Shown: piece after piece, positions 1 to 64,000 of the stretch
Layout of the letters: each line of letters opens with the position of its first letter
Numbering within the stretch: position 1 is the first letter of the stretch
Origin: Nemertoderma westbladi
Lineage: Eukaryota > Animalia > Xenacoelomorpha
Assembly: GCA_032718475.1 (NCBI GenBank)
Contig: JAUCBJ010007725.1
Coordinates: forward strand, 62,001-126,000
DNA length: 64,000 nt
Direction: 5' to 3'
The notes under the pieces: generated by a model
The model's input: the letters and a program-made list of their open reading frames with translations, nothing else
What the model was told of the DNA's origin: nothing
The model's database searches: none
Made by a program: the position numbers and the translations under genes

Positions 1-1179
1 AAGCTAGATTAGAAAGAGAAAGGCAGGATAAGTCAAGGATGCACTACATAGGGAATTTTATAGGTCTGTCTTATTTGCTCCCACAGTTTTATTTTATTTT
101 ATTTTTAACATTGCGTACTCCTATATATTATGCTGCTCGGTGTGAGCTCACGCTTGCTCGGGTTGGTTTAATATTTAAATTTATTTTGTTTTTGTTCTCA
201 TTATAGTAATATTTATCATTACTGCTCTGGTCTTCGGTCGAGCATTGCGCGCTGAGATTTGAGTGGTATATTATTTTATTTTTTATCTCCATTTTTTCGC
301 TATATTTATTATACTGCTCTGGTACAGGGTCGAGCATTGCGCGCCCTGTCTAGGGTGGAATAATATCTTGCAACCTTTATTTTTAACATTACATACTCCT
401 ATATATTATGCTGCTTGGTGTGAGCTCACGCTTGCTCGGGTTGGTTTAATATTTAAATTTATTTTGGTTTTGAGAGCACTCACAAAATTTCGCACGTGCA
501 GTAAATGACCATAACACTGGTCGGTATTCGAATCGAATAACTGAAAAACTTGAAAATAGACCGTGGGGAGTTATGTCATACATTATTGGGGTAGAGGACA
601 TGTTTGGAAACCTTGAAACACGCCAAAGTTATAGCTGATGATTGGAGACATATCAGAAATACAAAGTATGGTCCAGAAGCAACACCACAGGAAGTGCAAA
701 GAGCAGGATTAGAGTGTACTAAAAAGTGGACTCCACTTCATAAAGATATAAAATATGTCCAGTTGACAAAATTTTAAAAAATATATAGAGAAGATCAGAA
801 GCTAGATTAGAAGGAGAAAGGCAGGATAAGTCAAGGATGCACTACATAGGGAATTTTATAGGTCTGTCTTATTTGCTCCCACCGTTTTATTTTATTTTAT
901 TTTTAACATTGCGTACTCCTATATATTATGCTGCTCGGTGTGAGCTCACGCTTGCTCGGGTTGGTTTAATATTTAAATTTATTTTGGTTTTTTTCTCATT
1001 ATAATAATATTTATCATTACTGCTCTGGTCTTCGGTCGAGCATTGCGCGCTGAGATTTGAGTGGTATATTATTTTATTTTTTATCTTCATTTATTTCGCT
1101 ATATTTATTATACTGCGCTGGTACAGGGTCGAGCATTGCCCGCCCTGTCTAGGGTGGAATAATATCTTGCAACCTTTAT
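1..1179. repeat. Direct duplication of a ~380-bp segment (1-381 and 799-1179), plus a partial third copy at ~377-470
   Basis: aagctagattaga..ggcaggataagtcaagg...gcaacctttat recurs with ~798-bp offset and few substitutions. Confidence 0.9.
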
Positions 1180-4100
1180 CTCTATTTTTCTATTTGCTAC
1201 TCTAGCTTTCTAGGCGTGCATTAGCTCACCTGGGCTAGATAGTAATTTTATTTTATTATTCAGTTTAAAGGCGTAGCTTAAGGTGTATTTGCTACTCTAG
1301 CTTTCTAGGCGTGCATTAGCTCACCTGGGCTAAGTAGTAACTGTTTATTGTAATGTTGAGTAGGCTGAAGTAGCCAGATATACTGTATTTAAAGCGCCAT
1401 TCCTATTGCTAGTGTAACTAGCATTTTTTTGAATTTTTTTTTATTTTTTTTGCTAGTGAGACCACAAGTATGCATGTTGCTGCTTGTACTAGCAATATGG
1501 ATTTGGTTGTACAGTAGGTCTTGTTCATAGGCTGATACATACAGTAAATAACAAAAATGAAAGGCTTAGCTTAAGGTTAAGGGTATGGTGCTGCCAGTAC
1601 GAAGGCTTAGCTGAACGATTTTTACAGTTACTACAATCACAGCAACACTAATTACATATACAACTTACCACTACTTACTATAATACAGGAACGTCACATT
1701 AATTCCATTACTACATTACAGTTATAATAGTATACTATAGTACTTACAATAATAAAATATATTTTTGTTCTTATATTCGTGTTATTATTTTTTATTTTAT
1801 AAATCATGGGGACTGCTTTAGTTTTGAGTCGAGCATTGCGCGCTCTGACTAGAGTCAGGAACCATGATTCAGAACCATAGGCCTCTTATATCTCTTTTTG
1901 TTCTCATCTCCTTGTTATTTATTTTATTATAGCATTATTATTATTATATTATTTTATTTCTATATGTATATGTACATGGGTATCTGTTTTTTTTACTGTT
2001 TGTTAGTTTCCCGTTTGTTTGTTTTTATCTATTTGTCTGTTTAATGGCTAGATATTTTATCTGTTCGTATGTATGTAGGGATGTTTGTTTTTTATGTGTT
2101 TGTATCTGTATTGTACACATTTGGTGCCATAGTAATAATGAAATCAGAGAGGAACAGCTTGCATGGTATGTGTGGAATTACAAATGATTGTACTGGTTGG
2201 TATTTCCTGAAACACACTAACTACACTATTGTTGGGACAGACTCAGGGTGAAGATATGACCAAAGTGTAAGATGGAATAAAGGTAAGATAACTACTCAGT
2301 AACTACTCATATGATCATACATAATATAGATTACTCTGATATGGAACAGTCGGTATGTATGTATATATGTTGTATAAAAAATACTGATGTATCTGCAGCA
2401 GTTACATATCAACCAGTACTATCATCATCTTATCGGACAATAGAGAAAATATGACTAATATGCATTATATAATATAAACATTATTATGTAATATATAAAT
2501 TTATAAAAATTATAAAATATTTAAATAAAAATATATAAAAAATATAAAATATCTGAAAAAATATAAAAATATAAAAATATCTCAATATAAAAATTTAAAA
2601 AATACAAGTTGAGATAATGAAAAAAATATATAAAATAGCAGTGCAAATAAAGAAAAATATAAATAAATTGTAGTTTAAATACCAAAAAAAAATTTAAAAA
2701 AAAATATATAAAACACATGTTGAAATACAAAAAAATATAATAATTATTTTTAAATACAAAAAAATATAAATAATCACAAAATATTATACTAATGTGATTC
2801 TACCATACTTCAATCTTCTCATTATCCCTGTGATAGCTAAACTTGACTATATTGCTTTACTCGAGCTATTCTTTAGAATTATATGTGTGTGTATATTATA
2901 TTATATTATATGTTATATATGTAGGAGTTTTTTTGTATATGTTCTATATTTTGTATATTATGAACGGTGTGCGGTTTTCTGTAAATGGTATAGGGGCCTA
3001 AATGCGGGCAGTTATCTGACATCAACTGGGCAACCTTCTTTATTGGGGCTCTGTTAACCCAGGAAGTTGTTGATATAGTGCCATATTTATGGATTGCAAT
3101 ATTAACCTGACTGTTACCTCCCACAAACTGGGCAACCTTCTTAATTGGGGCTCTGTTAACCCAGGAAGTGATGTGTTGTATGTATTGTATGATTGTGCAT
3201 TGTGTTTGTATATATATTATTCCTAAATACAAAAAAATGAAAAAAATTCCACAAAATACCAAAAAAATAACAAAAAAGTATTATGCAAAAAAAATATTAT
3301 CTAAACACAAAAAATTCAGAAATGTTTATATACATATGTAATTAATTATTGCTTCATGTTTATATTATATATACATATTATTATAACCCTTTCAGTATTT
3401 TCTCTATTGTCCAATAAGTTATTGTTAATACTGGTTGATTATTTGATAGTGCAGTAACCTACCATCAGTATTTTTTGTATTACATATATACATACATACC
3501 GATTGTTCAAGTGGAGTTACTATATTATGTATGATTATGTGAGTTCTTACATACTCAATAGTTATCTAACATTTATTCCACCATATACTTTGGCCTTGTC
3601 TTCATTCTGAGCAGTTCCCAATAATGGTATAGTTATTGTGTTACAGGACATACCAACCAAGACAGTCACTTGTCTTTCTTTATATATCATTCAAGCTTTT
3701 CCTCTCGGATGTCATTATTACTCCACCAAATGTGTGTTTGTTTGTCTGTATGTCTGTCTGTCTATTTTTATGTCTGTTAGTCACTCTGTTCTATGTATGT
3801 CTGTATCTGTTATGTATTCTTTGTCTGATGGGCTGTCTTTCTATGTGTTTTTATGTCTGTTAGGATGTCTGCTCTATATCAGTCTGCTTGTGTCTGTCTC
3901 TCCTTATATTTATGTGTGTATATTAGTCTGCTTATGTTTGTGCTTATGTATATGTCAGTTTGTTTAATTTCATGTCTGTTTGTCAGTTTTTTCTATATAT
4001 GTTTGTATCTGTTTGCTAATGTCTTATGTATTGTTTATTAGTGTGGATGTTCTTCTGTTATTCAGTTTTGAGATCTGTCTGTCCATTTGTATGTATATCT

Positions 4101-4560
4101 GTTGGTATATGTATTTGTTGTATGTATTACTACCTGTCTGTTTTTGAGTTACTCAGTCTGTTCTATATCTGTCCTGTATATAAGTATGATGTCTGTCTCT
4201 ATGTTTGTCTCTCTGTCAGTAAGGTATTTGTTTTATATTGGGTGTATATATATATATTTTTTTATATTTTCCTTTAGTCTAGACCACGTCACTGCTACAC
4301 CATTTACATTATATAACATTACACCATAGAGCATCACATACATGCTATTACTACATACTATAGTAGGCATATTTACAATAGTAAAATCTATTTTACTGTT
4401 ATTTTAATGTTCTTATTTTCTTAATATAATATTTACAATTGCGCTTTGCTTATTATTTGTTATTATTTTCTTGTTATTATTTTATTTTCTAAATCATGGG
4501 GACTGCTCTAGTTTTGAGTCGAGCATTGCGCGCTCTGACTAGACCCAGGAACCATGTTTC
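130..4560 (+). ncRNA. Candidate structured non-coding RNA region: array of 35-70-nt hairpins plus a long imperfect inverted repeat
   Basis: Hairpins at ~132-167, 219-268, 312-360, 410-445, 930-965, 1017-1066, 1110-1158, 1194-1244, 1289-1341, 1802-1869, 4492-4559; recurring loop TCGAGCATTGCGCG; stems need G.U pairs on + strand. Confidence 0.35.
2115..3735. repeat. Diverged long inverted repeat (arms ~2115-2455 and ~3393-3735) with a central 45-bp direct repeat (~3022-3067, ~3125-3169)
   Basis: e.g. cggacaatagagaaaata vs tattttctctattgtcca; gagaggaacagcttg vs caagcttttcctctc; caactgggcaaccttc..ggggctctgttaacccaggaagt twice. Confidence 0.8.
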
Positions 4561-5247
4561 AGTACCATATACCTCATGTATCTCTTTTTTGTTTTTTCAT
4601 CTTCTATTTCTCTCATATTTTATTTTTTTCTTTTCATCTTCTATTCTGTTACTTAATTTTATTATAACATTGATATTATTATATATTTTATTTATTATTT
4701 TATTATATATATTTTGTCTTATCATTTGTATACTAATAAACATAGTTAGTTACCTAACATACTAATATAGTTTCAGTTTTACGTTTACTAACTTGCTTGA
4801 ACTCATCTCTTATTGAGGTGATAATTATGTTTATTTACTTAATATATTTTACAATAGAATTACTACAAAAAAAAGATAAAATTACGTAGTTTAATTAAAT
4901 ACAAAATTACATTAGAATTTATTTATATATATATTTCTGTATGGTAGGAAATCCACTATCATTTGTAATATTGAATTAATTTAATGCAACTGATACCAGT
5001 CTAAAGTCTGTATAAAAGGATGATAGCTACCAAAGTAATAAATTAATGCACTATTTAATTTATTTTTCAGATCAACCAAGATATGCTAGAATGCAGAATT
5101 ACCCTCAAGATTCCTAGTTGATAATAGAGGATACTGATGACATGCACTCAGCCACAGACAGATTAACGGAATCAATCTAAGCTCTTAACCGAAATTACAT
5201 TGACTAAACTCAAATCACTCCATGGACTGGAAATATTCAAACTTAAA

Positions 5248-5372
5248 ATATTTAATTTAGTGGTGAACTCCTATGCTGTATTTGAATATTTAATTTAGTG
5301 GTGATCTCCTATGCTGTATTTGAATATTTAATTTAGTGGTGAACTCCAATTCTGTATTTGAATATTTAATTT
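5248..5372. repeat. 38-bp tandem repeat, ~3 copies
   Basis: aatatttaatttagtggtgaactcctatgctgtatttg repeated. Confidence 0.85.
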
Positions 5373-5784
5373 CTACCATACATATTAAATATATATATAT
5401 GGATTTGGTGTGCAAATTTACAGAGTTATATAATCATCTTTTGTATTGAGAGATATCTAATAAACAATATTTGTTATCAAATTCATAAATTTATTATTTG
5501 CATATGCCCCTTTCTGTCCCTTTATATTTACTATAAATAGCACATTGAAAGAAGGCCATTTGGAAAAAGTAAACATGATTTCATTGAACATTAATTGGAA
5601 TTATGTAGACGATACTTGAGGCCGAAGCCTATTACATAGTCATATTACATATACATATTCAAAATTCCAGGATTTATAGACTGAGATAGATTTCCAAATG
5701 CGGCTGTGGTAAAAGACTCTAAATTGAATAGTTTGTTGTTGTTGTCGATAATCGATTAGCATATGACGTAAACAAACATTTTAT

Positions 5785-7262
5785 AGCCAAAAACAATTAC
5801 CAATTGATGGAAAGGAGCAGGTTAGAAAGTCCGGATTTTCTAATCAAAACAATAAATAGTCACTTTTCCAAATGAGGGAAAGGGGCAGGTTACAGATGCG
5901 GACATTTCTAACCAAAACAATAAACGGCCACTTTACCAATTGAGGGAAAGGAGCAGGTTACAGAGGCGGGATTTTCTAACCAAACAATAAACGATCACTT
6001 AACTAATGGAGGGAAAGGAGCAGGTTACAGAGGCTGGATTTTCTAACCAAAACAATAAACAGTCACTTTACCAGATCAGGGAAAGGAGCAGGTTACAGAG
6101 ACGGGATTTTCTAACCAAAACAATAAACAACGATCACTTAAGTAATTGAGGGAAAGGAGCAGGTTACAGAGGCGGGATTTTCTAACCAAAACAATGAACA
6201 GTCACTTTACCAAATAAAGGAAAGGAGCAGGTTACATAGATGGTATTTTCTAACCAAAACAATAAATGGTAACATTACCAATTGAGGAAAAGGAGCAGGT
6301 TACAGAGGCGGGCTTTTCTAACCAAAACAATAAACGATGACTTGACTAATTGAGGGAAAGGAGCAGGTTACAGAGGCGGGCTTTTTTAACCAAAACAATA
6401 AACGATCACTTTAACTAATTGAAGGAATGGAGCAGGTTACAGAGGCGTGAGTTTCTAACCAAAACAATAAACGATCACTTTAACTAATTGAGGGAAAGGA
6501 GCAGGTTACAGAGGCGGGAGTTTCTAACCAAAACAATAAACGATCACTTGACTAATTGAGGGAAAGGAGCAGGTTACAGAGGCGGGCTTTTCTAACCAAA
6601 ACAATAAACGATCACTTTAACTAATTGAAGGAAAGGAGCAGGTTACAGAGGCGTGAGTTTCTAACCAAAACAATAAACGATCACTTTAACTAATTGAGGG
6701 AAAGGAGCAGGATACAGAGGCGGGAGTTTTTAACCAAAACAATAAACGATCACTTGACTAATTGAGGGAAAGGAGCAGGTTACAGAGGCGGGCTTTTTTA
6801 ACCAAAACAATAAACGATCACTTTAACTAATTGAAGGAATGGAGCAGGTTACAGAGGCGTGAGTTTCTAACCAAAACAATAAACGATCACTTTAACTAAT
6901 TGAGGGAAAGGAGCAGGTTACAGAGGCGGGCTTTTCTAACCAAAACAATAAACGGTCACTTTAACTAATTGAAGGAAAGGAGCAGGTTACAGAGGCGGGA
7001 TTTTCTAACCAAAACAATAAACGATCACTTGACTAATTGAGGGAAAGGAGCAGGTTACAGAGGCGGGATTTTCTAACCAAAACAATAAACGATCACTTAA
7101 CTAAATGAGGGAAAGGAGCAGGTTACAGAGGCAGGATTTCCTAACCAAAACAATAAACGATCACTTAACTAATTGAGGGAAAGGAGCAGGTTACAGAGAC
7201 CGTTCTTTCTAACCAAAACAACAAACGATACCAATTTACCAATTGAGGAAAAGGAGCATTTT
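5785..7262. repeat. Tandem satellite/minisatellite, ~68-bp unit, ~21 copies
   Basis: Unit gagggaaaggagcaggttacagaggcgggattttctaaccaaaacaataaacgatcacttaactaatt; edge copies more diverged. Confidence 0.95.
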
Positions 7263-8039
7263 ATGGCGGCATTTTTTACATTATGTACAGTTGTATATAT
7301 CCTTTATTGGGACAACCCCTTTGCACTGATCTGTTAGTTTAGAACTACATTATATTGTACCACTACAGCTACCCATAACATTACTGTTGTCATGATCCAT
7401 TTTAAATGCATTATCCAGATAGTATCAATTATCTAAAACTTATCAATTATTTAAAAGGTAGCGCGGTCAGCCGGTACTAAAATTATGAAATAAGTTTATT
7501 AATTACCATCATTCTCTCATTTACAACTGTTTAGGCTACATATCAGACAGAGTACTGGTATCAGTATCTATTGTACAGGAGCTGAGTAGTATAATGCTAT
7601 ATAATTATTTCTAAGGCATAGGCTTTATATCTACATACAATTCCGCAATAATACTGCAAAAAACTGCCCTATATACTAATACCGGTACTGATAGCCTAAG
7701 AGAACAGCAGTAGAGAAACCGGTATCATGGAACCTAACGGTAGATTTCTGGTGGACATAACAAGTAAAAAAAGGACATTATGTGTGATTTAAACGGACAA
7801 GAAAAATTATTGCGATCAATAATTATGGTTAAATATATTGATGGGCCCTCATTTACTATTTATAATGAAATCTAGGGCCAAACCTGAATAATATAGATAG
7901 AAATAATGATGTAGATATTAATGATTTTCAATGAGGAACACGCTGGTTTTTAAATTTCCAAAAAAGACCCAGTAGATCAGGAGATATAGAAATTTTTGGA
8001 ATGTTCGGAATTTAGCCCGCAAAGACTACTAATGTTGTT

Positions 8040-10100
8040 CAAAGTATCGCGCTTACAATCACAAGTCTGATAATTAGCGAAATATATGAAATATTTTAAA
8101 TCGCGATTTTAACCATGAAAAATTCACTTAATTGAAAAAGTTTAAAAGTCAAAAATGTTTAGAATCATCGATAATAGGGGGGTAGGCGAAATCTCAAAAT
8201 CCAAAAATGGCGGCAAATTTTAATTAATTTTTTTGCATGCACTTTGGGCCCTTATAACTCCCGAACCATTGGTCCAAATAAAAAACCGATTTCAGATTCG
8301 GGATCAGCATGCTCTAGTTAGGTAAGAAAAATGTTTTGAAAAAATTTCGACAAGATTTGGTGTTTGACAAAAAATTAAAAAAATTAAATTATTATTCTAG
8401 AACTTTAACGACCTATAAAACCAGTCCGGTTTGACGAAACGTAAAACTGACTCGATATTCGGTGCCAGCGACCTCGAATTAACTAAATAAAAAGCCAATT
8501 TCGGGGTGATTTAGTGTTTACGAAAAAAATTTTTAATTACGTCAAAATTCTAGAACTTTCGGCCCCTATAAAATTCGAACCGTAGGTCGAAATGCAAAAC
8601 TGACTCGAAATTCGGAATCAGCGACCCCAAATTAACTTAAAAAAAAAATATCGACCGATTCTGAGAAAAAAAAAATTTGAGCTCTGAAAATCGGAAAAAA
8701 CCGCAAGCTCCGCGTGCATCGAAATTTTCAAAAAAAAAAATCCGAAAATTTTTTGTCTCCGATTTCGATGAAATTTGGTATGCTGGTACCGATTGTAATT
8801 ATAAGGTTATCTTTTGAAGGAATTTTGAAATAAATCATTAGGGGCCGAGCTACGGCACTTTGAACTTTGATTTGAGGGCCCCCACGGACCCGAAATTTGG
8901 GACCTTAAAAATTCGTTTTTTATAAAAACAATGTTAAGCGATTTTGTAGAGAATGAAAAGTTATTCCGACCGTTTCTAGTCTCAAGGTCAGGGGATTTGC
9001 GGTTCTCGAGATATTGCGCATTGAATATCGGATGTTTTTGCGAGTCGCAAATATTCGGCCCCACTTTTCGGGCGGAAGACTCGCTCGAAACAAAAAATTA
9101 CCCAAATCCAAAAAGTTACTACCCCCTTCGATCTGTCTATTAAAAAAAGTTTCGAGATCGTAGCCCCGATAATAAAAAAAGTAGCGTGGAATGCCGTTTT
9201 CGCATTTTTGCGCATTTGCGATATTTGCGGATTTTGGGGCTTCGTATATCGCAACTTCCCGACGACTTTGGAAGAAAGTGGTTAATATTTCTTGTAGAGC
9301 TATCTTTCCTCTATCCAACAACGAAAGAATCGTATCCGTAGGCGAACGCGCGGCCGAGCTATAGGCGTTTCCGTACAGTGACTCTTGTCGCACGAACATG
9401 CAAAATATGCATTTTGCGTAAATGCGGGAAAACGGACGGTACGACCCCGATTTTTTTTTGATGAATTCGAAGCTCGTCGACATTAGAAACTTTCTGACGA
9501 GGGAAATTTCGATTGAAAGTTTTTAAGTTGGTCAACCAAGCCGAGGAAAAAATTGAAAATTTTTTTATCGCATATCGCACCCGCATTTGCGTGCGTATCG
9601 CGCTTACGAGGTCGAAATTAAAAAATCGAAAACAATCTTCCTTCTTAGAATTTTCTCCTCTATCTTTCGTAGTTTCACCATTTTTGCGTAGCATGTCCCC
9701 TTATATGGTCTAGCCAGCTGGAGACGTAAATTCCTACAAGTTGGGCCTTCTCGGTTGGTGAGGCGACGCCGAATTTTGTTGAGAAGGCGTCGCAGGGTTA
9801 GGGGGGACGGGACTCAGCGACATTCAACGAGCTTTGGAAACTCTTCAAAAGTAATCTTATGGAATTTTGTTAAACATTACCATTTTTTCTAATTAGACAA
9901 TTTTAATTAAAAATATGATAATTAATTAATTAAAATAAAATTGGCTAATTAAAAATTATATAAGATAACTTTTGTAGAGTCGATCACGCTGAGTACAAAA
10001 AAGTAGGTTGCAACAAATTTGGACCAAAATTGGGGGATTAGTGGAAATTTTAGTGAAATCTTTAATTCCGCCGCCACCCGCTAGGGGGGGGGGGCTATAC
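8040..10100. mobile_element. Probable non-autonomous DNA transposon-type interspersed repeat, unclassified
   Basis: CpG-rich relative to flanks, internal sub-repeats (aaaactgactcga..ttcgg...cagcgacc), no credible ORF; termini not resolved. Confidence 0.35.
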
Positions 10101-10329
10101 ATTTTCAAATTTTACTATAAAGGCTATTTGGCCTTCCATACAGTGGCTGACCATGACAAAATAGCAATATTATAATTTAACACTAATTGACAACCATTTA
10201 AAAAAAAAGGTTCATGGGGGGTATACCCCCCCCCCCCCCCCTCCCCCTTAAACAAATGAAATAATTCAAATAAAACCAGGATTATATTTATTACGAATGC
10301 AGCCTATTACAGCGGTACTATTAAATATT

Positions 10330-10485
10330 AGGTATTACTATTAAACGCCGGGGCGTTTATTCGGGGACAGGCGTTTAGTTGCTAATTTGATGGTGAGGGG
10401 GGGCGTTTATTCGGGGAAGGCGTTTAAGTTGCTAATTTGATGGTAAGGGGGGGGGGGGGGGGGGCGTTTATTCGAGTAAATACGG
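10330..10485. mobile_element. Small Tc1/pogo-like MITE
   Basis: Right end ggcgtttattcgagtaaatacgg followed by TA; degenerate left TIR gtattactattaaacgcc; internal ggcgttta repeats. Confidence 0.55.
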
Positions 10486-11382
10486 TACATCTATGAGCAA
10501 GACAAATAAGACAGCTTGCTTATTATTTACCACGCAAAATGATTAGATGAGTATTTAATCCTGATTCTTTATATAGAATTAATAATTCTTAGCTAAATAA
10601 TTTCGTTGGGGGTGTTGACGTTGTAAATTAATATTTCAGTATCAATACTATCGGCATAAGTTAAGTTTTAATTTGTCTTATAAATTGGGTCGCCTCCACG
10701 CCTAAAATATTTAATTGGTATCTCATAACTGAATCTCGTGCTGCGCGAAGTCCTCACGAACGTTTTGTTATTCACCAACAAAATTACAATTCATTGCAAC
10801 AAAATACAATACCGGGTTCGACGTATTCTTTGAAAACACTAAGACAGCATAGCAATTAATTAATATGACTCATTAGCAGCATGCAATATGCCTAACTAAC
10901 AACTTCACCACTTAATTAGTAATATTTCCAGCTGTTTTTGTATAAAGTATTATCATCAGTGCTGTCTGGATCCTGTTGGACACGGGATATATGAAAATAA
11001 TAGCAGTTTCAACAGATTTATATTATATTTCTATTTTATTTGTTTATTTAATTAAACTTTAGCTCATTAATATAATGTTATAAATATACCAAGTTCTTCT
11101 GACACCGCAGTTTGTAAATTAAATTATAATTCATAGGTTTTTAATTAAATATAAATTAATTATTGTTGACTAATTAATTCTAAAGTCTGTAGGATTAAAA
11201 AGAAGCACAATGAGCCAACCGGGGTGTTGGTAAATAAACAAATCGTGTACATCTGGTATAACAAAATTATTCTATACATTTATAACAACGGGGTATAAAA
11301 CCCCTAAAACCGAATAGTTCGGTTGTTAGGTGTTCTTGTTCTTAATTTAGCATTTTGGCTAGAAAATTTATATTTGGAAGAG

Positions 11383-12902
11383 GCGGGGGGGGGGGGGGGG
11401 TCACTAATTTCGAAAAAGGTCGATTTTTCAATGACAACCCCCCCCCCCCCCCCGCCCCAGTGCAGATTTTTATGAGGATTTCAAAACTTCAAACCGTTTG
11501 TTAATAGCTAATGTAAGTTCAAAAGTTATGAGTGATAATGTTAACCTTACTCTGTGTAAGTGTCTGTGAAAAGTGTCTGTCTGGGATTGTGTTTCTGCAC
11601 GGTTTGTCTGTCAAAATATAAAAAAGGCTATTCTTTCTAGGTAAAAGTTATGTTATGGGGTTTTCCTGGTCGCTGATTTCATTCCAAACGTCAGTTTTCA
11701 CTTTTAACGAAAACTATTATGTATCTATGTCTGTCTGTCAGTCCTGTCTGTCCGTCCGACAATCTGTCTGTCAAATTATAAGGACATGATACCATCATAG
11801 CTAAACTTTTTGTTGTGGTTTTCCTGGTCGCTGATTTCATTTCCGATGTCAGTTTTAATATTTAGAGAAGTCTATTATGTCTGTCTGTCGTCTGTCTGTA
11901 TGTCTCGTCTGTCAAAATTTAAGGAAAGCACTTCCAACTAGCTAAAAGTTTTGTTATGGAGGTTTATCCTGGTTGCTGATTTCATTTCCGACGTCAGTTT
12001 TCACTTTTAACAAAACCTACATATGTCTGTCTGTCGGTTTTTCTGTCTGTCCAGCGATCTGTCTGTCAAAAGTAATAGGAAAGCATACCAACCAGCTAAA
12101 ATTTAGTTATAGGGTTTTATGGTTGTTGATTTCATTTCCGATGTCAGTTTTCATGTATTACGCATCCACGTTGTCTGTTCAGTTGTCGGTCATATTTTGA
12201 CGGACAGACCGACAGCAATTCAGACAGACAATGACGCAGTCAAATGAGAAAACTGACTTCAGAAAAGAAATCAACGACCCGGAAAACCCTTACAACAAAA
12301 CTTTCAGCTGGGTTGTGTGCATTCTAACATTTGAATTAATTAAATTACTTTAAATATGCGTTTTGTGAAAAATGCAGCAAATTTTAAATTTCAAAATACA
12401 AAGGCTTTTCCAAAAATGAACGAATTCGCGTGAAATTTGGCACGAACGATGCTGGGTGACGCTTAATACCTCCTAACACCATTTTTTTAATTTTGTTTGT
12501 GGTTGCTGAAATCTAGGCCATAAAGTGTCAAATGTAAGTCAAAAAATGGCAAAATATGTCAAAAATGTGGCAAAACAAGAAAAACAGTTTTTAGTCCATC
12601 AATTTTTGAACGAACATTTATCAAAATTCTGGTAACAACAGGGTCGTTTCAGAATGTCATTGTGCACAAATGTTGAAATGAAACGAAATGATAAGAGCCT
12701 TCGCATTTTAATAAATAATTGCATAAATTATGCAATTTTAATTAGGTTAAAAATTAAAAATTTTTAATTTTTTTTAAAACTTTTAATCCCCCATTGTATA
12801 CAAAGTGTGCAAAACATCAATTAATTAGGATACAATCCAGTCTCCTAAATAATGGGATGACAATGTTAATTAGTGACCCACCCCCCCCCCCCCCCCCCCC
12901 CC
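11383..12902. mobile_element. Non-autonomous TIR element, possibly Kolobok-like, with internal ~155-bp tandem repeats
   Basis: (G)n-GGGTCACTAATT at ~11385-11409 inverted with AATTAGTGACCC-(C)n ending in TTAA at 12903-12906; four ggttttcctggtcgctgatttcatttcc units (11650-12150) and an inverted copy (~12200-12310). Confidence 0.45.
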
Positions 12903-13214
12903 TTAAGTTTCGCACAACAAATAATCAGATACATCCGCGTGAGAATCTCCACATACAGAGCTGATAACACCCAGAATATTACACGAGGATATAATTATCT
13001 TATAAAACAACAAGTAATTCACATTATTCCTACAGTCAATAACGACATCCAGTTTTACATTAATATTTACAATTGAGTTATTTTATTGTATTGTTTTACA
13101 CTTAATCCACAAACTCCCTGGAATATTTAATGAAGTCCAGTTTAATTATTATTGTAACAATTCGAAGAGAATATCGATTGTTTATGGGACGGGAGAGGCA
13201 CATTCAGTTATAGT

Positions 13215-14117
13215 TCAGGGCAGCGAACGGTCGGAGATCGTAGAGAAACATTTAACGCGACTGAAATAGAAGGGGGGATATAAAGCGGAGTCATGGACTC
13301 CTAGAGGAGTGATTAGGGAGTCCTGTTGGAGTGGGGAGCCAGATCGGTAGACCGTCTGGAGACTGTAGGACTTCCAGGAGAGCTTGCAATGCGGCCGGTG
13401 TCTAACCGGCGAGATGGTCAACTCGAGGTAGAAGACCTGCTCGCCCGGGGGCGTCTGTGCCCGTCGGTAACGGGGGGCCGAGCGACAGACCGCGAGGATC
13501 CGGTCGCCCACCAGCTTGTACTGGCCGGACGCGAGGCCGGACAGCCTGGCGGCGGGCTCCCGCAGTCTGGGGACCACCAGAGCGGGGTCCTCGGTGGTGG
13601 TGACCACGAGGACGACCCCCTCGGCGGGGAGGAACCGCAGCAGGCGGTAGTAGCGGACGGTGTGCCACTCGGCGTAGAAGCCGCAGCCGGTCGCCTCGCC
13701 CTGCCGCATGTAGGTGACCCGGGAGACGTAGACCCCGTGGCCGTAGACGTGGGGTCGCGTCAGGTATGCCTGTCGCCAGGACGACGACGGGGCGGGGATA
13801 CCGCTCGAGGGTCTACCGAGCGCTCGCGTACAGACGCGTCGCCACAGATCGGAGTCGCGAGCGCAGCGATAGAACCCGCGGCACACACGAGACACCGACT
13901 CTAAGGAGTGGACGTCGAGATGGGAGGAGACGACCCAGGAGAGAATCAGCAGGAATACCTCGAGCGGGAGGCGGGAGATGTGGGTGGCTGTCTGGGGGGT
14001 CGCTAGGGTACAGATACCGTAGGAGGTGTCGTCGTCTAGTCGCAGACTGGCTACGTTATCCACAGCCTCGGTAGCTGTCGTGTCGTCGCTGTAGTTACAA
14101 TCAATAACGTCTTCGGC
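13215..14117 (-). CDS. FBXO9: F-box only protein 9, exon 2 (F-box and C-terminal domain); spliced protein ~436 aa
   Basis: Acceptor ttcctccag|GCC at 14118, in frame with the 282-aa ORF; F-box HISRLPLEVFLLILSWVVS..SLESVSRVCRGFYRCARDSDLWR; GVYVSRVTYMRQGE, WHTVRYYRLLRF and PPFYFSRVK motifs; 200-bp intron. Confidence 0.92.
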   Translation of the reverse strand, partial: AEDVIDCNYSDDTTATEAVDNVASLRLDDDTSYGICTLATPQTATHISRLPLEVFLLILSWVVSSHLDVHSLESVSRVCRGFYRCARDSDLWRRVCTRALGRPSSGIPAPSSSWRQAYLTRPHVYGHGVYVSRVTYMRQGEATGCGFYAEWHTVRYYRLLRFLPAEGVVLVVTTTEDPALVVPRLREPAARLSGLASGQYKLVGDRILAVCRSAPRYRRAQTPPGEQVFYLELTISPVRHRPHCKLSWKSYSLQTVYRSGSPLQQDSLITPLGVHDSALYPPFYFSRVKCFSTISDRSLP

Positions 14118-14317
14118 CTGGAGGAATAAACATACGATTCTTATAGGGTGAACGGAGGGGAGGGGGGGGGGGGGGGGGGGGGGGGTAATAAATAATCTTG
14201 ATAATCAAAACAATCACATGTTACATTCTAAATATTTATTTATTATTAATCTAACTATCTAACTAGTTAGTAACTAAGTGTTCCTTTCCGTTCCCAAATA
14301 TATAATGTAAACCCCAC

Positions 14318-14725
14318 CTTGGGTTCCTCTTGGAATATACTGAGGACACTGTAATCGATCTGGGATTCTATATCCGGAACCAACTGTATCGCGTTTCTAT
14401 AGAAACTAATCGCCTCGTACAACTGGCCGTCTCTCTCGGCCTGGATCCCGAGGATAAAGAGGAATTTGGCGCGGTCCACGCGCGACTCAACCAGCGCGGC
14501 GTTGGTAGCCACGATCTCGCGTACGCTGCGCGTTCCCAACTCCTCCTTCCATTGGCTACGGAAGGCCGTCAGCGCAGCCTCTAGCGGACTCGCGGGTGTT
14601 GGCGTCGAGGTGTCTGCAGTAGAGGAGACGCTGTCGGCGCGAAGGGAACGGCGGGTGGCGTAGCCGCAATCACTGGAGGGGCTCCCGATCCAGGATTCCT
14701 CTGCTGACGATTCGCCATCCGACAT
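14318..14725 (-). CDS. FBXO9: F-box only protein 9, exon 1 (N-terminal TPR-like segment)
   Basis: ATG at 14725 (MSDGESS...); LTAFRSQWKEEL and AKFLFILGIQAERDGQLYEAISFYRNAIQLVPDIE match the FBXO9/Hrt3 N-terminus; donor AAG|GTGGGG at 14317; 136 codons, phase 0. Confidence 0.9.
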
Positions 14726-17700
14726 GGCTGCAGCAGAATTGTTCAGACCACAGAAACGTTTACCGTAATGATTACCGGTATCGGTGAGCTCTCTGGCTAT
14801 ATACAAAGATAAACCAACTTGAGTTGCAACAGATGGTATATTTTGCTCGGAAGTTCTGTCTGATTTATTGCCGGTCAGAAATATAGGAAGGCAGACTTTG
14901 GCGCGAGCAGAGCTTGTTTATTTCTGTATTTAAATATTTAGCAGATGATAATTGCGGGTTTGGGTTTTCCGGTTGGATTTTAGCGAAGAATATTTAGCAA
15001 ATAAACTGGAACTTATATGATATTAGTAGGAATAATAGTTTATACGAAATATCTCGATCGGAATAACAAACCACGGTGTTGGTAAGATGAGATTCAGTGA
15101 GGCATTTTGTAATCGCGGCCATGGTATCAGGTATGATAAGACGAAACTGTTGATACGCCAGGACGCAGGTAGTAGGGTAGGTAGTAGCAGGTACCGCACC
15201 GTACGAATAATACAGTAATATCAGAATATAACGTGACAATAATCTGGTAGCATGGTAGGCCTAGCCTAATGAATGCTGGAATGATTATATTCGAGGTTAT
15301 TTGTGTACGGATACGATAACACATTTAGTAAGTAAGACAGTAGTCCCACCGGAAGAGTAGCAGATAATTTTCACACCCCACGCCCGCCCGCAAAAATAAA
15401 ATAAAATGGCAATATTTACATCTACGGTATAGTCTTTGTAATACTATTTATGTGAGGTAGTAGGTATATTTGGTATTATGTACGGTATCAAAGTTATGAT
15501 TAATTAAAAAATAGGTACTACAAAGTAAAATGGCAATATTTAGCCTAACCTAAACTACTGTATAATTAAGCTAATTTTATAATGTCATTTAAATGGAAGT
15601 TCAGTCCAAAATTAATTAGTACAACGATGGACAGATTGATTAGTCTTACTGTCTTAGCTCAACTGCTCAATCACTCAATGTAATACTTGGAATATTTAGC
15701 AAAGTTTGCTCCGAGCTTCTGCAGTATCAATTGCAGAAGCCGAACCGAACCGAAATTGCCAAACTTCGGCCCAAACCGAACCCGAAGGTTCTATTGAGCC
15801 CTAGTTCTGACTGAGGAGGTCGGGCTCGTCATTAGTTTATTTAACATTGATTTATCCATAGCCATATGTATGGCCTTCACGCCACTGAGTTCCAAGTAGG
15901 CCTAACAGCCAAGGGAGAGAGAGGATGTCGCCTTTCACCAGGCAGCCAGGTGTTTCACGTATTGCAGTATTGACGTATTACTTCAGTACTTGTTTGATGA
16001 TTCAGTATCAGTACAGTACTCGCCCATTACAAACCTCGTTGTGCTGTTCACAGCCACAGGACACAGGGTCATGTACGTACATATCTGACTGACCGCCAAG
16101 ATCTGAAGATAGCTAGAATAGGCATATACTGATATCAGATATAGAGCAAGGTGCACATAACTGCATAACAAACGTTGAAATGTTCCGGTTGAAGGGTTAT
16201 GGTGCGTTAGGCTGTTAGGCTGCTTGTACTGTACAACTGTAATCAGAATGGTCTATCAGTAGGTTTGTAGTACAGTAGTAGCCATAGTTCGTACAAAATA
16301 TGAATATAACATTGTTGGCGAAAAAGAAATGTGAAACCTCATTTCACAGATGACAGAAATAGCACATTGGTAACACTTCCATTCTCTGTCTGGAATTGGT
16401 GATTGGTTGGTGCATCATAATTGGTTATTTTGATCAGAGCAAATTTTGAGTCTGCATTGCTGCATTGCCTACCATATTTCCGGAATTGTGCTTGGTACAC
16501 CAACCAATTCCGGACAAGCCCTGACTGCCAGAAACCTGACTCAAAAAAAGAATACGGTACCCCTGTACCCAGCCCCACCCACAAGGTCAGAAGGTGGCAC
16601 TGGCAGACTGGGCAATTGCTGCATTGATGTTTGTGTTTTATGGCTGTGTAGGGGTATGGAGCGTTCCTAACAGTGCAAAATGCAAAGAAACGCATGCGAT
16701 TAAAGCGAAGTGAGCGAAATTTTTGGTGGCAAATTATTTTTCTCACTTTGAATTGAATGCATGTAAACTTTTTTACACCTCATCCAGTCACCAGTGCCAG
16801 TCATCCACCCAGCTGTCAGCCTGTACGCGCACTTTACGACTTTTGATCTTTTGCACAGATTACTGCGCACTTTTGTTGTCTTTTAGCCTACATAATTTCG
16901 CGCACTTTTATTTTAATTCCGCGCGCTTTTACCGCGCACTATTTCAAATACGCGCACCGCACAACGCGTTGCGATTTTTGCACTTCATTTGCAGCCTGGC
17001 CGGTACGCCAACAGGCTGACAGGACCAACGTGCAACGTCCAGGGTCCAGACCAGCAGATTGTCAGACGTCACGTCACAACTCGCAACCTGACAACAATAA
17101 ATGAATACATAGGGGTCCGTGTCCGTCTAAAAGCCACATCGGACCCAATCGGTACCACATCGTACCAAATCGGACCACATCGGACCACATCGGGGCCACA
17201 TCGGACCACATCGGGGCCACATCGGAGCCACATCGGCCACAAAATAGCAATTTAGGATGTAAATAACAAGTTCCAGCACCAACTGATCAAACTCATATCA
17301 GTAATTCAGTAATTGTTTTGCTTGCTGACAACAGGTCAGGCTGGTAACCGGTACTGCACTGCAGTAGGTACTAGATACTAGAATATCTAATGCAGAGACT
17401 ATTGCCCCTACTTATACAGTACTGTACCCATCTGCAGGTATACACAATGAGCTTGGCAGTTATTGTATTTGTATAATTATACTATACTATACTGTACTAT
17501 ATACTGACTGACTGATATCAGGATATATCTGTATATAACACATGCACTAGAGACTATCTTCAGTTCTCCAGTCCTCGGAAGGGAAGGCAAGAAGTTTGAA
17601 AGAGAAAACGTTATCAATGCATTGTTTGAAATAATTTGAAACGGGGGGGGGGGGGGGGGGGGGGACTGGACGCAAATCCCATCTTGGCGAATTAATATCC

Positions 17701-18309
17701 CGCCTCAATGTTATATTCTCAATTTAGGGAAAGGAGCAGGTTGCAGTGGCACGTTATATTATCGGTACCACATCGGACCCAATCGGTACCACATCGGACC
17801 CAATCGGTACCACACCGTTCTCAAAAAGGTTCCAAGCCAGACTCAAAAGGTACCAGCCCGGACCAAAGCTACTGGTCGCAATCAGCACCGATGTGGCTCC
17901 GATGTGGCACCGATTGGGTCCGAATTGGTAGTGATTTTCTTATTATTTTGGTTAATGCAACACACATGTAACTGTAAGCGTAACCTGTTATTTTACTTTA
18001 GTCTGTTTTATTTATTTATGTTTTTTAATTTGGCATAATGATATAATGTAATACCAAAAAAATACCAACATCTAGGAGGAGAAGAGTGTTTTGTACGCTT
18101 GATGACAATTGAATTCCCAATAGACTGTATGGTTTAAGAATTCCATGGCGTTTTATCACCGAACATCTAATTGTCAATCGAAAGAGACATTGTAGTAACA
18201 CGATATGCGATCCGAGGATTCAATCATGCAACATATTCTTCCACCAATCGGAATGGACTGTGGAGTCGTCTGGGATCTCTGGATCATGTGCGGTACGGAT
18301 TAGGTCTGA

Positions 18310-19112
18310 CCGGGTCTGATGTGGTAGCGATTAGGTTCGATGTGAACCCGATTGGGTCCGATGTGGTACCGATTTGGTCTGATGTGGTACCCATTTGGTC
18401 CAATGTGGTACCCATTTGGTCCGATGTGGTACCCATATGGTCCGATATGGTACCCAATTGATCCGATGTGGTACCGATTTGGTCCAATGTGGTACCGATT
18501 TGGTCCGATGTGGTACCGATGTGGTACCGATTGGGTCCGATGTGGTACCGATTGGGTCCGATGTGGTACCCATAAGGTCCGATGTGATACCGATTTGGTC
18601 CGATTTGGTACCGATTGGGTCCGATGTGGTGCCGATTTGTTCCAATGTCGTACCGATGTGGTACCGATTTGGTCTGATGTGGTACCCATTTGGTCCAATG
18701 TGGTACCCATTTGGTCCGATGTGGTACCCATATGGTCCGATATGGTACCCATTTGATCCGATGTGGTACCGATTTGGTCCAATGTGGTACCGATTTGGTC
18801 CGATGTGGTACCGATTGGGTCCGATGTGGTACCGATTGGGTCCGATGTGGTACCCATAAGGTCCGATGTGATACTGATTTGGTCCGATTTGGTACTGATT
18901 GGGTCCGATGTGGTGCCGATTTGTTCCAATGTCGTACCGATGTGGTACCGATTGGGTCCGATGTGGTACCCATTTGGTCCAATGTGGTACCCATTTGGTC
19001 CGATGTGGTACCCATATGGTCCGATATGGTACCCATTTGATCCGATGTGGTACCGATTTGGTCCAATGTGGTACCGATTTGGTCCGATGTGGTACCGATG
19101 TGGTACCGATTG
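18310..19112. repeat. 21-bp tandem array (ccgatgtggtaccgatttggt) with higher-order structure, part of the Foldback-like element
   Basis: Same unit occurs in both TIRs and at 17760-17810 and 29680-29760; explains the many repetitive ORFs here. Confidence 0.95.
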
Positions 19113-20800
19113 GCCAGGTTGGAATTTATGTAGAGTTTGCTCAACATGTGTGGCGCGGATTAAGGATCCTGGCGCGTAGTGACAGGGGCGTGTGGCGCGG
19201 ATTAAGGATCCTGGCGCGTAGTGACAGGGGCGTGTGGCGCGCATTGAGGATCCTGACGGTCCTGGCGCGAATATGGATGTACCGATGTAGGGTTAGGTTA
19301 GGTTAGGTCAGTAGGAGGTAGCGTAGCAGTGCACTAGCAACACATCCCACTCTACAGCTCTATTTGAAATTATTCCATAGGTTTAAATAAGATTCGCACA
19401 AGAATGTCCGCTCGCTTCGCTCGCGTTTATACTGCAGAGTCTGACTCTTAGTAGGCCTACTGTCTGGCTGTGGACAAATGGAAACGGACAGATTGAGCAT
19501 GACCATTAGAAACATGACTTACTTGTTTCAAAAGTTCTTCTCAATCTGTCAGATTCTTCAAACCAATAATACCATGACCATTAAACAACATGACTTATTG
19601 TTTCAAAAGTTTTTCAATTGTCAGATTCTTCAAACAATAAAACCATGACAGCCTGCATGATTCAGCAGAATTCCGTGCTCGCTACGCTCGCGCTAGCTCG
19701 CAGTTTAATGACATCTGCATTTGCTGTATTTGAAAACAGTCGGTTTGCCAACTTTAAATGTGTAAATTTAAATGTTAAAATTTTCGTGCTCGCTGCGCTC
19801 GCATCTTGGTCACATCTGCATTGGTAAAAACAGTCAGTTGACGTTGACCTACTACCGTAATTCGGGCAGTCGGGGTGACTTGATACAGTTTTTGCCTTTA
19901 ACTGTGAATATCTTCTGAAGTTTTTATCCTACACAGATGGAATAAAAAGAAAATTTTATAGTCGGGATGAGTACTACACCACTAGACTAAAGCACTATTT
20001 CAGGTGCTTAGTCTAGTGGTGTTTTTTTCGTAAAAACCAGCTGTATCAAGTCACCCCACATAACGGGGTGACTTGATACACAAGCAAATTTTCCGCAATA
20101 ATACCACTCTGTGAATGAGTTTGGATCATGTTGTAGGCTGTGGGGGTGACTTGATACATCTTGGAAATTTTAAAAAAAGAACGAAGTCCCCACCTAACGG
20201 GGATATAAAATTATGGCTAAAATTAAAAATAACTCCATTTTTTATGGCAAAATATTTCATATTTAACAAGTTAAATTGCACTTTAAAAACGAAAAAGACC
20301 TTCATTGTATAGTGACATCCTGACACCAGTAAGTAAGACAATACATTTTAGAAAAAACTGGAAACTAAAACAATGAATTTAAGCACAAATTTTGCAAATT
20401 TAAGGTTTAAGTAAAGATAAAATACTTTAGAAAATTTAACATATAACAATATTTAACAAGTTAAATTGAAGTTTAAAAACGAAAAAGACTTTCATTGCAT
20501 TGTGACATCCTGACACCAGTAAATAAGACAAAACATTTTAGAAAAAACTGCAAACTAAATCAATGAATTTAAGCACAAATTTTGCAAAATCAACGTTTAA
20601 GTCACAGGTATCAGAACATTTTCGCCTACATTATACCATATATATGTATCAAGTCACCCCATTTTGAGACACACTTTCAAAAAACGGGCACTCCACCCCC
20701 AATTCATATGAAAATTTGTAAATTTTTTTTAGGATCATAATATTCAAACTCATCTATTAGCATCTGTAAAAATAATTTTTGAACAACATTAACCCAGTGT

Positions 20801-21942
20801 TCTACGATATCGCATACTTGGCAATAAACGAAGCGTTAGAATAATGGAGGATAATGCCTACGACACCGATGGGGTAGAACCTCATACAGACTCAGATACC
20901 GACGAGGTCCCAAATGTTAAAAATATGGCACGCCGGTTGGGCGCTCTCAAAGGCGGGGTCACTCGAGCCTATAACCGCATCGAAAAACAACTAAAGGGAG
21001 TTGAGACCCCCCTCAGCGACATACAAACTCAGCTACAAAAAATCCGAGGTATCCTCCAACGATACAAATGAATGATACAAGCATATCAGGAACTCATTCC
21101 CGCAACCGATCTGGAAAACTACCCCAGAATGGAGGATCCTACTGCACATTTGGAAGAGTTCCGTAAACAACATCGGAGGACCCTCAGCCTCGTGAGAGGT
21201 TATGAGGAACAATACTACAAAAGGACAGAAAGGGCGGGCGTGGAATCAGTGCGGACCTCCCTCCGGTACCAGGACATTGGTTCCGAGAAAAAGGACTGGG
21301 TCCTCGAGGCACCAGCACTCCAGCGCCAGAAGTGAGGTATCCGGATCAGCGCGTAGTTCCCAAGGGGGTCAACCCCTCCGAGACCAGCTACAAGAAAAGA
21401 GGACACTGGCCCTTAAAGCCCGAATGGAAGATGAATACATTCAATTACAGATCGAACAGGACGTACTAGCAGAGGAAAGACATAAACAGGAGGCCGAACT
21501 ACAGGCCGAAAGACATAAACAAGAGGCCGAAATACAGGCCGAAAGACGTAAACAAGAGGCCGAACAACGTAAACAAGAGGCCGAACAATGTAAACAAGAG
21601 GCCAAACAACAGGCTGAAATACGTAAACAAGAGGCCAAACAGCAGGCCGAAATATATAGACAAGAGGCCAAACAACAGGCCGAAATACGTAAACAAGAGG
21701 CTGAAAGGAATAGACAAGAGGCCGAACAACAGGCCAAAATACGTAAACGAGAGGTTGAACAACAGGCCGAAATACGTAAACAAGAGACCGAAATGCGTAA
21801 ACGAAATGCCGAGGCCCAAGCAATTCTTATTCACAAAAAGAATGCGGATATCGCTAAACTCGCAGACTACGAAGCCGCACTCATTGAACAAGACCTTCAA
21901 CTGTACAAGGACTGGAAAGGGGTATAGAACAGGACTATGAAC
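20801..21942 (+). pseudogene. Degenerate BEL/Pao-like gag N-terminal fragment with coiled-coil 33-nt repeats
   Basis: Broken ORFs 20844-21071, 21072-21335, 21202-21927; RRLGALKGGVTRAYNRI resembles BEL gag N-termini (cf. KRQRFTQRGKVTKL at 22564 ORF); (KQEAEQQAEIR)n; flanked by a 613-bp direct duplication. Confidence 0.5.
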
Positions 21943-22094
21943 CCCCACCTAACGGGGATATAAAATTATGGCTAAAATTAAAAATAACTCCATTTTTTAT
22001 GGCAAAATATTTCATATTTAACAAGTTAAATTGCACTTTAAAAACGAAAAAGACCTTCATTGTATAGTGACATCCTGACACCAGTAAGTAAGAC

Positions 22095-22346
22095 TGTGAA
22101 ATATTATTTTCACTTTACCTACCTTTTTGGTTATACTGTAGGTTTTTAGCAGTATCTTATCTGAGTTTTGTGGTTCACATTCAGACTGCTTGTTACCTAC
22201 CGGTTTTTGGTGTTTATATACCTGATACCTATTTTACTGTATTACAGTATTACCTATATTGCTCGGAGTTTCCTGACAAATATATACATACAGATATATG
22301 CATACGATTATGATTTTCATATCTTTATTCGTACCAGTATTCTACA
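22095..22346 (+). repeat. 5' LTR
   Basis: tgtgaaatatt...ccagtattctaca, duplicated at 28422-28673. Confidence 0.95.
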
Positions 22347-22563
22347 TTCTTCGAACCGGATCTGACAATCCTTTGGTTTTACATACATGCTGAGCAACTG
22401 CTGAACTTATACTATGTCAGTTAGGTATTGCTCTGATGTCAGCCAGTAACAGACTGACGTTTGCATTTTCTTCTGTACCGGCACCCGGATTGGTGACCGG
22501 TATCGCGGTACGGTACTAAACGCCGCCTTTCAGCCTTTACTTTATTGCAATTAAAACTGAACA

Positions 22564-24810
22564 ATGCAGTCTGGTCCTGGTAAGGACAATCTAGATATTC
22601 CTGATCCTGACGGTAGCAATACCGGTACTGATAAAATCGATACTCTAAAACGACAGCGGTTTACTCAACGGGGGAAAGTGACAAAACTTATGGGAGATTT
22701 GGATGAATTTCTAACCCAAAATGAGTCAGATATTGATTGCGATGAGTTGGCCTACATTGTAGAATTGGGTGATCAGGATTATCAAATACTTAATAGAATT
22801 GAATCTGAACTGCTACATTTAGGCTTTCAGGATACAACTAAGTCTAATCATGCTCGAGACTTACATAAGAAATTATTTAAATGTAGGCGTATTCTGTCCC
22901 GTATAGACAACCCTGGTTTTCATGGGCGTGAAGATGACAGGGAGAGTACTGCTTCATCAAAAACCAATACCGGTACTGGTAGTTCAACCGGTACCAGTGG
23001 CCTGCCAAAGATAACCCTACCTGTTTTTAATGGTGAATACCTATCATGGCGCCCTTTTTGGGATCAGTTTTTAGCCTTAATCCATAATCGTGAAGGTTTA
23101 TCTGATGTCCAAAAGTTCGTATACCTTCGTAGTAGCCTGGCAAAAGACGTTCTAGATTCACTTTCAGGCCTATCTGTGTCTTCTGTAAATTACCAGGCAG
23201 CTATTTCCAGTCTTCAACGCCGTTATGGAAATCCGAACCTGTTAATAGGTCTTTATGCTAGTAGGCTTTGTTCATTACCTACGGTCAGAGATAACGATTT
23301 ATCAGGCTTTCGTAAAGTAATGGACACATTTGAGTCATCACTCAGAGAAATTCGTCAATTATCAATTGAAATTAAGGTTAGTACCGGTACCAGTAATAGT
23401 CTTAGTCCTGATTCTGGTGACATTCCTGCTACTATTGCGATCGGTACCGGTACCCCTGCACTTAGTGATACTTCTGGTGACTTAACTTCCCTACTCCTAG
23501 CCCCCCTTTTACTACAGAAATTGCCCTCTGAGGTAGTGTTGGTTTGGAATCGGACCCACCCGAATGAAAGGTTTAATTTAGATGCCTTGCTTGAATTTAT
23601 TAGACTAGAATTGGAATTTCGAGAGTCTATGGCCTTTAATACAAAAAACTGTGGTTCTTTGGCTTCTACTTCCCAACATTCATTAAGTTATCCTAAACCG
23701 AAACTCTCTTCGACATCTGCCTTGCCACTATCTGATGCATTTCATAATAGGCAGTCACCATGTCCAGGGTGTAATTCTACTGATAAATTCCACAAGTTAA
23801 GAACCTGCTCTACTTTACTGGCAAAGGAACCTACTGACAGGTATCGGCTTATTAAAAGTGCTGGTTTGTGTTCTAATTGTCTGGGTCTTCACAATTCCAA
23901 GCAATGTCCATCCCAGTCAACTTGTCAGTTTTGCAATAAACGCCACAATAGCATTTTATGCTTTAAGAATGCTAATTCGGGTAAGGATAGTAATTCCCAT
24001 TTGTCTACAGTACATGGGACAACCCCTAAAGCCTCTCAACGTCACATGGTGTCAGGAAGTCGGACAACTCCAAATAAATTACCCACGACTACTTCAATCC
24101 AGTCATTATGGCCTCCACTTCAGCCAACTTCAAGTCCATCTGTTACTGCAACTTTACCGGTTGGTTCAGATGAGGTGGATGTTGACTCCGCTGTATTTTT
24201 AAAAATTGCCAAAGCTCATATTAAAACGCCATCTCTTTCACAAGTTCCTACTGACCTATCTTCAGGATCAGGATGCTGGATACATGCATATATAGATGAT
24301 GGCTCGAAAAAATCATATATTCTTGGGAATTTGGCTAATGCATTAAATCTACCAGTTATAGAATCAAGAGTACTTTCAACTGGTGCCTTTGCTAATCAGA
24401 TTACTACTGCACTTTCTCACCGTGTCCAGTTCCATGTCTATAGTCAGTACTTCCAAAATTATATATCTTTGACTGCTTGGACTGCTGAAGCTTTGTGTCC
24501 AACTATGCGACAAGAGCATATAACTTTATTTCCAATTTCTATGTCCCCATATAATAATTACTGGGCTGATGACTTTGATGGTGGCCAAAGGGACATTTCC
24601 CTTATAATTGGTGCAGATAATCTTTGGCAAGTTACTGCTGACCAGTACCGAGAAAGGGATTGTCCGGTAGTTATCGATACCTTTTTTGGTCGTGTACTCA
24701 GTGGTCCGTTAAACCAGTCCTCTTTTAAATCCTCAGATAAATATCCAGATCCATCCCTATTGGCCATGGATGTGGAACCACCGGAACTCTCACAGCTATG
24801 GAACCTCTAG
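22564..24810 (+). CDS. gag: BEL/Pao Gag + aspartic protease (748 aa), ending at an in-frame TAG
   Basis: LPKITLPVFNGEYLSWRPFWDQF (DUF1759-type), three Cys/His knuckles (CPGC..H..C, CSNC..H..C, CQFC..H..C), protease-like AYIDDGSKKSYI and LIIGAD. Confidence 0.9.
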   Translation: MQSGPGKDNLDIPDPDGSNTGTDKIDTLKRQRFTQRGKVTKLMGDLDEFLTQNESDIDCDELAYIVELGDQDYQILNRIESELLHLGFQDTTKSNHARDLHKKLFKCRRILSRIDNPGFHGREDDRESTASSKTNTGTGSSTGTSGLPKITLPVFNGEYLSWRPFWDQFLALIHNREGLSDVQKFVYLRSSLAKDVLDSLSGLSVSSVNYQAAISSLQRRYGNPNLLIGLYASRLCSLPTVRDNDLSGFRKVMDTFESSLREIRQLSIEIKVSTGTSNSLSPDSGDIPATIAIGTGTPALSDTSGDLTSLLLAPLLLQKLPSEVVLVWNRTHPNERFNLDALLEFIRLELEFRESMAFNTKNCGSLASTSQHSLSYPKPKLSSTSALPLSDAFHNRQSPCPGCNSTDKFHKLRTCSTLLAKEPTDRYRLIKSAGLCSNCLGLHNSKQCPSQSTCQFCNKRHNSILCFKNANSGKDSNSHLSTVHGTTPKASQRHMVSGSRTTPNKLPTTTSIQSLWPPLQPTSSPSVTATLPVGSDEVDVDSAVFLKIAKAHIKTPSLSQVPTDLSSGSGCWIHAYIDDGSKKSYILGNLANALNLPVIESRVLSTGAFANQITTALSHRVQFHVYSQYFQNYISLTAWTAEALCPTMRQEHITLFPISMSPYNNYWADDFDGGQRDISLIIGADNLWQVTADQYRERDCPVVIDTFFGRVLSGPLNQSSFKSSDKYPDPSLLAMDVEPPELSQLWNL

Positions 24811-27800
24811 AGTATTGGAATTAATGACTCAGAACTCAAAGTTGCAGAATATCCTGAACCAATGATTTCTGAGGAGGACCCCCCACACTATAGTGTAACT
24901 TTACCCTTCTCTGGATATAAACGGCCTTTATGTAATTATCACAAGGTCAATCAACAACAGTCTCGTGCCTTTAATCGCCTTAGTGCTACTGAACGGTCTG
25001 TTTATGTTTGCAAAATGCGTAAGCTAATTGACGACGGTATTGTTGAGTTCTCTGAATTTCCAACTGATGAAGGTTATTATATGCCCCATCATTTGGTGTT
25101 TAGTTCTGGCAAACATCGTGTTGTTTTTAATGGATCCGCCCGTGATCTGAATGGTGTTAGTTTGAATGAATGCCTAGATACTGGGCCCAATTTATTGGCC
25201 TCTTTATTGGATGTTCTCCTCCGTTTTCGCCATTATCCTTACGTGACTGTGGCAGATATTGAGGCTGCTTTCCACCAAATTGAGGTTCAGGCAGAAGATC
25301 GTTGTTGGATAAGGTTTCTGTGGGATGGCAAAATTTATAAATTTAAACGTGTCCCATTTGGTTTGAAACCCAGTTCGTTTCTTTTGCATTCTACTGTACA
25401 CCATCATGCTTCTCAGACATTCCCTCCGGCAGCGTTACCGGAGTTCTTACAGTCACTCTATTGCGATGACTATATTCATAGTAATGATAGCCTTGTTAAG
25501 TGTGAAAGTCTTCTTGAGAATGCAATTTCTTGTATGAAGTTAGCTGGTATGAATCTTAAACCAGTTAACAATCCTTCTAAGATATTAGGAGTAGCATGGG
25601 ATACCAATTTGGACACCCTCTATATTGACACATCCATCATTCCAAAACCTTCAAAGTTTACTCGCCGTGAACTTCTTACTCATTTTGGGTGTATATTTGA
25701 TCCTATGGGTATTGTCTCTCCATGGACTCTCCAGGCTAAGTTCTTGCTTCAATCAACATGGGTATCAGGAACAAATTGGGATCAACCGTTACCATTGGAA
25801 ATCCAGACTCAATGGCTCAAGTGGCTTGAGAATGTTGGTTTGGTCATAGAAATTCCTCGATGTGTTTACTTGGGCCCTTTATCTGATCTCTACATCTTTT
25901 GCGATGCATCAAAGAATGCTTATGCCTTTGTTGCATACGTAGTTAATCCGGGTTGTATTGCGACATTCTACTTTTCCAAATCAAAGGTAAAACCCAAAAC
26001 CTCTGGTATTTCTATTCCTCGAATGGAACTTCTTGCTGCATTCATCGGTTCCAAGTTTGCCAATCATGTTATTACATGCCTATTCCAACCGTCACATATA
26101 CATATGTTTAGTGACTCAACTAGTGTTCTTGGGTGGATTCGAAAGGGTGCTCCTAAAAAGGAAACATTTATTTACAATCGAATTCAGAAGATTGTAACAT
26201 ATACCGACCCAATCAGTTGGCATTATGTGCCTGGTGCTCTCAATCCGGCTGATGTTCCTTCACGTGGGTGTTCATTGCAGCTCTTGGTTAACAATCCATT
26301 ATTTTTTGAGGGTCCTCAATTTATTTCTGATCCAGATGTCCAATGGCCTGATGAGCCTTCTCCGCCTTCTCAACTTCTCACATTTGAACCTAGTTTGCTA
26401 TTGGCGAATGTAGATGTATTAGATACCCAGAGATATTCATCATTAAATGATGCTATTCGGATTATGGCTTGGATGCAACGTTTTATTCATAATGTTCGAT
26501 CTCACAGTTCCAAACAGCTTGGATCACTAACTGCACTTGAACTTTCTTCAGCTTTGTTGTTTCTTATTAAAGTAAATCAACAACATTATTATGAAAAAGA
26601 TATTCGATTCTTAATGAATCATCCCGATAAATGTGTGCCTAGCACCTCACCACTGTGGCGTTTACATCCAACTATAAAGGATGGATTACTCCTAATGGTT
26701 CCGAGAAATGGAACTGCCCTCCTTCCAATTCTGCCACATAAAAGTTACCTAACACGCCTGATTGTTGAATATTACCATAGCGGTTTAATGCATCAAGGTT
26801 ACGAATCAACATTAGCTCAAATCCGCCTCAGGTATTGGATTCCTAGTGGACGTTCATTTGTTCGTAAGGTTATACATAACTGTCCTAAATGCTCTCGTTA
26901 TCGTTCATTGCCTTATACTGCCCCTGAATCAGCATTACAGCCATTTCGCTCAAAGGCTATGACTCTCTTTGTTGTTTGTGGTATTGATTTTTTTGGGCCT
27001 ATATATTTAGTGGATGGATCTAAGTCTCAGGTTCTTCTTTTTACATGTGCTTCTACTCGGGCTATTCATTTGGAATTGGTAGCTGCTGGATCTGCCCATC
27101 TCACCAACCTTGCTATCAGGAAGTTCCTAGCCCAACGTGTTGCTCCATTTACTCATGTTGAGTTCCATTCAGATAATGCTCGGACATTTCTGAAACTGTC
27201 CACAATGAAGTTCCCCTCTCATAGGATTACATGGTATTTCATCCCTGCTCGTTCGCCACATTGGGGTGGATGGTGGGAACGCCTTATCAAGGTTGTAAAA
27301 ACATGCCTTCGTATTTCCTTACATGGGAAGCGGCTTAGTTTTGCTGAAATGGAAACAGCAGTTTGTGAGTGTGCATCGGTTGTGAACCTACGACCACTTA
27401 CATCGAACTCTACGGATCCTAATGATACTACTGCTATATCTCCCAGCGACTTCTTATATGGATATCCTCCACCGCAGGATAACTTTATTGATTATGCCGC
27501 AGTCACTTCCCCTGATCTTCGCCAAATGCTATATCTACGAGATAAAGTTGGTCGTGACATCTGGAAGGCGTGGAGGGAGAAGTATATGGCGGCTCTGGGC
27601 GTTTGGAATCGAGCATCGAATGTTTCACGACTGCCATGTGTTGGTGCCTTAGTATTGGTAAAACAATGCAGTCCTCGTGGGAAGTGGCCTTTGGCCAGAA
27701 TTACAAAACTCTTTATTGGACGGGATGATATTCCTCGTGCGGCGGAGATTCTCCTCAATGGGAAGATAACTACCCGTGGTGTACACTTGCTATATCCGCT

Positions 27801-28119
27801 GGAAATGGACTCGATGACTCATGCCAATAATCATGATACCCCAAACCGTGGGGGCGTATCTGTTGGTAACCCAGCGACAATGGTGATTGACTCCCGTAAC
27901 AATGGTGTATCAGTTGGTAATGTGCTCCGTGATGCTCCGAAACTTGGGACCAAGCTTGTCGTTAAAGACTATAACTCAGCTCCATGTTCACTTGAAGATG
28001 GAATAGTTACTAACACGGAGCCCGCCCCAGGTGTGGGGCTAACAGTACCTGTCGAGACTGCGCCTTATATTTCGAAATATGGCAGACAGGTTAAATGTCC
28101 TCCCAGATTTGGTCAGTAA
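24811..28119 (+). CDS. pol: BEL/Pao Pol (RT, RNase H, integrase), same frame as gag
   Basis: RVVFNGSA, SLNECLDTGPNL, ADIEAAFHQI, RVPFGL, YCDD; RNase H FCDAS, IPRMEL, FSDS; integrase H..H..CPKC, IDFFGP, SDNA, WWERLI. Confidence 0.93.
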   Translation, partial: SIGINDSELKVAEYPEPMISEEDPPHYSVTLPFSGYKRPLCNYHKVNQQQSRAFNRLSATERSVYVCKMRKLIDDGIVEFSEFPTDEGYYMPHHLVFSSGKHRVVFNGSARDLNGVSLNECLDTGPNLLASLLDVLLRFRHYPYVTVADIEAAFHQIEVQAEDRCWIRFLWDGKIYKFKRVPFGLKPSSFLLHSTVHHHASQTFPPAALPEFLQSLYCDDYIHSNDSLVKCESLLENAISCMKLAGMNLKPVNNPSKILGVAWDTNLDTLYIDTSIIPKPSKFTRRELLTHFGCIFDPMGIVSPWTLQAKFLLQSTWVSGTNWDQPLPLEIQTQWLKWLENVGLVIEIPRCVYLGPLSDLYIFCDASKNAYAFVAYVVNPGCIATFYFSKSKVKPKTSGISIPRMELLAAFIGSKFANHVITCLFQPSHIHMFSDSTSVLGWIRKGAPKKETFIYNRIQKIVTYTDPISWHYVPGALNPADVPSRGCSLQLLVNNPLFFEGPQFISDPDVQWPDEPSPPSQLLTFEPSLLLANVDVLDTQRYSSLNDAIRIMAWMQRFIHNVRSHSSKQLGSLTALELSSALLFLIKVNQQHYYEKDIRFLMNHPDKCVPSTSPLWRLHPTIKDGLLLMVPRNGTALLPILPHKSYLTRLIVEYYHSGLMHQGYESTLAQIRLRYWIPSGRSFVRKVIHNCPKCSRYRSLPYTAPESALQPFRSKAMTLFVVCGIDFFGPIYLVDGSKSQVLLFTCASTRAIHLELVAAGSAHLTNLAIRKFLAQRVAPFTHVEFHSDNARTFLKLSTMKFPSHRITWYFIPARSPHWGGWWERLIKVVKTCLRISLHGKRLSFAEMETAVCECASVVNLRPLTSNSTDPNDTTAISPSDFLYGYPPPQDNFIDYAAVTSPDLRQMLYLRDKVGRDIWKAWREKYMAALGVWNRASNVSRLPCVGALVLVKQCSPRGKWPLARITKLFIGRDDIPRAAEILLNGKITTRGVHLLYPLEMDSMTHANNHDTPNRGGVSVGNPATMVIDSRNNGVSVGNVLRDAPKLGTKLVVKDYNSAPCSLEDGIVTNTEPAPGVGLTVPVETAPYISKYGRQVKCPPRFGQ

Positions 28120-28421
28120 TATGAATTGCAATACGTGGTATAATAAAATTAAGTTTGTATCACTATATAACAAAGATTACTTAAATTTCGAAGTTAATAT
28201 TATTTGTTGTATTAGTATTATTGTATTAGTAAGAGAGAAAGAATTGAGTATTGACTTGAAAATTAACTCCAGACTTATTCTGATTCATTGCTAAATATGA
28301 TGTATTGATGTACTGATTATTCTGATTGCATATCTGGTTTTTGAGTTTTTTTTATTTTATTTGTTGATGGAAATTATTTTCTTCTTTTTTTCGTAGTATT
28401 ATTAACTACGACGTGGGGGTT

Positions 28422-28673
28422 TGTGAAATATTATTTTCACTTTACCTACCTTTTTGGTTATACTGTAGGTTTTTAGCAGTATCTTATCTGAGTTTTGTGG
28501 TTCACATTCAGACTGCTTGTTACCTACCGGTTTTTGGTGTTTATATACCTGATACCTATTTTACTGTATTACAGTATTACCTATATTGCTCGGAGTTTCC
28601 TGACAAATATATACATACAGATATCTGCATACGATTATGATTTTCATATCTTTATTCGTACCAGTATTCTACA
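28422..28673 (+). repeat. 3' LTR
   Basis: Near-identical to 22095-22346, preceded by gtgggggt. Confidence 0.95.
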
Positions 28674-30471
28674 AAGACAAAACATTTTAGAAAAAACTGG
28701 AAACTAAAACAATGAATTTAAGCACAAATTTTGCAAATTTAAGGTTTAAGTAAAGATAAAATACTTTAGAAAATTTAACATATAACAATATTTAACAAGT
28801 TAAATTGAAGTTTAAAAACGAAAAAGACTTTCATTGCATTGTGACATCCTGACACCAGTAAATAAGACAAAACATTTTAGAAAAAACTGCAAACTAAATC
28901 AATGAATTTAAGCACAAATTTTGCAAAATCAACGTTTAAGTCACAGGTATCAGAACATTTTCGCCTACATTATACCATATATATGTATCAAGTCACCCTA
29001 TTTTGAGACACACTTTCAAAAAACGCGCACTCCACCCCCAATTCATATGAAAATTTGTAAATTTTTTTTAGGATCATAATATTCAAACTCATCTATTAGC
29101 ATCTGTAAAAATAATTTTTGAACAACATTAACCCAGTGTCAAAAATTCGACCTATATTTTGACTTTGAAAAAAAGTGAATTTTTGAACAAGGCATTCTTG
29201 GCTCTAGTGATCACAAATGCGAAGCAATGACAAAATTTATTTTACTATTTGATAGACAATTTATTCAGACATCTTCTAATATTTCAATTTTTATCATAAC
29301 ATCACGCAATCACCCACAATCCGTTAAAGAAAAAAAGTATAACTTGCTGTATCAAGTCACCTCAATGTATCAAGTCACCCCGAATTACGGTACTACTACT
29401 ACAACTACAGCACTATCTGACTATTACTGTCAGACAGTCCAGACTGTATTTATGTTAACATAATTGGAAAATTTCCGTGCTCGCTACGCTCGCATTTTAA
29501 TGTTAACATACTGTAGCGTAGGGCTACAAAATTATAAACTGATAAATTATTACAATTAAGCAATTACTGCAAAATTTCATAGTCAATTGTTGGCTTGGCG
29601 CGCATTAGTTATCATGGCTGGCGCGATTTTCGTTTAACCAGAACGCGTGTGGCGCGCTTTTTGTCAGTATTCCATATAGGCCGATTGGGTCCGATGTGGT
29701 ACCGATTGGGTCTGATGTGGTACCGATTGGGTCCGATGTGGTACCCATAAGGTCCGATGTGATGTATGTATACCTGCAGACAGGTACAGTAGGCCTACTG
29801 TATAAGTAGGGGCAATAGTCTCTGCATTACAGCATTAGATATTGTAGTATCTAGTACCTACTGCAGTGCAGTACCGGTTACCACCAGCATGACCTGTTGT
29901 CAGAAAGACTAACAATTACTGAATTACTGATACGAGTTTGGTCAGTTGGCTGGTTGGTGCTGGAACTTGTTATTTACATCCTAAATTGCTATTTTGTGGC
30001 CGATGTGGCTCCGATGTGGCCCCGATGTGGTCCGATGTGGCCCCGATGTGGTCCGATGTGGTCCGATGTGGTACCGATTGGGTCCGATGTGGCTTTTAGA
30101 CGGACCCATACATAGTCCTACAACAACAACATCTCAGCATCTGAACATACTGCTGTACTGCAGTACTGCGGCAGTCAGCAGTACTGCACAGCTGTAGGCC
30201 TATGTACCGTACCGGTACAACAACAACACAAATCCATGAATTCTGAAATTGGTAAAATGTACGGTAATCTGGTAATTTAGCTACTGCTGTACTTCTGGGC
30301 GGGTAAGTATTCATAGAGTTAGTATTAGTTACAGCTACCTAGTGACAGCTTTTAGTAAGAGGTACAAGGCTGCAAGGCCTGCAATTATGTTTAGTAAGTG
30401 TAAGAGCTATCTGTTATTAAAAACAACTGATTTTAGTAAGAGCTATCTGTTACTAAAAACACCTGATTTAA

Positions 30472-30748
30472 CTGAACTAAATTCGCATGCATTGGAACTA
30501 AATTCGTATCCATTGGAACTAAATTCGCTTCAATTGGAACTAAATTCGCATGCATTGGAACTAAATTCGTATCCATTGGAACTAAGTTCGTTTTGATATT
30601 CTGGGATTGGAACTAAGTTCGCCTCGATTGGAACTAAGCAGCTGAGTTCGCTTTGTAAAATTTATTTTGGAACTAAGTTCATTTCAATTGGAACTAAGTT
30701 CGCCTCTGAAAATGTGCGATTGGAATTGGAACTAAGTTCGTGCTACCG
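30472..30748. repeat. ~21-bp tandem repeat (ttggaactaaattcg...), probably a MITE remnant
   Basis: About 11 units ending in aagttcgtgctacc; the inverse ggtagcacgaactta occurs at ~37223. Confidence 0.65.
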
Positions 30749-31442
30749 TTTCAACTACCAGTAGCTCCTAAAAAATATCAGTATTCATAAACTGTTACTA
30801 AACTTTAAATAGTTCTAGCCTATTAGTAGCAGTGCCGGTACTTTAACTTATGTTTATCTAAAAGCTTTCAGTTTCAACTTAAGGACGGTAGCTATGCCTG
30901 CATGTCTCTATGTTTACTGTGGGGCGAGCCACGAAGTTGGCGGAGGCTTAGCGAATTGACACTGTTAGGGGGTGGGTCAATTTATGCAAATAGTTGTCGT
31001 CGTCGTCGTTGTCGTCGTCGTCGTCGTTGTCGTCGTCGTCATCGTCGTCGTCGTCGTTACGATTTTGACATGCTAATAACTTTGTCGGATTTAAAGCTGC
31101 CAAGTTGAAAATTTGTAGGTATCAATATGAGCAAAAGTTGAGATTTTTGAGAGACTTTCAGACACCATCAGTGCAATGGTCTCCCGCTAGAGGGCCACAT
31201 GTCTAAACATTAAATGCCCTCCCATTTCTTTGCTTTTAATCCGTTTAAGCTGAAACTTGGCAGATATGTATTAGACCATTAGCTGTGACTTTCAAAGGAG
31301 GCGAATCCATCTGCAGTTCTCCAGTCTGCCGCTAGAGGGCCAAAGGTCTGAAAGTGAAATCGTTGTCGTCGTTACGATTTTGACATGCTAATAACTTTGT
31401 CGGATTTAAAGCTGCCAAGTTGAAAATGCCAAGTTGCTGCCA

Positions 31443-33312
31443 AGGTCAAAAGTGATAAAAGAATGACTGTGTTTATTGAAAATAGGTTGAAAGAAATATG
31501 AAATACAAGTAACATCAACTTTAGATATGTGAACACGCAAGATAATCCTGCTGATATTGCAACTAGGTGCCAATATACAACCAAACAGCTCTACAATAGC
31601 ACATTATGGTGGAATGGACCAAAATGGATCATAAGTGATATATCATTATGGCCCAATTGGGGAGTTGAAGAAATAACAAAAAAAACAATTGATGCAATAC
31701 AGGGTTGCATGTCCTCCAAAATACTATTCGAAGCTTCTCTTCCAATTATAACCAAGAAATCTTATGAAATGAAGACTACACCATTTGGACTAGATATAAA
31801 TAAATATTCAAAGTGGATCAGAATCCTACGTATTTCTGCATGGATTCAGAGATTTATTATAAACTGTCATGGAAAGACGAAACTGAATGGATGCCTAACG
31901 ACTACAGAAATCAACGATGCGAAATTAATTTGGGAGAAATACATACAATCGAACCACTTCAAAGACATAATACATGATATCATCAATGGGAAAAGAAACA
32001 ACCTTATTAATCAACTTGGATTAAAGATAGACAACGATGGCCTAATCAGATGCTATGGAAGATTGGAAAACATCAGTAATGATGATTATTGCAAATTTCC
32101 CAAACTTCTTCCAAAGTCATCTCCATTAACTACACTAATAATAGAACACATTCATGTAAGTAGACTACATGCGTGGATTAACCACACATTATCAACCCTG
32201 CGCAAAGAGTACTGGATACCACAGGGAAGAAAAGCCGTGCGGTCAGTTCTGCTCATATGCAAGACCTGCCGAAAATGGGAAGGAGGACCTTACAAATTAC
32301 CAATTATGCCTCCTTTGCCCTTACTAAGAACTACTGAAGCTATTGCTTTCCAACACATTGGATTAGATTACCTAGGACCATTATACATACAACTTCCTTC
32401 AAAGGAAAATGTAAAAACATGGGTATGTCTTTTCACTTGTTTAGTAGTGAGATCAATTCATCTCGAACTAGCTGCTAATCAATCATCTGAAGAATTCTTA
32501 ATGTGTGTACGACGATTTGTCTCTAGGAGAGGAACTCCTACTAATATAATTTGTGACAATGCTGGTCAGTTCAAACTCACAGACACTGTCATGAATAACT
32601 TATGGAAAAAGGTCACAAATGATGAAGATGTATTATCATACATTTCCACTAAAGGAATAAACATTAAATATATACCAGAACTATCACCATGGATGGGTGG
32701 ATTCTATGAGAGAATGGTTGGTATAATAAAACGTACACTGCGAAAAACTCTAGGAAAATTGCGTCTTAACTATCTACAATTGTATACTGTTATGACAGAG
32801 GTAGAAGCTGTGGTCAATACACGACCCTTAACTTACGTTGGTGCGGATCTGGAAGATAGATACGTCCTAACTCCCAATGATTTTCTAACTATCAACACTA
32901 AACCTGGGATTCCTTATATCGAAATTGAAAATGAGAAGGATAAAGATTACACGCCGGGAACAAAGAAATCCAAAGCCTAGACCTACTAGAGTATTGGAAG
33001 AAAGGAATGATATATTTAAATCAATGCTGGACAATATTCAATGATGAATATCTTACCAGCCTAAGAGAACGATATCAAAGACACATTAAACAGAATCATG
33101 CTGTAGATACTGAAGTAAAAATAGGATCCATTGTAATAATAAAGGAGAAAAACCTACCAAGGGGATCGTGGAAGTTAGGTAAAGTAACTCAACTTATCCA
33201 GAGTCATGACGGGCTGATACGATCTGTCAAACTAACTCTCCCTTCAAAAAGGATTATAACAAGGCCATTGAAACTGCTATATCCTTTAGAATATGATGAA
33301 TATATATATTGA
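31443..33312 (+). pseudogene. pol: 5'-truncated BEL/Pao pol (RNase H C-terminus + integrase) with a stop and a frameshift
   Basis: NPADIATR, WWNGPKW, H..H..CKTC, LDYLGP, CDNA, GGFYERMV, GSWKLGKV; TGA near 31499, frameshift near 32978. Confidence 0.88.
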
Positions 33313-33335
33313 AAAACTTTTTTTTGAAGGCGGAG

Positions 33336-33578
33336 TGTCTTGACACATATATGACCTAAGTCCCAATTATTGTAAGCAGTAGTGTTAGTCAGTATGTGTT
33401 ACCGGTAGTGCAGTAGTGTTAGACGGACCAGTCAGTAGTGTCTTTTTTATAGTTAGAACTGAAATTGTCAGACAAAATGAGTATCAAGAATACTGGAATA
33501 CATAATGCAGTAATGTCATATCGGCATATTATTATTTCATATTATATTGACCGCAATTGAATGAGTGAATCCAAAACA
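33336..33578 (+). repeat. 3' LTR of the truncated BEL/Pao copy
   Basis: PPT gaaggcggag then tgtcttgac...ccaaaaca, after which the host repeat unit (atatgagc.aaagttgag) resumes. Confidence 0.7.
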
Positions 33579-35072
33579 ATATGAGCTAAAGTTGAGATTT
33601 TTGAGAGACTTTCAGACACCATCAGTGCAATGGTCTCCCGCTAGAGGGCCACATGTCTAAACATTAAATGCCCTCCCATTTCTTTGCTTTTAATCCGTTT
33701 AAGCTGAAACTTGGCAGATATGTATTAGACCATTAGCTGTGACTTTCAAAGGAGGCGAATCCATCTGCAGTTCTCCAGTCTACCGCTAGAGGGCCAAATG
33801 TCTGAAAGTGAAATCGTTGTCGTCGTTATGATATTGACATGCTTATAACTTTGTCGAATTTAAAGCTGCCAAGTTGAAAATTTGTTTTGTTGAAAATCAG
33901 TTCAACAGTCACCCGCTATAGGACTACTTTATGCCTGAAAGTGAATAGATTCTCCCGTCTCATTGATTTTAATCAGTTTAAGCTGAATCTTGGCATATAT
34001 TCTGGACCACATGCTGCGTCTTTGTGGGGGGGGGGGGGGGGGGGATTTAATCGGTCTGCCGCTATACGACGAAATTTCTGAAAGTGAGATCCGTCTCTCA
34101 TTTCGTTATCCGTTATTCAAGATGAAACTTGGCCGATGTACGTATGTACTATTCATCCATAGGCTGTGTCTTTGTGGGGCTGGAGACCCTAATCCATCTT
34201 CAGTTCTCACTATACCGCTAGAGTCAGAAATGTCTGAATAGAAATGAAAGAGGTAAAAAGTGATTAGGCGAAATCTGCTTAAAATTTGCTAATACAGTAA
34301 TACTTTCGAATTAGTACTTAAATTAAATTTAAGTCACGTGCTGCGCGAAGGCCCCACTTCGTGTTTTACTTGTATTGATAGCCTAGATTATTAAACCCAT
34401 TTTGCCATTAATTTCTTTGGTCATTAAAACAATTCCTGTTTTCCAGTAAATTTTTTTCGTTATCAAATATATATTTCCCCCACTCAATTTAATTATCACT
34501 AAAATATATTTTTGAATCATCAAAACTAAATCTGTTACGGCCTATGGTAATAAAATCCCTTTATTATTTAGGTTAGAATAACGTGGCGCTGTAACCTGCC
34601 CTTTCCTACATTTTAGCAATAATTTAATAGATTAATAGATTCAATGTTAATTAATAGGTTTTAGTGGAAACTGAATATTTTAGTGATTTTCCTGTTAAAA
34701 ATTTAATAAAAAATTATTATTTTTAGTAAGGCGATAAATCAATTGGCTACGATTATCGAATACCATTATTTACATTCGTTAATTGAGAGGAAAATATGAA
34801 ATGGGAACGCTCCCGCTTTTTCATCTTGCGAAAGTTAGCGAATGGAAGAATTCTTTAGCGAAACACATTTTTCAATCTCACCATTCAACAATGTAAGCTG
34901 AAATTTGGAAATTTAAGTCGGATATACAGTATGTTTAAAAAACAACAAGCTTTATGTTGTTACATTTGACAGTTTCTTTGCAACAAAACATTTGCAATGA
35001 ACGCATAATTCTAGAAAAACAGGAGAGACGAGTTTAATGTGGCCGGAATCGTCATTAACAGAATAGCCATAC

Positions 35073-36283
35073 TGTTCGCGCTTTCAGACCTTTGGCAGTT
35101 TAACCCGCCAAATTAGGATGTCTTCTAGATAATAATTCGCTTTTAGCCTATGACAAGTATTTGATTCACTACACTAGTCGAAACCAATCTGTGCGCGATC
35201 ATTCACCCGCTGGATATACCCGGGAGATTGGGTTCGACGGCTTAATCTTTTTGCTATGTAAGCCTAATGTATTATTCGACTGACAGTATTATATAATCTC
35301 TGACAATATTATTCACCTTCGGGAAATATTAACAGTTCCTTTAGGACGTGGCGCTCTATCTATATAAACAGAGTTATGACTTAAACTACTCACAACGATA
35401 TGGCTTAGTTATAATTCACATATATGGCGCATTCTTTAGGAAATGCTTCGTTATCAGTCTCACTCATACACAATGCTGCACAATACTGCACACTAATCTG
35501 CCGATCTTCACTGATTTTAGTCACATATAAAAGGAACACGGACCGACTCATGTAGGGTCTATCAAATAACATTAGATTCACTTCAAACCACTTTAACATA
35601 AGTCACAATCGTTATATGTAACCTTTCTCTCTTACCTTCGGTATATCAAGAATATTGGGGTTTCGGGGTTATTTATCGTTATTCCAAATATAATAATTCA
35701 TCAACCATATTATGAAGAACCGACAGTAAATAGCAGTATAACAATATAAAAGTATGCACCAGTGTGTGGTACATGCAGTTCAGTAAGTTGAGTTGCACAG
35801 TGATTCAGTGATAACGGATATATGTCCTTATAATTAAGCCTACTAGTGTTAGGCTAAAACAGCAAAGCACAAAATATTTCCAAGCCGCTCTCTCCTGGCT
35901 CAGGACAGAATGTAAACACTGCACAATAAGCATTGAGTGATTTCTAGGAAATTTCTGTACAAGAGCCATAAAAATGCTCTGATTGGCTGACTGAACTGAG
36001 AGACGCCGTAGAACAAAGAAAATCAACACGTATGAATGTCAGCTGTTAACCGTCGTCATAGTAACTACTGTTCAAGAGTAGCTATCACCTTTTGCGTCAC
36101 GGAATTGCCATAGAATCATCAACTATGCCTTCCACAGTACACATACGGAGGAAATAGCTCTTAGATCCTCTAAAAACACCGATACAGCAATAATACGGTT
36201 TCTTACACCTATTAAATCAACTACAGAGTATTTTAATGTAAAAATAATAAAAATAACGGGGCAATTCAGCAAAGGCTTTTACA
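35073..36283 (-). repeat. 3' LTR of giant BEL/Pao element
   Basis: Near-identical to 60551-61761. Confidence 0.95.
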
Positions 36284-36929
36284 CCGCTCCCAGAAAATGG
36301 GATTTTCAGTCTATAAAATATAAAAATCACAGTTTCTAAAACTAGTCGAGTAGACGCTTGGTACATTTTACTGACGAACCGTTCTCCAGCGTATGACTGC
36401 AATTTTATTTGCTCATGATGTTGTTCAACATTATAACAATAAATTTTCGCTATAAAGACTTTGGGAAAGGTTGAGCAATTTTTTTTATTGCCGTTTGTTT
36501 GGAGGATAAAATCATAACAAAATTACCAAAAAAATGTTAATCTATGTAGAGAATGTGTTAGCAACAACATTAAACATTCTAGAATATTATGTTTTTATGA
36601 TTCAAAACATTGCAGTAATAAGTTATATTTAGTTAGGCAATGAAAATTTATTATGGTTCAAAACACTGCAGTAATAAGTTACATTTAGGCAATGAAAATG
36701 ACCTTAAAGAGAGTTGGAGGCGACGAGTGTGCTTTGACTAAAATAATTAAAAAATATTGTGATTAATAGTGACATTTAGTTTTGAGAAAGATTGTCCTAT
36801 CTGGATCTACCGCCTTATGTAAGGCGTTAGATCCAAAAAATCCAAAAGTTGGAAACGCTAGAAAAATGCAGCGATAGCAATATGAGAAAGGACTTTTGCC
36901 ATTTGCGAAACAAGATTGCCTCGATACGA

Positions 36930-38185
36930 AGAATTACACGTACGTGGGGCCTTCGCGCAGCACGAGGCCCAGTTATGAGATACAAATTAATATCGAGCGA
37001 CTGTATCACAAAATCAGTATTTAACTTTATAAATTAGTAAAATTTAGAAATTTAACCACACCGCCAATCAATCAAAAAAAGAGGGACAGTACGTGTTCAG
37101 CCCTTTAAATCTGCACCCCCACCCCACCCCACCCCACCCCCACCCCACCCCACCCCACCCCACCCCCCCCCCCCACCCTTCCCACCCACCAATACATAAC
37201 CGCGACATCTACCACCCACGGAAGGTAGCACGAACTTATTTCCAATCGCACGTTCAATATGCGAAGCCAGGTGGTTTATAGGAATATAATCTACGCAGTA
37301 CTAAATACAGTCGATGCAGTAATGAATGATATTCAAATAATTTATTTAATATACTGTTAATGCCTCTGAAAACTTAGACAATTAAAATACACAGAAATCC
37401 CATCAAAAAATAATAAGCATAATATTTTGAGAAATAAACAATTTTGGATATAAGCCTTCTGCAGTGGTAATCTTATTGACTGACAATCATTAAATGAGAT
37501 CTGTCTATTACCTGAGACTAAAGAACACAGACTCTATAGTGTAATAGGAGGTAGGGAATGCAGGTTTCAATCTCGTTAGGTCTAGCTGGCAGCCGTGTGG
37601 CTAGTTACATACAACCCCCCTCCACTGGCATTCCCAGCAACTGGCTCCCTTACACACACATCCCCCATCTATGTACCAGCCAACTTGCAAGTTGGCCAAT
37701 AAATGATCAGTATTTAATGAGAATCCATTTTTTATGCCGTTTTAATTACTTTAGATCAATTAAAGACACAATTATTAAAGCAAATCACTTGAACTAATTA
37801 AAAACTATAATAGAATGGCGTATGTGGATTACATCTGTATAATTTTTAATTATAATTATTTAAATCTTATACTGTAAAACAATTAATTTCCTTTAAAAGG
37901 CAGGTTGAAAATGGTGTTTTCACCGTAATCAACTTAATTAACTAATTAACTGCTATTATCTTAGCTTCTCGAAGGCCACACGGAAATTCTACTTGGAAAA
38001 TTTCTAAACTTTTGCCAAACAACATGTGTACCAAGTTTGGATAGATTTCATCAAAGATTGGCTGAGTTATTAACGTTTAAAATTGAACACGACAGAACGA
38101 CAGAACGACAGAACGACAGAACGACAGGTTGATTAATGGTACCACTACGCTAAGGCTCACTCACTTCGTGGCTCGCCCCACAGTA
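36930..38185. mobile_element. DINE-1/Helentron-like element inside the giant LTR element
   Basis: gtggggccttcgcgcagcacg ... (gacagaac)n ... cttcgtggctcgccccacagta; opposite orientation to 30915-34373. Confidence 0.55.
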
Positions 38186-38679
38186 GCTGGAAATTTGAAG
38201 ATTCCGTTGGATTTGGGAGATGGTGAGCTTGAAGACCTAACTATTTTGGGAACCCGATTCTATCGAAGTTGTTACGTCAATTTTAAAGGTAATATACTTA
38301 ATGTACACCACCATTTAATATATAGAATATTGTATAATACTTATATTTCAAAAGATTTGTATTTTTGCTTTACAATTGTTGTTGGAAAATAATTTTAAAA
38401 CGTCTCCATCACCACGGCCCTATCAAGCATTATTGATCATTTTATAATACTTTTTATGTAGCTATTTTTAAGTTTTGATACAAATAAATGTTCTGGAACA
38501 TATTGCCGGTACCCAACATTTATACAATATTATTGTATTTTTTTTTTAATATTTCAGATTTTATTTATTTCTTTTAAAATATGGCAGATTTGTTTTGTTA
38601 TGATAGAAATATTTTTTCAACTTTATTTGTTTATAACATAGGCCTATATAAAAAAAAATGTGAATAAAACGCAACATAA

Positions 38680-39720
38680 AAGACCAATATTCTCTATGTG
38701 AGGCCTAATCCTATATAGAATCATTTTATTGTATATTTTGGCAGCTACCACAAGCAGACAGATCCCACGATAGTTTGTTGGTATACCGAGGTCTCCTTTC
38801 TTGGGGAGAGGCTTTAGTTGACCTTTAGTCCAAATTGGTGGTGGCTTTTCCCCTTTTAACATCCGGTTGCAAGCATTCAATAATGGTCTATTTAGCACTC
38901 CGGTTTTCCATACCTCTTCAGGGATTTCACCTAATCCACTACTCGCTTTATAATTGGACATGCTTTTAATACTTCTTTGGAGTTCGGCAGGTGCCTGGTT
39001 GTTTCTCAACCTTGTTGATGTTTTCGGCTGTTGGTTGTTCAGTTTTTACTTTGGAGTAGGAGTATCTTAACATCTTCTCTCTTGCGATTTTGAACTTTTT
39101 ACTGTGTGAGCTTCCTTTACTGCATTGTCAGTTCTGAGTTTCTCCCAGTCATAGTTGATTCGCTTGCTTGTCCTGAGTTTACTGGCTCTCAAACTGAGTC
39201 TGAGCTATGCAGTCTGGTCTGGTCCGAACAAATTAGGTTGAACGAGCTGACTACTGTATGCCTCGCAGTTAAATGTCATTATATTAGTTTATGATCCTGG
39301 AATTTTTATATTCGATGGGGTTTAGTGTCAGAAGTGTAAATGGACTTAGGAGAATTCATACTCAACCAATTGAAACTTTGACCGAATTGCTTTCTGCTGA
39401 ATTTGCAGACTGGAAGTGGATGGACGTTATAAACGTCCATTTCAAATGTCATTCATTATACTTGGTGGCTCATGACTAATCTGATATTCTTGAATACAAA
39501 TGATGTCGATGTAATATTCCATTGCCAGAGCTATAATAATGTTTGTTAAGCAGTTTCAGAGTGCGTGCGTTCATTGTAGCAATATTTAGTGACTTTCTAA
39601 GTTTCAACAGGTTGGTTCTCATTCTGCTCGACCTTCTTTCATTCACTGGGGTCGATAAAATGAGTACCTGTTGAATTACTGGGAACAAACCTTGGGATAC
39701 GAGTAGCACCAGTCATACCT
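38680..39720 (-). pseudogene. Degenerate, internally deleted RTE-like LINE fragment
   Basis: SLNIATMNARTL (APE motif I) near 39590; KASSGLGEIPEEVWK..LPKKGDL..NYRGICLL..AAKIYNKMILYRIR (RT start) at ~38700-38950; many stops between. Confidence 0.8.
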
Positions 39721-41051
39721 TCGGGTAGCAGCTACTGAAGAGGGAGACAGATGCATGTTATAGTGGCACGTTATTCTAACCAAATAGATAAACGAAAGTC
39801 AACAGAACAGGTTACAGTTTTATTTTTGGGAGTAACCAGCTGTTATTTGCGTCGATTTTTCCCTGGTGAGGGATGAATTTTGATTGCGACTAAAGGTCCT
39901 CCCTATCTTCGAAGAGATGCCTTCAGTCCGACTGTTTGATTGGCTTTTTTTACTATTGTATAATGCACAGATATTGATATATTATTCGAATTCCTAGAAC
40001 TTTTAATTCCTGCAAAGCTAACCTAGCATTGCGAATTATCTTGCACAAAATATAATGAAAGTATTATTTATTTCAGATGTAAAATTTAGAATTAAAGGAA
40101 ACTGCAGCAGTCAAGAATGAATATAAGAAGAGCGGGCTCGCAAGTATTATTCTGGAGAGCGGCTGTAGATAATATGCAGCCGGCAGCCGCCACTATAGCC
40201 TACAAACTTTGGTTGGATGTGGGAGCAATTTGTAAATAGGGCTTTCAATTTTTATTGTAAGTGTGCGAACAAGGACTGTGATAATGTGCAAATAAATATA
40301 TTATCAAACATTCAACTAAAAGTAATTACTGCAAATGCAGAAGTTGTTTCATCGACATTCCTTCACCTTTCATTTCACGGTCCACTGGTAATACCGGATA
40401 TCACCTTATAGAAACAACATCTCAGTTTGGGTAACCACTGCTACAGTAATTCGAAAAGGATAAACTTGCGCCATTCTGTCCATAAATGCGTCGGCCACAA
40501 AGTCCACATTCGATTTAACATATTTCCAACATATTTTCCACCAGTTCTTGAGGATACATGTCTAGCGAGAGTTAGGGTGCTGACAGCATATATTCCTGAC
40601 AGACAGGTATGTCGGTGCATTACTTGGCCACAGTGATGAGCTCCAAATTGCACACCGAGCCTTGTATGTATTACAAGTTCACTACCAGTAACAGTGTTTG
40701 CCATAACACTGCAATGTTACAAAATTTGTAACTCATAACTGCAAACATAATCCTTATTCCTTACATTTTTATTATCTCGAGCTTAGTTTCTCCTTATTTA
40801 TGATTGACCAGTGTCTAACTAGATAAATATACCCCTGCATGTTAATTCATTATTGTTGCTATGTAAAACATCTGTCGTTAAGATAAATAGTGTTCTAGAA
40901 AAAATTGCTCAATGCGGACTATGTAAAATATAACATAATTTCAAATGGTTTATACAAGTTAACACTTTCAGCAAAAAAAACTGCAGTCATACCCAATTTG
41001 AACGGTGGTCGGTACTGTCTACTTGACTAAACCTAAAGATACTCTAAACAG

Positions 41052-43373
41052 TTAGTCTTTCTTACGCGGACGGCGTTTACGCAGTTTCGTGAGGCTAGCA
41101 AGAGTCCTTTTCTCTTTGGGGCGAGCCACTTTACGAGGAGGGCTGTAGCTCCTAGGCGAAGGGTGCAATTCAATTGCATCAGAAGGTGTAGGGTTACGAT
41201 CGGTATACCCGCCGGTCGAAGTACCTGGTTGATTAATATCAACCTCAGTGGAGCGAGGTCTAACGGCCTTTAGAGCGCGTCTCAGGACAGCAGCTCCTAC
41301 GGGTCCTTGACGGGTCGTCTGGACACTAGCGGTGGGTGGACCGTGAGTGGTGAGGAACTTTCTCGGTTTAATGGTTCTCTCCAGCTCGCGTTCTCGTGTT
41401 CGATATTCATATGGTCGCCGAGATACTTCCTGTAGTTCAGGATGCGAGTTCACAAAGATGTCGCCATACTCAGGGTCCTGACGGATAAAATTGATCAGGT
41501 GATATGTGGTTATATCATTAGGGTTAACGTTTCTAAGGTATTTTCTGACAAACTTGGTGGAAATACACTCACCAACACGCTTCATTAACTCGTAACTTGG
41601 TACGCGTGTTTTCTGTTCAATCGACGCGAATAGATAAGGATGGAACGCGTAAACTCCCTCGTAAGCTCGTCCAGGGTAATAGCGATGTCGGGATTCGCAA
41701 TGTAAATCCGCGTTCGCTTCCCAAGCTCGGATGTATCGCAGGGTGATCATCTCGTCTACGCTCTCTAAATCGCGATTAAAGGGACAATTGTAACTTTCAT
41801 GTCCTTTAAGTTGACAGTAGTGACATTGAGTCATAAATTGTGGGCAGACGGCAAAAATATGAGAGTTATTAAGTCTGCAATAAGCACAATATATTTCCAT
41901 CATCGGTTGTTCGAGGAAATAGGAGCAAGGTACGCTCGAGTCTAGAGGGGTGAAGTGGTCTCTCGATGCGCATAATCGACAACGTTTTCGAGAAACGTAG
42001 TTGGCGTGTCGATAATCGTACGCTGTGAGACGCTGTGGACCTTGATACCACTCTATGACATAATCATTGTCACTGCTCCGGGAAGCTGTAGGCTGAATCG
42101 CTTCTGATTCCAAGCATACTGGTTCATCTTCCAGCTGTATAGACGAAGTGGGTGCGTCGGTCTCAGTAAGTGGATCCACTGTCTGTATTTCCACGACAGA
42201 ATAACCTGTAGGTATTCGGGGTCTTTGTATGACAGATGAATGTAAGTTCTGTATACAAACGTCTTGAAAAACGGCAAATCCAGCGCTACTCAGCTTCTCC
42301 GCAGCTGAGTCTCTCAGACTGAGTTTGGTCAGCGCGCGGTCCTTGAACTGACTATCGACGTTACGGAACGGAGTCAGAAAGCGCCGGAAACATTCGAAAC
42401 GTATAAACTTATTGTGTTCGTCTAACTTGGCGAGTTTAGTTCCGAGTATTAATGGATGAGCGCGTATGGTACGACTGCACACATCGGCTAGCCAACCGGC
42501 AAGTGCTGCGTTTTCAAAGATCGTGTATATAGCTAAGGAAGGGCGAAGTGGAACACTCATAAAGCTATATACGGCACCAGGCGCAGTTAATGGTCCATCA
42601 AAATATAAACGAGAGTAATGATCTCCATATACTTGCTGGTAATTGGTAGGATTTCCAACTTTGAAATTCCATCCATATTCTTGAAAGGCAAGATGTCCGA
42701 TGGATGTCCGTTGTACCTTAGTAATGTTGCTGGGTGTATTGGCATACATAGTGCGAAAGAAACCTCGGCCTTCGGCCCAAGGAGCAATCAGCTGAGTATC
42801 AACGAAAGGGTATGGAATGTTTTCCATATTCCGGAAGTCGTTTTGGAGATCTCCATAAACAGCTGAGCCGATTTTTAGGATTCTTTCGTTAAACAACATT
42901 TCGAGCACAGGTTGGGGTAACATTGATCCATCGATACCCATGGCCGGTTTGCGCTCGGTGTCGGTGACGTAACGCTGCGCGAGCTCGAATTGTCCATGTC
43001 GAAGTTTCTTTTGTGTCTCCGTAAGGGTTTCAAAAGAATAATCAATCACGTCGGAACACGCTCGAGTGAATACGTGGGTAGAACCAGCGAGTCCCCGTAT
43101 ATGTATCATTCGCGTAGTTCCTAGTTCTCCCACCGGAACGCTACCTTCGTTGTCATAAGTAACAACGCCATACATCTCGATAACGTTAAGAGTCTCGTTC
43201 CATTCTTTAGTGGCGTTTTCGAGAGTCATTCCCACTGGATGCCACAAAGTAGCGCATTCGCTAGCATTGGGTAAATCTCTATACTTTAAGCATTGTGTAG
43301 TATAGGTTTCCACATCTCCATATCGTTTTATTCTTTCTTCCTCGAATAACACGTCAAGATTCCAGTGCACCAA
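41052..43373 (-). CDS. Accessory retroelement protein, C-terminal part: DEDDy (WRN/EXD/Mut-7-like) 3'-5' exonuclease + three CCHC zinc knuckles + basic tail; frame is open upstream to ~43538
   Basis: ExoI VVTYDNEG, ExoII LPQPVLEMLFNERILKIGSAVYGDL, FVDTQ, SIGHLA, ExoIII-like VPLRPSLAIYTIFE; CRLC..H..C, CAYC..H..C, CHYCQLKGHESYNC; KLRKRRPRKK. Confidence 0.75.
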   Translation of the reverse strand: MVHWNLDVLFEEERIKRYGDVETYTTQCLKYRDLPNASECATLWHPVGMTLENATKEWNETLNVIEMYGVVTYDNEGSVPVGELGTTRMIHIRGLAGSTHVFTRACSDVIDYSFETLTETQKKLRHGQFELAQRYVTDTERKPAMGIDGSMLPQPVLEMLFNERILKIGSAVYGDLQNDFRNMENIPYPFVDTQLIAPWAEGRGFFRTMYANTPSNITKVQRTSIGHLAFQEYGWNFKVGNPTNYQQVYGDHYSRLYFDGPLTAPGAVYSFMSVPLRPSLAIYTIFENAALAGWLADVCSRTIRAHPLILGTKLAKLDEHNKFIRFECFRRFLTPFRNVDSQFKDRALTKLSLRDSAAEKLSSAGFAVFQDVCIQNLHSSVIQRPRIPTGYSVVEIQTVDPLTETDAPTSSIQLEDEPVCLESEAIQPTASRSSDNDYVIEWYQGPQRLTAYDYRHANYVSRKRCRLCASRDHFTPLDSSVPCSYFLEQPMMEIYCAYCRLNNSHIFAVCPQFMTQCHYCQLKGHESYNCPFNRDLESVDEMITLRYIRAWEANADLHCESRHRYYPGRAYEGVYAFHPYLFASIEQKTRVPSYELMKRVGECISTKFVRKYLRNVNPNDITTYHLINFIRQDPEYGDIFVNSHPELQEVSRRPYEYRTRERELERTIKPRKFLTTHGPPTASVQTTRQGPVGAAVLRRALKAVRPRSTEVDINQPGTSTGGYTDRNPTPSDAIELHPSPRSYSPPRKVARPKEKRTLASLTKLRKRRPRKKD

Positions 43374-43525
43374 TCGAGTTTTAATGAATCCATCAAGATT
43401 GTAAGGAGGTAATATTTCTTTCTCTATTCTGGAAATATTATACGGTTTTCGAAATGAGTTTAGTTTAACTAGCTGATCTAGATGTTTTTGTAGTTGTTCG
43501 AGTTCGACGAGGTCGAGAGGATTGA

Positions 43526-45007
43526 TTAATGGTAGTCTTTAAAATGAGGAACCATCGAGGGGTGGAGGATCGTTTTGGAATAGAGATCCGTCACGAGAAT
43601 TTGAGTTTCTGGTTGGGCTAAAGCAGCTTCTTCCCTCTCAGTCAGCTCTATATGTCTCTCCTCGAGCTGATTTTCCTCCGCTTGTTGCTGCAAGCGCTCG
43701 TCCAGGAATTCCTGTAAAGAGTAGGTTCGTCCACGTTCGATGTCCTCCTCTAGATTTTGTATTTCTCTATCGAACTGGGGTAAAGCGAGTTCCTTCACCG
43801 CTTGGACTTGTTGTTGCAATTTACGTTTCTCCAAGCAATCGTAAGTTCCTTTTCCGATTTTCTGCCGAATAGCGTCCAATGCATTTCGTATCACGCTCTC
43901 TTCGACTTCTGTAACAGGTTGGATCGGAGGGAGGCCAGGACGGTTGTAGGGGTTAAACGGTGATATTAGATGACCGCGTCCTAGTCCAGCGAGGTAAGGT
44001 TGGCGAATATCTAACGAACCCACTACCGGAGTGCCACCAATCAACTGTTCAGGCAACACTAGATCTTTGAACAGTGAGTACAGCTCGGGAGGATCCGTAA
44101 TACTATTAGGATCGAGAGTTTGAGGTATCACTTGGGAATGAGGAGGTCTGACCGAGTATTCCGGAACTCTGATCATGGGTTTATTCAATGATCGTTTAAG
44201 GCGCGCGACCATAGGTGATACGTCGAAAAGGTTTCGCTCGAAACTCCCATAAGTATATCGCGTAAAACTGTGTTTAGCGCAACGTCTCCGTGGATGTTTA
44301 TGCCTTTCGATCTGCTGGTTAGGTCTAGGGCATTCGTCACAGTAATACCAAAGACGCACGTCTTGAAGGGGAAACGCGGGTGATCGCTCTCCAGTTTTAC
44401 AATATTCCTCCATCTGTTCGAAGCTATCTGGAACGACAGGTAGTGGTCGATCGGCGGTAAGATACATCATCGTAAAATAGAGCCGTTTGAGTTCCATCAT
44501 AGGGTCTGGATGTATACCTTGAGGATATCGAGTTTCGAGGTATGGTTGACTGGCAACATTGAGATAGGTCTCTCTTAGAAATTCTAGATATTCGTTGAAG
44601 CCGCTACGTTTATCAGGTTCTTCAACGTCTTCTCTTTCGAGTTTATTTCGAATAGAGTTCTCGTGTTCTATTCTCGATTTATCGTTTCGACTCCGCTGGG
44701 TATGATATTTAAATAAAACTATTTCCCTCTCGGTGTCGACATCGTCGGTGTCGTGTAAATCAATAGGATGACCAGTGGTCAAGAAGTCCATATACGTACC
44801 ATTACAATGCGTATAGCGAGCAGTGAATTTTCTATAGTCCAATTCACGCGTAAGTTGCTCCTGGGACATTGGCGGTTCGATATAACGACCATCGTCCTCC
44901 GTAGTAGTTGGATCAGCGTCGCCGCGTATCAAGCTATCGACAAACGCTTGTAAAGGTAGAGTATATCTCTCCCTGATACCAAGATCATCTTCTATTAATT
45001 CAGTCAT
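43526..45007 (-). CDS. Accessory retroelement protein, N-terminal part (493 aa, unknown function; Cys/His cluster and coiled coil)
   Basis: Long open frame with coding-like composition; CDEC..H.H..C; Q/E-rich C-terminus; overlaps the downstream frame by a few codons. Confidence 0.7.
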   Translation of the reverse strand: MTELIEDDLGIRERYTLPLQAFVDSLIRGDADPTTTEDDGRYIEPPMSQEQLTRELDYRKFTARYTHCNGTYMDFLTTGHPIDLHDTDDVDTEREIVLFKYHTQRSRNDKSRIEHENSIRNKLEREDVEEPDKRSGFNEYLEFLRETYLNVASQPYLETRYPQGIHPDPMMELKRLYFTMMYLTADRPLPVVPDSFEQMEEYCKTGERSPAFPLQDVRLWYYCDECPRPNQQIERHKHPRRRCAKHSFTRYTYGSFERNLFDVSPMVARLKRSLNKPMIRVPEYSVRPPHSQVIPQTLDPNSITDPPELYSLFKDLVLPEQLIGGTPVVGSLDIRQPYLAGLGRGHLISPFNPYNRPGLPPIQPVTEVEESVIRNALDAIRQKIGKGTYDCLEKRKLQQQVQAVKELALPQFDREIQNLEEDIERGRTYSLQEFLDERLQQQAEENQLEERHIELTEREEAALAQPETQILVTDLYSKTILHPSMVPHFKDYH

Positions 45008-45567
45008 ATCTGCTATACGAGTTCACCAACATTATAATGAGTTCATATATTTATTAGGCGACCGGGCGTCGCTGCCTACTTCTCCCTTGCCCCCGGACAG
45101 TGTGAGATCCTCAGCGCCGATATACCGCTGTCGCTGTACTTTCGCCAACGACGTAGCCGTACAACGACAACGATAACCGGCACAAGTCACTCCACTGTCC
45201 GTCCCAAAGGCTTAGATGTACTTCAGGTTTTCCTTGGAGAGTTAGGTTATTTTCACGATTGCGACTAGCTACTGTAAACACACTTTAGCAGAAACATTCA
45301 CGTATAAACTCACAAATACCACACAACTGGTCACAACTACGCACATTCGGGCCATTTGTCCGTTAGTCAATGCCTTCCAGAATGTCACTGTATTATTATG
45401 TATCCTTGGATACTAGTAGTGCGCTATGTATTCCCTATGCTATTCAATGGGACAAGCTTTCTATTGTTCTTTTAACTCAATTCTAATTCTAGCGTGGTTG
45501 TTGCTATGGTGACATTATGCAAAGCTAGCGGTAGAATTAGGGTAATTCCAATACGTACAGATCTGGG

Positions 45568-46632
45568 ATGTTATTTAATAGTAATTCTTTCAACGGCAAG
45601 CGATTTTCTGGATGGGACATTGGCTCTAACAATCGTGACATCAATCTTGGAGATCTAATCGCAGTAGATGATACTACTAGCAGTGGCGTACCTAGAGTGT
45701 CTCATAATACTGGTACTTACAGCTCTATCGCTGCTCGTACACTAGGTTATTCCAGGTACGGTTCTGCACCATATACAGTAAGGTCACCAAATATAAATCG
45801 TGCCGTCATCTCTAATTCCAGTACATCGCCAGTATTCCAGCTTGGCCCTAGTTTTTCAGCCGATGCGCCAGCAAATCAAGGTGTAGTTCATTTCCCGCCA
45901 ACTACTTGTAGTGCTGTACACTATGAGCCGCTGTCCGATAATACCGTCGGCACCAATGCTATAGATGCCGATCTGAGTACTGTAAATGTACATTTACCCA
46001 ATAACTTTCTAGGTGTAGGCACAGTAGATGAACCACACGTTTCTAATTTACTTATTGGTGCACCCATACCAGACTCTGTTAGTGGTAGCCATGCCGGAGA
46101 GGGAGTTTCCAGTTTTGAAATTCACTGCGAGACTAACCATAGCGTTGTAATTCCAACTATGGGTGCTAGTACCACGTTATTGGAAAGCGGCCCCATGGAG
46201 GCTTATTTGAGTCCACCAGTTCCAGCGTCTAAGCAAATTATACCTCCCCAGGAGGTCAATGTGACTGATTCAAATATGGATGAAACAGTTGGAGGAGCAC
46301 CTCCTCTACCTGTAGTTCCGCCAATTGCCTCATCCGTAGTGTCTGCTAACCGCAGAAAACAAAGATCTATAAATACTATCGGTAGTTCGTTAACTAGGGC
46401 AGCCAGCGGCCAACGGAACACGGCCCCGAGAGGCCGTGGGCCTGGCCGTCCACGTTGCAACAGCCTAGGTGCGGTGAACAGAAAGGGTGACGGTGAAAAC
46501 CCTTATGGGACAAGATCCCAGTCTGGCACCGTAAACGCAACGCAGCCTAATTTAAATGGTGGCGGTAGTAATAGACGCCAACCAGACAACTCTATGGGCC
46601 CTCAGTCCATCATTCCACCGGGCAAAGGTTAA
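45568..46632 (+). CDS. LINE ORF1-position protein (354 aa, S/P/G-rich, basic C-terminus)
   Basis: ATG-initiated ORF directly upstream of and overlapping the ORF2 frame; no recognisable RRM or esterase motif. Confidence 0.6.
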   Translation: MLFNSNSFNGKRFSGWDIGSNNRDINLGDLIAVDDTTSSGVPRVSHNTGTYSSIAARTLGYSRYGSAPYTVRSPNINRAVISNSSTSPVFQLGPSFSADAPANQGVVHFPPTTCSAVHYEPLSDNTVGTNAIDADLSTVNVHLPNNFLGVGTVDEPHVSNLLIGAPIPDSVSGSHAGEGVSSFEIHCETNHSVVIPTMGASTTLLESGPMEAYLSPPVPASKQIIPPQEVNVTDSNMDETVGGAPPLPVVPPIASSVVSANRRKQRSINTIGSSLTRAASGQRNTAPRGRGPGRPRCNSLGAVNRKGDGENPYGTRSQSGTVNATQPNLNGGGSNRRQPDNSMGPQSIIPPGKG

Positions 46633-49600
46633 ACACCAATTCCAAGTTAGAAACAAGACTGAAGTTTGGTAATTTTAATGTTGAGGGTATAGTAAATAGT
46701 ATTGTGGAACCTGATTTTACCAAATTAATTTCTGGTTATGACTTTTTCTTGTGCACTGAAACGTGGCTTAGTCCAGTTGCTGAGCTTGATTTAAATATAA
46801 ATGGCTACTCAAATGTATCCGTTAACAGGAAGCGAAAAAATAAAAATGCTAAAAGATGCAGTGGCGGAATTACACTATATTATAAAACAAAATACGATGG
46901 GGCGGTACATGTTTTGTGTGACAGTGATGACGACATCCTATGGGTACTTTTTGAAGCAAAAAAATTCGGTATCATTACAGATATTGTTCTAGGTCTGGTG
47001 TATTTACCGCCGAACGGTTCAACAGCAGCCTTAGGGGACCCAATTTCTGTATTTGATAAACTGGAGGAAGGAATAATAAAGTTCAGTTGTTTGGGTGAAC
47101 TTATGATTTTTGGCGATTTCAATGCTCGAACTAGTACCGAGCCTGACTTCATCCCCAATGACAGACCTTGTGATACTCTTGACAGACTGCTTCCTAATGA
47201 TGACATGATTCCGAATAGCCATCAGTTTAATACTACTGACCTTCCAATTGAGACAGATAGGAAAAACACCGATTTAAAAATTAATAACTATGGCTGGAGA
47301 CTACTAACTCTTTGTAGAAATTCTGGACTCCGAATAGCCAATGGGAGAGTTGGAACTGATGGTTTAGTCGGTGGCGAGTGTACTTTTCACTGCACTGGTA
47401 AAAATAAAGTAATTGGGAAATCTACTATCGATTACTTTATCGCAAGCCCACTTTTATTTAAGCTATTCTCAGAACTATATGTCGGCGATGAAAACTTGTT
47501 TTCAAAACACCGTGTAGTCACGGCTGTAATAACTGGGATAGGTGAACAACTGCACTGCGGCTCACCTATCCCACCAACTGACTCTGTTTGCAATGATAAA
47601 TTTGTAGAATCTAAACACTTCCACTGGCGAGATAATAAAGCTGACAGTTATAAAAATTTCTTAGACAACCCCGATATTAAGGCTACTTTGAACAACATTA
47701 GCGATGACTTATGTGATGGTATATTTTCCAAAGAAAAAATTAACAAAGCTGTTGGCAGTTTCAATGAGTGTTTACATTCAGCTGGGGACCAGTACTTTGC
47801 AAGTACAAAAACTGACACAAAGGAAAAGGGTGACCTAGGAAACCACCCCTGGTACAACAGCGAGTGTTCTACTAAAAAGGCGGCATTTCGTACAGCGCTA
47901 AATAACTGGAATAGGAATCGGTCTCCAGAGGCCCATTTGCTATTATCAAAAGCACGTGGAGTTTATCTTAGTTGTATACGGCGGACAAAATTTGCATTCA
48001 AGGTTTCCCAATCAAAAAAACTTGCAGAATACTCTGTAACGGAAACTAAAAAGTTCTGGAAACTTCTGTCTAAAGCTAGTCAGTCCAACCGTGGCAGTGA
48101 TTGTACAAAACATATTTCATTAAATGTCCTTGAAAATCATTTCTCCAACCTGTGTAAGAATAATAGTGATGACAATTTTATTGACATTGGAATTACGCCC
48201 CAAAGACCAAATAATTTCAATATGCATAAAGATATTTTCGAAAATTTACTTGGAGATGCTTTTACTGAAGAGGAAGTTCAGGGTGGAATAAGAAATCTCA
48301 AGAGAGGTAAAGCATCCGGTGCTGATCTCCTAATAAATGAATTCTTTGTAGTTGGCTGCTCGCAGTTGACACCTGTGATGACAATACTTTTCAATGCTGT
48401 GCTCTTCTCTGGGCATTTTCCCGAGGCATGGACCGATGCTATTATCAGCCCGATTTACAAAAACAAAGGTAGCAAGTCAGAGGGTGGAAACTACAGGGGA
48501 ATCAGTCTATTAAGTGTTCTTGGTAAACTCTTTACAGGTTTAATTAACTCTCGTTTAACTTGGTGGGTCGATGTATCAGGACTCCTAAGTGACGCACAGG
48601 CGGGTTTTAGGAAAGGGTTTAGTACTGTAGATCATATATTTACGCTGAACACTATTGTGAATCACTTAATAAACTCAAAAATGAAACTATACGCATGCTT
48701 TGTCGATTTTCGAAAAGCATTCGATAGTGTGGACAGACAGGCACTCTGGTTAAAATTAAGTAACATGGGTTTTTGCGGGAGAATTTTTAATATTATTAAG
48801 GAAATGTATAAGGCAATAAAATCACGTGTTCGTTGGGATGGTCAATTTTCACAATCTTTTGACTGTCTAGCTGGAGTCTTACAGGGCGAATCTCTATCGC
48901 CCCTTCTTTTCTCACTGTTTCTCAATGACTTTGAGAGTCACATGTCTACATGCGGGGTTGACAGCTTGGACATCGGTACCTTACAACTGTTTATGTTACT
49001 CTATGCGGACGATATTGTCCTCGTTTCCCACTCGTCCCTTGGCCTGCAGAGATCTTTACATGCTTTGTCGGACTACTGTAAGTTCTGGGGACTCAGTGTA
49101 AACCTTGATAAGACTAAAGTGGTTGTCTTTAAAAAGGCGGGGTCAATGTCCCCACTGGATACATGGACTTACAATGGCACTCCCGTTCAGGTGGTGTCAC
49201 AGTATTTGTACCTGGGAGTTGTTTTCTCCTCAGGGGGTAGCTCTTTAGCAGCTCAGAAATTGTTGTGTGACAAAGCTAATAAGGCCATATTTTCGTTGTC
49301 GAGGTATATGTATTGTTTTCCTACGGCGCCTGTGCAACTTTTATGCAAACTGTTTCAATGTCTTATTAAACCTATTTTAAATTACGGTTGTGAGGTCTGG
49401 GGATTTTGCCCTGCATTGGGTATCGAGCGAATCCAGCTGTCTTTCTTAAAAAGAGTGCTTAAATTGAAATCGTCAACCCCAAACTATATGGTGTACGGCG
49501 AGTGTGGTATTTTCCCGCTCATAGTTGAAAGGAAAGTGAGTATTCTAAAATATTGGCTAAAACTTATTACAATGCCAGATTCTAGAATCGCAAAACAAGC

Positions 49601-50243
49601 CTACACATTGGCTGTAAATGATTGTTTACGCAAACCGTCGCTTTCAAATTGGGCTTCGCGAGTACGGGATTTATTGAACGGAATTGGCTTATCTTGGGCT
49701 TGGCGTGACCAGTTCGTACCAGAGGAACTAAAATTTTTAGCTATAGCTAAACGGGTACTTAAAGAACAATTTATTCAGAATTGGTGGTCCTTAATAAATA
49801 ATTCGCCCAAGGGTACTCTTTATGTAAAGTACTGCTTCCGACCTGAATTATACCTTAGTGTGCTAACTGAACATCCACAACTGAGATATTCGCTTTCGAA
49901 GTTCAGATGTTCTTCGCATCATTTGGCTATAGAATCTGGGCGATGGCGAAGAGTTGCTCGCTCCGATCGGGTCTGTCAAGTATGCAACACCGACCAAATA
50001 GAAGACGAGTATCATTTTTTGTTTGTGTGCCCTAAATATAACGCTCTGAGAACCCAATATTTAGATTCGCATCATAGCGCAACCCCTCCCAGTTTTGAAA
50101 AATTTCGCCTATTTCACTTGTCCTCGGATTCATCCGTAATTATGAATTTGGCACTTTTTGTCCACAAAGCAATGGCCCTGAGGGCAGAGGTATTAACACC
50201 GACTATAGTTGGTGTAACAAGCATAGCTTCTGTTGTACTCTAG
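46575..50243 (+). CDS. LINE ORF2: AP endonuclease + reverse transcriptase + C-terminal CCHC finger; start codon uncertain
   Basis: FGNFNVEG (upstream of the annotated GTG at 46704), TETW, GDFNAR, TIDY, YRGISLL, QAGFRKG, FVDFRKAFDSV, QGESLSP, YADD, YLGV, LAIESGRW..CQVC..EDEYHFLFVC. Confidence 0.93.
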   Translation, partial: TPTRQLYGPSVHHSTGQRLNTNSKLETRLKFGNFNVEGIVNSIVEPDFTKLISGYDFFLCTETWLSPVAELDLNINGYSNVSVNRKRKNKNAKRCSGGITLYYKTKYDGAVHVLCDSDDDILWVLFEAKKFGIITDIVLGLVYLPPNGSTAALGDPISVFDKLEEGIIKFSCLGELMIFGDFNARTSTEPDFIPNDRPCDTLDRLLPNDDMIPNSHQFNTTDLPIETDRKNTDLKINNYGWRLLTLCRNSGLRIANGRVGTDGLVGGECTFHCTGKNKVIGKSTIDYFIASPLLFKLFSELYVGDENLFSKHRVVTAVITGIGEQLHCGSPIPPTDSVCNDKFVESKHFHWRDNKADSYKNFLDNPDIKATLNNISDDLCDGIFSKEKINKAVGSFNECLHSAGDQYFASTKTDTKEKGDLGNHPWYNSECSTKKAAFRTALNNWNRNRSPEAHLLLSKARGVYLSCIRRTKFAFKVSQSKKLAEYSVTETKKFWKLLSKASQSNRGSDCTKHISLNVLENHFSNLCKNNSDDNFIDIGITPQRPNNFNMHKDIFENLLGDAFTEEEVQGGIRNLKRGKASGADLLINEFFVVGCSQLTPVMTILFNAVLFSGHFPEAWTDAIISPIYKNKGSKSEGGNYRGISLLSVLGKLFTGLINSRLTWWVDVSGLLSDAQAGFRKGFSTVDHIFTLNTIVNHLINSKMKLYACFVDFRKAFDSVDRQALWLKLSNMGFCGRIFNIIKEMYKAIKSRVRWDGQFSQSFDCLAGVLQGESLSPLLFSLFLNDFESHMSTCGVDSLDIGTLQLFMLLYADDIVLVSHSSLGLQRSLHALSDYCKFWGLSVNLDKTKVVVFKKAGSMSPLDTWTYNGTPVQVVSQYLYLGVVFSSGGSSLAAQKLLCDKANKAIFSLSRYMYCFPTAPVQLLCKLFQCLIKPILNYGCEVWGFCPALGIERIQLSFLKRVLKLKSSTPNYMVYGECGIFPLIVERKVSILKYWLKLITMPDSRIAKQAYTLAVNDCLRKPSLSNWASRVRDLLNGIGLSWAWRDQFVPEELKFLAIAKRVLKEQFIQNWWSLINNSPKGTLYVKYCFRPELYLSVLTEHPQLRYSLSKFRCSSHHLAIESGRWRRVARSDRVCQVCNTDQIEDEYHFLFVCPKYNALRTQYLDSHHSATPPSFEKFRLFHLSSDSSVIMNLALFVHKAMALRAEVLTPTIVGVTSIASVVL

Positions 50244-51682
50244 AAAGTTAAAGATTATAACCATCTTGAAATACATATAAAAACTGATGTTGGTAAATAA
50301 CTCCCTCTCCCAATGTCTATCGCTTTAAATTGTATATATTATCGTATGTACGTATTTGTATTTCATCTGTACCATATATTTTCGTACTATCAAGATCAAC
50401 TACGGTATACGATTGTGAATTTTGGCTTTGTTAACGGTAATTTTGGTAATGGCCAACGTTATATTGGTGGATTAGCTGGCGCTCGGCAAATACTTACAAT
50501 TAATAACATTTGGTGCTTTCGATATAAATTAATATGTGTTACCGGTACATTCACTATGTGACAATTTCATTAACTTGAATGTCGATTGATTAATAAACAA
50601 AACATATTTATTTAATAGTCAATGTTCTGTTTTATACATGACTTTATGAATTTTTATCAGCTATTGACTATGTTTGGGAGACTTTCGCACACTCATACGC
50701 ATAAGAAGATAAATCTCCGCTCCTGTGATCTATTAATTAATAGAATTTTGGGAATGTTATAAATTGCGTAAAAATGGCAATTTATTAAATTCATTAAAAG
50801 GCATGAATTTAAATTATTCCCTGAAATTTTATTATTTACTAATTAAATGGACATATTTTGATTCTAGAATATGTCTGGGGACACAAGATCCTTAATTCTA
50901 TGACAATTGTCTTTTTAAGAATATCGGTAAATGCTACGATATCTTAATTGACTAGAATTGTTGAAGGATCTGAATTTTACAGATTTTGATTTATTGGATT
51001 AGCAAATATTAAATAATTAATATTTGAGATGGGCACCGATTTATTCCAGAACTTGTCTGGGGACGTTAACCACTGATTCTAAGATTTGTCTTTCAAGTAT
51101 ATCGGTGGGTGCCGCGATATCTTAATCGACTAGAATTACAGATGGTCAAAGGGTTTAACAGATTTATTTTGCGTTATACGCTACTGTTAAAGGGACATCA
51201 CGCTACTATATGTATTATTTAGTATACGGTATGAGAGCAATATCGCACGAAGCAATGTCAGTGTGAAGAGGCAAGTCGTTTCCAAGGTCTACCCAGAGCT
51301 TGGTTTAGCCGAGACACGAGGATCTGAACTTTGCATTCCTAATACTCTGCCTACCAATAATACTTGAATATAGTAGTGGCTTTATTGTACTTTAATAAGT
51401 ACGGACATTTCATCTTACTGGAGTTACGTATTTATAATATAATACGGACAGTAAGGAAAGAGAAAAAACAATTGTTTCTCACTGTCACACTAAATATAAT
51501 ATAAGTAATTACGTACGCAATAAACATGAACATATTGCACTATTCTACTAAATAATCGCTAAATAATATTCTACTAAATTAAATAAAACGATTATAATAA
51601 AATTACAGAGTAATACATACATAAATATAAAAATAATAAAATAATATAAAATAATAGAGTCACACGCCCACTCCGAACGATA

Positions 51683-53943
51683 TTAAGTTGGGGAGTCCCT
51701 AGATGTCGGTTGGATTAGGGAAGTGGTCGTGGGAAGAGTTTCTTGCCTTCCATAGTTTCCGGAGAGCTCTCTGTCTCTTTCCAGTAAACATAAACGACCC
51801 ACTGGGCGATTAAGCTGTTGAGTCTCAAAGACTATCCCTGGTTTCTTAAAGTTACGCCGCATGACGACGAGCTCTACTGATCGCACCAAACCATCGCTCG
51901 AGATATGAGTCTCGATGATACGTCCTGTTTGCCATCGCTTACGTGGGAGATCGGGGTCCACAATAAGCACCATGTCTCCAGCGCTGACGTTTTCTTGCTG
52001 CGCAAACCACTTAGTTCGAAGTTGTAGAGTGGGCAGGTAATGTTTCTCGAAATGGTCAGCGAAACGACGGGATAGCAACTGCATAAGTTGCCAGGTTCGA
52101 CGGCAGTACTCGTCTCCGTCTGTGATCTCCGATCGTGGGAGCATGGCTACGGGTTTCTTCAGTAGAAAGTGCGCGGGTGTTAGCGCTTCCAGGGAATCAG
52201 GACTTGAAGAGACTGGCATAAGCGGTCTTTCGTTGAGATAAGCGGCGATTTCCTCCATTAACGTCCGCAATAGTTCGTCGGTGAGATAAGCGCGACAAGG
52301 CACAATAAAGTGGAACGCAGTCTTCACGCTCCTAATCAATCTCTCCCAACTTCCTCCCCACCAAGGGGCGTCGGCGGCGTTGAAGGTCCAGCTAGACGCT
52401 GTTATCCTTAGCTGATCGTCCACCTGTCTTTTGTTCCAGTCCTTTACGTAAGCTTGAATTTCGTTGTTGGCGCCAATGAAGTTCGTTCCCTTATCCGATC
52501 TCATCGTGTTACTGGTTCCGAAGCGAGCGATCTGTCGTCGTAAACTCAACACGAAGCTGTTGGTGGATAGATCATTTACCATATCGAGATGGATAGCTCT
52601 ACAAGTCATACAAACGAAGATGACACACCATCTCTTGACTATAGTCCGAGCACGATATACTTCAATAGGGCCAAATAAATCCACACTGGTATTAGTAAAG
52701 GGTGGTTCGTAGAAGCTTACTCTTTCCCTAGGTAATTCTGCCTCTCGCTGTGTCAAAGGCCTACTGAATGCTTTCCTATAGGGTATGCAGTTCCTAAGGA
52801 CTTGGTTCAGAGCCCTACGGGGTTTATAAAAATAGTAGCGAGTTCTAATTTCGCTCAGAACTCGTTCTCTTCCAGCATGATACAGTTTGCTATGAACATC
52901 TACAATCATCTTGATTTGTATGTCAAGATTTCTAATGAGTATGGGAAACTTAGTGTCAAAGGATAAGGGGGCGTTGGTGAGCCTGCCTCCAACACGTATT
53001 AACCCATCTATCATGGTACTAGAGAAGCGATCCCTTAAGCGCATCTGCGGATTTCTTAACAACAGGAAATACTTATCGGGATCCTCATAGCATTGTAGGA
53101 GTCTCAGCATCTGTTTGTTGGTTTCATCATGCTCCTGGTAACTGATCTTCTCCTTTAGAAACCTGTTGGATATCTTATATTTAGGAAGATCTTTAACAAC
53201 ATGGACTCTTGCAGATGTTGATGGAGCATCATCACTATTGGTCTTTGTCCCGGAGTAACGATGATGAAAACATCGTTTTAAACAGGTGACGGCTTTACAG
53301 AGCCGATTCCAGGAACTGTAATGACGTATCACTCTCTGCAGGAGAGGTGAGAGTCCTTGCGAAATATCTGGTATTCCAGATTTCCAATCCTTGTCACGGA
53401 TTTCTAAGACTTCTTTATCCGTGGCTGTGGGTTTCTGATCCAAAGCATCCTCTCCGGAAGTAAATAATACAGATAGATCAACCGCAGGTTTAAACAACTT
53501 CGATTTACTCGCTCGAGTTTTGGGTTTAACTTTCTCCGCTCCCTTGGCCTGTCTGATCTCTGCTGTTGTGAGATGGGGAGGCCATTCTTCTTCTTCTCTG
53601 TAGAGAAAGTCGGGTCCACCTAACCATTCGGGAGTATTTACCAATTCCTTTGGAGTCGCTCCTCGGGAAGCGATGTCTGCTGGATTAATCGTTCCTGGGC
53701 AATGTCTCCATTGGTCCATCGTCGTGCGACTAAGTATGATGGCTACTCTGTTGGTAATGAAGACGCTGAACTGACAGACTTCATTGGTGATATACTCTAA
53801 CACGAGTAAAGCGTCGGTCCAATAGACAGTTTTCTCTAATGGATAGTCAATCTGTTCTGTTACATTCCGGCCGATGGCTGTAGCGTATAGAGCCGCTTTT
53901 AACTCCGCTCGAGGAACTTTCAACTTGTTGTTGATTAATGCCT
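51683..53943 (-). CDS. pol: Giant BEL/Pao pol, 3' part (RNase H remainder + integrase)
   Basis: VPRAELKAA, YWTDA, NPADIASRG, H..H..CIPY (degenerate HHCC), VDLFGP, SDKGTNF, GSWERLI, RWQTGRI. Confidence 0.9.
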
Positions 53944-53957
53944 TAGAAGTAATCAAG

Positions 53958-56297
53958 TCCCAGATAGACCATATTCTGTTTCGTAGGAAATACAGGAGCT
54001 CTATACAAGACTGTAATGCATTCACACTTCGACCCTTCTCCATTGATCACCGCCTTATTGTGGCCAAGGTAAGACTTAGTCTGCGTGCTAGCAGAACAAC
54101 GAAATCTGCCTTGCCACGGCATGACTGGTCCTCTCTGTTGCAACAGCCAAGTGTGAGATCCAGCTTCACACTACAGCTGAGCAACAGGTATGAGGCTCTT
54201 GCCTCTGAGGCGGCAGATCACTGTGAGGGCTATACTGCCTTTACAGAAGCAGTTAAGTTAGCAGCTGCAGAAACAGTTCCTGTATACCCTCGAAACAGGA
54301 AAAGGGCCCCCTGGACTGACAACAAAATTCAGAAGTGCCGAAATGACCTTCATAAGGCGCAGAAAGAGTCCCGACTCAAACAGACTACAGCGGCCAAGAA
54401 TGCAGTTAAAGCTGCATCTAGGTCCCTGAACAGGCAGTACTCTGTTAATCTACAGGAGCTAATAAACCAACAGGTTGATGCCATCAATGATGCTGACGAC
54501 AGCAGGCAATCATCCCAGGCATGGAAATCGATCAATCTGCTTACTGGGCGGAAAAGCCAACCAACCACCAAGGTTAAGGCTGAATCACCAGCCGATCGCC
54601 TCAATGGTTGGAAAGCCCACTTTGAAAAGCTCCTCAATAATGACAGGGTATTGCCTGATAACTTTATAGAAGTAAAAGTGTCTGAGTCTGTACTCCCAGA
54701 TATTCCCATTGGCGATATCTCCTTTGCAGAAGTGAAGGCTGCTGCAAAGAGCATTAAGACCAATCGTGCCAGTGGAGTAGATGGTGTTCCCCCTGAGGTC
54801 TTTAAAATACCTGAGTGTTTAAAGCTCATCTATCCCATCATAGTAGACATGTACCGTACAACAAGAGTCCCACAAGAAATGAAAACAAATAAGTTGGTGC
54901 CAGTTCCCAAGAAGGGCAACCTAACACTCTATGGTTCTTTTCGGGGAATCTCATTGATCTCGATTGCTGCAAAACTATACAATAGAATTCTATTAAATCG
55001 CATCAGGGATCCCATTGAGAGACTGCTACGTGGAAATCAGAATGGGTTCCGTAAAGGTCGTGGGACCATGGAGCCCATTTTGGCACTTAGAAGGATAATT
55101 GAAGAGTTATCAAAAAAGAAAGACAGGCATCTGGCTGTTATCTTTGTTGACTTCTTCAAGGCCTTTGATTCAGTCTCTCGCTCACGTATGTTCAGCATAC
55201 TTTCATTATATGGGATTCCTGATGAAATTATTGCAGCAATCAGATCAGTATACGATGGTTCGACAACATTTGTGTCTACTGTTGACGGTGACACAGAACC
55301 ATTTGAAGTGTTATGGGGCGTCCTCCAAGGAGACACACTTGCACCATTCTTGTTCATTATTGTGGTTGACTATGTTCTACGCATGTCCTTAGATCATCAT
55401 AATGAAGATGGGGTGATGTTAACTCCACCTACTGGCTCCAGAAGTCGAGGAAATCCTGCCAAGTACCTAACTGATCTAGACTTTGCTGATGACTTAGGAG
55501 TACTCTCAGAATCATTAGAGGGAGCCCAGCGGCTCCTCAGCTCATTAGAACATGCTGCTTCTAGTGTTGGTCTTTTTATTAACTCCAGAAAGACCAAAAT
55601 TCTGACAGTTAACTTTGAAAGTCCTCAGCAAGTCTCTGATCGGATGAGCATAAGCTCAAAGGATGGTATGCTTGAGCATGTGGACGACTTCTGTTACCTG
55701 GGATCATGGATCCGGAAGTCAGGTGAGGACCTTCGAATACGTAAGGGAAAGGCATGGGCAGCCTTGAATAGGCTTTCCAGGATTTGGAAGTCACCTAGAA
55801 TTAATCGGAAACTTAAGGTCCGATTATTTAGAGCAGCAGTAGTTCCAGTACTCCTCTACGGGAGTCCATGCTGGGCTCTAACTGCTGAGGACACCAAATC
55901 TCTGGATGGCACATTCACAAGAATGCTACGCCGGGTACATTGTGTCAAGTACAATGCACACATCTCCAACCAGACACTATATAACATTGGAGGTGTCTCA
56001 TTGGTTCCCCCAAGCTTGACACTAGAACAAAATCGCCTCCGCTTTGCAGGACATTGCTTTCGCCGTGAGGACCAGCCTGTGCATAATCTTGTACTTTGGC
56101 AGCCTCATGGAGTGAATAAGCATGGTGGACAGCCCATGACTTTCTTGAGACGCATCTTAAAGGACACTGGCCTTAAAGATGCGGATGATCTAGCAAATGT
56201 CATGGGTGATAGGGAGTTATGGCGGTGCAATTTTGTTGACAAGCCGGCACAGCATTCTTAAAAATGCAGCTGCAATGCAGCATGCCGATCCTAGTAG
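53958..56297 (+). mobile_element. 5'-truncated RTE-clade LINE inserted in the BEL pol; ORF open from 53958 to 56261
   Basis: SQIDHIL (APE end), FRGISL, QNGFRKGR, FVDFFKAFDSV, QGDTLAP, FADD, YLGS; TAG-repeat 3' tail; TSD TAGAAGTAA(Y)CAAG at 53944-53957 and 56298-56311. Confidence 0.92.
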
Positions 56298-57723
56298 TAG
56301 AAGTAACCAAGGCGACTTTGATTCCATCCGAAGTTTCCACTCTTAGATAGGCTACTATACCTATTCCCATATCGCTGGCGTCTCCAAACACATGGAGTTG
56401 ATAGGAATACGTAGGGAGAACATGACCAAAATATGAACGGGAAATTATAAAATCCTCGATAGCCGGCAGAGAATCTTCCCATTTCATCCACTTCTTCAAT
56501 AATTCTCCCTTAAGTGGATCGTCCCATGAGTGGTTTTCAAGCCACATTTGTTGTACCAAACTACGAGCAATCAATATAACTGGGCTAATAAATCCCAATG
56601 GATCGAAATAAGTGCTCAGTATACTTAAGCAAATCCGTTTGGTTCGAACTGGATTATCTCGCTGTTTTAGCTGGAAAAACAGGATATCTCGCTCTGTGTC
56701 CCATTTCAAGCCGAGTGTCTTGGTTTCTGGCAGATCATCTTTGATCAAATCTAGATCTTTCGCCCCTCGATCTTCCGCAGGGATCGACTCCAGAAACTCA
56801 CGGGAGTTGCTGGTGAATTTCGTTAATCGAAACCCACCTCTTTTTAAGCACTCTACCGTTCCTTTAGCGACCTCAATGGCTTCCTCAACTGATGGAAGGG
56901 ACTTCAGATTGTCGTCCATGTATATGTCCCGCTTGATGTTGTCGATCACTTCCTTAGAGAAGGCCTCTCGGTTGTCCTCTGCAGTGGTACGCACTACCGA
57001 ACAGGCGTTGGAAGGGCTTGAGATTATCCCAAAGGCCTGGATGGTCATCCAATACTCCACCGGTTTCTGGTTGAGGTCTCCTTCGGGCCACCATAGAAAT
57101 CGTAGGCTATCTCGATCCCTATCCAACACTTTGACTTGCAAGAACATGCCTTCTATATCGGAGGCGAAAGCAATCGAATATTGTCTCAATCTTAAAAGAA
57201 TTCCCAACAAAGATTGAAGTAAGTTGGGTCCTGGTAACAATTCAGAGTTAAGGGATTGACCCATGTAAAGAGCGGAGCCATCAAACACTACTCTCACTTC
57301 ATGTGGTTTACCGGGTTTAGGAACGTAATGGTGAGTTAAGTAATACGTTCTTTCAGTCACAGGTGTTTCTTCCGGTACTCTCTCCGCGTATCCCTTACTA
57401 ATAAATTTCTCCAGCTGTGTTTGATACATTTCTTTAGCTGAAGAATTAGCCGTAAGGCGTCGATGGAGTTGCGCGATTCTTTTTTCCGCCAAGGGTCTGT
57501 TATTGATGAACTTCGGTTCTCTCTTGCGGAAAGGTAGACCGACTTCATACCTACCTTGATCTTTGAGGAAACGTGAAGTTGTCTCTTGGATCTGCTTGGC
57601 CCTTTCCTCTTCCACCGACAAGGCTTTATCGTAGGAATTGGGCTCTACCGCCTCTTGCGTAAAGAATCGTACGGCATGTTCATCTCGAGTCTTGGCATTG
57701 CAACGCTCCTTGGGTTTCCTTGG
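56298..57723 (-). CDS. pol: Giant BEL/Pao pol, 5' part (RT + RNase H start)
   Basis: RYEVGLPF, YYLTHHYV, VRVVFDGSA, SLNSELLPGPNL, SDIEGMFLQV, YMDD, FDPLG, HVFGDASD; frame open upstream of 57621 through VRFFTQE. Confidence 0.92.
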
Positions 57724-58288
57724 CTACTCCCATCCGGTGTATGTCTTCCCAGGCAGCTTCTGATAAATCAAACGGGAGTCCGGGTCCGGGGAAGTTCCAT
57801 TGCGACTCGACAATAGACTTCAGTTCTTCCCTCGTGTATCCCGCATAACTATCTCTAGTTGATCGCTGACTTCTCGCCCAATCGATCTGGTGTTCTTCCA
57901 CCGCAATCAATAACCTAGTGAGTACGGCTGCAGGAAGAATGAGAAGGGGATCCGAATAAACCGCTTCCATCATCTTTGCTCCGCGCTCGGGTGTCAGCTC
58001 TACAGTATCCTCACTACTGGAGCTGTTGGGCCGTTGAGAAATAAGTTCTTGGCTAGCGGGTTGTTGCTGTTCTGCTGCTTCTTGGTCCCGCTTGACCTGA
58101 GCTCGAGTGCCTATGATAGACCTACGATGTTGGACCAGCCTAGGTTCCGTTATTACTACTGGAGGGATGACCTTCCTCACAGTGGGAGGTGAACTGAACT
58201 TACGACTAGACGGTTCTACGTCTCTATCTGAGTCACAGATAGTTACATCTAATAAACTGTCTGACAGGTTCTGCTTAGTATCAGACAT
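57680..58288 (-). CDS. Probable gag N-terminal remnant of the giant element (202 aa)
   Basis: First ATG ORF after the long leader; overlaps the pol frame; no capsid, zinc-knuckle or protease motifs. Confidence 0.5.
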   Translation of the reverse strand: MSDTKQNLSDSLLDVTICDSDRDVEPSSRKFSSPPTVRKVIPPVVITEPRLVQHRRSIIGTRAQVKRDQEAAEQQQPASQELISQRPNSSSSEDTVELTPERGAKMMEAVYSDPLLILPAAVLTRLLIAVEEHQIDWARSQRSTRDSYAGYTREELKSIVESQWNFPGPGLPFDLSEAAWEDIHRMGVAKETQGALQCQDSR

Positions 58289-58399
58289 GTTTATGGATAC
58301 AGTTGAATGCCTACTGCTATATTACAGTCTAAGCAAGTCTAGTAATTCAGTATTAACTGCTAGCCTAGTAATTAATTAGCGATACTGCTACTCAGTGTA

Positions 58400-58675
58400 G
58401 CGTGATATATATAATATATTAGAATACCGGTATGCTTATAGTATATATAACTATTATTACAGACTAGGTTTATCACAGAATACCGGTATAATTTTAGCAC
58501 AAATATATATAAATATATAATAGGCCTATCTGGAATACCGGTATACAGCTTACAGTTTTGTAGTATATATAATTATAATTCTGGACTAGAATTAATTATA
58601 AAGTACCGGTATAATTTCAGCCTAAATTTATAGAAATAAAGATAATAGGCCTATCGTAAATACCGGTATATCAAT
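58400..58675. repeat. Degenerate ~60-bp tandem repeat with TACCGGTA palindrome in the element leader
   Basis: aataccggta/taccggtata at ~58423, 58479, 58534, 58603, 58659. Confidence 0.7.
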
Positions 58676-59614
58676 TATTTTAAATAATTGAATTTCTGAA
58701 TTTTAGGGTTACTTGGTTACTTTACTTACTTTATTACCGTTTTTTGAGCAGTAATCCAACTGATATTGAGACCTAATGGTTGTATGGTATGCCTACTATT
58801 TCTAAATCGTTAGATTTGATTTATAATATATATATATATACCCGTTTTAATGGGTTTTGTCAATGTTTGAAATAAATGTTATTATTTCTGGGGAGTAATC
58901 ACTACACAAAGCGGTGCGCTTTCAGTGAAGTGTTACTTATAGGACACTAAAACAAATAATTCTAATTTACCTAAGTTACTTAATACTACAAATTACGTAC
59001 AATTCGGGTGAGATTACAATCTCTAAATAAACACAAAAATTTACAAAAAACACAAAATACGAATTTTCAGGGTAATTTTACAAGAAGTCTACAAACCAGT
59101 CTAACAAAGGGTTAGAATCTGGTTATTACAACGGACAGGGTACTGCGGTATTTGAAAATAATACGTAGTAGTAAATACACTGCGTTGTCCAGATAGGAAA
59201 ATACCACCGCCTGACGACCTATAGCCGTATCGCTATAGGTACTACGTTATGTATCACGGAGTGTTCCTACCTAGAAGTTAATAGAGCTAATCGAACGTGC
59301 CTATCAACCACTTTACAACACAAATATAATGCCTACACTAATTACTCTCGGAAAGCACTGTACACTAAACCCTAAATTAGGTACGAGTGCTTATACAACA
59401 GATAATCAGTAGTTAAAAATACTTGAACAGCTAAAAGAACCACGGCATCTGCTGGAGTGACCGATGCACAAAATCACCAGTCTTTACCTACGCCAAGCAG
59501 CCCGTGTAGTACCGGGGTTAATTTAACTATAGCGGTATGTATAACAAACACAATTACTGTAGGAACAAACTTGGGGAATGAATGTTGCGAATAATCGCAT
59601 AAACTCTGAATAAT

Positions 59615-60182
59615 AAATATTACGCTACGCGTACAAACCACTCAAACAAAATGCAGACCAAACACTGACAGACTACTATCAAGCCTAAATAAACTACAGG
59701 ACATGCAGACTCCGAAATGATTAGGTAGTATGCGTTCTAACCCAGTAGTACGACTTATTCTTTAGATGGGGGTTTACCTTACAGCTTTGGCTGCCCCTAC
59801 TTCCTAACCGTTCTTTATCGGACAGAGGCTCTACACACACTGCAATCCGTTCAGACCTAATAACAGCCAGACAACTAACCAGCCTACAAATTATCTAAAT
59901 AAATATTATACGCTACCCGTACAGACTTACACAAACAAAGTACAGACTAAACGATGGCAGACTACTCTCAAGCCTAAATAAACTACAGGACATGCAGACT
60001 CCGAAATGATTAGGTAGTATGCGTTCTAACCCAGTAGTACGACTTATTCTTTAGTTGGGGGTTTACCTTACAGCATTGGCTGCCCCTACTTCCTAACCGT
60101 TCTTTATCGGACAGGTGATCTACATACACTGCAATCCGTTCAGACTTAACAGCAATCAGACAACAGTTCAACCTACAAATTG
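59615..60182. repeat. 289-bp tandem duplication in the element leader
   Basis: aagcctaaataaactacaggacatgcagactccg at 59681 and 59970. Confidence 0.9.
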
Positions 60183-60539
60183 TCTGTACAATCTGATCAG
60201 GCTTACACGCCTTCTGTTCAATACTAGCCTACAAACAAATAAAACTGACAGAAATAAGTAAGCTCTAAAAGAAACAAGGGGTGTACAGTCCCTAATCTCT
60301 TAAACAGCCTACCGGTATTCAATAATCAAATCGAATAATACTAATGTACTTATACGGGAAGTACCGGTTAGGACAGTTAGGCCTACGGACCTACAGAAGT
60401 ACCAGTTCTGGCAGTTGGACCTACGGGCCTACAGCAGTACCGGTTCTGGCAGTTGGGCCTACTGACCTACAGATGTACCGTTCAGGTTTACCGGTTGACC
60501 AGTACTTTCAACTTTATTGCTTACTGCAATAAAGAAGCG

Positions 60540-60550
60540 ATATCCGTTAT
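60540..60550 (-). promoter_or_regulatory. Non-tRNA primer-binding site candidate ATAACGGATAT
   Basis: Abuts the 5' LTR; lacks TGG; exact complement of LTR 11-mer at 61289-61299. Confidence 0.6.
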
Positions 60551-61761
60551 TGTTCGCGCTTTCAGACCTTTGGCAGTTTAACCCGCCAAATTAGGATGTC
60601 TTCTAGATAATAATTCGCTTTTAGCCTATGACAAGTATTTGATTCACTACACTAGTCGAAACCAATCTGTGCGCGATCATTCACCCGCTGGATATACCCG
60701 GGAGATTGGGTTCGACGGCTTAATCTTATTGCTATGTAAGCCTAATGTATTATTCGACTGACAGTATTATATAATCTCTGACAATATTATTCACCTTCGG
60801 GAAATATTAACAGTTCCTTTAGGACGTGGCGCTCTATCTATATAAACAGAGTTATGACTTAAACTACTCACAACGATATGGCTTAGTTATAATTCACATA
60901 TATGGCGCATTCTTTAGGAAATGCTTCGTTATCAGTCTCACTCATACACAATGCTGCACAATACTGCACACTAATCTGCCGATCTTCACTGATTTTAGTC
61001 ACATATAAAAGGAACACGCACCGACTCATGTAGGGTCTATCAAATAACATTAGATTCACTTCAAACCACTTTAACATAAGTCACAATCGTTATATGTAAC
61101 CTTTCTCTCTTACCTTCGGTATATCAAGAATATTGGGGTTTCGGGGTTATTTATCGTTATTCCAAATATAATAATTCATCAACCATATTATGAAGAACCG
61201 ACAGTAAATAGCAGTATAACAATATAAAAGTATGCACCAGTGTGTGGTACATGCAGTTCAGTAAGTTGAGTTGCACAGTGATTCAGTGATAACGGATATA
61301 TGTCCTTATAATTAAGCCTACTAGTGTTAGGCTAAAACAGCAAAGCACAAAATATTTCCAAGCCGCTCTCTCCTGGCTCAGGACAGAATGTAAACACTGC
61401 ACAATAAGCATTGAGTGATTTCTAGGAAATTTCTGTACAAGAGCCATAAAAATGCTCTGATTGGCTGACTGAACTGAGAGACGCCGTAGAACAAAGAAAA
61501 TCAACACGTATGAATGTCAGCTGTTAACCGTCGTCATAGTAACTACTGTTCAAGAGTAGCTATCACCTTTTGCGTAACGGAATTGCCATAGAATCATCAA
61601 CTATGCCTTCCACAGTACACATACGGAGGAAATAGCTCTTAGATCCTCTAAAAACACCGATACAGCAATAATACGGTTTCTTACACCTATTAAATCAACT
61701 ACAGAGTATTTTAATGTAAAAATAATAAAAATAACGGGGCAATTCAGCAAAGGCTTTTACA
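60551..61761 (-). repeat. 5' LTR of giant BEL/Pao element
   Basis: Near-identical to 35073-36283. Confidence 0.95.
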
Positions 61762-63046
61762 CATACGGTTTGTATGAAGGATAATATAGAATAAGTGAGC
61801 GTTCTTACCAACTTAGTCACATCGTTACAGCTAAGACTAACTTAAGTAACTCTAAATGAATACGAGTTTAGTCTATTTTGGCTGTGTAGATATCGTAATT
61901 TCCGCCATGGAAACGCACTTGTTTTAAATAAATTCATTAATATTCCATTCAATACTATTCATTAATTATTATACATTCATTATAAATACGATCTAGCTAG
62001 ACCTACAGTAGTACTAGTCCTACCTACACATAAGGAGTGGAAACACAACACAATTATTTGGGATAAAATTCTACAGTAAATAAATACTGTAATATTTATA
62101 CCATAAAAGACTGCACTTGTGAAGAATACCACCAGGTTATCACATTTCGGCCGAAATATTATTGGGATTTTTATGAAGAATTTCTTAACTTTCACTGTAC
62201 ATACAGACTAATTCGTTTATTGTTTTGGTTAGATACAGCCCTTCTATAACTTGTTTTTGATTAAAAAAAAACTGGTAGGTATTCTTCACAAGGGGTAAAC
62301 TGAGGTGAAATATAAAAGCAGCTTCACGCGTGCCATGAAAAGACACCGAAGTTAATTTATGTATTATAAATTATTATAACATTAATTTATTATTGTATCA
62401 TCCCTGTTAATAAATGAATATTATATTTATTAGCATAACTTATTTATCCTGATAGGCCCAAACGTGCGCATAGCGCTGGTTCAACCCCCGGTGACGTGCA
62501 TTCTCATTATTTCCATTTCTGAACAACTTATTACAATATTATTCTACAAGCATATGAGTTATATGTTAATTAATATTTTTGTGAGTTCGAAAAGTTTTAT
62601 AGATGGAAACTAAAATTTACATTATCATATATTTATTAGCTGATGTTAAAAAGCTTTCTATTTGATACATTACATTACGTTTAGTTATGTATGTTTATTT
62701 TTCTTCAACTTTGTCTTTGTATCTCAGGAATATGCTTTTAAAACCACAACGAAATGGCTTGTTGGTGATAATATAGATCCAGAAAGATATAGCTTGGTTA
62801 CCAAGAGCCATATAGGCCATACACATAAGGGCTATGTGATATTTATTACCTGAAAATATATAAGGAAATATTAAACTGACATAGACCTATTTCATTCCAG
62901 GATTATGCCCCGGTGGCTAAATTCATAAGATTAGTAAAATGGTGTAACAATGTAACAATGCAATCGGTACTGACCGCCCCTGAAATAAAATGGTTATTGA
63001 AATATCAAGTAAAAATATATTTATAAATGTAAGAGTTTAAAGATCT

Positions 63047-64000
63047 GTGAGATCTGAGGTCGCTATGTTGATGGGTCCGCTGCCACTGTGTATGAATGGC
63101 TGACCACGAGATCTCGGGGCACTATGTTGCTGGGTCCGCCTGCACTGTGTAGTGTATGGCTGACCGTGAGATCTGGGGTCGCTATGTTGATGGGTCCGCC
63201 GCCTCTGTGTATGGCTGACCGTGAGATCTGGGGGCGCTGTGATGTTGGGTACGCCGGTACTGTGTGTGGCTGACCGCGAGATCTGGGGGCGCTATGTTGC
63301 TGGTCCCGCCGGCACTGTGTATGAATGGCTGACCACGAGATCTGGGGGTGCTATGTTGATGGGTCCGCCGCCACTGTGTATGAATGGCTGACCACGAGAT
63401 CTGGGGGCACTATGATGCTGGGTCCGCCGCCACTGTGTGCGGCTGACCGTGAGATCTGGGGGCGCTGTGATGTTGGTCCCGCCGTCACTGTGTATGGCTG
63501 ACCGTGAGATCTGGGGGCGCTATGTTGCTGGGGTCTGCCGGCACTGCGTATGGCTGACCACGAGATCTGGGGCGCTATGTTGCTGGGTCCACCGGCACTG
63601 TGTATGGCTGACCGCGAGATCTGGGGGCGCTATGTTGCTGGGGTCTGCCGGCACTGCGTATGGCTGACCACGAGATCTGGGGCGCTATGTTGCTGGGTCC
63701 ACCGGCACTGTGTATGGCTGACCACGAGATCTGGGGGCGCTATGTTGCTGGGTCCACCAGCACTGTGTATGGCTGACCACGAAATCTGGGGGCACTATTT
63801 TGATGGGTCCACCGCCACTGTGTATGAATGGCTGACCACGAGATCTGGGGGCGCTATGTTGCTGGGCCCACCGGCACTGTGTATGGCTGACCACGAAATC
63901 TGGGGGCACTATGTTGATGGGACCACCGCCACTGTGTATGAATGGCTGACCGTGAGATCTGGGGGCGCTGTGATGTTGGGTACGCCGGTACTGTGTGTGG
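63047..64000. repeat. GC-rich minisatellite, ~55-60-bp unit, runs off the window end
   Basis: tgtgtatggctgaccacgagatctgggggcgctatgttgctgggtccaccggcac repeated ~16 times. Confidence 0.95.

Follow-up and report, generated by a model that had tools for sequence, protein, structure and literature searches.

A BEL/Pao element in the Nemertoderma westbladi genome

The window analysed here, a stretch of 64,000 nucleotides from Nemertoderma westbladi (assembly GCA_032718475.1, contig JAUCBJ010007725.1, positions 62,001 to 126,000), contains an LTR retrotransposon whose own features all lie on the minus strand. Its 5' LTR (60551..61761) and 3' LTR (35073..36283) span 1,211 bp each, have TG...CA ends, differ at 3 positions over that length and are bordered on the outside by a 5-bp target duplication, GTATG (61762-61766 and 35068-35072), with the polypurine tract GGGAGCGG (36284..36291) just before the 3' LTR. 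The pol region is split into a 5' part (56307..57723), comprising the reverse transcriptase (RT) and the Pao peptidase A17 family region, and a 3' part (51683..53943), comprising the end of the PF05380 region, the integrase zinc finger and core, and DUF5641. Pol matches PF05380 (E 4.7e-29), PF18701 (E 4e-20) and PF17921, and blastx returned 63 rows to BEL polyproteins, the best at E 5e-62. The order of RT, RNase H and integrase is that of BEL-type pol, and the LTRs agree with those of the Belpaoviridae (direct repeats of 0.2-1.2 kb, TG...CA ends, a target duplication and a polypurine tract). Judged by its pol sequence, the element belongs to BEL/Pao, with a primer site that appears to depart from the ICTV profile.

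Three insertions are nested within this copy. A LINE-type element with an RT frame of 804 codons (53953..56297, plus strand) interrupts pol between 9-bp direct repeats (53944-53952 and 56298-56306), and a low-copy LINE of 1,222 codons encoding an AP endonuclease and an RT (45583..50607, plus strand) lies between pol and the accessory frames described below, with a 12-bp target duplication (45571-45582 and 50608-50619); neither is part of the family element. The third, of 4.7 kb (36343..41029), has 13-bp terminal inverted repeats (12/13 matching, TAG...CTA) and GTT at both sides, and is skipped in the contigs of other copies. At the gag position, a 202-aa ORF (57680..58288), for which homologue searches were empty, is likely a stump of gag. 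Intact BEL polyproteins show similarity from about 57684 onwards, which corresponds to approximately their residue 650, and no counterpart of the gag core (capsid, nucleocapsid) or protease is found upstream of the RT in this copy. We infer that the missing part is a deletion private to this copy. Subtracting the three insertions leaves an element of about 14.6 kb, a figure from which the gag core and protease are also missing. With three nested insertions, accessory frames that are broken apart and neither a gag core nor a protease, the copy in the window is dead.

An accessory gene between pol and the 3' LTR

Two further frames lie downstream of integrase. Frame A (43526..45007) encodes 493 aa from its ATG, with one Cys/His cluster at residues 228-251, and frame B (41052..43538) has 828 codons from stop to stop, a stop-free run with a chance probability of about 6e-20. 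Overlapping by 13 nt, they together cover about 4 kb (45007-41052). The sequence-only reading had described about 4 kb of coding sequence inside the LTRs, 3' of integrase and on the pol strand, which holds; however, the coding sequence consists of two overlapping frames, separated in this copy from pol by the 5-kb LINE and from the 3' LTR by the 4.7-kb inverted-repeat element. The 773-aa ORF of that reading was counted from a TTG codon, whereas the first ATG of frame B gives 725 aa. Since selection on frame B extends upstream of both starts, its protein is likely longer, and residues of frame B are numbered here from stop to stop.

Contigs from other copies carry extra DNA at the junction of the two frames. 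Frame B likely forms the end of a gene that has been disrupted here and whose N-terminal part would be frame A; in intact copies, the two probably make up a single gene exceeding 1,300 codons. A programmed frameshift from A to B was considered and rejected, given this extra DNA and a stop of the -1 frame at the sole slippery-looking run. For frame A no homologue was found; its best ESM Atlas score (0.80) was to KDZ-associated cysteine clusters, which is a lead only, and 7 of its 13 listed variants were synonymous (p 0.10).

The gene is carried by a many-copy family and is under purifying selection

Other copies were seen as short contigs from other sequencing runs. In three of the four runs examined (X1, X3 and X4, from three studies), contigs join positions 41029-41039 directly to 36338-36342, that is, the end of the accessory gene to the polypurine-tract region. 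Pol, both accessory frames and the LTR have summed contig depths of 1e5-1e6, whereas the nested LINE has 50-170 (X1 and X3); these depths are not equivalent to copy number. In X1, 4,103 contigs cover 1.3 kb of the accessory gene. Among the joints listed (15 of 298), none spans the LINE that separates pol from the accessory frames; the continuity of these two parts rests on the target duplication of the LINE, the step in depth and loose ends. The direct joints to the 3' LTR side and the pol-like depth place the ORF in other members of the family. Thus, a many-copy BEL/Pao family carries the accessory gene between pol and the 3' LTR.

Between copies, 33 of 38 best-supported variants in frame B are synonymous, where transitions would be expected to give one third (p 1e-11); the variants come from the best-supported 40 of 293 rather than from a random sample. 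Of the catalytic codons, only that of D129 has a listed variant, which leaves the amino acid unchanged. The accessory gene is under strong purifying selection. Some copies lack the exonuclease part, with joints at 41196-43650 (X1 and X3) and 42080-44633 (X4), as expected if the exonuclease is not needed in cis.

A predicted DEDE-type exonuclease domain fused to zinc knuckles

The sequence-only reading had assigned to the product a DEDDy-type 3'-5' exonuclease domain with Glu in place of the ExoIII Asp, followed by three CCHC knuckles. All of its named motifs were recovered at an offset of 55 residues: D74, E76, D175, Y283 and E287 correspond to D129 (43154-43152) and E131 (43148-43146) of ExoI, D230 (42851-42849) of ExoII, and Y338 (42527-42525) and E342 (42515-42513) of ExoIII, the latter in the last Asp column. 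The predicted RNase D/WRN-like domain occupies residues ~115-360 (42459..43196) and includes insertions of ~35 aa, after the third strand, and ~28 aa. RNase D was the top NCBIfam match (E 0.003), with 16.9 bits to TIGR01388 against a curated cut-off of 299, and 25 of 30 ESM Atlas matches fell in PF01612 clusters (score 0.92), the top three being unnamed, with a shared-feature count of 166 versus 170 typical of true members. Profile-profile comparison gave a probability of 73-82% and a score of 39-40, where 100 shuffles reached at most 20, and the probability rose to 94% with 49 reference domains. D129, E131, D230 and Y338 are invariant in an alignment of 46 sequences, in which the ExoI register depends on trimming, the untrimmed alignment having placed ExoI at D166; pairwise alignment with the homologue P0001 backs the register at D129. 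Pfam returned no exonuclease match in the window protein, PDB sequence searches with the domain returned none, and with an HMM built from 29 bacterial domains frame B scored no better than shuffles.

Structure prediction gave a divided answer. A guided model reached pLDDT 80-93 in the motif blocks and superimposed on WRN (Z 12.9, rmsd 2.9, 158 aligned) and RNase D (Z 12.7, rmsd 3.5, 163 aligned), with the RNA-binding relatives Egalitarian and EXD1 also among its structural matches, the model and its matches being partly circular. The guided model is compatible with an RNase H-like DnaQ fold, which ESM Atlas features and the profile-profile match support independently; the unguided single-sequence fold (pLDDT 32) and Foldseek with the guided model (no match at E <= 0.001) do not add to this. 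As the top Z values tie, the nearest DEDDy subfamily cannot be named. The convergence of NCBIfam, ESM Atlas, the profile-profile match and one distant homologue provides moderate support for the domain, and we consider an RNase H-type fold of the RNase D/WRN-like kind very likely. The motif order, spacing and modelled fold resemble those of cellular RNase D, WRN, EXD2, Nibbler/Mut-7, Rrp6, Egalitarian and EXD1; unlike these, the domain has under 21% identity to any of them, Glu in ExoIII, two insertions, no HRDC match and attached knuckles. By its residues, it would be a variant DEDE member, not a canonical DEDDy one.

The three tandem CCHC zinc knuckles (41784..41981; residues 520-538, 551-565 and 572-585) are present as described, and two or more knuckles occurred in 0 of 5000 shuffles. 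They are followed by a basic C-terminal tail (41055..41144), NLS-like by eye only. With a peak 19-residue hydropathy of 1.19 in frame B (1.07 in frame A), the product lacks a membrane helix and is not env, in agreement with the sequence-only reading.

The only relative detected is P0001, a distant homologue of frame B (E 7e-8; 26-30% identical) with the same layout of exonuclease and three knuckles and a shared ExoIII Y-x-x-x-E-N. All five catalytic positions keep an acid or Tyr in both proteins, and P0001 also has the ExoIII Glu. That the active site is present, with Glu for the last Asp as a conserved trait of the family, seems somewhat more probable than its absence. No host homologue of frame B was found in 1.84 billion representatives. 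Word-index protein searches gave 0 of 6,193 candidates with frame B, P0001 alone among 7,987 with a two-sequence profile, and 0 of 6,427 with a domain profile. Scans of viral contigs for relatives of frame B, P0001 and the integrase, scans of metagenome contigs for frame B relatives, tblastn against plasmids and phages, and PADLOC found no match; Rfam and tRNA scans were also empty. Likewise, 78 metagenome BEL loci lacked homologues of frames A and B, the 202-aa ORF and P0001, a weak test in that only 11 of the 78 reach at least 2 kb downstream of the match.

A self-complementary primer-binding site

The primer-binding site (PBS; 60540..60550) has no TGG start, by which the 18-nt tRNA-Arg/Gly PBS of the ICTV profile (PMC8742986) was judged absent. 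Instead, in agreement with the self-complementary PBS named in the sequence-only reading, these 11 nt after the 5' LTR are exactly complementary (11/11) to a stretch inside that LTR (LTR position 463-473; 61289..61299), a candidate self-primer. Pairing stops right at the edge of the LTR and was equalled in 2 of 5000 shuffles. Helix probability is 0.9-0.99 if the RNA starts at the site or 6 nt before it, and 0 if it starts 21 nt before, where the minimum-energy fold of the transcript also does not form the PBS helix. In Tf1-type self-priming, the primer end is generated by RNase H, with no need for an exonuclease; the modelled folding fits this type best. The self-primer site is preceded, just 11 nt upstream, by a TATAA, and AATAAA is absent from the LTR; the site could thus lie near the RNA 3' end. 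In 16 regions scanned from metagenome BEL loci, where LTRs are partial, 4 had a TGG-type site and 0 an 11-nt self-complement. Tf1 and Tj1 share an 11-nt PBS complementary to their own LTR, with no tRNA-type start, but their self-priming is described from gypsy-type elements in the available text of PMC4600332, whereas here the element is BEL/Pao and the Tf1 geometry only a candidate.

Relation to known elements

DEDDy-exonuclease ORF3 genes have been described in Juno and Vesta, LTR retrotransposons of bdelloid rotifers, and in Athena/Terminon elements (Rodriguez, Kenefick and Arkhipova 2017, PMC5408684), in line with the sequence-only reading on DEDDy ORFs in some Ty3/gypsy-like elements. [quoted passage not shown] Like ORF3 of Juno and Vesta, the gene described here lies between pol and the 3' LTR as a third ORF distinct from env, with a predicted RNase D-like DEDDy domain and no membrane helix, and one Asp is changed to Glu, although the pattern is DEDE here and DEED in rotifers. 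As far as the rotifer genes are described there, this one is set apart by its BEL/Pao rather than gypsy-type host, three CCHC knuckles with a basic tail, ~4 kb of coding sequence, and strong purifying selection in place of near-neutral variation. Dada DNA transposons (PMC3706591, available text) also carry a DEDDy exonuclease, but inserted in the transposase and with DEDD kept, whereas here it is encoded by a retroelement, in an accessory gene of its own.

Among BEL/Pao elements, the closest parallel is with Belpaoviridae that have env-like third genes, which share the 1.2-kb LTRs, a pol with PF05380 and PF18701, the polypurine tract and a third gene after integrase; unlike these (PMC8742986), the element has a predicted nuclease rather than a glycoprotein, no tRNA-type PBS and a length of at least 14.6 kb versus 4-10 kb. 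No exonuclease is mentioned for BEL/Pao in the ICTV profile (PMC8742986) or in the available text of de la Chaux and Wagner (PMC3118150), and no DEDDy ORF for these elements was found in the literature searched. Since earlier work (PMC5408684) had described DEDDy third ORFs in LTR and Penelope-like elements of rotifers, the suggestion of a candidate new retroelement system went too far: the element extends such ORFs to the BEL/Pao group, in a new combination of domains.

Possible functions and implications

Small-RNA pathways hold down animal retrotransposons, and to our knowledge few element-encoded countermeasures to such silencing are known. We tentatively propose, at a probability of roughly 40%, that the product is an RNA-binding exoribonuclease working in trans to shield the element from RNA-based host silencing. 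The zinc knuckles would capture RNA, the basic tail would give a nuclear location, and the exonuclease would erode the 3' ends of, or sequester, silencing RNAs or double-stranded element RNA; this chain of steps is put forward with the same caution. A generic benefit of this kind fits better than a single step of LTR replication, because DEDDy domains are found repeatedly in mobile elements of unrelated kinds, including gypsy-type and Penelope-like elements (PMC5408684) and Dada DNA transposons (PMC3706591), as far as the available texts describe them. Lassa NP, a viral exonuclease that clears dsRNA and thereby suppresses immunity, provides a precedent (PMC3429428, available text).

The nuclease might instead work on the element's own nucleic acid, either forming or polishing the self-primer by trimming a 3' overhang to the 11-bp PBS duplex, or cleaning RNA or cDNA ends in the particle, which we regard as rather unlikely. 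The exact PBS pairing, up to the LTR boundary, would suit such a role, as would a site near the RNA 3' end that an exonuclease could expose, and 3'-end processing has been proposed for the rotifer enzymes (PMC5408684, in the part available). However, the helix probabilities by RNA start fit 5' self-priming of the Tf1 type, where RNase H cuts, and DEDDy ORFs occur also in elements without LTRs (PMC5408684 and PMC3706591, available texts).

Weak or dead nuclease domains are kept as RNA-binding adaptors in Egalitarian and EXD1, both among the structural matches, and a comparably small probability attaches to the long protein being such an adaptor that exports, localises or packages element RNA. 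The Glu in the last Asp column of both known members, the insertions, and the knuckles and basic tail are consistent with this. Pseudo-nucleases usually lose some catalytic residues, though, and here all five positions are kept in two proteins only 26-30% identical; moreover, the rotifer enzymes also show an Asp-to-Glu change with motifs otherwise intact (PMC5408684, available text).

Doubtful, too, is the most far-reaching version, in which a tRNA-independent BEL/Pao lineage relies on a giant DEDE exonuclease/triple-knuckle protein of over 1,300 aa, forming its own family with P0001, that either makes the primer by 3'-end trimming to the PBS duplex or suppresses piRNA/siRNA silencing. Very unlikely, in our estimate, is a proofreading partner of the RT that permits an unusually large genome: the length of the element exceeds 4-10 kb (PMC8742986), proofreading domains of the Pol I type share the fold, giant Terminons carry DEDDy ORFs (PMC6431247, available text) and nidovirus ExoN is a precedent (PMC7968707, available text), but RNase D-type references outscore Pol I-type ones (probability 73% versus 8%), the accessory gene itself makes up much of the extra length, and the copies are diverse. 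Finally, a host gene or unrelated insertion lying by chance between the LTRs, a view to which the three nested insertions and the lack of a joint across the LINE among the 15 of 298 listed lend some colour, is largely refuted by the direct joining of the gene end to the polypurine-tract region in three runs, a depth like that of pol and unlike that of the LINE, the lack of introns and the lack of a host homologue among 1.84 billion representatives.

Collectively, a gene of the same kind as the rotifer ORF3 is now found in another superfamily, with high copy number, strong purifying selection and a fusion to zinc knuckles. The element's self-complementary PBS constitutes a second, separable hypothesis; primer-making by trimming the RNA 3' end to the PBS duplex would, if true, be a new priming route. 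With the compact domain expressible and assayable, the role of nuclease cargo genes in retrotransposons becomes directly testable.

The accessory gene and its element

The accessory frames lie within a single LTR retrotransposon on the minus strand (61761 to 35073), whose 1,211-bp LTRs differ at 3 positions, start with TG, end with CA and have GTATG on either flank. From 5' to 3', its interior comprises a 2.3-kb leader, a 202-aa ORF, pol, ~1.6 kb of non-coding sequence, accessory frame A (minus strand, 493 aa counted from an ATG at 45007), accessory frame B (43538-41052, minus strand, 828 codons) and the polypurine tract (PPT), with GGGAGCGG directly preceding the 3' LTR. Pol is of the BEL/Pao type (Pfam PF05380, PF17921 and PF18701). 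Its match to intact BEL polyproteins begins at 57684, around residue 650 of those polyproteins, and blastx comparison of the leader with 109 long ORFs of BEL loci gave no match; thus, the gag core and protease are missing from this copy, which is non-autonomous. The leader carries, at 59612-60185 and 60381-60500, a 288-bp tandem duplication (89%) and short repeats with palindromic cores.

Three later insertions swell the element from ~14.6 kb to 26.7 kb. One is a LINE within pol, bounded by a 9-bp direct repeat, and a second LINE, marked by a 12-bp duplication, sits between pol and frame A (45583-50607). The third, a 4.7-kb element after frame B (36343-41029), has inverted ends of 13 bp (TAG...CTA) and is bordered on both sides by GTT, a 3-bp duplication. 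The second LINE, presumably L2/CR1-like, is low-copy and apparently young; its endonuclease-RT frame (1,222 codons) is intact and its ORF1 5'-truncated. The 4.7-kb insertion is non-coding, and within it are a piece of RT (38644-39045) and simple repeats; its ends resemble those of Academ DNA transposons, an assignment for which a literature search gave no confirmation.

Other features accompany the element in the window. A second BEL-like element (20335-29139) has a gag-protease frame of 749 codons and a pol frame of 1,102 codons, both in the same frame and split by one TAG (24808-24810), with no third ORF; it is flanked by 466-bp direct repeats (99.4%) without TG...CA ends, and leader pieces of 252 and 152 nt are repeated near its ends. 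A third BEL fragment (31123-33881), with integrase and DUF5641 and frameshifted, lies between 305-bp direct repeats (98%). Two GC-rich frames on the minus strand (13215-14917) resemble an F-box protein gene, which we take to be FBXO9-like, perhaps a host gene or a retrocopy among repeats. Tandem satellites occupy 5729-7304 (68-69 bp), 17100-19300 (21 bp) and 63033-64000 (55-59 bp).

Family-wide presence and selection

The sequence-only reading had assigned the accessory ORF to the element, and other copies bear this out. These were read from assembled contigs of four out of seven runs, one of which may be the window's own source. The 4.7-kb insertion is absent from contigs of three runs (X1, X3 and X4), which pass directly from the end of frame B (41029-41039) into the PPT region (36338-36342). 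Summed contig depth in X1 and X3, which does not equal copy number, reaches 1e5-1e6 over the LTR, pol and both frames, against 50-170 over the LINE. This contrast, together with 4,103 X1 contigs on 1.3 kb of the accessory gene, indicates a large family. A joint across the LINE between pol and frame A is not among the 15 joints listed out of 298; we infer it from the duplication, a step in depth, and contig ends left loose at 45590 and 50611. Some deletion variants in the contigs drop the exonuclease part, and others everything from integrase to LTR.

A comparison between copies, proposed earlier as a check on selection, found frame B variants to be mostly silent. Among the 40 best supported of 293 variant rows (42450-43750), a non-random sample with 38 rows within frame B, 33 of the 38 are synonymous, against one third expected for random transitions (p 1e-11), and none is a frame B indel. 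Upstream of the first ATG of frame B, 9 of 11 variants from the same best-supported rows are synonymous (p 0.001), including those at codons 17, 23 and 46 (numbered stop to stop), all of which precede the TTG from which a 773-aa ORF had been counted. This excess, with the lack of listed indels, indicates that frame B is translated from further upstream; the frame described earlier is indeed open, but its length was counted from that TTG; from the first ATG it is 725 aa. Listed variants are synonymous in 7 of 13 cases in frame A and in 6 of 6 in pol. At the junction of frames A and B, contigs from three runs (X3, X4 and X5) stop at 43535 and 43542 or have loose ends there, of median length up to ~100 nt, and one X5 contig links both sides with undefined sequence between, indicating that other copies carry extra DNA here and that this copy is broken. 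The intact state is likely one long accessory gene of >1,300 codons.

A predicted DEDE-type exonuclease with three knuckles

All residues named in the sequence-only reading as an exonuclease signature are present in frame B (offset 55), as are three CCHC knuckles, far beyond chance, and neither frame has a hydrophobic helix, in line with the denial of an env protein. D129, E131, D230 and Y338 are invariant in a 46-row alignment, in which E342 falls in the Asp column of ExoIII, as had been proposed. MAFFT placed ExoI on D166 before the N-termini were trimmed; pairwise alignment with P0001 favours D129. This distant protein, from an ENA contig of 9,449 bp (648 aa, E 7e-8), is the single homologue among 1.84 billion representatives and has the same layout: D-x-E, KxGS...D, PL...Y-x-x-x-E-N, then three knuckles.

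Pfam gives no exonuclease match for the window protein, a PDB sequence search with the domain gave no match, and an HMM of 29 reference domains (bacterial RNase D, EXD2-like and Pol I exonuclease domains) did not separate the protein from shuffles. The best NCBIfam family is RNase D (E 0.003), with a score far short of that family's cut-off. Of 30 ESM Atlas matches, 25 belong to clusters in which PF01612 is present in half of the members; the score is 0.92 with 166 features shared, and the three highest-ranking matches are unnamed. Profile-profile comparison with the reference domains gave probabilities of 73-82% and scores of 39-40, where 100 column shuffles never exceeded 20; with 49 domains, the probability, without shuffle control, was 94% (E 1e-7). 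The alignment covers ExoII, and ExoIII forms a weak second block. A single-sequence structure model reached no confident fold (pLDDT 32). A model guided by the 46 rows had a mean pLDDT of 62 (70 or higher for 114 of 259 residues) and two low-confidence insertions, and matched WRN, diDNase/NrnC, RNase D, Nibbler, EXD1 and Rrp6 at Z 11.5-12.9; since the guide rows are themselves exonucleases, it speaks for compatibility with the fold only. The Foldseek check suggested earlier gave no match for this model at E <= 0.001; RNase D came closest (3.7e-3). Collectively, we consider an RNase D/WRN-like exonuclease fold highly probable and catalytic activity more likely than not.

In frame A (43526-45007, minus strand), residues 228-251 form a Cys/His cluster. 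Our searches found no homologue of this frame, and its Atlas similarity to KDZ-associated CxC domains is weak (0.80).

A self-complementary primer-binding site

The primer-binding site (PBS) directly after the 5' LTR does not start with TGG. Instead, its 11 nt are the exact complement of LTR positions 463-473, a match present in 2 of 5000 base shuffles. For an RNA whose 5' end lies at the segment or 6 nt ahead of it, the helix is predicted with a probability of 0.9-0.99, which is the self-priming geometry described for Tf1 and Tj1 (PMC4600332); for a start 21 nt ahead, the probability is 0. TATAA lies only 11 nt upstream of the LTR segment and the LTR has no AATAAA, so a 3'-end primer is possible. 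A perfect 9-bp hairpin immediately follows the PBS in the leader.

Discussion

This element has a selected, family-wide accessory gene for a predicted DEDE-type exonuclease domain with a triple knuckle, and also a self-complementary PBS. For BEL/Pao elements, the ICTV profile (PMC8742986) gives only env-like third genes and priming only by tRNA, whereas here we find a predicted nuclease and a self-complementary site. PMC3118150 likewise describes only env-like third genes and tRNA priming and mentions no exonuclease, nor do PMC13524379 and PMC12440569. The openly accessible papers listed in our literature search include none about self-priming or an exonuclease ORF in BEL/Pao elements; Repbase, GyDB or Dfam may hold such an annotation. 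Another non-env accessory gene occurs in four metagenome BEL loci (L159, L163, L208 and L209), as a third ORF of 236-362 aa downstream of integrase that starts with C2H2-like zinc fingers.

DEDDy domains have been captured elsewhere. ORF3s with such a domain are reported from the rotifer elements Juno and Vesta as well as from Athena elements, with the motif changed from DEDD to DEED and activity not demonstrated (PMC5408684, work cited by PMC6338049), Terminons are further carriers (PMC6431247), and Dada transposases contain a DEDDy domain (PMC3706591).

We rank the possible roles by selection, architecture, dispensability in cis and this repeated capture by unrelated elements. It is unlikely that the protein processes the primer or ends of the element itself; the unusual PBS noted earlier is self-complementary as claimed, and nothing was found tying it to the nuclease. 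A non-catalytic RNA adaptor is just as doubtful. Proofreading of reverse transcription seems improbable, and unrelated passenger ORFs still more so. The reading that we favour, at a probability of roughly 0.4, is that the accessory protein would bind RNA and degrade it 3'-5' as an exoribonuclease, and that it may thereby act in trans against the RNA-based silencing of the host.

Follow-up and report, generated by a model that had tools for sequence, protein, structure and literature searches.

The window, as we call the whole 64,000-nt stretch of DNA analysed here, carries an LTR retrotransposon with a BEL/Pao-type pol whose 5′ LTR is followed by a sequence without the TGG start of a tRNA site. 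This raises the question of what primes reverse transcription of the element, and whether the LTR itself might supply the primer.

Anatomy of the element and its primer-binding position

The element spans 26.7 kb on the minus strand (35073–61761). Self-comparison delimited two TG...CA LTRs, the 5′ LTR of 1211 bp at 60551–61761 (–) and the 3′ LTR at 35073–36283 (–), and between them no second long repeat pair around pol. Together with a 5-bp target-site duplication (GTATG at 61762–61766, – strand, with the other copy at 35072–35068), these LTRs enclose the BEL pol, and a short purine-rich tract at 36284–36291 (–) precedes the 3′ LTR in the PPT position. A leader of about 2.2 kb, within which a number of tandem duplications occur (58436–60483), separates the 5′ LTR from a 213-aa ORF without family match that precedes pol (57683–58321, –). 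Pol itself begins with a BEL/Pao reverse transcriptase (RT) and the first part of RNase H (56203–57723, –; Pfam Peptidase_A17, E 5e-29), is split by an inserted non-LTR (LINE-type) RT ORF (53847–56261, +), and continues with the remaining RNase H, an integrase (Integrase_H2C2) and DUF5641 (51683–54046, –). Further downstream lie a second inserted LINE-type element with endonuclease and RT (45541–50243, +) and, between pol and the 3′ LTR, two overlapping extra ORFs of 498 and 828 aa (41052–45022, –).

The order of BEL-type RT, RNase H and integrase is that of BEL/Pao elements. All 120 RT homologs among the matches listed carry PF05380, at 39–45% identity, and those named among the matches listed come from sea urchins, corals, a mussel, a tunicate and lancelets. 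Upstream of the RT, neither a gag with triple Cys-His motif nor a protease was found, and there was no DUF1759 match; since tblastn of the 120 homologs gave no match upstream of 57798, the window copy holds no recognisable gag or protease. By its sequence, the window copy is a young, defective BEL/Pao-derived element, classed by its Pol alone. Only 3 of the 1211 LTR positions differ between the two LTRs, yet the copy has taken up two LINE-type insertions and has no gag, which would fit a young insertion that decayed rapidly.

In the 828-aa ORF, the stretch from about residue 520 to 590 includes three Cys-His knuckles. A sequence search with this ORF returned no homolog and its predicted structure had a pLDDT of 31. 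By language-model features it resembled 3′–5′ exonuclease domains (score 0.92; 25 of 30 matches fell into clusters in which 50% of the members carry PF01612), which we treat as a lead only. Other LTR elements with captured DEDD exonucleases are known. Elsewhere, the window holds an ORF that resembles F-box only protein 9 and is open throughout in a single frame (13215–14204, –; at best 43% to sea-urchin proteins), 305-bp direct repeats (31123–33881) flanking an integrase-like ORF (31502–32980), and tandem arrays with units of 21 bp (17100–19200), 68 bp (5700–7300) and 55–59 bp (63000–64000). It also holds a second BEL/Pao element (22095–28673, +), which has 252-bp LTRs, a gag with DUF1759 and a pol, and sits in a duplicated repeat.

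Directly after the 5′ LTR of the 26.7-kb element, the 11 nt read ATAACGGATAT (60550–60540, –) and include no TGG, in agreement with the initial annotation. The exact complement that the latter had placed in the LTR was likewise recovered at 61299–61289 (–; LTR positions 463–473), with a second copy in the 3′ LTR (35821–35811). We refer to the 5′ copy as the candidate self-primer and to 60540–60550 as the primer-binding site (PBS); their complementarity ends at 11 nt on both sides. Among 5000 dinucleotide shuffles of the LTR, an 11-nt match arose 7 times at offset 0 and 15 times at offsets 0–5. Across the 24,247 positions inside the element, 10 (the real site included) have an LTR complement of at least 11 nt. 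Chance is thus an unlikely explanation for the match. Moreover, the element passes the rule of a published screen for self-priming, at least 10 bp of LTR complementarity located 0–5 bp from the LTR (PMC6317226), with 11 bp at offset 0. The remark in the initial annotation that the PBS of Tf1 also starts with ATAAC is correct (PMC11042837). As evidence we nevertheless rejected this likeness, and since the related elements described below have no such motif in common, the 5 shared nucleotides are probably a coincidence.

One alternative is that a host tRNA, or a fragment of one, binds here to a site without a TGG start, and that the LTR match arose by chance. BEL/Pao elements with tRNA-Tyr sites have indeed been reported (Achilles, PMC4580426). 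The second BEL/Pao element of the window, taken as a negative control, has neither a TGG nor a self-complement (3 nt) at the site after its 5′ LTR (22347 onwards), which means that a missing TGG alone proves nothing. The site of this second element presumably resembles the tRNA-Tyr-type sites of insect BEL/Pao elements. For the 26.7-kb element, chance amounts to about 0.1–0.3%, and 9 of 10 relatives show the same relation between LTR and site in unrelated letters, so that we regard a host tRNA at this site as highly improbable. A tRNA-like primer encoded by the element itself was not seen, given that an Rfam search of 35000–62000 returned no match; with ARAGORN, neither the window nor 60 of the 79 related loci scanned showed a tRNA.

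Covarying and intron-split primers in related families

Relatives were collected from metagenome contigs with a profile built from 20 homologs and the RT of the window element. At least 536 were confirmed, of which 79 loci were kept; viral and prokaryote collections contained no relatives. Most of the 79 loci end inside the LTR. In 11 of them the 3′ end of the LTR could be set by self-comparison, leaving 10 after the duplicate L001 had been merged with L003; L045 and L059 were dropped for unclear LTR ends, and L067 was set aside at first. The RTs of these 10 loci are about 40–45% identical to that of the window element, the nearest one with known ends being at about 45%.

In none of the 10 loci do the 8 nt that follow the LTR include a TGG. 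Contiguous complements between LTR and leader were short except in L018 (10 nt), and the partial matches started just past a pyrimidine tract followed by AG. With one GT-AG intron of up to 400 nt allowed for, an exact complement of 10–15 nt to the own LTR was present in 9 of the 10 loci, eight times across a GT-AG intron and once contiguously. The eight primer-splitting introns measure 67–164 nt and each has a GTAAG donor. For the nine matching loci, shuffled leaders equalled the observed score in 0–2 of 300 cases. The tenth locus, L072, reached 7 nt within the intron limit (87 of 300 shuffles) and was counted as having no match; as seen after the fact, a 409-nt intron would complete its match if one G-U pair is accepted. 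L067 turned out to be a second contiguous case, with 12 nt of low complexity. For L005, L016 and L061 we used the padded 3′ LTR, as their 5′ LTR was cut, and for L050 the 3′ LTR on account of a single change at the junction in the 5′ copy, where the 5′ LTR has a mismatch (G-U pair).

In an LTR-by-leader matrix each LTR matched its own leader best, with off-diagonal values of at most 10 except between L005 and L065, whose near-identical sites match each other; the LTR of L072 scored up to 10 elsewhere. In the sister families L008 and L016, two primer positions differ and the PBS has changed to match. A blind scan, in which no LTR ends were assumed, found matches of at least 10 nt across an intron in 14 of 59 scannable loci versus 0 of 295 null runs, and thereby added L008, L035, L048 and L068; many of the 45 misses are loci cut inside the LTR. 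The contiguous version of the blind scan (26 of 59 loci at 10 nt or more versus 15.2 in the null) was not separated from its null, and L029, L043, L049 and L073, which came from it, are leads only.

The check proposed earlier, whether PBS and LTR covary in related families, thus showed that 9 of 10 loci keep the match while its letters differ. Together with the blind scan (14 of 59 versus 0 of 295), this makes it likely, as far as sequence can indicate, that self-priming is common to the branch sampled. The covariation thereby supports the proposal of the initial annotation that this BEL/Pao element is self-primed, whereas the idea that self-priming arose in this lineage in particular gives way to a spread over the branch.

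In a quick tree built from RT sequences, whose 45 rows include 33 of the 79 loci and database proteins, the intron-split families are scattered over the branch, and the two contiguous cases do not group as sisters. When rooted on the second BEL element of the window, the tree places the row of the window element, which is long, outside the intron-split families. L018 and L035 are sister families with a contiguous and an intron-split primer, respectively, pointing to loss or gain of an intron at the primer. Many self-matched sites (L005, L050, L065, L068, L072, L058), as well as 22347–22361 of the window, contain TTCGA or a one-base variant of it. It is a speculation that the self-primed sites descend from a tRNA-type site.

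Transcription start and predicted folding of the RNA

For the 11-mer to serve as primer from the 5′ LTR, it has to lie within the transcript, and the initial annotation had cautioned that a TATA-like motif could set the start just past it. Both motifs behind this caveat, TATAAG at 61310–61305 and TCACT at 61281, are present in the window. If TATAAG, 11 nt before the 11-mer, were a TATA box, the start would fall near 61280, past the primer.

The copies of the LTR in sequencing runs bear on this point. The LTR was present in 6 of 7 listed runs, as contigs of which none is recorded as RNA, and the 14,836 contigs in run X1 indicate many diverged copies; the LTR pieces carry 0–6 other letters. Within 61255–61350, summed depth drops about 20-fold in X1 and 65-fold in X3 from 61287–61290 to 61283–61286, and in X4 and X6 it is zero over the latter interval. 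Loose ends cluster at 61286–61290 and at 61337 in all 4 runs examined. These ends delimit a 50-bp LTR block (61288–61337, –) that is common to diverged copies, holds TATAAG and stops one base past the primer. Two contigs diverge from the window at 61289, the last base of the primer. Past 61288 the sequence varies between copies, and TCACT at 61281 is therefore not common to them.

On the other side of the block, the copies differ before 61337, yet remain T-rich on the sense strand and end in TTTTAG, which is likely, judging from these letters, to be a splice acceptor at 61332. With a donor at 61566, it would delimit a possible upstream intron (61332–61566, –). Downstream of the primer, a 77-nt GT-AG intron is predicted at 61037–61113 (–), of a length as in the primer-splitting introns of L016, L024 and L050. 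Among the joints listed for the sequencing runs, of which X6 may be RNA, none coincided with intron ends.

When 61299–60480 was folded as RNA, the 11-bp primer helix was predicted with p 0.62–1.0 per pair, and for RNA starts at 61299–61312 the primer duplex had a mean p of 0.93–0.95 in the 820-nt fold. When the RNA begins at 61320 or farther 5′, other pairings take the place of the duplex in nested folds (p 0.06 or less), and forcing it in these longer RNAs costs only 3–10 kcal/mol; crossing helices lie outside the nested fold model. Judged by the nested folds, a start no more than about 13 nt from 61299 would be preferred. By comparison, 61337–61319 pairs with U5 in a predicted helix that none of 200 shuffles equalled (the block having been picked after the fact), and this pairing in combination with the acceptor suggests a start further upstream, such that TATAAG would be transcribed and may be part of the RNA instead of serving as a TATA box; the caveat is weakened but not removed. 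The conserved block 61337–61300 as a whole can pair with 60903–60880 and 60657–60619, where its 5′ half far exceeds shuffles (0 of 200) and its 3′ half does not (24 of 200). Pairing of the block upstream of the primer may be a switch by which the primer or the splice acceptor is masked.

These observations have to be weighed against the possibility that the RNA does start near 61280, set by TATAAG. The 11-mer of the 5′ LTR would then lie outside the 5′ part of the RNA, and the primer would be supplied by the 3′ LTR copy, either of that RNA or of a partner, or else by a minor transcript with an upstream start. TATAAG at 61310 does lie within the conserved block with TCACT 29 nt further on, and Tf2 of fission yeast switches between alternative starts with and without the primer (PMC5341516), but the sequence past 61288, TCACT included, is not shared by the other copies. 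In L016 a TATATA lies 31 nt before the primer, as expected for an RNA starting there; in the 8 other relatives checked, the 60 nt ahead of the primer contain no TATA-like motif. Moreover, the primer-splitting intron of the relatives survives in both LTRs, which would fit splicing of the 5′ copy only, and cutting the 3′ copy would lose the R region needed for strand transfer. We therefore consider this alternative unlikely.

In Tf1, the primer helix is the central one of a 'pretzel' with two further helices, formed by PBS-adjacent sequence with LTR sequence downstream of the primer (PMC10085805). The U5–leader stem that the initial annotation had drawn around the site (60577–60557 with 60539–60523) can be drawn at –10.1 kcal/mol, but is missing from the predicted fold, which instead has a U5 hairpin (60590–60569), a leader hairpin (60534–60512) and a U5–U5 stem of 60568–60551 with 60664–60679. 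The best LTR partner of the leader is 60742–60717 (–), at –19.0 kcal/mol versus –10.1 for the earlier stem. Its predicted pairing with 60539–60519, which 8 of 200 shuffles equalled, would form a pretzel-like third helix, with the 9-bp leader hairpin (60512–60534, –) as a competitor in the predicted fold. The U5 segment 60664–60679 (–), the predicted partner of the LTR end (60568–60551), would form a pretzel-like second helix; its p is up to 0.91, with 25 of 200 shuffles as good, which is not significant. The helix order in the window thus fits the Tf1 'pretzel' with modest support (8 and 25 of 200 shuffles equal), and in the relatives flanking helices reached 5 of 200 or better in 1 of 18 tests.

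The abundance of alternative helices in the LTR, such as the post hoc pairing of 61337–61319 with U5 (0 of 200) and that of part of the 11-mer at 60934–60927, could also mean that the complementarity is a regulatory RNA helix, hiding the PBS or coupling packaging to splicing, and that a host RNA is the real primer. Against this, the matched stretch begins 0–4 nt past the LTR end in every case and is 10–15 nt long. Furthermore, the sites of different families match the window site at only 3–6 of 14 bases, so that a different host primer would be needed for each. A regulatory helix with a host primer hence seems improbable to us, and self-priming remains the reading that we develop below.

Proposed priming mechanism and comparison with known systems

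Taken together, these sequence comparisons make it quite probable that the window element primes reverse transcription on its own RNA in a Tf1-like manner, outside the Tf1/sushi group. Transcription would start at or upstream of 61299, placing the 11-mer near the 5′ end of the RNA, where it would anneal to 60550–60540. By analogy with Tf1, in which the RNase H cut lies between bases 11 and 12 (PMC7175516), the RNase H of the element would cut on the 3′ side of 61289 or close to it, and the freed 3′-OH would be extended through U5 and R. Following the standard LTR cycle, plus-strand synthesis would copy the primer back into the PBS, as has been described for the plus-strand intermediate (PMC7175516), and the two sites would thereby stay complementary despite drift.

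In the families with a split primer, the match is complete only across the intron and would thus form in spliced RNA; the matched stretch sits where minus-strand synthesis would begin. The intron could be kept through such a cycle, as the junction would lie within the primer and be absent from strong-stop DNA, while the unspliced 3′ copy would restore the intron. The window copy would then be an intron-less member, whereas most families of the branch would build their primer by splicing, and as a defective copy it would be mobilised by the proteins of other copies. On balance, we lean towards the wider scenario in which a broad branch of animal BEL/Pao elements gave up tRNA priming entirely and self-primes with a primer usually made by host splicing of an LTR intron, such that the spliceosome gates reverse transcription. 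The window family would have moved or lost this intron, and its primer would be a longer 5′ fragment that binds the PBS through its last 11 bases.

For Tf1, self-priming is an established mechanism, and the Tf1/sushi group, Tj1, Tcn1 and the copia TAR lineage have been inferred to share it (PMC4600332, PMC6317226, PMC7175516, PMC10085805). Our literature search found neither self-priming nor splice-built primers in BEL/Pao elements; older papers, Repbase and GyDB were outside its coverage, and an earlier mention is possible. 'PBS' appears nowhere in the main text of the Sinbad paper, a metazoan BEL/Pao survey or an annelid survey (PMC554778, PMC3118150, PMC8556966), and the text available of PMC8220671, PMC3286476, PMC3601003 and PMC7472051 contains nothing on BEL priming.

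If the proposal is true, BEL/Pao would be the third superfamily with self-priming, implying that tRNA priming was abandoned by LTR elements on several occasions, and the self-primed elements might escape silencing by PBS-directed tRNA fragments. A splicing-dependent primer would link the copying of retrotransposons to RNA processing by the host in a new way. It might also account for the failure of PBS finders on many marine-invertebrate BEL/Pao elements, and the complementarity would give a simple rule to locate LTR ends, introns and start regions in BEL/Pao elements.

As in Tf1, Tf2 and Tj1 of the Tf1/sushi group, the site of the window element lies right after the CA of the LTR, is the complement of an 11-nt LTR sequence and shows no tRNA site (PMC10085805, PMC7175516, PMC4600332), and, as in Tf1, two further helices can be drawn in 'pretzel' order. 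Unlike the Tf1/sushi elements, which are Ty3/gypsy chromoviruses, it has BEL/Pao domains and no chromodomain match in Pol, and so stands outside that group. It further differs from Tf1 in that its flanking helices are weak and its primer is a candidate rather than the established first 11 nt of the RNA. Most of its BEL/Pao relatives have a predicted intron that splits the primer, of which the text available of the Tf1 papers makes no mention.

The plant elements Tcn1 (gypsy) and TAR/Houba/Osr-1 (copia) were predicted by the same rule of LTR–PBS complementarity (PMC6317226), but that screen concerned plant gypsy and copia lineages, and its contiguous-only rule would miss primers split by an intron. 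In contrast to tRNA-primed BEL/Pao elements, the window copy combines a self-complement with extra 3′ ORFs, and has no tRNA-type site and no recognisable gag. It nevertheless shares with such elements, of which Achilles with its tRNA-Tyr site is an example (PMC4580426), the Pol domains and their order, the TG...CA LTRs and the 5-bp duplication. The window element would thus represent a known mechanism in a superfamily for which we found no description of it, and the splice-built form in its relatives would be the more surprising part.
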